DNA of 38,442 nt from Gammaproteobacteria bacterium (GTDB taxonomy: Bacteria > Pseudomonadota > Gammaproteobacteria > UBA4575), in the NCBI GenBank assembly GCA_028281205.1, contig JANQKJ010000022.1, positions 1-38,442 on the forward strand. Reading direction: 5' to 3'. Shown piece after piece: positions 1-38,442 of this stretch (position 1 is the first letter of the stretch; every line of letters begins with the position of its first letter). Under the pieces are notes generated by a model, which was not told the origin of the DNA, searched no databases, and saw only the letters and a program-made list of their open reading frames with translations. The position numbers and the translations under genes were made by a program.

Positions 1-658
1 TACCCTTATGAGGTAGAAATAGTCCACAACCAAAACTACGCCCTTCACCTATGCCTTGTTGCTGAAGTAATACCGACTCTGTTGGGTCAAGACCATCGAT
101 CATGAGACTGCGTGTAGTGAGAATTTTGTCTGGGAAGCGTAAGTTGGTAGTACGTCCACTCATCATTTTCTGTGGACGAATGTTTTTCTCGGCCAACAAT
201 TCTACCATCTCACTTAAAAAAGCAGTTTCATCCTCAATTTCATTGGCTAAGATGTAGCGTGCAAAGATAGTCGTTAATTTAGATAGTTTTCTAATAGTTG
301 GTTTCGAAAATTCTAGGGAAACATTACAGATTTGGATAGATTGTCCATCCAGGGCTTTGACATCATCGATATGTTCATGGGGTGTGCGGATTGTGAATAG
401 TGTTCTCCTCGAAGGGAATAGCAACTCATCAGGTTCGCTGGGTCGAATCCAGCCGTTACCAGACTCGGCGCCATGAATAAGATGTATTCCGGCACCAGTA
501 CTATCCTTTATCCAGGGTAGTTGGGAAAGAATGGCTTGCGAAAGAGGGTAGGCATGGTCAAGTGGTAATTGTGGACACTTTATTTTGAAGTTAACGTCGA
601 CGATGTCATCAGGGACTTCGTAGACAGCCTCTTTGTTATTATCGTCGTTCCAAAACAT
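1..658 (-). CDS. Cas6/Cmx6-like RAMP protein (CRISPR-type endoribonuclease fold); C-terminus cut by the window edge
   Basis: Absent from the supplied ORF track because it has no stop inside the window. My own translation of the minus strand from the ATG at 658-656 gives 219 sense codons down to position 2 with no in-frame stop: MFWNDDNNKEAVYEVPDDIVDVNFKIKCPQLPLDHAYPLSQAILSQLPWIKDSTGAGIHLIHGAESGNGW...LLQQQGIGEGRSFGCGLFLPHKG. GIGEGRSFGCG fits the Cas6 glycine-rich loop signature GhGxxxxxGhG exactly. The N-terminal LPLDH-aromatic segment and the GCGlFlP ending match my recollection of the subtype I-MYXAN Cas6/Cmx6 family. The ATG lies 2 nt after the stop of the upstream 64-aa ORF. Confidence 0.6.
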   Translation of the reverse strand, partial: MFWNDDNNKEAVYEVPDDIVDVNFKIKCPQLPLDHAYPLSQAILSQLPWIKDSTGAGIHLIHGAESGNGWIRPSEPDELLFPSRRTLFTIRTPHEHIDDVKALDGQSIQICNVSLEFSKPTIRKLSKLTTIFARYILANEIEDETAFLSEMVELLAEKNIRPQKMMSGRTTNLRFPDKILTTRSLMIDGLDPTESVLLQQQGIGEGRSFGCGLFLPHKG

Positions 659-660
659 AG

Positions 661-855
661 CTAGGACTGCCTGGCTGAGGTAAACACAGACTCTAGAATA
701 TCTTCCCAATCTTCAGGGGTATCTTTAAATGGTGGGCGTACATCCATTTGGAAAAAGATTTCACCTTGGGCAGCACGTTTTTTTATTTCGGCTTTTAATT
801 GTTCAAAGCTTTGCATGCTGTGATCCTGCATTAATATTTCGCTTAATGAGAGCAT
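661..855 (-). CDS. small acidic hypothetical protein (64 aa), middle gene of the TauD-like/Cas6-like operon
   Basis: ORF track entry. It starts 11 nt after the TauD-like stop and ends 2 nt before the Cas6-like ATG, so the packing is operon-like. The sequence is helical-looking and charged (QLKAEIKKRAAQGE...DTPEDWEDILESV). I recognise no family. An internal Met (MQDHSMQS...) could be the true start. Confidence 0.45.
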   Translation of the reverse strand: MLSLSEILMQDHSMQSFEQLKAEIKKRAAQGEIFFQMDVRPPFKDTPEDWEDILESVFTSARQS

Positions 856-866
856 TCTTTAATTAG

Positions 867-1739
867 CTATTTTATTTGGCTGAATAATCGATTATATGAA
901 CGAACACGATACATGAGGCGTTGTTGTTGAGGAATATTCCCATTTGTAAAGGCGCTACGCCCATGCAGTATATTGTTACAAACTAATCCCTCCCCAGGCT
1001 GTAGAGTGTAGTGCAACACATACTCGCTATCTGCTAATAATTCCTCAATTATGTCTACTGCACGTAGTAGGTCTTTATCTTGTTTCCATTGAATGCTTCG
1101 GGAGCGGGCGGTATAGCGCATCTGCAGAGTGTTTGTTGATGGGTCGCGATAAAAAACCGGGCCGCTTTGGGCGCTGCGAACCTCCACGCCATTTTCAATA
1201 TTAGCGGGAATAGTCAACGCATCTGGTTGACACAAAGCAGTGATCAAAGAGGGGGCTGTATCATATAACTGTATATATATAAGTTCATGATTTATAAGCA
1301 TATTCTCTCCTCCTTGCGCAGCATTACGCACGCAGTGGAGAAGAAATGAGCGAATATGCTGTGATAATGGGTTGTAGTAGCCATCCGTATGCCAATTAAG
1401 CGCTTTGCTAGTGTAAGGGATATAACCCTGAGCACGCCCTAGGTCCATGACCTCTAAAGAGGATATACTGTCATTATCCGCACATAAGTTCTGGTCTAGT
1501 TCGTACATGCTAAATTGCCTAGCCATAGTGGCTATGATCGATTTTTCACTAATATTAGAGTCGGAGAATCGATATAGTGCAAAATTATTTTGTCCACAGT
1601 GTTGCTTTAATAATGCCAGTTCGGCATCGCTGAGCGAGCTGGGATCGGCAATTAATACCGGTTTGAGTGAAGCTTGGCTAACTTTATGTGTTAGCTTATT
1701 TTCGCGCCACTCGCTATAGTTGTTTTCAAAGTCAAACAT
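867..1739 (-). CDS. TauD/TfdA-family Fe(II)/2-oxoglutarate-dependent dioxygenase
   Basis: 290-aa ORF. It carries the HxD facial-triad motif in a TauD-like context (ALNWHTDGYY) and a distal His followed by Arg (NNILHGRSAF). Length and layout are typical of taurine-dioxygenase-like enzymes. The substrate cannot be inferred. Confidence 0.8.
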   Translation of the reverse strand: MFDFENNYSEWRENKLTHKVSQASLKPVLIADPSSLSDAELALLKQHCGQNNFALYRFSDSNISEKSIIATMARQFSMYELDQNLCADNDSISSLEVMDLGRAQGYIPYTSKALNWHTDGYYNPLSQHIRSFLLHCVRNAAQGGENMLINHELIYIQLYDTAPSLITALCQPDALTIPANIENGVEVRSAQSGPVFYRDPSTNTLQMRYTARSRSIQWKQDKDLLRAVDIIEELLADSEYVLHYTLQPGEGLVCNNILHGRSAFTNGNIPQQQRLMYRVRSYNRLFSQIK

Positions 1740-2123
1740 TTAAAAGTTGGTAAATTTAAGTTTGCGAGCAGGTTAACGTTTTACTTAACTTTAGTAGGTT
1801 TTTCGCAGAGAGACTTTAGCATTAAATCTATATAGCTCCATTAGTCCGAATTGTGTATTGAAAAGTATGCCAAGCTTTTGAAATTTATATAAAAAATATG
1901 ATTTTCTGTATTACTAAAATACAGGGTTATTATAAAAATTTATGGCGCTATATCCCGGTTGAGATAAGGCTGTTAACCCCCCGCATCCCATAGGTAGGAT
2001 TTTGCTCATCAGCCGGCAACTCTAGACTTATTTACCTATATACAGCCGGCGGGAAGGCTGTCCTGCGCGTGGAATAACATAACCCCAAGTTAGAAATTAA
2101 CTGGTTAATTAGGAGAATTAAAA

Positions 2124-3389
2124 ATGGCTGACCAGCATCATGATACCCCAATGCTTGATGAGTTAGAAAACGGACCATGGCCAAGCTTTATATCTGGTTT
2201 TAAGCGTCTTCGTGATAAGCATGAAGATAAGAGAATTAGCGGAATGGCTAATGACTTACTCGGTCAATTAGAGCATTCATATGAAACGCGTAAAGGTTAC
2301 TGGAAAGGTGGAACAGTCAGTGTATTTGGTTATGGTTCTGGCATCATTCCACGTTTCTCTGAAGTAGGTGATGCTTTCCCAGAGTCGCGAGAATATCACA
2401 CTTTAAGAGTTCAGCCGCCAGCAGGAAACTATTACACGACAGACATGCTTCGACAGCTAGGTGATAGCTGGGAAAAATGGGGCTCAGGCATGGTTACTTT
2501 CCATGGCCAAACTGGAAACATTATGTTCATCGGTACATCTACCGAGAATACCCAACACTTTTTCGACGAGATTAACGAGTACGGTTGGGACTTAGGCGGT
2601 GCCGGTCCATGTGTGCGTACCGGAATGTCCTGTGTGGGTGCGGCACGTTGTGAAATGTCTGCACTTGATGAGATGAAAATTCATCGTACTTTACTAAATA
2701 ACTTCACTGACGATGTTCATCGTCCAGCACTTCCTTATAAATTCAAATTCAAAGTATCTGGCTGCGGTAATGACTGCATGAACTCAATTGAGCGTTCTGA
2801 TTTTGCCATCATTGGTACTTGGCGCGACGACATGAAAGTTGATCAGGAAGAAGTGAAGAAGTTTGTTGCACGCAAAGGTCGCGAATATGTAATCGATAAT
2901 GTCGTAACTCGTTGTCCAACAAAAGCGTTGTCGCTTAAAGATGACGATACTATGGAAGTTGATAACCGTAACTGCGTACGTTGTATGCATTGCATGAATG
3001 TTATGGTTAAAGCGCTTTCACCAGGTGATGACAAGGGTGCAACTATCCTTATCGGTGGTAAGCGTACTTTAAAGATTGGTGACTTGATGGGAACAGTAGT
3101 TGTCCCATTCATGAAACTTGACACTGAAGAAGATTATGAAAAGTTAACTGAATTGGCAGAAGAGACTATCGATTTCTGGGCTGAAAACGGCTTGGAGCAT
3201 GAACGCTGCGGCGAGATGGTCGAGAGAATTGGCCTGGTTAACTTCCTTGAAGGGGTCGGCATCGAAGTTGATCCAAATATGGTTAATGATCCTCGTCAAA
3301 GTTCGTATGTGCGTATGGACGGTTGGGACGAAGAAGCAGAGAAGTGGTTCCAGCGCAAAGCTGAAGAGAAAGCTGCGGCTGCAGGTTAA
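2124..3389 (+). CDS. dsrA: dissimilatory (reverse-type) sulfite reductase alpha subunit DsrA
   Basis: 421 aa. Siroheme/[4Fe-4S] cysteine motif C-x5-C...C-x3-C (SCVGAARC ... GCGNDC) and a ferredoxin insert (CPTKAL...NCVRCMHCMNV). AGGAGA Shine-Dalgarno upstream. First gene of a canonical dsrABEFHC order. Confidence 0.95.
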   Translation: MADQHHDTPMLDELENGPWPSFISGFKRLRDKHEDKRISGMANDLLGQLEHSYETRKGYWKGGTVSVFGYGSGIIPRFSEVGDAFPESREYHTLRVQPPAGNYYTTDMLRQLGDSWEKWGSGMVTFHGQTGNIMFIGTSTENTQHFFDEINEYGWDLGGAGPCVRTGMSCVGAARCEMSALDEMKIHRTLLNNFTDDVHRPALPYKFKFKVSGCGNDCMNSIERSDFAIIGTWRDDMKVDQEEVKKFVARKGREYVIDNVVTRCPTKALSLKDDDTMEVDNRNCVRCMHCMNVMVKALSPGDDKGATILIGGKRTLKIGDLMGTVVVPFMKLDTEEDYEKLTELAEETIDFWAENGLEHERCGEMVERIGLVNFLEGVGIEVDPNMVNDPRQSSYVRMDGWDEEAEKWFQRKAEEKAAAAG

Positions 3390-3436
3390 TTGTTGCTTCA
3401 AAAAACAGTTTTACATACAACTTTATTTAAATCACT

Positions 3437-3464
3437 AAAGCCTGCGTAATTTATGCAGGCTTTT
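3437..3464 (+). terminator. stem-loop in the dsrA-dsrB spacer (terminator/attenuator-like or mRNA-stabilising hairpin)
   Basis: aaagcctgc (3437-3445) pairs perfectly with gcaggcttt (3455-3463). The loop gtaatttat can add 3 more pairs. The 3' arm runs into TTTT. It sits in a 94-nt gap between two subunits of one enzyme. Confidence 0.35.
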
Positions 3465-3483
3465 AGTTCGGAGACAAAAAACA

Positions 3484-4557
3484 ATGGCACAAGAGCATAG
3501 ACCACCAATCGAATCGGGATGTCCCGACGGATTTCAATACATGCACCCCGTTATGCGTAAGAACTATGGTGACTGGGATTACCATGAACATCCACGTCCA
3601 GGTGTGCTGCTTCACGTAGCAAAAAATGGTGACCAGATCTGGACTGTACGTGCAGGGACACAACGTATATTAGATGTATTCACTCTACGTACACTGTGCG
3701 ATATTGGTGATAAGTATGCTGATGGTTATGTGCGCTTTACTATTCGTTCAAACATTGAATACATGGTAGCTGACGAAGCGAAAGTGCAACCAATGATCGA
3801 TGCGCTTGAAGCGGAAGGCTTTGTAGTTGGCGGTACTAAAAACTCAGTAGCAATGATCTCGCATACACAAGGCTGGTTGCATTGCGATATTCCTGGCACT
3901 GACGCGTCGGGAGTTGTTAAGGCAATGATGGATGAGCTGATTGATGAGTTCAAAGAAAACAACATGCCAAACCGTGTTCACATGACTACATCATGCTGCC
4001 AAATTAACTGTGGTGGACAAGGCGATATAGCAATTAACGTTCAACACACCAAGCCACCAAAAATTAATCATGATTTAGTTTCAAATGTTTGCGAACGACC
4101 TTCAGTTGTGGCGCGTTGCCCGGTGGCTGCAATTCGTCCCGCACAGGTTAATGGTAAGCCTTCATTGGAAGTGGATGAAAAGAAATGTATTTGTTGTGGT
4201 GCTTGCTTCCCACCATGCCCGCCAATGCAGATTAATGATGCTGAGCACACCAAACTTGCTATATGGGTTGGTGGTAATCACTCTAATGCACGTGGCAAGC
4301 CTACATTCCAAAAGCTAGTGGCTGCCGGTATTCCTAACAATCCACCACGCTGGCCAGAAGCAACAGCGATTGTTAAACGTATTTTACGCGCATATAAAGA
4401 TGATGCACGTGACTGGGAAAGAATTAATGATTGGGTCGAGCGTGTAGGTTGGCCACGATTCTTTGAATTAACTGGTCTTCCATTCACCAAGTTCCACATT
4501 GATAACTGGAGAGGTGCGCGTCGCAGTCTTAACTCTTCTACTCACATCCGTTTTTAA
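3484..4557 (+). CDS. dsrB: dissimilatory (reverse-type) sulfite reductase beta subunit DsrB
   Basis: 357 aa. TSCCQINCGG cysteine cluster and a ferredoxin domain (CPVAAIRP...CICCGACFPPCP). Positioned directly after dsrA. Confidence 0.95.
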   Translation: MAQEHRPPIESGCPDGFQYMHPVMRKNYGDWDYHEHPRPGVLLHVAKNGDQIWTVRAGTQRILDVFTLRTLCDIGDKYADGYVRFTIRSNIEYMVADEAKVQPMIDALEAEGFVVGGTKNSVAMISHTQGWLHCDIPGTDASGVVKAMMDELIDEFKENNMPNRVHMTTSCCQINCGGQGDIAINVQHTKPPKINHDLVSNVCERPSVVARCPVAAIRPAQVNGKPSLEVDEKKCICCGACFPPCPPMQINDAEHTKLAIWVGGNHSNARGKPTFQKLVAAGIPNNPPRWPEATAIVKRILRAYKDDARDWERINDWVERVGWPRFFELTGLPFTKFHIDNWRGARRSLNSSTHIRF

Positions 4558-4575
4558 GACTAGGGGAGTTTATTT

Positions 4576-4968
4576 GTGAAATTTGGGATCTTAGTTAACG
4601 AGGGGCCATATACCCATCAAGCGTCTGACTCAGCATATAAATTTGCTAAAGCCGCAATTGATAAAGGTCACGAAGTATTCCGCGTGTTCTTTTATCATGA
4701 TGGTGTAAATAACGGTACGGCACTTGCGGTGCCTCCACAGGATGATCGACATATCCCTAATCAGTGGTCGGAACTGGCTAAACAGCACAACGTGGATTTA
4801 GTGCTATGTGTAGCAGCAGCGCAGCGACGTGGAATGCTTGATGAGGATGAAGCCAAGCGTAATGGCAAGTCAGCCAACAATGTTGCGGAAGGCTTTCGTA
4901 TTTCTGGCCTTGGCCAGCTAATCGAAGCTGGTATTCAGGCAGATCGTTTGGTTGTGTTTGGCGACTAA
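4576..4968 (+). CDS. dsrE: sulfurtransferase complex subunit DsrE
   Basis: 130 aa, GTG start preceded by GGGGAG. MKFGILVNEGPY N-terminus and the conserved active-site Cys context (DLVLCVAAAQRRG), typical of the DsrE/TusD family. Confidence 0.9.
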   Translation: MKFGILVNEGPYTHQASDSAYKFAKAAIDKGHEVFRVFFYHDGVNNGTALAVPPQDDRHIPNQWSELAKQHNVDLVLCVAAAQRRGMLDEDEAKRNGKSANNVAEGFRISGLGQLIEAGIQADRLVVFGD

Positions 4969-4983
4969 GCAAGGAGAATAGAT

Positions 4984-5403
4984 ATGGAAGACGGTGATCA
5001 AGTCGTTAAAAAGTTTATGTACATGAACCGTAAAGCACCTTACGGAACAATCTATGCACTGGAGTCATTAGAGGTAGTGCTTATTGCTGCCGCTTTTGAT
5101 CAAGATGTGAGTCTTGTATTCGCAGACGATGGTGTTTATCAGTTAATGAAAGGTCAAGACACAGATGATATCGGGATGAAAAACTTTTCTCCCACATATT
5201 CTGCATTAGGTGACTATGACATTAAGAAAATCTACATCGAAAAAGAATCTCTTGAAGAGAGAGGTCTAACACTGGCAGATCTGCAAGAGCTGAAGTACGA
5301 AGATGAAGATGACGATTGGGCAGAAAAAGATTCTATTCATCTTGTTACGCGTGCCGAGCTTGCGGATGTTATTGATGCGCAAGATGTAGTATTTAGTTTT
5401 TAG
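4984..5403 (+). CDS. dsrF: sulfurtransferase complex subunit DsrF
   Basis: 139 aa. VVKKFMYMNRKAPYGTIYALESLEVVL matches the DsrF/TusC-type N-terminus as I remember it from Allochromatium. Position is between dsrE and dsrH. Confidence 0.9.
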   Translation: MEDGDQVVKKFMYMNRKAPYGTIYALESLEVVLIAAAFDQDVSLVFADDGVYQLMKGQDTDDIGMKNFSPTYSALGDYDIKKIYIEKESLEERGLTLADLQELKYEDEDDDWAEKDSIHLVTRAELADVIDAQDVVFSF

Positions 5404-5414
5404 AGGATTCGAAT

Positions 5415-5723
5415 ATGACAATGTTACACACAGTAAATAAGAGTCCATTTGAAAGAAACGCACTCGATTCATGTATAAGTTTAGCTAAAGCTGGCAGCTC
5501 CATACTGTTAACAGAAGATGGTGTTGTAGGTGCTATGCAGGGGACTTCGCACTCAAAGAAAATTGAGGAAGCGATGGCGAATATTTCATTTTATGTGCTT
5601 GGTCCTGATCTGAAAGCGCGCGGACTCAGCGAAAGTAATGTAGTAAATGGAGTCAAGGTAGTAGATTACAGCGGCTTTGTTGATTTGGCAGCAGATCATG
5701 AGTCCGTACAGTCGTGGTTGTAA
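5415..5723 (+). CDS. dsrH: sulfurtransferase complex subunit DsrH
   Basis: 102 aa, DsrH/TusB-like, with the conserved N-terminal Cys (ALDSCISLA). Third member of the dsrEFH triplet. Confidence 0.9.
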   Translation: MTMLHTVNKSPFERNALDSCISLAKAGSSILLTEDGVVGAMQGTSHSKKIEEAMANISFYVLGPDLKARGLSESNVVNGVKVVDYSGFVDLAADHESVQSWL

Positions 5724-5789
5724 ATGTTATCTGCTCGCGCATCAAATTTTAATTGTAATTAAACATAGTAATAAACTAGGAGAAACCAA

Positions 5790-6122
5790 ATGCCTATAGA
5801 AGTTGATGGCCAAAGTTATGAAACTGATGAAGAGGGTTATCTAGCCAATTTAAATGAATGGCGTCCTGAGCTTGCAACAGCAATGGCTCAAGCAGACGGC
5901 GCTGATTTAGACGAGAACCATTGGGAAGTAATTAACTTTCTTCGTGAGTACTACGAAGAGTATCAAATTGCACCAGCAGTACGTGTACTAACTAAAGCGA
6001 TTGGTAAAAAGCTTGGCAAAGATAAAGGCAATAGCAAATACTTATATGAGCTATTTCCATATGGCCCAGCTAAACAAGCGTGTAAGTACGCTGGCCTGCC
6101 CAAGCCAACAGGTTGCGTATAA
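5790..6122 (+). CDS. dsrC: sulfur-carrier / DsrAB substrate protein DsrC
   Basis: 110 aa. The C-terminal arm ...QACKYAGLPKPTGCV carries the two conserved cysteines (C-x10-C, penultimate-residue Cys). Strong SD (AGGAGA). Confidence 0.95.
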   Translation: MPIEVDGQSYETDEEGYLANLNEWRPELATAMAQADGADLDENHWEVINFLREYYEEYQIAPAVRVLTKAIGKKLGKDKGNSKYLYELFPYGPAKQACKYAGLPKPTGCV

Positions 6123-6159
6123 GAAACTCTGAAAATAGTTTTCAGCAAGCGTTTTGCCG

Positions 6160-6191
6160 GCGCTGTACTTACAGGTGCAGCGCTTGTTTGT
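6160..6191 (+). terminator. rho-independent-terminator-like hairpin after dsrC (probable partial terminator/attenuator inside the dsr cluster)
   Basis: gcgctgtac (6160-6168) pairs with gtgcagcgc (6175-6183): 9 bp including one G-U, with a 6-nt loop, followed by TTGTTTGT. A weaker AU hairpin, ctgaaaa-tag-ttttcag, lies at 6129-6145. Confidence 0.45.
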
Positions 6192-6246
6192 CCGCCGACA
6201 AAAAACTAAATTTTCAAAGTATCTTTTACACGGTTATTGTTAACTA

Positions 6247-6969
6247 ATGTCTATCTTATTCGCTATTTTATTTTATGCCGCAACGGCAATATTAGTGTTT
6301 GGTCTTGCATATCGTATTCGTAAATATATTAAGACCCCCGCACCTTTAAAGATTCCTACTACTCCTGCACCAACAAGTCGTTCTGGCGTTGCGTTTAGAA
6401 TGATTAAAGAAATAACTATTTTTGAAAGTTTATTTAAATCAAGCAAATGGACTTGGTTGTTTGGATGGTTATTCCACTTTGGATTGCTTTTAGTATTGCT
6501 GCGTCACTTGCGTTATTTCACTGAGCCAGTTTGGTGGTGGGTAGAGTTAATACAGCCTTTTGGAAAATATGCATCGATTGTCATGTTAGTTGGCTTAGGT
6601 GGATTATTGGTACGTCGAATCTTCGTCGACCGCGTGCGTTATATCTCAGCACCTTCAGATTACCTCATGTTGTTACTTATTATTGGTATTGGTGCAACGG
6701 GTGTACTTATGACATTTGTGACACATACAGATATTGTCACGCTTAAGAGCTACTTGTTAGGTTTGATGGTATTTGAAATTCGCACTATGCCGACTGATAT
6801 CGTTCTAATTATTCATTTGGCGCTAGTAATTTTATTAATGGCAATTTTCCCAATCTCAAAATTGTTACATGCCCCAGGTGTATTTTTTAGTCCGACTCGA
6901 AACCAGGTGGATAATCCTAGAGAACAGCGTCATATAGCGCCTTGGGCAGTTAAACTGGAGAGTAAATAA
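6247..6969 (+). CDS. dsrM: membrane dihaem cytochrome b DsrM (NarI/HdrE-like)
   Basis: 240 aa, multiple predicted TM helices with conserved His residues. Position is immediately before dsrK. Confidence 0.9.
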   Translation: MSILFAILFYAATAILVFGLAYRIRKYIKTPAPLKIPTTPAPTSRSGVAFRMIKEITIFESLFKSSKWTWLFGWLFHFGLLLVLLRHLRYFTEPVWWWVELIQPFGKYASIVMLVGLGGLLVRRIFVDRVRYISAPSDYLMLLLIIGIGATGVLMTFVTHTDIVTLKSYLLGLMVFEIRTMPTDIVLIIHLALVILLMAIFPISKLLHAPGVFFSPTRNQVDNPREQRHIAPWAVKLESK

Positions 6970-6971
6970 GC

Positions 6972-8516
6972 ATGGCTGCTGCAGAATTTGAAACACCAGA
7001 ATTAAGGGAATATCCCATTATTCCTAAGTTACAAAAAGGGACTATGGCACACAGCAAACCTTTTGTAGCTAAAGAACAGTTTCAAACACCGCTTGGATAT
7101 CCAGGAGAATTAGTCGATAACTGGAAACAAGTGGCGATAGATAAAATGGGTGAGCTCACAGAAAAGTATCGCTCATTACAAGTATTTTTAGATTCCTGTG
7201 TGAAGTGTGGTGCGTGTACTGATAAGTGTCATTACTATCTAGGTACTACCGACCCAAAAAATATGCCAGTCGCACGCCAGGACTTGTTCCGTAAAGTCTA
7301 TCGTCGTTACTACACACTGGCAGGCAAATTAGTACCAAAGCTAGTTGGTGCCGAAGATTTAACCGAGGAAGTGTTGGATGATTGGTACACCTACTTCCAT
7401 CAATGTTCACAATGTCGTCGCTGCTCTGTTTACTGCCCATACGGTATCGATACAGCTGAAATCTCAATGGCGGCACGTGAAGTCATGGATGCAGTAGGTA
7501 AGGGCCAAAAATACTGCAACGAAATTATTGGTAAGGCACAGACTTTAGGTAATAACCTTGGCCTGCCTGAGCCGGCATTAATCGACACACTTGAAGGTCT
7601 TGAAGAAGACATCGAAGATGAAACCGGTGTGCAGGTGAAAATGCCGCTCGATGTGAAAGGGGCTGAAGTATTGCTTATTACACCTTCGGCAGATTTTTTC
7701 GCCGAGCCTCATATTGATGGTTTGATTGGTTATGCGAAAGTTTTCCATGAGGCAGGTATTTCATGGACCATGAGTTCATATGCAAGTGAAGCAGCAAACT
7801 TCGGTATGTTTATCGGTAGTTATGAAAACATGCAGAAACTTGCTTTGCGTATTCGTAAAGCTGCGATTGACCTGGGTGTTAAACGCATAGTGTTTGGTGA
7901 ATGTGGACATGCATGGCGTGTTGCTTACAGTTTTCTTAATACCTTGGCAGGCCCATTCGATTTCTTGGATTCAAATTATCCTGTGCCACAGCATATATGC
8001 GAAGTTACGCACGGACTCATTCAGGAAGGTAAAATTAAATTAGATAAGTCAGAGAATGATCATATGACTCTGACTTACCACGATTCATGTAATGTTGCAC
8101 GCGCATCACGTATGGGTGATACCGCGGGGGGGCAATTCACTATACCACGCGACATTATTAAAGCATGCTGTAATAACTTTTACGATATGCCGGAGTATTC
8201 AATTAAAGAAGGCACCTACTGCTGTGGCGGAGGAGGAGGCCTGCTGACAGACGATTTAATTGAACTGCGTGTTAAAGGCGCGATGCCACGCATGCAAGCA
8301 CTTAAACATGTTACAGAGAATAATGGTGTAACTCATATGGCAGCAATTTGTGCCATATGTAAGAGCCAGTTCTCTAAAGTATTTCCATACTATGACTTTA
8401 CGATGGATCAGATTGTTAGTGTCCATCAGCTAGTCAGTAATGCCATTGTTTTAACTGGTCAAAATGATGGTAAAAGTGATGAAGAAGATTCAACAGACGC
8501 TGAACAAGCAGCTTAA
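6972..8516 (+). CDS. dsrK: Fe-S protein DsrK (HdrD-like, CCG domain)
   Basis: 514 aa. Two 4Fe-4S motifs (CVKCGACTDKC, CSQCRRCSVYCP) and CCG-domain cysteines (YHDSCN ... YCCGGGGG). Confidence 0.9.
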   Translation: MAAAEFETPELREYPIIPKLQKGTMAHSKPFVAKEQFQTPLGYPGELVDNWKQVAIDKMGELTEKYRSLQVFLDSCVKCGACTDKCHYYLGTTDPKNMPVARQDLFRKVYRRYYTLAGKLVPKLVGAEDLTEEVLDDWYTYFHQCSQCRRCSVYCPYGIDTAEISMAAREVMDAVGKGQKYCNEIIGKAQTLGNNLGLPEPALIDTLEGLEEDIEDETGVQVKMPLDVKGAEVLLITPSADFFAEPHIDGLIGYAKVFHEAGISWTMSSYASEAANFGMFIGSYENMQKLALRIRKAAIDLGVKRIVFGECGHAWRVAYSFLNTLAGPFDFLDSNYPVPQHICEVTHGLIQEGKIKLDKSENDHMTLTYHDSCNVARASRMGDTAGGQFTIPRDIIKACCNNFYDMPEYSIKEGTYCCGGGGGLLTDDLIELRVKGAMPRMQALKHVTENNGVTHMAAICAICKSQFSKVFPYYDFTMDQIVSVHQLVSNAIVLTGQNDGKSDEEDSTDAEQAA

Positions 8517-8554
8517 CTAAATTTTAAACGGATAGTGTAACTAGGAGCAAAGTT

Positions 8555-10507
8555 ATGGCTACATCAAAGGATGACATGTCTTACAAACTTACGTTTCGCA
8601 AGTTTGATGATGGTGACCACCTATGGGGTAATTTTGGTGATCAAATTTTCGAAGGTGATGAATCACATAAGTGTCCTACTTACGTGCATCGTACACCACC
8701 CTGTCAGGGTAGCTGTCCTTCAGGTGAAGATATTCGCGGCTGGTTGGATATTGTTAGAGGAATAGAGAAACCACCTGAAGGTGTCACAATGCAGGAGTAT
8801 GCATTCCGTCGCTCCACGGATGCTAATCCTTTTCCATCGATGATGGGCCGGGTTTGTCCTGCGCCTTGCCAGGAAGGTTGTAACCGCAATCATGTAGAAG
8901 ATTTTGTTGGCATCAACTCAGTCGAGCAATATATCGGCGATACAGCGACAAAAGAAGGCTTTAAGTATCAGGCCCCTGCTAATTTAAGCGGTAAGCGTGT
9001 TGCAATAATTGGTGGTGGTCCCGCAGGTCTGTCGGCAGCTTATCAACTACGTCGTAAAGGCCATGCCAGTATAATCTTTGATGATCATGATGAATTGGGA
9101 GGTATGTTTAAATATGGCATTCCTGGTTACCGTACACCGCGTGATTTTCTGGATGCTGAAATTCAACGTATCTTAGATATGGGTGATATTGAAGTGCGTC
9201 TAAATACACGTGTTGGTCGTGACATATCAGTTGCAGATATAGAGAAAGAATTTGATGCCATCGTATGGGCGCTAGGTTGCCAATCTGGACGCGGTTTGCC
9301 TGTGCCTAACGGTGACGCACCCAATTGTGTCGCTGGAGTTAAATTTTTAGAGGCGTTTAATAAAGGCATTTTGAAAGTCACTGCGGACCGCGTGGTATGT
9401 GTCGGTGGTGGTGATACCTCAATTGACGTGGTTTCGGTTGCACGTCGCTTGGGTAAGATTCCAACACTCGACAAAAAAGAAGCGCCTGAGTATGTGATTG
9501 GCGGTTACGTTGCTCATGATGCTGCTTATGCCGCTGCACGTGAAGGTGCGGAAGTGACATTGACCTCACTGTTTGAGCGCGAAGAAATGACAGCGGCTGA
9601 GCATGAAGTGCATGATGCGCTTCATGAAGGTGTACGTATTGATAATGGTGTGATGCCAATAGAAGTCATTGTTAACGATGAAGGGCGTGCGACCGCGTTA
9701 CGTATGGCGAAATGTGAAATGAAAGATGGGCGTCCTACACCTGTTGAAGGGACTGAATATGACATCGAGTGCGATTTAATTGTTTCTGCAATTGGTCAAG
9801 GTGGAGACTTGGATGGGCTTGAAGATTTTGATAATGGCCGTGGATTAATTGATGCTGACAAGCATTATCAAGTGCCAGGCAAAGAGGGCCACTTTGTGTG
9901 TGGTGATATTATTCGTCCACACTTGTTAACAACAGCGATTGGACAAGCATCCATTTGTGCCGATAGTGTTGATTTGTATCTAAATAACAAAGAATATGAA
10001 AAACGTCCTAAAGTCGATGTACATCACTTTAGTCTGCTGGAAAAATTACAAGAAACTGGATTAGACCCTGAAGATTACACTGTAGGTGAAACACGTGGTT
10101 CTGATGAAGCTTCTTTCTCAGTACATAACTATGAAGATCGTTCTGCGCAAGAAATTATTTCTGCAGATCGCCTATTCTTAGCACACTTCGAGTATACACC
10201 ACGCGTATTGAGAGATTCTGTTGTGCCTAGCTCCGAAGAAGTACTTGGGCATTTTGAAGAGCGCATGATTGGTCTTACTGAAGAGCAGGCTGTTGAAGAA
10301 GCGGGCCGTTGTATGAGCTGTGGTATGTGTTTCGAGTGTGATAACTGTGTTGTGTACTGTCCTCAAGATGCTGTGTTCCGAGTCAAGAAAGATAAATCTA
10401 CAACTGGTCGTTACGTAGATACAAATTATAATAAGTGTATTGGTTGTCATATTTGTGCTGATGTGTGTCCTACAGGGTACATTGATATGGCGCTTGGCGA
10501 CCACTAA
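8555..10507 (+). CDS. dsrL: Fe-S flavoprotein DsrL (GltD-like NAD(P)H oxidoreductase with C-terminal ferredoxin domain)
   Basis: 650 aa. Dinucleotide-binding folds (VAIIGGGPAGLSAA, VCVGGGDTSIDV). C-terminal 2x[4Fe-4S] domain (CMSCGMCFECDNCVVYCP, CIGCHICADVCP). Position is between dsrK and dsrJ. Confidence 0.9.
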   Translation: MATSKDDMSYKLTFRKFDDGDHLWGNFGDQIFEGDESHKCPTYVHRTPPCQGSCPSGEDIRGWLDIVRGIEKPPEGVTMQEYAFRRSTDANPFPSMMGRVCPAPCQEGCNRNHVEDFVGINSVEQYIGDTATKEGFKYQAPANLSGKRVAIIGGGPAGLSAAYQLRRKGHASIIFDDHDELGGMFKYGIPGYRTPRDFLDAEIQRILDMGDIEVRLNTRVGRDISVADIEKEFDAIVWALGCQSGRGLPVPNGDAPNCVAGVKFLEAFNKGILKVTADRVVCVGGGDTSIDVVSVARRLGKIPTLDKKEAPEYVIGGYVAHDAAYAAAREGAEVTLTSLFEREEMTAAEHEVHDALHEGVRIDNGVMPIEVIVNDEGRATALRMAKCEMKDGRPTPVEGTEYDIECDLIVSAIGQGGDLDGLEDFDNGRGLIDADKHYQVPGKEGHFVCGDIIRPHLLTTAIGQASICADSVDLYLNNKEYEKRPKVDVHHFSLLEKLQETGLDPEDYTVGETRGSDEASFSVHNYEDRSAQEIISADRLFLAHFEYTPRVLRDSVVPSSEEVLGHFEERMIGLTEEQAVEEAGRCMSCGMCFECDNCVVYCPQDAVFRVKKDKSTTGRYVDTNYNKCIGCHICADVCPTGYIDMALGDH

Positions 10508-10630
10508 TCACGCAGGCTGCAAACGTCGATTACGTTATTAAAAACGAACTCGAAATACTCACTTATTATTTTATAAGCTCCGTTTTCTTGTTCGTTTTTG
10601 CCGTGTACTCAACGTTTTCGCAGAGCGTGA
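10508..10630. repeat. nested inverted repeats in the 200-nt dsrL-dsrJ spacer (structured RNA/DNA element)
   Basis: Inner perfect 10-bp arms aaaaacgaac (10540-10549) and gttcgttttt (10590-10599). Outer imperfect arms are 10508-10526 and 10612-10630 (tcacgc/gcgtga, ctgc/gcag, aaacgt/acgttt, with bulges). A small cttat...ataag hairpin sits in the centre. Confidence 0.4.
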
Positions 10631-10707
10631 GATAAGTCGAAAATAATTACTAAGTAGAGTTATTCCCGCGAAAGTTGGGATCTAGAAAAATGATAAATTA
10701 GAAGAAT

Positions 10708-11214
10708 ATGATTGGAGTCACTCGTATTAACGTTCTATGGAATGTTTCAATAGCGCTGTTGTTATTTTTTTTGAGCGCACCATTGATCGCTGACGGCAGT
10801 AAAGTCCCGCCGCCCAAAGGTGACCAGTGTGTTGAAGATCCAGAGTGGATGCGTGTTAAACACTTCGAGACTGTGTTACATCAGCGTGATGAAACAGTAA
10901 TAAGAGGTATTCGTACTGAAAAGCATAGTTTAAAAAATTGTATTGAATGTCATATCACACCTAATGCCAATGGCGACTATGCGCGTTATTCAAATAGCGA
11001 AGAGCATTTTTGCGCAAGCTGTCATACTTATGCAGCTGTAGCTATAGATTGTTTTCAATGTCATGCTGACCGCCCTGAATCTGCTATACGCGAGGCGCTT
11101 AAGCGCCAACAGGCAGACGGAACTGATCCACATCAAGGCTTACAGATGAGTGCTAATGACTTAATATTAAAATCCAATTTACAATCAAATCTATCATCGG
11201 CACAGTCAAAATGA
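10708..11214 (+). CDS. dsrJ: periplasmic trihaem cytochrome c DsrJ
   Basis: 168 aa, N-terminal signal/anchor. Three CxxCH motifs (CIECH, CASCH, CFQCH) plus an upstream conserved Cys (GDQCVED), consistent with the His/Cys-ligated haem known for DsrJ. Confidence 0.9.
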   Translation: MIGVTRINVLWNVSIALLLFFLSAPLIADGSKVPPPKGDQCVEDPEWMRVKHFETVLHQRDETVIRGIRTEKHSLKNCIECHITPNANGDYARYSNSEEHFCASCHTYAAVAIDCFQCHADRPESAIREALKRQQADGTDPHQGLQMSANDLILKSNLQSNLSSAQSK

Positions 11215-12005
11215 ATAAAGTAGTTACTAAAGCTTATCAATTACTAAGGCAGCCAAAAGCAAAAGTTGAGCAAGAGATAGATCAAAGCAAGCGTTCTTTT
11301 GTTGGTGGTTTGGTAGGTGCGTCAGGGCTAGCCATAGCGCCTGGGGTCATGTTGTATGAAACGGCCAGCGCAAAGCCTGCAGACCAGCCAGTTACAAATG
11401 CAGTTCGATGGGGAATGTTAGTTAATGTTAATCAATGTACGGAAGATTGCAATGCTTGTGTGACTGCGTGTAATGATGAACATGGTCTATGGCCTGAAGA
11501 AGGTTCCACAACCGATTCTCAGTGGATAAGAAAACTAACTGTTAAAGATCCAACAACTAATCACAGCAAGTCATTTCCTGTTATGTGTCAACACTGTGAA
11601 CACCCTCCATGTGTGGATGTATGCCCAACACGCGCTTCATTTAAGCGTGAAGATGGTATTGTGCTAGTGAATATGCACACATGTATTGGTTGTCGATATT
11701 GCATGATGGCATGCCCATATAAAGCGCGTTCATTTGTACATGAGGTCTTAGAAAATCAACTGCCAAGCACTCCACGAGGTAAAGGCTGTGTTGATTCATG
11801 CAATATGTGTGTGCACAAAGTGGATGCTGGTGAAAATACCACGGCATGTGCCGAGGCGTGCGCCACAGATGGACATCAAGCCATAGTATTTGGTGACCTT
11901 AATGATCCTGAAAGTGAAATTTCAAAGAGTCTAAGAGATTTTGGTGGCACCCAAATCCGCGCTGATCTTGGCTTAAACACCGGCGTCAGATATCAAGGCA
12001 TATAA
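11211..12005 (+). CDS. dsrO: periplasmic 4x[4Fe-4S] ferredoxin DsrO (NrfC/PsrB-like)
   Basis: 264 aa, ATGA overlap with dsrJ. Tat-like signal (SKRSFVGGLVGASGLAIAPG). Four Cys clusters (CTEDCNACVTAC, CQHCEHPPCVDVCP, CIGCRYCMMACP, CNMCVHK...CAEAC). Confidence 0.9.
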   Translation: MNKVVTKAYQLLRQPKAKVEQEIDQSKRSFVGGLVGASGLAIAPGVMLYETASAKPADQPVTNAVRWGMLVNVNQCTEDCNACVTACNDEHGLWPEEGSTTDSQWIRKLTVKDPTTNHSKSFPVMCQHCEHPPCVDVCPTRASFKREDGIVLVNMHTCIGCRYCMMACPYKARSFVHEVLENQLPSTPRGKGCVDSCNMCVHKVDAGENTTACAEACATDGHQAIVFGDLNDPESEISKSLRDFGGTQIRADLGLNTGVRYQGI

Positions 12006-12009
12006 TACG

Positions 12010-13215
12010 ATGGAAACAGTTAGATACAGCTCTATAGCAGCAAACTCAGCGAAATTTTGGGCATTACTTATTGGTTTGGGTTCAATCACGCTTATTGGTT
12101 TATTGTCTGCGCATCACATGGAAGTAGAAGGCCACATTATTTCGGGTATGAATAATCAAATCGTATGGGGCTTGCCACATGTATTTGCAATTTTCCTGAT
12201 TGTCGCTGCTTCTGGTGCGCTTAATGTGGCATCAATCGCTTCTGTGTTTGGCAAAGTTGAATACAAACCCCTGGCACGCTTATCGGCCTTACTGGCATTG
12301 GCTTTGTTGGCAGGTGGTTTAGCAGTATTGGTGCTTGATCTTGGTCGGCCAGATCGTCTCATAGTAGCGATGACGGTTTATAATTTTAAGTCGATCTTTG
12401 CGTGGAATATCTTTTTATATACTGGCTTCTTCGTCATTGTTGGTATCTATCTATGGTGGATGATGGATTACAGCATGCAGAAGTATAGTAAGAAAGCTGG
12501 TTTAGTTGCATTTATCTGGCGTGTAATTCTGACTACAGGTACTGGCTCAATTTTTGGTTTCCTGGTCGCACGCAGTGCCTATGACACAGCTATGTTAGCG
12601 CCTATGTTTATTATTATGTCGTTTGCCTTTGGTATGGCGTTCTACATCTTGGTTTTGCTTGCTGCCTACTCATGGACTAATCGTCCGTTAGGCGATTTTA
12701 TTCTGAATAAGCTGCGTAGCTTGCTCGGGGTTTTTATCGCCAGCATTATGTATTTCGTAGTGGTTTATCATTTAACAAATTTATATGCCACAGAGCACCA
12801 TCAAGTTCAGAAGTTCTTGTTGCTTGAAGGTGGTTCATACACCGCTATGTTTTGGATAGGCCAAGTGATTATTGGGGGCTTGATACCATTGGCACTGATA
12901 TATATGCCACAAACTAAAAACTGTCGTAAAACACTGGTAGCAGTTTGTACTATGGTAATTCTAGGTGGTTTGGCTCAAGTCTACGTGATAGTTATTGGTG
13001 GTCAGGCGTTTCCACTTGAGTTATTCCCTGGTATGGAAATAAGCAGTTCATTTTTTGATGGTCAGGTAATTCAATATATACCGAGTATTTGGGAAATTCT
13101 GCTTGGTATTGCAGGTGTTGCCATTGCTTTGTTGCTAGTTACTGTCGGAGTTGCTGTGCTTGATTTTCTGCCTGATAGTCTGTCAGATAAAATTACAGCT
13201 GAAATTAAAAAATAA
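12010..13215 (+). CDS. dsrP: integral membrane quinone-interacting subunit DsrP (NrfD/PsrC family)
   Basis: 401 aa, about ten hydrophobic segments. Follows dsrO by 4 nt. Last gene of the dsrMKJOP module. Confidence 0.9.
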   Translation: METVRYSSIAANSAKFWALLIGLGSITLIGLLSAHHMEVEGHIISGMNNQIVWGLPHVFAIFLIVAASGALNVASIASVFGKVEYKPLARLSALLALALLAGGLAVLVLDLGRPDRLIVAMTVYNFKSIFAWNIFLYTGFFVIVGIYLWWMMDYSMQKYSKKAGLVAFIWRVILTTGTGSIFGFLVARSAYDTAMLAPMFIIMSFAFGMAFYILVLLAAYSWTNRPLGDFILNKLRSLLGVFIASIMYFVVVYHLTNLYATEHHQVQKFLLLEGGSYTAMFWIGQVIIGGLIPLALIYMPQTKNCRKTLVAVCTMVILGGLAQVYVIVIGGQAFPLELFPGMEISSSFFDGQVIQYIPSIWEILLGIAGVAIALLLVTVGVAVLDFLPDSLSDKITAEIKK

Positions 13216-13426
13216 CCCTTAAAAATAACCCCAAGATCGCTAGGCAATTAAAATTGAAAAATTTGCCGCGATAATTCTATGTGAAGCTAATCACACTTTT
13301 GCATTTATCAGTTAAAGAAATCTATTCACTGCCGAAAACCTTGCTGTCACGCCGTAATCTAGACTGATGTCTAGTTCGAGTGAGTTATCCTAAAATTAAT
13401 AAAATATTATTATTCGGAGGCAATCC

Positions 13427-13657
13427 ATGCATGTGGAAATGAGTCTTGATGCCGAGGCAGTAGAATCACCACCCGAGAGCGATGTTAAACCTACAGACAC
13501 ACAGACTATTTCCGGTAGTCAAGTGGCAGCAGCGTTTGCGCGTATCGAAAAGAGTGATAAAGAAAATAAATCTGGCACCATGCAGACACTGGTAATTTCA
13601 GTTGCAGCAGTACTGTCGGTAGTTTCTTTGTATTTAATATTCGTATTAGTGTTGTAA
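13427..13657 (+). CDS. small tail-anchored membrane protein (76 aa), unassigned
   Basis: GGAGG (13416-13420) lies 6 nt before the ATG. The N-terminal half is acidic and low-complexity. A single hydrophobic helix (LVISVAAVLSVVSLYLIFVLVL) forms the extreme C-terminus. No family recognised. Confidence 0.5.
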   Translation: MHVEMSLDAEAVESPPESDVKPTDTQTISGSQVAAAFARIEKSDKENKSGTMQTLVISVAAVLSVVSLYLIFVLVL

Positions 13658-13694
13658 ACTATTACCAGTTAAGTTGAATTTTGGACGGGTAATT

Positions 13695-15678
<1,984 letters not shown>

Positions 15679-16029
15679 TTAAGTTTCCATAAAGGCATTC
15701 GTTATCCACTCAATTTCATGCTCAGCTGACATTGCCACAACATCAAAGCGGGTAGCAAGAGAGCAAGTATGCGTTTGCAAGTAATGATTGGCAGCAAATA
15801 TTAGTTTTCTTCTTTTATTGTGGTCGATAGACTCAGCAGCATCGCCAAATTTACTTGATTTTCGATAACGTACTTCAATAAATACCAAAGTATCACTATC
15901 TTGCATGATTAAGTCTATTTCTCCAAATTTGCAATGATAGTTTCTGGCTACAGTAGATAAACCATTTTTTAGCAAGAAATTGCATGCTACATCTTCAGCT
16001 TTTTTCCCTTTTAAACGACTTGTAGACAT
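15679..16029 (-). CDS. yraN: YraN-family (UPF0102) endonuclease-like protein
   Basis: 116 aa. GEIDLIM...LVFIEVRYR core typical of the YraN/UPF0102 family. Position is between lpoA and diaA. Confidence 0.85.
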   Translation of the reverse strand: MSTSRLKGKKAEDVACNFLLKNGLSTVARNYHCKFGEIDLIMQDSDTLVFIEVRYRKSSKFGDAAESIDHNKRRKLIFAANHYLQTHTCSLATRFDVVAMSAEHEIEWITNAFMET

Positions 16030-16044
16030 ATATATGCGGAATAA

Positions 16045-17928
16045 TTATTCCGTGAACTGTGGGAGAAGTGTTGGCTTGCCATTAATGAATTGCGCCCAAT
16101 TCAGCTCGCGGAAGATTTTATTATTTTGCACAACTTTAAGTTTGCCTGTTAAGCCGTTATAGCGTTCATATGGCAATGCAGCTAGCTCAGCAAGTTTGGT
16201 TGGCAAGTAATAGGCATCAATACCTAAGGCAGCAAACCTTGGTAGTAACTGATAACTATTGCCAGCCTCGAGTTCAAGTAATTCTTGCAATATTTGGTGG
16301 TCGGCTGTGGGTTTAAGTAGCCAAGGAATATCACAATACAATACGCCATTAATATCGCGATCGCGTGAGACATTTTCAATGCCAGAGAATACATGCGAGG
16401 TACTGTAAACAGGCAAATCAGTAGCATAGTAATAATTAATCTGTGGGCGCAGAATCCGTGCTGTGCGTGGTGAAGCGACCATGAATACCATGTCAACGTC
16501 TTGCCTGCGGCGTGGCTCGAATTCTAGATTTTGTCCAAGAGTAGAACGCAATTGTCGATAACGTGCTTCACTGAGATCAAGTTGTAATGCTGTTTTTAAA
16601 GGTACGGAGAAATCTGTGTTATTGGATGCATAAAACTGTATGTCTAATACAATACCATTTAATTCTTCAAAACGTGATTGAAATGCATAAGCTAAGCGTT
16701 CACCCCATTCACTTGCCGGGCTCAGAATGACAGCGCTGAATTGTTCGTCTAATGACGCACGCTCAGCAACTTGAATCGCTTCATCTTCTGGCAGTAAACC
16801 AAATTGAAATAAATTACTATGTGATTGTATTTGATCAGCAATGTAATTTAAGGTTAATACTGGAACGGGTAACTCTGGCTGCTGGGTAAGGACTTCAACC
16901 GCTTCCTTTTTTAGCGGACCAATAATAAAGTCGGCACCATCATCAACTGCGCGTTGATAGTGATACAAAATATCTGCAGGATTATCGCCAGTGTCATATA
17001 AATTTAGACTGGGTGCATATTGCTGATCTGTATGCAATTCACGGGCTGACTGAATGCCGGCATGGATTACTTCAGCAATTTTTGCATAGCGGCCAGTCAT
17101 TGGCAGCAGCAAAGCAATATTATCTGGAATAGCAAAATAATTTTGAAAACTTTCCAGGATAGACGTGAGTAAATTGTCGGATGCAGGATGATTTGGATAA
17201 GTGTTGCGCCAGGTGTTAAGCGCATAATCAAGCTGGTCTATACTTGAATACGGTGCACGCTTAGTTTGAGCTAATGCAATCCAGCCGGTTAATTCTGGGT
17301 TCTGTTGTTGATTCCATTTAACAAGTTGTTCATCGCGCGCAAGGGCTAATAGACGCCAAATTTCATTTTGATTATGTGCGATTTGTGTATGTTCCTCGAG
17401 ATGGCGCGAAAGTTCAGTTCTGCTGAGTAAGCTCGATAGAATGTCACCCATTCCACTAAATGCTTGTGCGCGTAGTTCCAGTACCGCGGCAATGTGTTCC
17501 GGTGCCCTTGTTGTGAGAGACATAGGGAGCAATGACATTACCACATTAAATTGTTCTTGTTGAATAGCAATACTCGACTGAGCGATGCGCTTGCGTGGGA
17601 TTAATTCAAAAGTCAAATTTTGTTCGTTAATTAAATTCAAGTACTGTTGGGATAAATCAAATTGATTTGCCTGAATCAGTAACTCAGCAGCCTGTAGCTG
17701 GAATTCTTCTTTCTGTGGACTGGTTTCAGTTTGGGCAACTTGCCAGTAAATCTCAGCGGCTTTTTGTAATTGGCCTTGTTTAGCTAAGCGGTCTGCTTTG
17801 CGGATTTCAGTATTTGCGGGTTCAGTGTCAGTCTTGGTTTGTATATTGGTGCCACAACTAATTACAGCGGTACCAACCAGAAGTATTAGCAGACATTGTG
17901 CTAAGGTGTAAATAATTTTGTTATTCAT
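16045..17928 (-). CDS. lpoA: penicillin-binding protein activator lipoprotein LpoA
   Basis: 627 aa. Signal peptide with a lipobox (AVISC). TPR-like N-terminal domain and a periplasmic-binding-protein-like C-terminal domain. Divergent from rsmI, as in E. coli and Pseudomonas. Confidence 0.8.
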   Translation of the reverse strand: MNNKIIYTLAQCLLILLVGTAVISCGTNIQTKTDTEPANTEIRKADRLAKQGQLQKAAEIYWQVAQTETSPQKEEFQLQAAELLIQANQFDLSQQYLNLINEQNLTFELIPRKRIAQSSIAIQQEQFNVVMSLLPMSLTTRAPEHIAAVLELRAQAFSGMGDILSSLLSRTELSRHLEEHTQIAHNQNEIWRLLALARDEQLVKWNQQQNPELTGWIALAQTKRAPYSSIDQLDYALNTWRNTYPNHPASDNLLTSILESFQNYFAIPDNIALLLPMTGRYAKIAEVIHAGIQSARELHTDQQYAPSLNLYDTGDNPADILYHYQRAVDDGADFIIGPLKKEAVEVLTQQPELPVPVLTLNYIADQIQSHSNLFQFGLLPEDEAIQVAERASLDEQFSAVILSPASEWGERLAYAFQSRFEELNGIVLDIQFYASNNTDFSVPLKTALQLDLSEARYRQLRSTLGQNLEFEPRRRQDVDMVFMVASPRTARILRPQINYYYATDLPVYSTSHVFSGIENVSRDRDINGVLYCDIPWLLKPTADHQILQELLELEAGNSYQLLPRFAALGIDAYYLPTKLAELAALPYERYNGLTGKLKVVQNNKIFRELNWAQFINGKPTLLPQFTE

Positions 17929-17970
17929 GAATGTATAAATTTATTTTCTTAAATTATCGAGATAAATATC

Positions 17971-18804
17971 TTGGCTATTCTGTATATTGTTGCGACGCCC
18001 ATAGGAAACCTTAAGGATATCACTTTAAGAGCGCTGGAAACGCTTGCTAAGGTGGATATTGTCGCAGCGGAGGATACACGAGTAGCACAAAAGTTATTGG
18101 GTGTTCACGCTATCACCACTACAGTGCTTTCTTATCATCAACATAATACTGAGAAGCGTGATCCAGAATTGTTATCCGCACTGCAACAAGGTAAAAGTAT
18201 TGCTTTGATTACCGATGCAGGTACACCTCTTGTTAGTGACCCAGGACATTCAATAGTTTCACTTTGCCGCCAAAATCATATTGATGTAGTACCGATTCCA
18301 GGGGCATGTGCGGCAGTAACTGCCTTGTGTGTAAATGATTTTAATATCACCCGCTATTTTTTTGAGGGTTTTTTGCCATCTAAGCAATCTGCCCGTATTC
18401 AGCGTCTACAAGAAGTATATTCCTATCCCCAGGCAATTATATTTTATGAGGCGAAACATCGCATCCAAGCTATGTTGCAGGATTTACAGACAGTATGTGG
18501 ATCTGAGCGACGTATTATGGTGGCTAGAGAGTTAACTAAAATACACGAGCAAATTGTATCTGGTTCAATAGTAGAGATGATTAAGCACTTTGCTGAAAGT
18601 AGTATTCCTTGCAAAGGCGAGTTTGTAGTAATTCTGGAAGGTGCATCAAAAGATGCACAAACTGATGCGGAAGTAGAAAAAATGAGACATTTATTTGAAC
18701 AGCTTGCTGCCGTGATGAGTCATAAAGATGTCGTCATGCTTGCTTGTGAATTAAGTGATCTGCCCAAAAACGCTCTTTATGAGATTGCCAGTGAGTACTA
18801 CTAA
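17971..18804 (+). CDS. rsmI: 16S rRNA (cytidine1402-2'-O)-methyltransferase RsmI
   Basis: 277 aa, TTG start. LYIVATPIGNLKDITLRALETL N-terminus and the tetrapyrrole-methylase-like fold motifs of RsmI. Confidence 0.9.
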   Translation: MAILYIVATPIGNLKDITLRALETLAKVDIVAAEDTRVAQKLLGVHAITTTVLSYHQHNTEKRDPELLSALQQGKSIALITDAGTPLVSDPGHSIVSLCRQNHIDVVPIPGACAAVTALCVNDFNITRYFFEGFLPSKQSARIQRLQEVYSYPQAIIFYEAKHRIQAMLQDLQTVCGSERRIMVARELTKIHEQIVSGSIVEMIKHFAESSIPCKGEFVVILEGASKDAQTDAEVEKMRHLFEQLAAVMSHKDVVMLACELSDLPKNALYEIASEYY

Positions 18805-18857
18805 ATTTACTTTGTAAAAGCACTATTGCCTTTTAGTCTGCAGTGATAGAGTCAGTG

Positions 18858-19212
18858 TGAGAGTTGGTCGAGGCAATCGCTGCTGAGTAATCAGTAGAGG
18901 AAAGTCCGGGCTCCATAGGGCAGGGTGCCAGGTAACGCCTGGAGGGTGCAAACCCATGGAAAGTGCAGCAGAAAAGATACCGCCTACGTCAGTGGGTAAG
19001 GGTGAAATGGTGCGGTAAGAGCGCACCGCGTTGATGACAACATGAACGGCATGGTAAACCCCACCTGGAGCAAGACCAAATAGGAGGGCAGGCTATTTTT
19101 TAGCCACATGTGGTCCACATGGCTCTCGGGTAGGTCGCTAAAGGTGTCTGGCGACAGGCATCTCAGATGAATGATTGCCCACGACAAAACCCGGCTTACT
19201 GACCAACTCTCA
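18858..19212 (+). ncRNA. rnpB: RNase P RNA, bacterial type A
   Basis: Near-identical runs to E. coli M1 RNA conserved regions: GAGGAAAGTCCGGGCTCCATAGGGCAGGGTGCCAGGTAACGCCTGG, GGTAAGGGTGAAA.GGTGCGGTAAGAGCGCACCGC, GGTAAAC.CCACC.GGAGCAAG.CCAAATAGG, AGATGAATGA.TG.CCACGACA.AACCCGGCTTA. The P1 helix is formed by tgagagttggtc (18858-18869) and gaccaactctca (19201-19212). Ends are accurate to within a few nt. Confidence 0.92.
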
Positions 19213-19357
19213 ATCTATAATGCAAACTTAAAGTAGTCTCTAAGCAAGCGCTATCAAGCTATTAATAAATTTAATTTTTCCTCTTATATTACTCTGCAAA
19301 AGTCTTCTAAGTAACTGTCTTACAAGACAAAAATCCCGATAAACGGCACAATTTAGC

Positions 19358-19386
19358 TTGCATTTTAGCCGCTTGATTTCTATAGT
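19358..19386 (+). promoter_or_regulatory. sigma70-type promoter of the dcw cluster (Pmra)
   Basis: TTGCAT (19358-19363), a 17-nt spacer, then TATAGT (19381-19386), about 58 nt upstream of the mraZ ATG. Confidence 0.5.
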
Positions 19387-19410
19387 GGTAAGAATGTGGG
19401 AGAAAGTGGT
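19383..19410 (+). promoter_or_regulatory. MraZ operator: three direct GTGG(G/T) repeats
   Basis: GTGG at 19385-19388, 19396-19399 and 19406-19409, with 11- and 10-nt periodicity. The repeats overlap and follow the -10 box. This matches the known MraZ box architecture of three spaced (T)GGG/GTGG repeats at Pmra. Confidence 0.5.
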
Positions 19411-19443
19411 TTTTAATGTAATTTCCGGGATAGAAGAACAAGA

Positions 19444-19896
19444 ATGTTTAAAGGCATCACATCAACGACAATTGACGCAAAGGCGCGTATCACAATACCC
19501 ACAGAGTATCGAGATGCAATAAAAGCTGCTTGTGGCGGACAAATTGTTGTCACTGTTGATGTTGATCGTTGTTTGCTCATTTATCCTCAGCCTGAGTGGG
19601 AGCGTTTCGAAACGGACCTTCGAGCTTTGCCTAATGTCGGTAAACAAGTGCGCCGCTGGCACCGACTTTACCTGGGACACGCTAAACCACGTGAGATTGA
19701 TGGTCAATATAGAATTTTACTCCCCCAAGAATTAAGAGATTACGCAGGCTTGAAAAAGCATGTTTGTCTTGTTGGCCAAGGCAACAAATTTGAGTTGTGG
19801 GATCAAACCAGATGGAACGAGTCGCTTGATCAGTGGCTAGAAGAAGAAGCTAACTCAGCAGTGAATGAGTCTCCATTAGAAACACTAAGCGTTTAA
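19444..19896 (+). CDS. mraZ: transcriptional regulator MraZ
   Basis: 150 aa. Two DxxxR SpoVT/AbrB-like repeats (DAKARITIP, DGQYRILLP). First gene of the dcw cluster. Confidence 0.95.
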   Translation: MFKGITSTTIDAKARITIPTEYRDAIKAACGGQIVVTVDVDRCLLIYPQPEWERFETDLRALPNVGKQVRRWHRLYLGHAKPREIDGQYRILLPQELRDYAGLKKHVCLVGQGNKFELWDQTRWNESLDQWLEEEANSAVNESPLETLSV

Positions 19897-19902
19897 ATAC
19901 GC

Positions 19903-20838
19903 ATGCAAGAGACATTAACTCATGTGCCTGTGTTGTTACATGAGTGCATACAAGGATTAAGAATAAAAGCTGACGGCACCTACGTTGACTGCACTTTCGG
20001 GCGAGGAGGTCATAGTCAGTTACTGCTGGATGAGTTAACCGACAAGGGAAGATTATTTGTATTAGATCAAGACCCAAGTGCAGTGGCATATGCCAAGGGG
20101 AAGTTTGGCAATGATAAAAGGGTCAAAATCTTGCATGAGTCGTTTGCAAATTTGCAAACAGTTGCCAGTGATAATGGATTGAATACAAATGTGGATGGAG
20201 TTTTTTTTGATTTAGGGGTGTCATCACCTCAATTAGATGAAGCTGAGAGAGGATTTAGTTTTAGTCATGATGGTCCGTTAGATATGCGCATGAATACTAG
20301 TTCAGGTCAGTCTGCTGCTGAGTGGCTTGCAGATATTAGTGCGGATCAACTAACTACGGTACTGCATGATTTTGGTGAAGAGCGTTATGCGAGAAAAATT
20401 GCGCTAAAAATTTTGCAGGAGCAGCAACAAAAAGCGATTAATACAACTGAACGCTTGGCGGACATTATAAAGAGTTGTTACCCGCCTAGCTATAAAGGGG
20501 TCCATCCTGCGACTAGAACATTCCAGGCAATTCGTATTGCAGTGAATAAGGAATTGGATGCATTACAAAAAGGTTTGGAAGCTGCATTCGAGATGCTAAA
20601 TGATGGTGGACGCTTGGTCGTGATAAGTTTTCATTCGCTTGAAGACCGATTAGTAAAGCGCTTTATCCGTAATACAAAACAACAAGAGCGACTGCCAGTA
20701 AAAATGCCAGTAATGCCTGAATTTAATAACTACTTGAAGCCGATAGGTAAATTGGTACGTCCATCGGAGCAGGAAATAAATGTAAATCCACGCGCACGCA
20801 GCGCGCGTTTGCGAATTGCAGAAAAGGTGCTGAAGTGA
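19903..20838 (+). CDS. rsmH: 16S rRNA (cytosine1402-N4)-methyltransferase RsmH (MraW)
   Basis: 311 aa. HVPVLL, DCTFGRGGHS and FDLGVSSPQLD motifs. Confidence 0.95.
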   Translation: MQETLTHVPVLLHECIQGLRIKADGTYVDCTFGRGGHSQLLLDELTDKGRLFVLDQDPSAVAYAKGKFGNDKRVKILHESFANLQTVASDNGLNTNVDGVFFDLGVSSPQLDEAERGFSFSHDGPLDMRMNTSSGQSAAEWLADISADQLTTVLHDFGEERYARKIALKILQEQQQKAINTTERLADIIKSCYPPSYKGVHPATRTFQAIRIAVNKELDALQKGLEAAFEMLNDGGRLVVISFHSLEDRLVKRFIRNTKQQERLPVKMPVMPEFNNYLKPIGKLVRPSEQEINVNPRARSARLRIAEKVLK

Positions 20839-21107
20839 AATTTACAGCGTTAATAAGTTTCTATTTGATTGTTGTTATTAGTGCTTCAGGTTTGGTTTAT
20901 AGCAAACATTTACAAAGAAGGTATTTTGTAGAGTTGCAGGCATTACAAGAAACAGAATCACAGTTGCAGACAGAGTGGGAGCAATTGTTATTAGAGGAGA
21001 GTGCTTGGTCAAATCAGGCGCGTATAGAACAGATTGCAAATAGTAAATTAGGCATGCATTTAGTGAATCATTCTGATGTCATTATGCTGGAGATGGAAAC
21101 TAAATGA
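20835..21107 (+). CDS. ftsL: cell division protein FtsL
   Basis: 90 aa, single TM plus coiled-coil. GTGA overlap with rsmH and ATGA overlap with ftsI. Conserved position. Confidence 0.85.
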   Translation: MKFTALISFYLIVVISASGLVYSKHLQRRYFVELQALQETESQLQTEWEQLLLEESAWSNQARIEQIANSKLGMHLVNHSDVIMLEMETK

Positions 21108-22816
21108 AGAAGACAAAAACTAAAGCATTTAGTGCACGTAGGTATCTACTACTGTTTGCTGTGTTTTCAGTATTTGTATTATTATTTGCGCGTGCCGCAC
21201 AATTACAGATATTACATGCGGATTTTTATAATGAGCAAGGTTCTAATCGGCATGTACGCACAGTGGAAATTCCTGCCAACAGGGGTGTGATTACTGATCG
21301 CCATGGTGAGGCATTGGCAATTAGTACACCAGTATTTTCAGTCTGGGCGCATCCTCAAACTGCTTTGGATAGCCCGCAATCTATTTTTCATGCTGCGCAA
21401 GTGTTGGGTCTAAGTAAACAAAGAATTAAACACAAACTTGAGCAAAGAAAGAATAAACAATTTGTATATTTAAAACGCCATGTATTTCCCAATATAGCAG
21501 ACCAGCTAAAGCAACAAAAAACACCTGGTGTATCTATTGTCAGAGAATATAGACGCTATTATCCGGCCGGCGAAATGGCAGCCCATGTAGTCGGACTAAC
21601 AAATATTGATGACCAGGGCCTGGAGGGAGTGGAATTAGCGTTTGACGATTGGCTACATGGATCGCCCGGCAAAAAGCGAGTTTTAAGGAATGCGCATGGC
21701 GTGACTGTGGGTGATATTGGATTGGTGCGTGAACCTCATCATGGTAAAGACCTGACCCTATCGATTGATAAACGTATACAGTATCTGGCCTATCGCGAAT
21801 TAAAAAGAACAATTGCCAGTCATGGCGCAAAGTCCGGTTCTGTGGTTGTGTTATCGGTGGATTCGGGTGAAGTGCTTGCCATGGCAAATTGGCCTGCATT
21901 TAACCCTAATGATCGCAGTAACACGAAAGTATCAGCGATACGCAATCGTGCAATTACGGATGTATTTGAACCCGGCTCAACTGTTAAACCATTCCTGATT
22001 GCAGCTGCTATTGAGAATGGCACTTATAAAGTAAGCAGCACAATCAATACTGCTCCAGGGTATTTTAATATCGCGGGTTTACTCGTCAGTGACAATAGTA
22101 ATTATGGCGTCATTGATATGAAAACTTTACTTAGTAAATCTAGTAATGTTGGTGCGGTGCGCGTGGCTTTGAAAATGTCGCAAGAGCAAGTGTGGAACCA
22201 ATATCAATCAGTTGGCTTTGGCCAGCTTACCGGCTCTGGGTTTCCAGGTGAGAGAGCAGGTAAGTTAGTTAATTATACAAATTGGAATAAAACTCAGCGC
22301 GCAACCTTAGCTTACGGTTATGGCATGTCAACAACTGCAATGCAATTGGCAAGAGCCTATTCAGTGATCGCTAATAATGGTGTGTTATTGCCTACCTCAT
22401 TCATTGTAAATGAGCAGCCTGTGACTGGTCAGCGTGTTATGTCTGGGCGCACCGCAAATGCTGTACGAACTATGTTGAAAGGCGTACTGGATAAATCAGG
22501 AACCGGTAGTCGTGCAAGTATGCAGGGTTATACCGCTGCAGGTAAGACAGGAACTTCACGTAAAGCACAGGACGGTGGATATTCACAAGATAATTACATC
22601 GCTTTATTTGCCGGTATGGCACCGGCCGATCGACCTGAAGTAGTAGTGGTAGCGCTTATTGATCAACCTCTTAAGAAGGATGGCTACTATGGTGGTGAGG
22701 TTGCGGCACCATTATTTTCCCGTGTTACAGAAGGGAGTCTGCGTTTATTGAATGTAGCACCAAATGTCATCGATCAGAAAAAACGTAATTTACTCATGAC
22801 GGAAATAAATAAGTAA
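21104..22816 (+). CDS. ftsI: peptidoglycan D,D-transpeptidase FtsI (PBP3)
   Basis: 570 aa. Motifs SxxK (STVKP), SxN (SSN) and KTG (GKTGT). N-terminal TM anchor. Confidence 0.95.
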   Translation: MKKTKTKAFSARRYLLLFAVFSVFVLLFARAAQLQILHADFYNEQGSNRHVRTVEIPANRGVITDRHGEALAISTPVFSVWAHPQTALDSPQSIFHAAQVLGLSKQRIKHKLEQRKNKQFVYLKRHVFPNIADQLKQQKTPGVSIVREYRRYYPAGEMAAHVVGLTNIDDQGLEGVELAFDDWLHGSPGKKRVLRNAHGVTVGDIGLVREPHHGKDLTLSIDKRIQYLAYRELKRTIASHGAKSGSVVVLSVDSGEVLAMANWPAFNPNDRSNTKVSAIRNRAITDVFEPGSTVKPFLIAAAIENGTYKVSSTINTAPGYFNIAGLLVSDNSNYGVIDMKTLLSKSSNVGAVRVALKMSQEQVWNQYQSVGFGQLTGSGFPGERAGKLVNYTNWNKTQRATLAYGYGMSTTAMQLARAYSVIANNGVLLPTSFIVNEQPVTGQRVMSGRTANAVRTMLKGVLDKSGTGSRASMQGYTAAGKTGTSRKAQDGGYSQDNYIALFAGMAPADRPEVVVVALIDQPLKKDGYYGGEVAAPLFSRVTEGSLRLLNVAPNVIDQKKRNLLMTEINK

Positions 22817-24300
22817 TGCCACACAGTGACAAAAAAACTATGTCCTTGAGTGAATTGTTAGCAGGAATTGTTGATGTGCCGGTTGCAAAAGATATTTTTG
22901 TCGCAGGAGTCAGTGAATATAGTGCTGACGTGGAAACGGGCGATGTTTTCATCGCACTGTCAGGTCTTGATTATGCGCAAGAAGCAATTAATAACGGTGC
23001 CGTGGCAATAGTTTATCAGTCGGGCTATGAGACTGAAGCAATTGTAAAAAATATGGCGGTACCAGTGATTGAATGTAATAACCTATCTACACATGTAGAT
23101 ACAATTGTTACGCGACTTTACGGAGATGCTACTAAGCAAATTAAAACTATTGCTATAACGGGTACAGATGGAAAATCATCTGTGGCGCATCTAGTTGCAC
23201 AAGCGCTTGAGCATGCGGGAGATGCGTGTGGCTTAATAGGTACTTTGGGCTACGGTCGTTTAACTAATCTTTATGCTGCAACTCATACTACGCCTCCAAA
23301 AACCCGCTTGGCCAAAGAGTATGCCAAATTCAAACAAATTGGATGTGACATTGCTGCGCTAGAGGCGTCTTCACATGGGATACATCAACAGCGCTTAATT
23401 GGTTTGGATGTATACACTGCAGTACTAACCAATATTACTCGCGATCATTTGGATTATCACAAAACGTTAGAGGATTATATTCAAGCCAAAGCAGCATTAT
23501 TTTTTGAACATGATGCAAAGTATGCAGTGATTAATATAGATGATGAAAATGGTCGGCAGTGGTGTGAGGCTTTATCTTCAAAACTAGAAGTCATAAGTTA
23601 TTCATTAGCGAATACAAATGCTGATGTATTTGCATCCAACATTGATTATTTGCCTACTTCTACAAGTTTATGCATGCACGTAAATGGCGATGAAATAAAA
23701 GTTCATACTACATTGTTGGGTGAATTTAATGTGCTTAATCTGCTTGCTGTAGCAGCTGTATTAGTTAGTCTGAAAAAGTCTACAGAACAGATAACCTTAG
23801 CAATAAATAAATTAGATGCAGTGCCGGGTCGCATGCAGCGTGTTGAGTCAGGAACAAATGCAAATATTATTGTCGACTATGCGCATACACCTGCGGCATT
23901 ACTGGCGGCGATTACTGCTATGCGTAAACATTGTCCTGGTAAATTAATTTGTGTATTTGGCTGCGGTGGTGATCGCGATCAAGGTAAGCGTGAGCAGATG
24001 GGTGAAATAGCAAGCTCTAATTGTGACTATGTTGTGATTACCTCTGATAATCCACGTCATGAAGCACCAGAAATAATCATACAGCAGATTTCACAAGGCT
24101 GTGTGGCTGATAGTCAATGTATCAGTATCGTAGATAGAAAAGATGCGATTGCACATGCACTACATCTCGCCACTAATAATGATGCCGTGTTGATTGCTGG
24201 CAAGGGACATGAAAAGTATCAATATATTGGTGATCAAGTAATTGCCTTTGATGATGTTGAGGTTGTAAGGAGTAAACTTCAAAGGATGGCTCATGGCTGA
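22816..24300 (+). CDS. murE: UDP-N-acetylmuramoyl-L-alanyl-D-glutamate--2,6-diaminopimelate ligase MurE
   Basis: 494 aa. Mur ligase P-loop ITGTDGKSS, and DNPR near the C-terminus (meso-DAP-type). TAATG overlap with ftsI. Confidence 0.95.
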   Translation: MPHSDKKTMSLSELLAGIVDVPVAKDIFVAGVSEYSADVETGDVFIALSGLDYAQEAINNGAVAIVYQSGYETEAIVKNMAVPVIECNNLSTHVDTIVTRLYGDATKQIKTIAITGTDGKSSVAHLVAQALEHAGDACGLIGTLGYGRLTNLYAATHTTPPKTRLAKEYAKFKQIGCDIAALEASSHGIHQQRLIGLDVYTAVLTNITRDHLDYHKTLEDYIQAKAALFFEHDAKYAVINIDDENGRQWCEALSSKLEVISYSLANTNADVFASNIDYLPTSTSLCMHVNGDEIKVHTTLLGEFNVLNLLAVAAVLVSLKKSTEQITLAINKLDAVPGRMQRVESGTNANIIVDYAHTPAALLAAITAMRKHCPGKLICVFGCGGDRDQGKREQMGEIASSNCDYVVITSDNPRHEAPEIIIQQISQGCVADSQCISIVDRKDAIAHALHLATNNDAVLIAGKGHEKYQYIGDQVIAFDDVEVVRSKLQRMAHG

Positions 24301-25657
24301 ACAAGTGACTCAATGGTTGCAGTTAAGTCAGATAGCCGAAATGGCACAAGGTCAGTTGCAAGGTGAAGATAAATATATTTCATCCTTGTCAACAGACACA
24401 CGTAATTTGCATCAAGGTGATCTGTTTGTTGCTCTAGAAGGCGATCGGTTTGATGGACATACATTTATTAATCAGGATGTGGAAGCCGTCGCTGCGGGTG
24501 TGTTTGTACATAAGCAGGTTAATACCGTACTGCCCTCGATTGTTGTTGAGGATACTCTGAAAGGTCTGTCCCGTTGGGCACAGACCTGGCGACATGTAGT
24601 GGCACCAAAACTTGCAGCCATAACCGGCAGCAATGGCAAGACCACTGTTAAACAAATGTTAAGCAATGTGCTTTCGTTAGCAGGCAGCACTTGTTACACC
24701 CAGGGCAATTTAAATAACCACATAGGTGTGCCACTTACATTGCTTACTTTGCGTGAGCATCACGAATTTGCAGTGATAGAAATGGGTGCCAATCATTTTG
24801 GAGAAATTAATCATTTAAGTTGTTTGGCTGAACCTGACATTGCAATTATCACTAACGCTGGGCCTGCACATTTAGAAGGATTTGGTTCAGTCGAAGGTGT
24901 ATCACGTGCCAAGGGTGAAATTATGAATGGTCTTGGTGAAGATGGTGTGATTGTTTTAAATGCAGATGATCAATACCTGGATGCTTGGTTGAGCATGGCG
25001 CGGGACAGGAATTTAACTATTATCACCTTTGGCTTTAATGATAAAGCCGATGTCAAAGGTGTTGCGCATAATGGTAATCATTTGATGATAAAGATTGATA
25101 ATGAAGTAATTGAAGTTAGCTTGCCACTACCTGGTAAACACAATGCATGTAATGCATTAGGTGTTGCAGCAGTAGCACATCAGCTAAATGTAGATTTTGC
25201 ACTGATTAAGCAAGGACTGGAAAGTTCTCATCACCTTCAAGGCCGATTGCAAACTAAGCAAGGTTTGAGTGGTTCGGTTATTTTGGATGATACATACAAT
25301 GCAAATCCTGGTTCATTATCTGCTGCGATAGATGTTTTGTGCGCACAGCCCAAAGAACCGTGGTTGGTAATTGGTGATATGGGTGAATTGGGTGATGAAG
25401 CAGAACAGATCCACGCGCAAATTGGCATTAAGGCTAAATCTGCTGGCGTGAAAAAATTATTTGCTTTAGGTGAATTGTCAAAACATGCAGTTAATAGTTT
25501 TGGCAATCACGCATGTCATTTTGATCAGCATAATCAATTGAGCGAAGCACTGGTAGCGCAACTAAATGATAACTGCTGTGTACTTGTTAAAGGTTCGCGT
25601 GCTATGCATATGGAAGATGTAGTTGCTAGCCTAGTGGAACATGCAGGGAGGCATTAA
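24293..25657 (+). CDS. murF: UDP-MurNAc-tripeptide--D-alanyl-D-alanine ligase MurF
   Basis: 454 aa. ITGSNGKTT P-loop. 8-nt overlap with murE. Confidence 0.95.
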   Translation: MAEQVTQWLQLSQIAEMAQGQLQGEDKYISSLSTDTRNLHQGDLFVALEGDRFDGHTFINQDVEAVAAGVFVHKQVNTVLPSIVVEDTLKGLSRWAQTWRHVVAPKLAAITGSNGKTTVKQMLSNVLSLAGSTCYTQGNLNNHIGVPLTLLTLREHHEFAVIEMGANHFGEINHLSCLAEPDIAIITNAGPAHLEGFGSVEGVSRAKGEIMNGLGEDGVIVLNADDQYLDAWLSMARDRNLTIITFGFNDKADVKGVAHNGNHLMIKIDNEVIEVSLPLPGKHNACNALGVAAVAHQLNVDFALIKQGLESSHHLQGRLQTKQGLSGSVILDDTYNANPGSLSAAIDVLCAQPKEPWLVIGDMGELGDEAEQIHAQIGIKAKSAGVKKLFALGELSKHAVNSFGNHACHFDQHNQLSEALVAQLNDNCCVLVKGSRAMHMEDVVASLVEHAGRH

Positions 25658-25669
25658 CTAGAATTTACT

Positions 25670-26752
25670 ATGCTTCTATATTTATTTGAATATTTAGAAC
25701 AGTATAACAGCGCTTTCAATGTGTTTGGTTATCTTACCTTGCGCGCTATTTTGGGTGTGCTGACTGCATTGGTAATTTGTTTTGTTACTGGCCCAATGAT
25801 GATTCGCAGGTTATCAGATTACCGAGTTGGCCAGAATATTCGCTCTGATGGACCACAAACACATTTGCTTAAAGCCGGCACACCGACAATGGGCGGCGCG
25901 TTTTTGTTGTTAAGTATTTTAGTTAGTACATTGCTTTGGGGTGATTTAGGCAATCGTTATATCTGGGTAGTGTGTTTTGTAACTTTTGCTTTTGGTGCGA
26001 TTGGTGCTTTTGATGATATTAAAAAATTAGTCCAAGGGAACAGCGCGGGTATATCAGTGCGCTTGAAGTATGGATTACAGTCTGCTGTAGCACTAATTGC
26101 GGCTTGGTGGTTATTTAAAACCGCTAGCTTGCCAGTTGAAACTAATTTTTATGTGCCTTTATTTAAAAATATTGTCATCAATTTAGGCCCATGGTTCGTA
26201 TTGCTTGCTTACTTTGTAATTGTTGGTTCCAGTAATGCAGTTAACTTAACAGATGGTCTAGATGGTTTGGCAATTATGCCAACGGCAATGGTTGCAGGTG
26301 CTTTGGGAATATTTGCTTATGTTAGTGGGCACTCGGCCTTTGCTGAATATTTGGCGATTCCATTTATTCCTATGGCAGGTGAGCTAATAGTGTTTTGTGC
26401 CGCAATTGTTGGTGCGGGGTTAGGCTTTTTATGGTTCAACGCTTATCCAGCACAAGTGTTTATGGGTGATGTGGGTGCATTATCCTTGGGTGCAGCATTG
26501 GGCACAGTGGCGGTATTAGTGCGACAAGAAATCGTTTTAATCATTATGGGTGGAGTGTTTGTAGTGGAAACACTGTCGGTAATGATTCAGGTGGCTTCAT
26601 ATAAGTTAACAGGTAAACGTATATTTAAAATGGCACCTTTACATCACCATTTTGAGTTGCGTGGATGGCCAGAGCCTAGAGTGATTGTTCGCTTTTGGAT
26701 TATCACCATCATTTTAGTATTAATTGGCTTGGCTACTTTAAAACTACGTTAG
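25670..26752 (+). CDS. mraY: phospho-N-acetylmuramoyl-pentapeptide transferase MraY
   Basis: 360 aa, polytopic. [13 protein letters not shown] and PLHHHFE motifs. Confidence 0.95.
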
Positions 26753-26790
26753 TGGACAATGGGTAATCAAGTGTGGAAATAAACTATGCG

Positions 26791-28134
26791 ATGAAAATTG
26801 ATACCAAAAATTACTTGATTGTGGGTGCAGGTGCATCAGGTTTTTCGGTGGTTGAATATTTTGTTGCACAAAATAAAAAGTTTCGCGTAATGGATACGCG
26901 TGAACTGCCGCCAAATGCGACCAAGGTCAAGTCTATGTTATCAGACGCACATATATCATTTGGTTCCATCAATCAGCAATGGATTGAACAAGCTGACGTT
27001 ATTGTATTGAGTCCTGGTGTGTCTCCACAGCTGCCAGAAATCGAACAAGCGAAACAGCGTGGTGCTGAAGTCATTGGCGATATTGAATTGTTTGCCCGCC
27101 AGGTTGCTAAGCCTTACATTGCTATAACGGGATCGAATGGAAAAAGCACTGTGACAATGCTGGTGAGAGATATACTCGCGAGCCAGGGTTTGCGTGTAAA
27201 AGCCTGTGCAAATATCGGTGAGCCGGCATTAAGTGTTGTTAATGACGATGTAGATATTTTTGTTTTGGAATTATCTAGTTTTCAGTTGGAAACATGTAAG
27301 TCGCTTTCTGCTTTAGTGTCTGTTGTTTTGAATATTTGTGAAGATCATTTAGATAGGCATGAGAATATTGAACAGTATGCACAGATAAAATCTACTATTT
27401 ATAAAAATGCTACGCATAAAGTCATTCCGCGCGATAAGCTAACAAAAAGTTTTTTATCTGATTATCAAACTAGCTTGAGTTTTGGCAGTGATGTCCCAAG
27501 TGGTGATAACTATGGTGTTATAGAAGACGAGACCGGCAGGTGGTTGGTTCGAGGCGATAGAAAAATTATTCAATCGTCCGAGCTTTCTTTACTAGGCTCT
27601 ACGGGTGAACTTAATGTACTAGCTGCATTGGCGGTAACACAGGACTTGATAAAAGATGAAGTTAAAGCTCTAGATGCGATTAGAGATTTTAAGGGGCTGT
27701 CACATCGGTGTGAATTGGTTATTGAGCATAATCATGTGCAGTGGATTGATGATAGTAAAGGTACCAATGTGGGTGCAACTGTTTCTGCTATTAAAGGATT
27801 TAAGCAATCATTAGTCTTAATTGTGGGTGGTGTATATAAAGGGGGTTCACTGTCGGAGCTAAGCTCAGTAGTCGTAAATAATGTGAGTCATGTGATTGTG
27901 TTTGGACGAGATAGACAGGTCTTTATAAATGCATTGAAAGATCAGGTTGATATTCGAGAGGCATCTTCCTTAGATGAATGCGTAGAGTTAGCTAGTCAGC
28001 TAGTTGCCCCTGGTCAGGTAGTATTATTTTCTCCTGCTTGCGCTAGCTTCGATATGTTTGCGAATTACATCGAACGTGGGTTAGCTTTTAAGCAAGCAGT
28101 GTATGCAAAAGTTATTGGTGGGTCTAATGTCTAG
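26791..28134 (+). CDS. murD: UDP-N-acetylmuramoylalanine--D-glutamate ligase MurD
   Basis: ITGSNGKST P-loop. N-terminal Rossmann motif LIVGAGASG. The ATG at 26791 (MKIDTKNY...) aligns better with known MurD N-termini than the GTG at 26773 used by the ORF track. The start is uncertain by 18 nt. Confidence 0.93.
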   Translation: MKIDTKNYLIVGAGASGFSVVEYFVAQNKKFRVMDTRELPPNATKVKSMLSDAHISFGSINQQWIEQADVIVLSPGVSPQLPEIEQAKQRGAEVIGDIELFARQVAKPYIAITGSNGKSTVTMLVRDILASQGLRVKACANIGEPALSVVNDDVDIFVLELSSFQLETCKSLSALVSVVLNICEDHLDRHENIEQYAQIKSTIYKNATHKVIPRDKLTKSFLSDYQTSLSFGSDVPSGDNYGVIEDETGRWLVRGDRKIIQSSELSLLGSTGELNVLAALAVTQDLIKDEVKALDAIRDFKGLSHRCELVIEHNHVQWIDDSKGTNVGATVSAIKGFKQSLVLIVGGVYKGGSLSELSSVVVNNVSHVIVFGRDRQVFINALKDQVDIREASSLDECVELASQLVAPGQVVLFSPACASFDMFANYIERGLAFKQAVYAKVIGGSNV

Positions 28135-29320
28135 ATTAAAGCAACATACAGATAATTTAGAGTCATCGATAGCAAGTTATATCGATATACAAATGTTTTT
28201 TGCATTACTCATCCTTGTTGGTTTGGGTGTGACTATGATGACTTCAACGACTGTAGAGTTGGGCTACAAGGGCTATGAAGACGCATTTTTTTACATCAAA
28301 AAACAAATGGTATTTATGCTGCTGGGAGTACTTTGTATTTTTGCGTTGACTCGTATTCGTTTAGCCTATTGGGAGCAGCTTGGTCCATTTTTATTGGTAG
28401 TTACAGTTGCGTTGTTAGTTATGGTTCTAATTCCTGGGCTTGGACGCACAGTTAATGGAAGCAGCCGTTGGCTAGCATTAGGCCCGATTGGATTACAGGT
28501 TTCTGAATTCGCTAAAGTTGCAATGATAATTTATCTGTCGGGTTACATAGTCCGGCATGGGTCAAATGTGCATAAAGACTTTAAAGCATTTATTAACCCC
28601 ATGGCCTTGGTGGCGATTATTGCCATTTTGTTAATGCTGGAACCTGATTTTGGTTCCACAGTTGTGCTGACCGCATTAGTTTTTATGATGTTGTACTTAG
28701 GCGGTGTGCGTCTAGCGCCATTTATTTTTTCCACCGCATGCTCGATTGCAGTTATGTACTTCCTGGCAAGAACAGACCAAGAAAGGTGGTCGCGGGTAAC
28801 AACTTTTTGGAGACCGTTTGAGGATCCATTGGGTGATGGTTTTCAGTTAACTCAGGCTTTGATAGCAATAGGCAGTGGCGGTTTGTTTGGAGAAGGCCTG
28901 GGGGAAAGTATTCAGAAATTATTCTATTTACCTGAGGCTCATAATGATTTTATTTTTGCTGTGCTAGCAGAGGAGTTGGGCCTGATTGGTATCGCAATTC
29001 TACTATGTGCTTATTTAGTATTTATATGGCGTTGTTTTTGGTTGGCTGGTTACGCACAAAAACAGCAAATGACTTTTGCACAACATCTGGCATATGGGTG
29101 TGGCATTTGGTTTGCGCTACAGGCCACTATTAGTGTGGGCGTTAATATGGGTTTGTTGCCAACTAAAGGTTTGAGTTTGCCATTTCTAAGTGTGGGTGGC
29201 AGTAACTTGCTTGCCAGTTGCATAGCATTAGGTTTATTGATGCGCGTGTATATAGAGGCAAATCAACAAGGTGCGCGGCGCGTGCATAAACGTAAGCGCA
29301 AGCCGACGGGTGGCAGGTGA
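28127..29320 (+). CDS. ftsW: peptidoglycan glycosyltransferase / lipid II flippase FtsW (SEDS family)
   Basis: Polytopic SEDS protein (QPSEFAK-like VSEFAKV, LPEAHNDFIF). Start chosen at ATG 28127 (MSRLKQ...), which overlaps the murD stop by 8 nt. The ORF track's 28103 start is also possible. Confidence 0.9.
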   Translation: MSRLKQHTDNLESSIASYIDIQMFFALLILVGLGVTMMTSTTVELGYKGYEDAFFYIKKQMVFMLLGVLCIFALTRIRLAYWEQLGPFLLVVTVALLVMVLIPGLGRTVNGSSRWLALGPIGLQVSEFAKVAMIIYLSGYIVRHGSNVHKDFKAFINPMALVAIIAILLMLEPDFGSTVVLTALVFMMLYLGGVRLAPFIFSTACSIAVMYFLARTDQERWSRVTTFWRPFEDPLGDGFQLTQALIAIGSGGLFGEGLGESIQKLFYLPEAHNDFIFAVLAEELGLIGIAILLCAYLVFIWRCFWLAGYAQKQQMTFAQHLAYGCGIWFALQATISVGVNMGLLPTKGLSLPFLSVGGSNLLASCIALGLLMRVYIEANQQGARRVHKRKRKPTGGR

Positions 29321-30417
29321 TGGATATGCAACCTGTGATGATTCTTGCGGGTGGAACTGGAGGACATGTGTTTCCAGCACTGGCTGTGGCGAATGAACTT
29401 AAGCAACGTGGAGTACCCATTATATGGGTGGGGACAGAGAAAGGTATCGAAGCTCGTGTTGTTCCGGCTGCAGGAATTTCGCTTGTATTAATGCATGTGC
29501 AAGGGTTAAGAGGGAAAGGTTTGATACAGTATTTGCGTGCACCGATAATTATTGTCAAGGCGTTATTGGAAGGTTTGCGTATTGTACGCAAGTATCAGCC
29601 ATGCGCATTATTGGGTATGGGTGGTTTTGTTTCCGGACCATGTGCACTTATTGGTGTGCTGCTTAGAAAGCCATTAATTATTCATGAGCAAAATGCGGTA
29701 GTTGGTTTAACAAATCGCATACTTGCACCACTAAGCAAAATTATGTTTACGGGTTTTCCCATCCGTCATAAAAAAACTCGTTTGGAATATAGCGGCAATC
29801 CTGTACGTAGTGAGTTGATGTCTATGGCTGATCCTAAAGTACGCTTAAACCGTGCTGGTAAGCATAAGCGACTACTCATTATAGGAGGCAGCTTGGGTGC
29901 GCTTGCTTTAAATAACTTATTACCCGAAGTAATAAAAATTCTATCACAGACCATGCCTATCGATGTTTGGCATCAAACTGGAGTTAATAAACGTGAACGT
30001 GTGCTTTGGTCTTATCAACAACATGATTTGCACGTGCAGGTGGATGAGTTTATTGAGGACATGGCGAAGGCTTACGCTTGGGCGGATCTCATTGTGTGTC
30101 GCAGTGGTGCTATTACATTAGCCGAAATTGCGGCGGTTGGGCTTGGTTCAGTGTTAGTTCCGTTTCCATATGCGGTGGACGATCATCAGACTGCAAATGC
30201 ACGCAGTTATGTTGAGGCGGATGCTGCCTGCTTGTTGTCAGAATCAGAACTAACAGCAGAAAAACTGGCTATGCTACTTAAAACATTGCTTGCAGATGAC
30301 CAACGTTTAATTAGTATGGCGCAAGCTGCGAAAAAGCTTGGGCAAATTAATGCCAGTAAGCGAGTTGCTGATGCATGCATGGACGCATGCGGGTGTGTAA
30401 TGGCGGGAGCGCATTGA
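29317..30417 (+). CDS. murG: undecaprenyldiphospho-muramoylpentapeptide beta-N-acetylglucosaminyltransferase MurG
   Basis: 366 aa. GGTGGHVFPALAVA N-terminal motif. The start is ambiguous (GTG 29317, ATG 29320 or ATG 29326). Confidence 0.95.
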   Translation: MMDMQPVMILAGGTGGHVFPALAVANELKQRGVPIIWVGTEKGIEARVVPAAGISLVLMHVQGLRGKGLIQYLRAPIIIVKALLEGLRIVRKYQPCALLGMGGFVSGPCALIGVLLRKPLIIHEQNAVVGLTNRILAPLSKIMFTGFPIRHKKTRLEYSGNPVRSELMSMADPKVRLNRAGKHKRLLIIGGSLGALALNNLLPEVIKILSQTMPIDVWHQTGVNKRERVLWSYQQHDLHVQVDEFIEDMAKAYAWADLIVCRSGAITLAEIAAVGLGSVLVPFPYAVDDHQTANARSYVEADAACLLSESELTAEKLAMLLKTLLADDQRLISMAQAAKKLGQINASKRVADACMDACGCVMAGAH

Positions 30418-31847
30418 TGAATTACGTTTCTCCAACATTACCTATGCGCAAAATAAAGAATGTGTTCTTTATTGGTATAGGTGGTGTTGGAATGAGTGGT
30501 ATTGCAGAAGTGATGTTGAATTTAGATTTTAATGTATTTGGATCAGATAATCACCCTAATGCTACCACTAGCAGATTAGAGAAATTAGGTGCAACCATTT
30601 ATGAAGCTCATGATGGTGCAAATGTTGATGATATGGATGTGGTTGTAGTGTCGTCAGCGATCAATACTGATAATGTCGAAATCCAAGCAGCACTTGAAAA
30701 ACGTATTCCTATTATTCAGCGTGCAGAAATGCTCGCAGAGCTAATGAGATTTAGGCATGGTATAGCGGTTGCGGGCACACACGGTAAAACAACAACAACA
30801 AGTCTGGTGGCTACTGTAATGGCGGAAGCAGGATTGGACCCAACCTTTATTGTGGGCGGCCGTGTAAATAGCATAGGCACTAATTCGCAGCTTGGTGGCA
30901 GTGAATATCTGGTAGCAGAGGCTGATGAAAGTGATGCTTCATTTTTGCACCTTCAACCGATTGTTTCGGTGATTACTAATATTGATGCAGATCATCTATC
31001 CACATATGAAAATGATTTTGAAAAATTGAGAAATGCGTTTGTTGAATTTCTGCATAACATCCCATTTTATGGTTTGGCTGTATTGTGTATTGAAGATGAA
31101 GTTGTGCACAGCTTGATCCCGGATGTAGCCAGACCCTATGTCACCTATGGTTTTTCGCCTGAGGCTGATCTTTATGCAACGGATATCCATTATCAACATG
31201 AGAAGACAACATTTACCGTAAAAGGCAGGGGAATCAAACAAGCAACAACATTTACATTAAATCTTCCTGGTAAACATAATGTTTTGAATGCCCTGGCAAG
31301 TATTGCAGTAGGTTTGGAATTTGAAACCTCAGTAGAAAAAATTGCCCACGCACTAGAAAACTTTGCTGGCATTGGGCGTCGTATGCAACATATTGGTACA
31401 GTAAAGCTTGATGGGGGTGTTGTCGAATTTATTGACGATTATGCACACCATCCGAAAGAAATCGCAGCAACAGTCGATGGTGTCCGCCACGGTTGGTTAG
31501 GCCAACGCATTGTTGCGATATTTCAACCGCATCGTTATACCCGCACACGGGATTTATTTGACGAGTTTGTAAGTGTATTAAATGAAGTAGATGTACTGCT
31601 TCTTTTAAATGTCTATCCGGCAGGAGAACAATTTATAAATAATGCAGACAGTCGCGCATTAATACACGCGTTACGCTTGCGAGGTAATTTGGACGCTGCC
31701 CTATTGGAAGACGAGCAGGAACTAAGTGCAACACTGGCTAATATTGTTGCTCCCAATGATGTTGTTATAACCCTGGGAGCAGGCAGCATTGGAAGGCTAG
31801 CTACTAACTTGTATAAACAAGTACAAGATGAGGTTCAGTTAGCGTGA
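30417..31847 (+). CDS. murC: UDP-N-acetylmuramate--L-alanine ligase MurC
   Basis: FIGIGGVGMSGIAEV and AGTHGKTTTT motifs. Start set at ATG 30417 (MNYVSPTL...), a TGATG overlap with the murG stop. The track's 30375 start would overlap murG by 43 nt. Confidence 0.95.
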   Translation: MNYVSPTLPMRKIKNVFFIGIGGVGMSGIAEVMLNLDFNVFGSDNHPNATTSRLEKLGATIYEAHDGANVDDMDVVVVSSAINTDNVEIQAALEKRIPIIQRAEMLAELMRFRHGIAVAGTHGKTTTTSLVATVMAEAGLDPTFIVGGRVNSIGTNSQLGGSEYLVAEADESDASFLHLQPIVSVITNIDADHLSTYENDFEKLRNAFVEFLHNIPFYGLAVLCIEDEVVHSLIPDVARPYVTYGFSPEADLYATDIHYQHEKTTFTVKGRGIKQATTFTLNLPGKHNVLNALASIAVGLEFETSVEKIAHALENFAGIGRRMQHIGTVKLDGGVVEFIDDYAHHPKEIAATVDGVRHGWLGQRIVAIFQPHRYTRTRDLFDEFVSVLNEVDVLLLLNVYPAGEQFINNADSRALIHALRLRGNLDAALLEDEQELSATLANIVAPNDVVITLGAGSIGRLATNLYKQVQDEVQLA

Positions 31848-32740
31848 TGACAAGTATAAATACTCCGGAAACGCGCGGCGAACTATTGTTTGATGTTTCG
31901 CTTTCTCGATACAACACATGGGGTGTGGGTGGACACGCTGAATGTGTATTCCATCCGGCAGACTTAGAAGATTTGAGTAATTTCCTTGCGCATACAGATG
32001 TGCAAGTGCCAATAACTTGGTTAGGCCTGGGTTCGAATGTGTTAATACGTGATGGTGGTATCGATGGTGTAGTTATCATCACTCAAAGTGGATTAAAAGA
32101 GATTGATTTTGAAAAATCCACAGTTTACTCACAAGCAGGTACTGCATGCGCCAAACTTGCACGTGCCAGTGTTTCTAATGGCTTTCAGGGAATTGAATTT
32201 TTGGCTGGTATACCAGGCACGGTAGGTGGAGCATTAGCGATGAATGCCGGTGCCTTCGGTGGACAAACATGGGAGCATGTTATTCAGGTTGACACAATTA
32301 ATAGGCAAGGCGAGATCATTACTCGCCATGCTTGTGAGTTTGAATATGGTTACCGATATGTCAAAAGTTTTTATGATGAATGGTTTGTTGGTGCACGATT
32401 TGAATTGAAGGCAAAAAATTCGGATACAAACATTATCTCTATAAAGGATTTGTTGGCACAAAGAGCTGCTTCACAACCCATAGGAAAAAAGAACTGTGGC
32501 TCTGTATTTAAGAACCCAGAACATGGTTTTGCAGCTAAGTTAATCGAACAATGTGGCCTAAAAGGCTTTGCGATCGGCGGTGCATGTGTTTCACAGAAGC
32601 ATGCAAACTTTATTCTTAATGAAGCTAACGCAACCGCAAGTGACATTGAACGACTAATTACACATGTACAACAAACAGTGTACCAAAAATGTCATGTTGA
32701 GTTAATTCCAGAAGTAAAATTTCTAGGTAAGTCGTCATGA
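31844..32740 (+). CDS. murB: UDP-N-acetylenolpyruvoylglucosamine reductase MurB
   Basis: 298 aa. FAD-binding PCMH domain (LGLGSNVL, GIPGTVGGA...MNAGA) and GSVFKNP. Confidence 0.95.
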   Translation: MMTSINTPETRGELLFDVSLSRYNTWGVGGHAECVFHPADLEDLSNFLAHTDVQVPITWLGLGSNVLIRDGGIDGVVIITQSGLKEIDFEKSTVYSQAGTACAKLARASVSNGFQGIEFLAGIPGTVGGALAMNAGAFGGQTWEHVIQVDTINRQGEIITRHACEFEYGYRYVKSFYDEWFVGARFELKAKNSDTNIISIKDLLAQRAASQPIGKKNCGSVFKNPEHGFAAKLIEQCGLKGFAIGGACVSQKHANFILNEANATASDIERLITHVQQTVYQKCHVELIPEVKFLGKSS

Positions 32741-33657
32741 ATAACCTGGATGTCAGTAAATATGGAAAAGTTGCCGTGCTCATGGGAGGGGGCTCCGGCG
32801 AGCGAGAAATCTCTTTAAAAAGTGGTGCCGCAGTTCTAAATGCATTACAGGCAAGTGGCGTGAATGCGGTAGGTATAGATGTTGATGTTGATATATTTAA
32901 TAAGCTAATAGATGAGAATTTCGATCGTGTATTTATAGCGTTACATGGTTGTGGCGGTGAAGACGGGGCGATTCAAGGAGGCTTAGAAATGATAAAACTG
33001 CCATACACAGGTAGTGGCGTCATGTCTTCTGGAATATGTATGAATAAGCTAATGACAAAACAAATATGGGCGAGTGCAAATGTGCCTACTCCCGACTTTG
33101 TGTATCTAGATGATGTTACGGAATATGATGCTATTAAATCTAAACTAGGTTCTGTGTTTGTTGTTAAACCATCACAGGAAGGTTCCAGTTTGGGTATTCA
33201 TAAAATATCCAACCAACAAGAATTTGCTTATGCGGTCAATGACGCTCGGCAATTTCAAGGTCGTTTAATGGCAGAGCAGTGGATAAATGGTGAAGAGTAT
33301 ACGGTTGGTATATTAAATGGAGAAGCATTACCAGTCATTAAGTTAGAGACACCGCATGATTTTTATGACTATGAAGCTAAATATCAAGCTGATGATACAC
33401 AATATATTCTGCCCTGTGGATTAGCGGAACATCAGGAAAGAGAACTTCAGCAACAGGCATTAAAGGCATTTAATGTCACAGAAGCTTCAGGCTGGGGGCG
33501 TGTTGATGTGATGTTAGATCAACAGCAACAGCCATGGTTTCTTGAAGTTAATACAGTTCCAGGCATGACAGATCATAGTTTGGTTCCTATGGCGGCATCT
33601 CATGTAAATATTAGTTTTGATTATTTAGTTTTAAAAATTCTTGATACTGCATTTTAG
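32737..33657 (+). CDS. ddl: D-alanine--D-alanine ligase
   Basis: 306 aa. ATP-grasp fold (VKPSQEGSSLGI, EVNTVPGMT). ATGA overlap with murB. Confidence 0.95.
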   Translation: MNNLDVSKYGKVAVLMGGGSGEREISLKSGAAVLNALQASGVNAVGIDVDVDIFNKLIDENFDRVFIALHGCGGEDGAIQGGLEMIKLPYTGSGVMSSGICMNKLMTKQIWASANVPTPDFVYLDDVTEYDAIKSKLGSVFVVKPSQEGSSLGIHKISNQQEFAYAVNDARQFQGRLMAEQWINGEEYTVGILNGEALPVIKLETPHDFYDYEAKYQADDTQYILPCGLAEHQERELQQQALKAFNVTEASGWGRVDVMLDQQQQPWFLEVNTVPGMTDHSLVPMAASHVNISFDYLVLKILDTAF

Positions 33658-33668
33658 AGAAACTAGTA

Positions 33669-34409
33669 ATGGCTAATCGAAAAAAGAAAAATCATAGAAG
33701 GTCGACAAAGCAAAGTGAAACTTTGCGCATAGATTTTCGTGAGGTGGGGAAATTAATTTCAGTCGCATTAGTAGTCATCGTGGGGATGTGGGCAACTAAG
33801 CAAGTTGACGATATACCAATAAAAACTATCGAGATTCAATCCTATTTACAAAAAGTAGACAAATCTGAGATTAAAACTATTGCGCAAAATTATATGCATA
33901 GTGGATTTTTCACAGTGGATTTAACAGCATTTGAAAATCAACTAAATGATATCCCCTGGGTTTATCGAGCAACTATTAAGCGCCAATGGCCAAGTAAAGT
34001 TGTGATTAATATAGTGGAGCAACAGCCATACTTTCGCTGGGGTCAGCAACATTTAATAAATAAATATGCAGAAAAATTTTATGCAGTGAATGCTGATGAG
34101 TATTCACATTTGCCTTTGTTAGATGGCGTACAGGGAAGGGAAAGGGAAGTTATCGATTTATATTACAGATATAAGGCAGACTTTAAGCAGGTGGGTGCAG
34201 AAATTATTAGCCTCAAAGAAGATGCTCGTTACGATAAAGAAATACGGCTTGCTGATGGGATCACTATTAACTTGGGAAGAGAGCAAACAGAAAAGCAAAT
34301 ACGACGTTGTTTGCACTCTCTCGCCATGTTTACTAAAGCTGAGCGTGAGGCAATCGCGAGCATAGATTTGCGTCATAGTAATGGTTTTGCCGTGCGTTGG
34401 AATAGTTAA
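33669..34409 (+). CDS. ftsQ: cell division protein FtsQ
   Basis: 246 aa. Basic N-terminus, single TM, POTRA-like region. Conserved position between ddl and ftsA. Confidence 0.9.
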   Translation: MANRKKKNHRRSTKQSETLRIDFREVGKLISVALVVIVGMWATKQVDDIPIKTIEIQSYLQKVDKSEIKTIAQNYMHSGFFTVDLTAFENQLNDIPWVYRATIKRQWPSKVVINIVEQQPYFRWGQQHLINKYAEKFYAVNADEYSHLPLLDGVQGREREVIDLYYRYKADFKQVGAEIISLKEDARYDKEIRLADGITINLGREQTEKQIRRCLHSLAMFTKAEREAIASIDLRHSNGFAVRWNS

Positions 34410-34422
34410 TGACATGTATTAA

Positions 34423-35664
34423 GTGATTATGAGTAAAAAAACTGAAAGCGGAATGATTGTAGGTTTAGATATCGGCACCTCGAAAATCGTCGCCATAGTG
34501 GCTGAGGTAACCGAAGACAATGAACTTGAAATTATTGGCGTTGGTACCCATCCTTCGCGCGGCTTAAAGAAAGGTGTGGTAGTTAATATTGAATCAACAG
34601 TGCAATCGATTCAGCGCGCAGTTGAAGAAGCGGAGCTGATGGCGGGTTGCCAGATACATTCAGTATACGCAGGCATTGCCGGTAGTCACGTCAAGAGTAT
34701 GAACTCACACGGTATTGTGGCAATTAAAGATCGAGAGGTACAGGAGAGTGACGTTGAACGTGTGATTGATGCAGCGCGTGCATTAGCGATTCCGGCGGAT
34801 CAGAAAGTATTACATGTGTTACCACAAGAATTTATTATTGATCAGCAAGAAGGTATTCGTGAACCTATCGGAATGTCTGGTGTGCGCATGGAGGCCAAAG
34901 TACATCTGGTGACTGGTGCCGTATCAGCAGCACAAAATATTGTTAAGTGTATCGAGCGTTGTGGATTGCATGCTGACGACATCATCTTAGAGCAGTTAGC
35001 ATCAAGCTATTCAGTGTTGACTGAAGATGAAAAGGAATTGGGGATTTGCTTGGTCGATATTGGTGGAGGAACAACAGATATCGCTGTCTTTAGTGAAGGA
35101 GCCATAAAGCACACTGCAGTAATTCCTATTGCAGGTGATCAAGTCACCAACGATATTGCTATTGCTATGCGTACACCAACGCAATATGCAGAAGAAATAA
35201 AAATTAAATATGCTTGTGCATTACGTCAACTCACTAACCCGGATGAAGTGATTGAAGTGCCGAGTGTGGGTGAACGCGCACCGCGTCGTTTGGCTAGACA
35301 AACATTAGCTGAAGTGGTGGAGCCGCGTTATGAAGAATTAATGTCGTTAATACAAGCGGAATTAAGACGCAGTGGTTATGAGAATTTAATCGCTGCAGGC
35401 ATTGTATTAACTGGAGGTAGTTCAAAAATGGAAGGGGTAGTTGAGTTGGCTGAGGAAGTATTCCATATGCCGGTGCGTTTAGGTGTGCCTCAATATGTAA
35501 CTGGGTTAATTGATGTGGTGCGCAATCCAATTCATGCAACCGGGGTTGGGTTGCTGCTGTTTGGTCACATGAGTGAACAGTCGGAAGAGCATAGGAAATA
35601 TAACAATGGGGGATTATCAGCAGTATTTGGTCGAGTGAAAAATTGGGTTCAAGGTAATTTTTAA
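34423..35664 (+). CDS. ftsA: cell division protein FtsA
   Basis: 413 aa. Actin-fold phosphate motifs (VGLDIGTSK, VDIGGGTTD). GTG at 34423 or ATG at 34429 as start. Confidence 0.95.
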   Translation: MIMSKKTESGMIVGLDIGTSKIVAIVAEVTEDNELEIIGVGTHPSRGLKKGVVVNIESTVQSIQRAVEEAELMAGCQIHSVYAGIAGSHVKSMNSHGIVAIKDREVQESDVERVIDAARALAIPADQKVLHVLPQEFIIDQQEGIREPIGMSGVRMEAKVHLVTGAVSAAQNIVKCIERCGLHADDIILEQLASSYSVLTEDEKELGICLVDIGGGTTDIAVFSEGAIKHTAVIPIAGDQVTNDIAIAMRTPTQYAEEIKIKYACALRQLTNPDEVIEVPSVGERAPRRLARQTLAEVVEPRYEELMSLIQAELRRSGYENLIAAGIVLTGGSSKMEGVVELAEEVFHMPVRLGVPQYVTGLIDVVRNPIHATGVGLLLFGHMSEQSEEHRKYNNGGLSAVFGRVKNWVQGNF

Positions 35665-35708
35665 ATAGATTTTTTGATTTGAAATTGAGTGACTAGAGGA
35701 GAAGTAAC

Positions 35709-36863
35709 ATGTTTGAATTAGTAGACGCATATGGTCAAAGTGCAGTAATAAAAGTTATAGGTGTAGGTGGCGGTGGCGGTAATGCCGTGCAACACATGGT
35801 GAACGCAGAAATTGATGGTGTGGATTTCATTTGCGCCAATACCGACTCACAAGCTTTACAGCGGACTAATGCAAAAGCGACATTGCAGTTAGGCACTGAA
35901 ATTACAAAAGGCTTAGGTGCGGGTGCCAACCCTGAGATTGGTCGACAATCAGCAATTGAGGATCGTGATCGTATTCATGATGTGATTGCGGGCGCTGACA
36001 TGCTTTTCATTACTGCTGGCATGGGTGGTGGTACCGGTACTGGAGCGGCACCCATTGTTGCGGAAGTTGCAAAAGAGCTGGGTATATTGACAGTCGCTGT
36101 GGTTACTAAGCCGTTTCCTTTTGAGGGTACTAAGCGCTCACAGATTGCCAATCGTGGTATTGAAGAACTCGCAAATCAAGTAGATTCATTAATTACCATC
36201 CCAAATGAAAAGTTACTGACAGTATTGGGTGACGATACAAGCTTGCTGGAAGCATTTCGTGCAGCTAATGATGTACTGTTAGGTGCAGTTCAAGGGATTG
36301 CAGAGTTGATAACGTGTCCAGGTCTGATCAATGTCGACTTTGCTGATGTGCGCACTGTGATGTCAGAAATGGGTATGGCGATGATGGGTTCAGGTGTAGG
36401 TATTGGTGCCGAACGGGCAAGGGAAGCCGCAGAGGCAGCTATCCATAGTCCTTTATTAGAGGATGTTAATATTACCGGTGCTAGAGGTATTTTAGTCAAT
36501 ATCACTGCAGGGCCAAATATTGGCATGAATGAGATTGCTGAAGTAGGTTCGCATATAGAGGCCATAGCGTCAGAAGATGCCACTGTTGTAGTCGGTACTG
36601 CTATAGATGAGTTAATGGAAGAAAAGTTACGCGTAACATTGGTGGCCACCGGGCTTGGCAATCATATGATGGCAACAGCGCCGGCTAAGGTCGCGTTGGT
36701 GGAGTCAACCGCAACCCCGATTGAAAAAGAAGTGCCCGTTCAGGAGCTTGTACGCCCCTCTGTAGCGCGAACTGACGAAAGTGAAATAAATAATGCTAAT
36801 GATGGGTCTTACAACGAGGATTTGCTTGATATTCCTGCATTTTTACGTCGCCAGGCAGATTAA
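35709..36863 (+). CDS. ftsZ: cell division GTPase FtsZ
   Basis: 384 aa. Tubulin signature GGGTGTGA. C-terminal conserved peptide [19 protein letters not shown]. Confidence 0.97.
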
Positions 36864-37036
36864 TTATCTGTATATGGCGTTTAATCAAGCATGTGGGAAT
36901 TATCATTCAAGTCGATGGTCGTATATACATACAACGAATGGGGGGTAGTCAAAGTCTAGCCTCTAATTGATAATAGTTCTCAACTACGGACTATCCGTAT
37001 TGCTAGGGAGCAGCCGCTAAAATCTGGGAATTGCAC

Positions 37037-37957
37037 ATGATAAGACAAAGAACGTTAAAGAATATTATCCGCGCAAGTGGAGTTGGACTACATACCGGTG
37101 AAAAAATCCACTTAACCCTAAGGCCTGCAAAAGCAGATGCGGGTATTGTATTTCGACGTACTGACATAGAGCATGCTCCAGAGATTCAAGCCTGTATCGA
37201 TAATGTTGGAGATACCCAGCTCTCTACTACATTGGAAACAGACGGTATCAAAGTATCAACAGTAGAACATTTGTTATCAGCAGTTGCCGGGCTTGGCATA
37301 GATAACCTGATTGTTGAATTGTCTGGGCCTGAGGTTCCTATCATGGATGGTAGTGCAGGGCCTTTTGTTTTCTTGCTGCAATCCGCCGGTATCCAAGAGC
37401 AAGAACTTGCCAAGAAGTTTGTACGTATTAAAAAGACTGTACGTGTTACGGATCAGGATCGTTGGGCCGAGTTCCAACCTTATGACGGTTTTAAGGTTGC
37501 TTTTACCATTGATTTTGACCATCCAGTGTTTCAGGCAGGTCCACAATTTGCTGAAATCGATTTTTCTTCAACCTCTTTTGTAAAAGAAGTGAGCCGATCG
37601 CGGACTTTTGGTTTTTTGCGCGATTTTGAATACTTAAGAGCACAAAATTTGGCACTGGGAGGCAGTCTAGATAACGCAATTGCTGTGGATGATCAAAAAA
37701 TTCTTAATGAAGATGGTTTGCGTTATGAGGATGAGTTTGTAAAGCATAAAATTCTCGATGCAATTGGTGACTTATATTTGTTAGGCCACAGCTTGATTGG
37801 CTCTTTTAAAGGCTATAAATCGGGGCATGAGTTAAACAACATTTTGCTTAGCACGCTGCTAAATGATCATTCTGCCTGGGAGGAAGTGACATTTGAAAAG
37901 CATGCTCAGGATGTGCCGATCTTATATGCTGAAACAGCAACTGCGACAGCTGCTTAG
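37037..37957 (+). CDS. lpxC: UDP-3-O-acyl-N-acetylglucosamine deacetylase LpxC
   Basis: [23 protein letters not shown] matches the LpxC N-terminus. Zinc and catalytic residues present ([23 protein letters not shown]). ATG 37037 is preferred over the TTG 37031 in the ORF track. Confidence 0.95.
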
Positions 37958-38419
37958 TTAGGTATTAGATTTATTCAACAGATTTAACATCTGTTGGCAG
38001 TGGTGCTTAGCTTGGTTGATGACTTTATTATCTCGGTTACTCGAATTAACAATATTAGAGGGTAACTTAGTCAAATTATAGTCGATTTTTATCTTGATAC
38101 GCCTAACGGGTGTGGCCAGAGTATGACCAAATTCTTCGTTGATCTGTTTAACCAATTCATGTTGCTGGTAGCGTAAAATAGTGGCTCTTTCGGCATTATC
38201 AGTAATTAATACTAGTGTATTGCCGATAACATCGACTACCCAGCAATGATGTCTTAACTCACTGGAAAGACGGCTATGCAGGCTTGCGGTAAGGGATTGT
38301 ATATTTTGTGTCCTATTGAGCAATTTTGCTTCAATCAGGGAATGTATCGGCCTAAACTGAACGGTTCTCATGAGCGCGCGACGATCACCGCGCGCCAGTC
38401 CTGACACTGTGACCGCCAA
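37958..38419 (-). CDS. DUF721-domain protein, DciA-like (putative replicative-helicase loader family)
   Basis: 153 aa (TTG start in the track; ATG at 38371 gives MRTVQF...). The core ...LRHHCWVVDVIGNTLVLITDNAERATILRYQQHELVKQINEEFG... follows the DUF721 pattern as I remember it (target of a beta-strand 'L-x-V-x-V' followed by an 'A-x-x-L-R' helix). It is convergent with lpxC, the same position as DUF721 genes in Pseudomonas-type genomes (from memory). Confidence 0.55.
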   Translation of the reverse strand: MAVTVSGLARGDRRALMRTVQFRPIHSLIEAKLLNRTQNIQSLTASLHSRLSSELRHHCWVVDVIGNTLVLITDNAERATILRYQQHELVKQINEEFGHTLATPVRRIKIKIDYNLTKLPSNIVNSSNRDNKVINQAKHHCQQMLNLLNKSNT

Positions 38420-38442
38420 TTATACAATGCCGGGTGAGCTAA

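Follow-up and report, generated by a model that had tools for sequence, protein, structure and literature searches.

A Cas6-family protein found outside CRISPR loci belongs to the conserved dsrQ operon of Gamma- and Betaproteobacterial sulfur oxidisers

The gene at the left edge of the window (the whole 38,442-nt stretch of DNA analysed here) encodes Cas6L, almost certainly a genuine Cas6-family protein that is independent of CRISPR, the absence of CRISPR being judged at the level of the locus. Genes of the Cas6L clade are consistently part of the dsrQ operon, in which dsrQ is followed by genes for a 64-aa protein, Cas6L, a DsrC/TusE-like protein devoid of cysteines and a 67-aa protein. This operon is divergent from a reverse dsr operon that occupies the next 11 kb of the window (Table 1), and its carriers are sulfur-oxidising Gamma- and Betaproteobacteria. 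We favour, with a probability of about 0.55 for the whole statement including the mechanism proposed below, the reading that Cas6L is an exapted Cas6 serving in an accessory module of the Dsr pathway. A function tied to this pathway is very probable; the predicted RNA-binding role is advanced more tentatively, at somewhat less than even odds.

Table 1. Position of the features discussed in the text, in window coordinates.
Feature	Position	Strand	Basis and remarks
Cas6L	1..658	-	219 of 229 codons inside the window; gene truncated by the left edge
64-aa acidic protein	661..855	-	pI 4.6; found in 79/80 species loci; N-terminus conserved from Met1
dsrQ, TauD/TfdA-family Fe(II)/2-oxoglutarate dioxygenase	867..1739	-	PF02668, E=4e-21; first gene of the operon
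Divergent dsrQ/dsrA control region	1740..2123	.	Alignments, motif scans
TATAAT, candidate -10 box of the dsrQ operon	1929..1934	-	Read from the sequence, inferred
Palindrome TATCCCGGTTGAGATA, probable double-stranded DNA operator	1951..1966	.	Family consensus TAYCYC-N4-GRGRTA
Conserved block TCCCATAGGTAGGATTTTG, probable activator site (inferred)	1986..2004	+	Overlaps the -35 position of the putative dsrA promoter
TAGACT, -10-like box of dsrA	2023..2028	+	Lineage variants TAGAAT, TAAAAT, TACAAT, TACACT
Reverse-type dsr operon dsrABEFHCMKLJOP	2124..13215	+	ORFs; Pfam for DsrL and DsrP; Pfam labels in relatives

The frame of 219 codons that the original prediction had read on the minus strand, from position 658 to the left edge, is indeed open and runs off that edge; full-length relatives have 229 aa, so that only about 10 residues of Cas6L are missing. 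Its visible C-terminal end is ...GIGEGRSFGCGLFLPHKG, and the sequence LPLDHA lies close to the N-terminus. This segment and the glycine-rich-loop signature GhGxxxxxGhG had been proposed as Cas6 features, and both can be read in the protein, the latter as GIGEGRSFGCG at residues 202-212. Among 140 diverse sequences G210 of this loop is invariant and G202, G204 and G212 are near-invariant. The kinship with Cas6 extends to strong profile and structural matches. Cas6L scores 188.2 bits (E=1.9e-55; cut-off 26.7) against the Pfam Cas6 family PF09559, 1.7e-55 against PADLOC Cas6 models and 112.8 bits against NCBIfam TIGR02807 (cas6_cmx6). The last value exceeds the equivalog cut-off of 98.85, which is why public (NCBI) records call the gene Cas6/Cmx6. 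The AF2 model (pLDDT 92.4, pTM 0.88) displays the beta-alpha-beta pattern twice, as two tandem ferredoxin-like (RRM) domains. Its best Foldseek match is the type I-B Cas6 8fcj_B (E=2.9e-16, TM 0.73-0.77), and all 39 PDB matches at E<=1e-3 are Cas6, Cse3 or Cas6e. A dN/dS of 0.031, calculated against locus L003, indicates strong purifying selection. His35, at the beta1-alpha1 junction, is kept in at least 90% of the 140 diverse members and is replaced by Asn in the closest CRISPR-type relatives; from its position in the secondary structure it is the putative counterpart of the Cas6 catalytic His.

The best matching structure, the type I-B / 'I-MYXAN' Cas6 (Cmx6) of a cyanobacterial CRISPR-associated transposon (PDB 8fcj chain B), belongs with Cas6L to PF09559 and TIGR02807. 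The two proteins align over their full length (E=3e-19) and have in common the double ferredoxin-like fold and the loop LQxxGxGxxxxxCGxF, which in the Cas6L clade takes the form LQxxGxGxxxxGCGxF. Residues R85, R91 and R134 of Cas6L are also found in CRISPR-type Cas6. Other traits set the two groups apart. The median pI is 5.98 in the Cas6L clade (n=261) and 9.25 in CRISPR-linked relatives (n=98), LPxDHA stands where CRISPR-type Cas6 has PLDNGY, and the loop GxGxxRxxGCG corresponds to GIGGKRKMMCG of the CRISPR type, with loss of the KRK residues. Most Cas6L members carry in addition a near-invariant insert of 9-11 aa, ..SGNGWxRP, that is absent from CRISPR-type Cas6; a Comamonadaceae subclade has no GNGW insert.

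The genomic context also differs from that of type I-B Cas6, Cas6L adjoining dsr genes with no cas8 (devT), cas7, cas5, TniQ or CRISPR array nearby. No cas8 (devT/csx13), cas7 (devR), cas5 (devS), cas3 or adaptation genes were found in the 38-kb window, and no tandem or spaced direct repeats either there or within ±10 kb of the gene in loci L002 and L005; the repeat search and the ORF/Pfam survey agree with the original prediction, which saw neither CRISPR nor cas in the window. The ORFs scanned by Pfam, or annotated by Pfam at the same place in relatives, have dsr or housekeeping functions; the remaining segment at 19.4-38 kb was assigned to a cell-division/cell-wall cluster from gene order and two Pfam matches (MraW, PBP). 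The one contig found to be identical to the window's own spans 2.2 kb. The flank to the left of position 1 was therefore read not from the contig itself but from loci L003 and L004, whose Cas6L is 96% identical, and contains there the DsrC-like gene and small ORFs without cas genes. Past this edge, where the original prediction had allowed for a CRISPR locus, near-identical and distant relatives alike show neither array nor cas; cas genes are absent within ±10 kb of L002-L005 and ±8 kb of L086-L089. A CRISPR-linked PF09559 member used as control (L090) is located in a cas6-devT(cas8)-cas7-cas5 arrangement. The literature searched contains nothing that links Cas6, PF09559 or Cmx6 to dsr, and no experimental work on any of the five operon proteins.

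Relatives of Cas6L occur at 468 places in a one-genome-per-species collection, and, at 90% identity, one search counted 1576 protein clusters for the Gammaproteobacterial branch and another 914 for the Betaproteobacterial one. The dsr-linked clade, defined by E<=1e-30, makes up about 225 of the 1335 protein clusters of the family at 50% identity. The triad of dsrQ, small ORF and Cas6L pointed out in the original prediction is conserved across hundreds of species. Next to Cas6L are found dsrQ in 73 of 74 species loci, the small ORF in 79 of 80 and the DsrC-like gene in 72 of 73, the gene of the 67-aa protein likewise in 72 of 73, and dsrA is divergent in 61 of 63; two loci (L072, L074) have the triad without adjacent dsrAB. 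The linkage is still seen at about 30-35% Cas6L identity and outlasts permuted gene order in Rhodoferax and Polaromonas (Comamonadaceae). It also appears when the search starts from the dioxygenase, with Cas6L in 53 of 61 DsrQ loci; no dsrAB was seen in the 8 others, 5 of which had an upstream flank sufficient to judge.

This distribution bears on the idea that Cas6L is an ordinary crRNA-processing enzyme acting in trans for a CRISPR-Cas system elsewhere, near dsr by chance or hitch-hiking. The gene does pass the TIGR02807 cut-off and bears the NCBI name Cas6/Cmx6, RAMPs of COG1853/COG5551 are often encoded outside cas operons (Makarova et al. 2006, PMC1462988), and Cas6 genes are sometimes found at the periphery of cas operons or outside them (PMC1462988). 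Such a role is nevertheless extremely improbable: in Gamma- as in Betaproteobacteria the gene stays linked to dsrQ and dsrAB, even where identity falls to about 30% or the gene order is permuted, no cas genes lie within ±10 kb, and charge and motifs have diverged from CRISPR-linked members; a dN/dS of 0.03 and high cross-species identity are moreover atypical of fast-evolving Cas proteins. Cas-derived proteins outside adaptive immunity are likewise represented by type IV and Tn7-associated Cascades, solo Cas4 and the RAMP-like COG1851. Those cases are related to mobile elements or defence, whereas Cas6L is chromosomal and linked to a housekeeping energy-metabolism operon, with no source of guide RNA in sight. 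The absence of CRISPR and cas past the left edge, the strong similarity to Cas6 and the conservation of the triad together uphold the predicted exaptation of a Cas6 to a non-CRISPR role; the alternative of a minimal CRISPR-like system found no support.

The first gene of the operon had been recognised as a Fe(II)/2OG dioxygenase, in keeping with its PF02668 match. The residues H117, D119, H259, R261 and R274 (HxD...H...R), among them the iron triad and a 2OG-binding Arg, are invariant in 15 diverse sequences aligned, predicting an intact active site and an O2- and 2-oxoglutarate-dependent activity. DsrQ matches no substrate-specific NCBIfam equivalog, the best being TmpA, TMLD and BBOX at 40-54 bits against cut-offs of 268-415, and its sequence matches in the PDB are weak. 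In PMC7596348 the name dsrQ, credited to Lenk et al. 2012, designates a tauD-like gene divergent from dsrA in aerobic sulfur oxidisers; the citing texts (PMC7596348; bioRxiv 10.1101/197269) handle it as a single gene of unknown function. The window ORF, a tauD-family gene that lies upstream of dsrA in the opposite orientation, is this published dsrQ. Here, in contrast to those texts, it heads a conserved five-gene operon together with a Cas6 homologue and a Cys-less DsrC-like protein. The identity with dsrQ, the reverse-dsr neighbour and the continuation of the operon by the DsrC-like gene and the 67-aa ORF are context that was absent from the original prediction.

The stop codon of dsrQ (867-869) lies 11 nt from the ATG of the small ORF (855-853), whose own stop (661-663) is separated by 2 nt from the ATG of Cas6L (658-656). 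These gaps are as first described and, with the stop/start overlap present in the operon of locus L087, suggest that the genes are translationally coupled. The 64-aa acidic ORF is real: its dN/dS is 0.024, the N-terminus MLxLSE(I/V)L is kept from Met1 wherever the ORF is encoded, and of the 85 loci searched by tblastn 84 gave a match, each beginning at residue 1. The 51-aa start of public gene callers is consequently too short. The protein has no match in Pfam, NCBIfam or PADLOC. In some lineages its place is taken by DUF6967; homology between the two was rejected, BLAST giving no alignment, and they may be analogues.

The DsrC-like partner matches PF04358 (E=1e-34) and also TIGR03342, the TusE/DsrC family. 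Compared with the DsrC/TusE/RspA family it retains the C-terminal arm ..LFPxxPSKQ..GLP.., and it ends in ...(R/G)KGGY, the KGGY being the same in all 119 unique sequences. It has neither of the two redox cysteines and so cannot transport sulfur in the manner of DsrC or TusE; in this it resembles a Cys-less group, 'RspA', that PMC8477390 mentions. Variant loci L086, L087 and L089 have no DsrC-like gene.

We propose that the five products would act together, as an accessory to the oxidative Dsr pathway or as a module regulating it, in sulfur oxidisers exposed to oxygen. Cas6L most likely retains the ancestral hairpin-gripping scaffold, with its glycine-rich loop, conserved arginines and a His at the presumed catalytic position, and this scaffold would bind and perhaps cut cellular RNA. 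Obvious candidates would be a structured 5' leader or intercistronic regions of dsr or dsrQ transcripts, on which Cas6L might act while docked to its translationally coupled partners. The acidic shift and the lost basic loop residues weaken a reading in terms of RNA binding or processing. The most specific form of the proposal, a Cas6 domesticated as a chromosomal factor that works with a dioxygenase and a decoy DsrC in RNA-level control of reverse-Dsr expression or assembly, is conceivable and rather unlikely.

The same traits invite a different view, in which nucleic-acid binding was lost and Cas6L became a protein adaptor or chaperone, without RNA, whose scaffold joins DsrQ, the small acidic protein and the DsrC-like protein. 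Cas6L could, for example, present the ...RKGGY arm to DsrQ for O2-dependent hydroxylation, and this modification could tune a decoy DsrC competing with true DsrC at DsrAB or DsrEFH. The acidic pI with loss of basic G-loop residues, the clade-specific ..SGNGWxRP insert, the tight translational coupling and co-occurrence whatever the gene order, the invariant C-terminal arm of the DsrC-like partner, a DsrQ active site that is intact yet has no substrate-specific equivalog match, and searches near the locus that yielded no RNA ligand all argue for an adaptor. They have to be balanced against the fact that the residues best conserved with CRISPR-type Cas6 are those that contact RNA, namely the glycine-rich loop and the arginines, that the Comamonadaceae subclade without the GNGW insert keeps the same partners, and that some variants do without the DsrC-like gene. 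We regard the adaptor as possible but doubtful.

DsrC and DsrEFH are homologous to TusE and TusBCD of the tRNA thiolation relay. This homology, the match of the partner to the TusE/DsrC family model and the pairing of a Cas6 fold with an oxygenase evoke an RNA-modification module. Cas6L would recognise a stable RNA, for instance a tRNA, on which DsrQ would hydroxylate a nucleoside; the TusE/DsrC-like protein would provide the contact between tRNA and enzyme, as in the Tus/MnmA 2-thiouridine relay. Against this, the operon is linked to dsrAB and not to tRNA-modification genes, the DsrC-like protein is without the cysteine required for sulfur transfer, and we know of no TauD-family enzyme acting on RNA; hydroxylation of a nucleoside and a Tus-like contact are both improbable.

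The dsrQ/dsrA control region measures about 290-640 nt in nearly all loci. The block around the candidate dsrQ -10 box is conserved within the group of the window, and a palindrome, the one non-coding motif that is strongly conserved, sits between the two putative -10 boxes. It has one match in the window against 0.03 expected, its position is fixed in 71 of 85 loci, and it is also present in 26 of 46 independent metagenome loci. A Cas6-type RNA hairpin was considered for this element and rejected: full pairing holds for 20 of 33 unique variants in the dsrQ sense and 18 of 33 in the dsrA sense, and the pairing pattern prefers neither strand. C/A combinations are common (11/33 unique variants), meaning that the half-sites vary independently, as in a double-stranded DNA operator. 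Searches for other RNA ligands gave, in Rfam near the locus, just RNase P RNA 17 kb away and chance-level matches. The intergenic gaps of dsr hold no repeated hairpin that could pass for a 'mini-repeat', only ordinary terminator-like ones, and a shared 5'-leader structure for dsrA was rejected as well, the leaders being structured but lineage-specific.

Cas6L could itself be the transcription factor that acts on this TAYCYC-N4-GRGRTA palindrome. The operator accompanies the module in most Gammaproteobacterial loci, including L087 and L089 where the DsrC-like gene is absent, and a second copy lies within the operon in the window's group. It was not found, however, in Comamonadaceae loci that retain Cas6L, the protein is acidic, and to our knowledge Cas6 folds do not bind double-stranded DNA. 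Other candidate binders exist, such as DsrC, which reportedly binds the dsr promoter of Allochromatium vinosum. A direct regulatory role of Cas6L at the operator is very improbable.

The large and strongly conserved clade described here has departed from CRISPR-Cas and offers a clean natural experiment on the reuse of the RAMP fold. The 'type I-MYXAN Cas6/Cmx6' calls made in sulfur oxidisers, which number in the thousands, mislead as to function and will cause 'orphan cas genes' or 'degenerate CRISPR systems' to be overcounted. The enigmatic dsrQ becomes part of a defined five-gene module with a KGGY-tailed, Cys-less DsrC and a conserved operator, which makes its role and the control of rDsr in aerobic sulfur oxidisers testable in cultivable Rhodoferax, Polaromonas and Gammaproteobacterial carriers. 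If the reading of RNA-level control were true, Cas6L would be the first Cas6 dedicated to a cellular RNA and free of any link to CRISPR, defence or mobile elements, and the long-unexplained dsrQ locus would gain a function.

Cas6L, the product of the Cas6-like gene cut by the left edge of the window, is a bona fide Cas6-fold protein that is independent of CRISPR and forms a fixed component of the dsrQ operon at the oxidative dsr cluster. Its gene is the frame of 219 open codons described in the original prediction, and it is missing from the ORF track used there because the ORF listing omits frames that run off an end. About 10 residues lie beyond the window, full-length relatives being 229 amino acids long. 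The Cas6 identity proposed from sequence reading is borne out by a whole-length match to Pfam PF09559 'Cas6' (E=1.9e-55, 188 bits) and by a score of 112.8 bits to NCBIfam TIGR02807 'type I-MYXAN Cas6/Cmx6' (curated cut-off 98.85). A profile of 20 Cas6L relatives hits a single family in the PDB, aligning end to end with the top match 8fcj_B (E=3e-19), the Cas6 of a cyanobacterial type I-B CRISPR-associated transposon. The AlphaFold2 model obtained with 140 diverse relatives as input (pLDDT 92.4, pTM 0.88) leads Foldseek to the same first match (E=2.9e-16, TM 0.73/0.77), followed exclusively by other Cas6, Cse3 and Cas6e structures.

Tandem or spaced repeats are found neither in the window nor within 10 kb on either side of the gene in L002 and L005, two relative loci whose Cas6L proteins are 96% and 73% identical, in keeping with the absence of CRISPR context noted originally. 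Cas6L aside, all window ORFs with a Pfam call, here or for the same gene in relatives, belong to dsr or housekeeping functions (FAD oxidase, SIS, YraN, LpoA, RsmI, MraW, a PBP, DciA); the remainder of the cell-division and cell-wall cluster and lpxC are assigned by gene order alone. Instead of the cas genes or CRISPR array that might have stood left of position 1, relatives carry a DsrC-like gene, small ORFs, a phosphoribosyltransferase gene and a YbiX-type dioxygenase gene. The control locus, a cyanobacterial PF09559 member of Rippkaea PCC 8801, lies within cas6-devT(cas8)-cas7-cas5 and adjoins tniQ. That Cas6L serves CRISPR in trans is unlikely. The window also encodes a class A bacterial RNase P RNA (Rfam RF00010, 328 bits) between rsmI and the mraZ/dcw cluster.

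The 290-long TauD-family protein (PF02668) is encoded divergently from dsrA, the first gene of the dsrABEFHCMKLJOP operon. The name dsrQ was given by Lenk et al. 2012 to a tauD-like gene placed exactly so, as related in texts citing that work (PMC7596348). These texts report the gene, with no known function, from the majority of aerobic chemotrophic sulfur oxidisers (PMC7596348; bioRxiv 10.1101/197269). No literature on a Cas6 homologue beside dsrQ was found among the searchable papers, in which Lenk et al. 2012 is represented by citing texts. Residues H117, D119, H259, R261 and R274 are kept in the 15 diverse DsrQ sequences aligned (15/15); this active site marks DsrQ as a competent Fe(II)/2-oxoglutarate oxygenase. 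None of the substrate-specific NCBIfam models fits it, and its PDB sequence matches are weak. A part for Cas6L in RNA modification is improbable. Stand-alone DsrQ-like TauD paralogues, 43-47% identical, occur at two loci with neither Cas6L nor dsr genes nearby, one beside rhomboid and NB-ARC genes and the other beside PEP-CTERM and COX1 genes. The dsr operon of the window stops at dsrP, with no dsrN, dsrR or dsrS after it; in Allochromatium vinosum the dsr operon encodes DsrR and DsrS, post-transcriptional regulators of that operon. Strong terminator-like hairpins with T-runs are present in the dsrA-dsrB and dsrC-dsrM gaps and may be attenuation or mRNA-stability elements setting subunit stoichiometry.

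Scanning one genome per species located 468 sites that encode a Cas6L relative. The best 80 of these loci, with Cas6L identities from 84% to 46%, were fetched and their neighbours identified by tblastn, counting for each neighbour the loci with enough flank. The grouping of dioxygenase, small ORF and Cas6L suspected originally is conserved in nearly all of them, together with further genes (Table). The YbiX/PKHD-type Fe(II)/2OG dioxygenase gene (NF003975, 246 bits) lies immediately past the operon, so that with dsrQ the locus holds two different O2-dependent dioxygenases. Cas6L genes as distant as about 30-35% identity (L086-L089) still adjoin dsrQ and dsrAB, with differing accessory genes: DUF6967 takes the place of the 64-aa protein, and a further protein of about 240 residues and a ThiF-like gene occur. 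When metagenome contigs are instead scanned with a DsrQ profile, Cas6L is encoded downstream of DsrQ in 47 of the 61 loci with sufficient downstream sequence. Six others have the permuted order DUF6967-like, Cas6L, DsrC-like, 209-aa protein, DsrQ, in a clade that is Comamonadaceae (Rhodoferax, Polaromonas) going by NCBI names. The remaining 8, which have no Cas6L, show no dsrAB either, the upstream flank being adequate in 5 of them; two that were inspected have unrelated contexts. The gene content is thus kept despite rearrangement and across two proteobacterial classes, which argues strongly for functional coupling. The triad is not invariably tied to dsrAB and can exist apart from it: L072 and L074 carry the triad, and a distance of 5-6 kb around it contains no dsrAB. 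The DsrC-like gene is missing from L074 too, and the downstream flank of L072 is too short to judge. In L002 (JGI contig, 243 kb, positions 1-20690) dsrQ encodes a shortened product of 220 aa and stands about 4 kb from dsrA, with unrelated genes in between, and dsrBEFHCMK lies on the opposite side; this reflects either a true rearrangement or a chimeric assembly.

Table. Positions and occurrence of features of the dsrQ-Cas6L locus and its relatives
Feature	Position (strand)	Occurrence or remark
Cas6L gene	window 658-1 (-)	
dsrQ	window 867-1739 (-)	upstream of Cas6L, 73/74 loci
64-aa ORF	window 661-855 (-)	near Cas6L, 79/80 species loci
Divergent dsrA		within 4 kb of Cas6L, 61/63 loci
dsrABEFHCMKLJOP	window 2124-13215	
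DsrC-like gene	L005:10768-11109 and 118 other loci	directly past the window's left edge; downstream of Cas6L, 72/73 loci
67-aa ORF (orf67)		near Cas6L, 72/73 loci
YbiX-type Fe/2OG dioxygenase gene	L005:12675-13355 (-)	near Cas6L, opposite strand, 54/63 species loci
TATAAT	window 1934-1929	opposite sense to TAGACT
Palindrome TAYCYC-N4-GRGRTA, 16 bp	window 1951-1966	one match vs 0.03 expected
Conserved block TCCCATAGGTAGGATTTTG	window 1986-2004	
-10-like TAGACT	window 2023-2028	variants solely TAGAAT, TAAAAT, TACAAT, TACACT
Second palindrome copy CATCTCGATAGGGATA	L003:4458-4473, L005:11138-11153, equivalents	between DsrC-like gene and orf67
Hairpin, dsrA-dsrB gap	window 3434-3470	
Hairpin, dsrC-dsrM gap	window 6155-6190	
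Stretch following dsrP	window 13216-13694	no dsrN, dsrR or dsrS
RNase P RNA	window 18860-19214 (+)	
DsrQ-like paralogues	L139:5917-6864, L155:5974-6888	

The spacing of the operon was read correctly from the start: 11 nt separate the tauD-like stop from the ATG of the 64-aa ORF, whose own stop lies 2 nt before the Cas6L ATG. This small ORF (dN/dS 0.024, pI 4.6) is a real gene. Public gene calls start it 13 codons late, at an internal Met whose Shine-Dalgarno is better, and so give it 51 aa. That the true product has 64 aa is shown by the N-terminus, which is conserved, first Met included, in every locus where tblastn finds the ORF (84 of 85 searched). The DsrC-like protein matches PF04358 and TIGR03342. 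Like DsrC it keeps the flexible arm, but it has no cysteines at all and, both redox cysteines being absent, cannot carry sulfur. Its C-terminus is invariant in 119 unique sequences (...GLP(E/Q)Sx(R)KGGY or ...PQPxGKGGY), an end of GG plus one residue reminiscent of sulfur-carrier proteins whose C-terminus has to be trimmed. In L087 and L088 the module is followed by a ThiF-like E1 gene.

Of the 1335 clusters at 50% identity that a whole-library profile search returned, 225 have E-values of 1e-30 or lower, and the best 150 all resemble the window protein. When 261 dsr-linked members are compared with 98 cyanobacterial CRISPR-type members, the former have a median pI of 5.98 and the latter of 9.25; LPxDHA replaces PLDNGY as N-terminal motif, and the glycine-rich loop reads GxGxxRxxGCG rather than GIGGKRKMMCG. 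A ..SGNGWxRP insert of 9-11 aa, absent from the CRISPR-type proteins, is usual in the dsr-linked clade and missing from its Comamonadaceae subclade. The LQxxGxG...CGxF loop and three arginines are common to the two groups, and at least 90% of 140 diverse members have His35. The dN/dS values against the closest relative (Cas6L 0.031, DsrQ 0.139, DsrA 0.009) point to strong purifying selection on Cas6L.

The dsrQ-dsrA spacer (384 nt here, about 290-640 nt in nearly all loci) holds invariant blocks at constant spacing across most Gammaproteobacterial loci. The palindrome coincides with the -35 position of the putative TATAAT promoter and, with the second block and the -10-like box, looks like an operator/activator architecture for divergent promoters. 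Of 85 loci, 71 have the palindrome, as do 26 of 46 independent metagenome loci, and it is not found in the Comamonadaceae group. As a Cas6-bound RNA hairpin it fares poorly: 20 vs 18 of 33 variants are fully paired, favouring neither strand, and many variants combine C with A. The better reading is hence a DNA operator between two divergent promoters, one that Cas6L itself is unlikely to bind. The second copy, found in the window's group, suggests that the 67-aa ORF has a regulated promoter of its own inside the operon. Searches for Rfam families near the locus, for a repeated hairpin in the dsr gaps and for a leader structure common to dsr loci found none.

These empty searches for an RNA ligand would suit a Cas6L acting purely as a protein adaptor, as would the acidic shift of the dsr-linked clade, its new insert, the loss of basic residues from the glycine-rich loop and the translational coupling; we consider this role less likely than not and slightly less probable than RNA binding. 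Because the glycine-rich loop, the arginines and His35 are retained, we privilege, with a probability of about 0.4, a Cas6L that would bind, and possibly cleave, dsr or dsrQ transcripts. Both the protein family and dsrQ are already in databases, the former under a CRISPR label and the latter as a single gene without known function. What appears new, and undescribed in the searchable literature, is a large CRISPR-free Cas6 clade within a conserved five-gene Dsr-linked module. From its O2-dependent enzyme, its decoy DsrC and the control region common with dsrA, we infer that the dsrQ operon would serve the rDsr pathway of sulfur oxidisers exposed to oxygen as an accessory or regulatory module.
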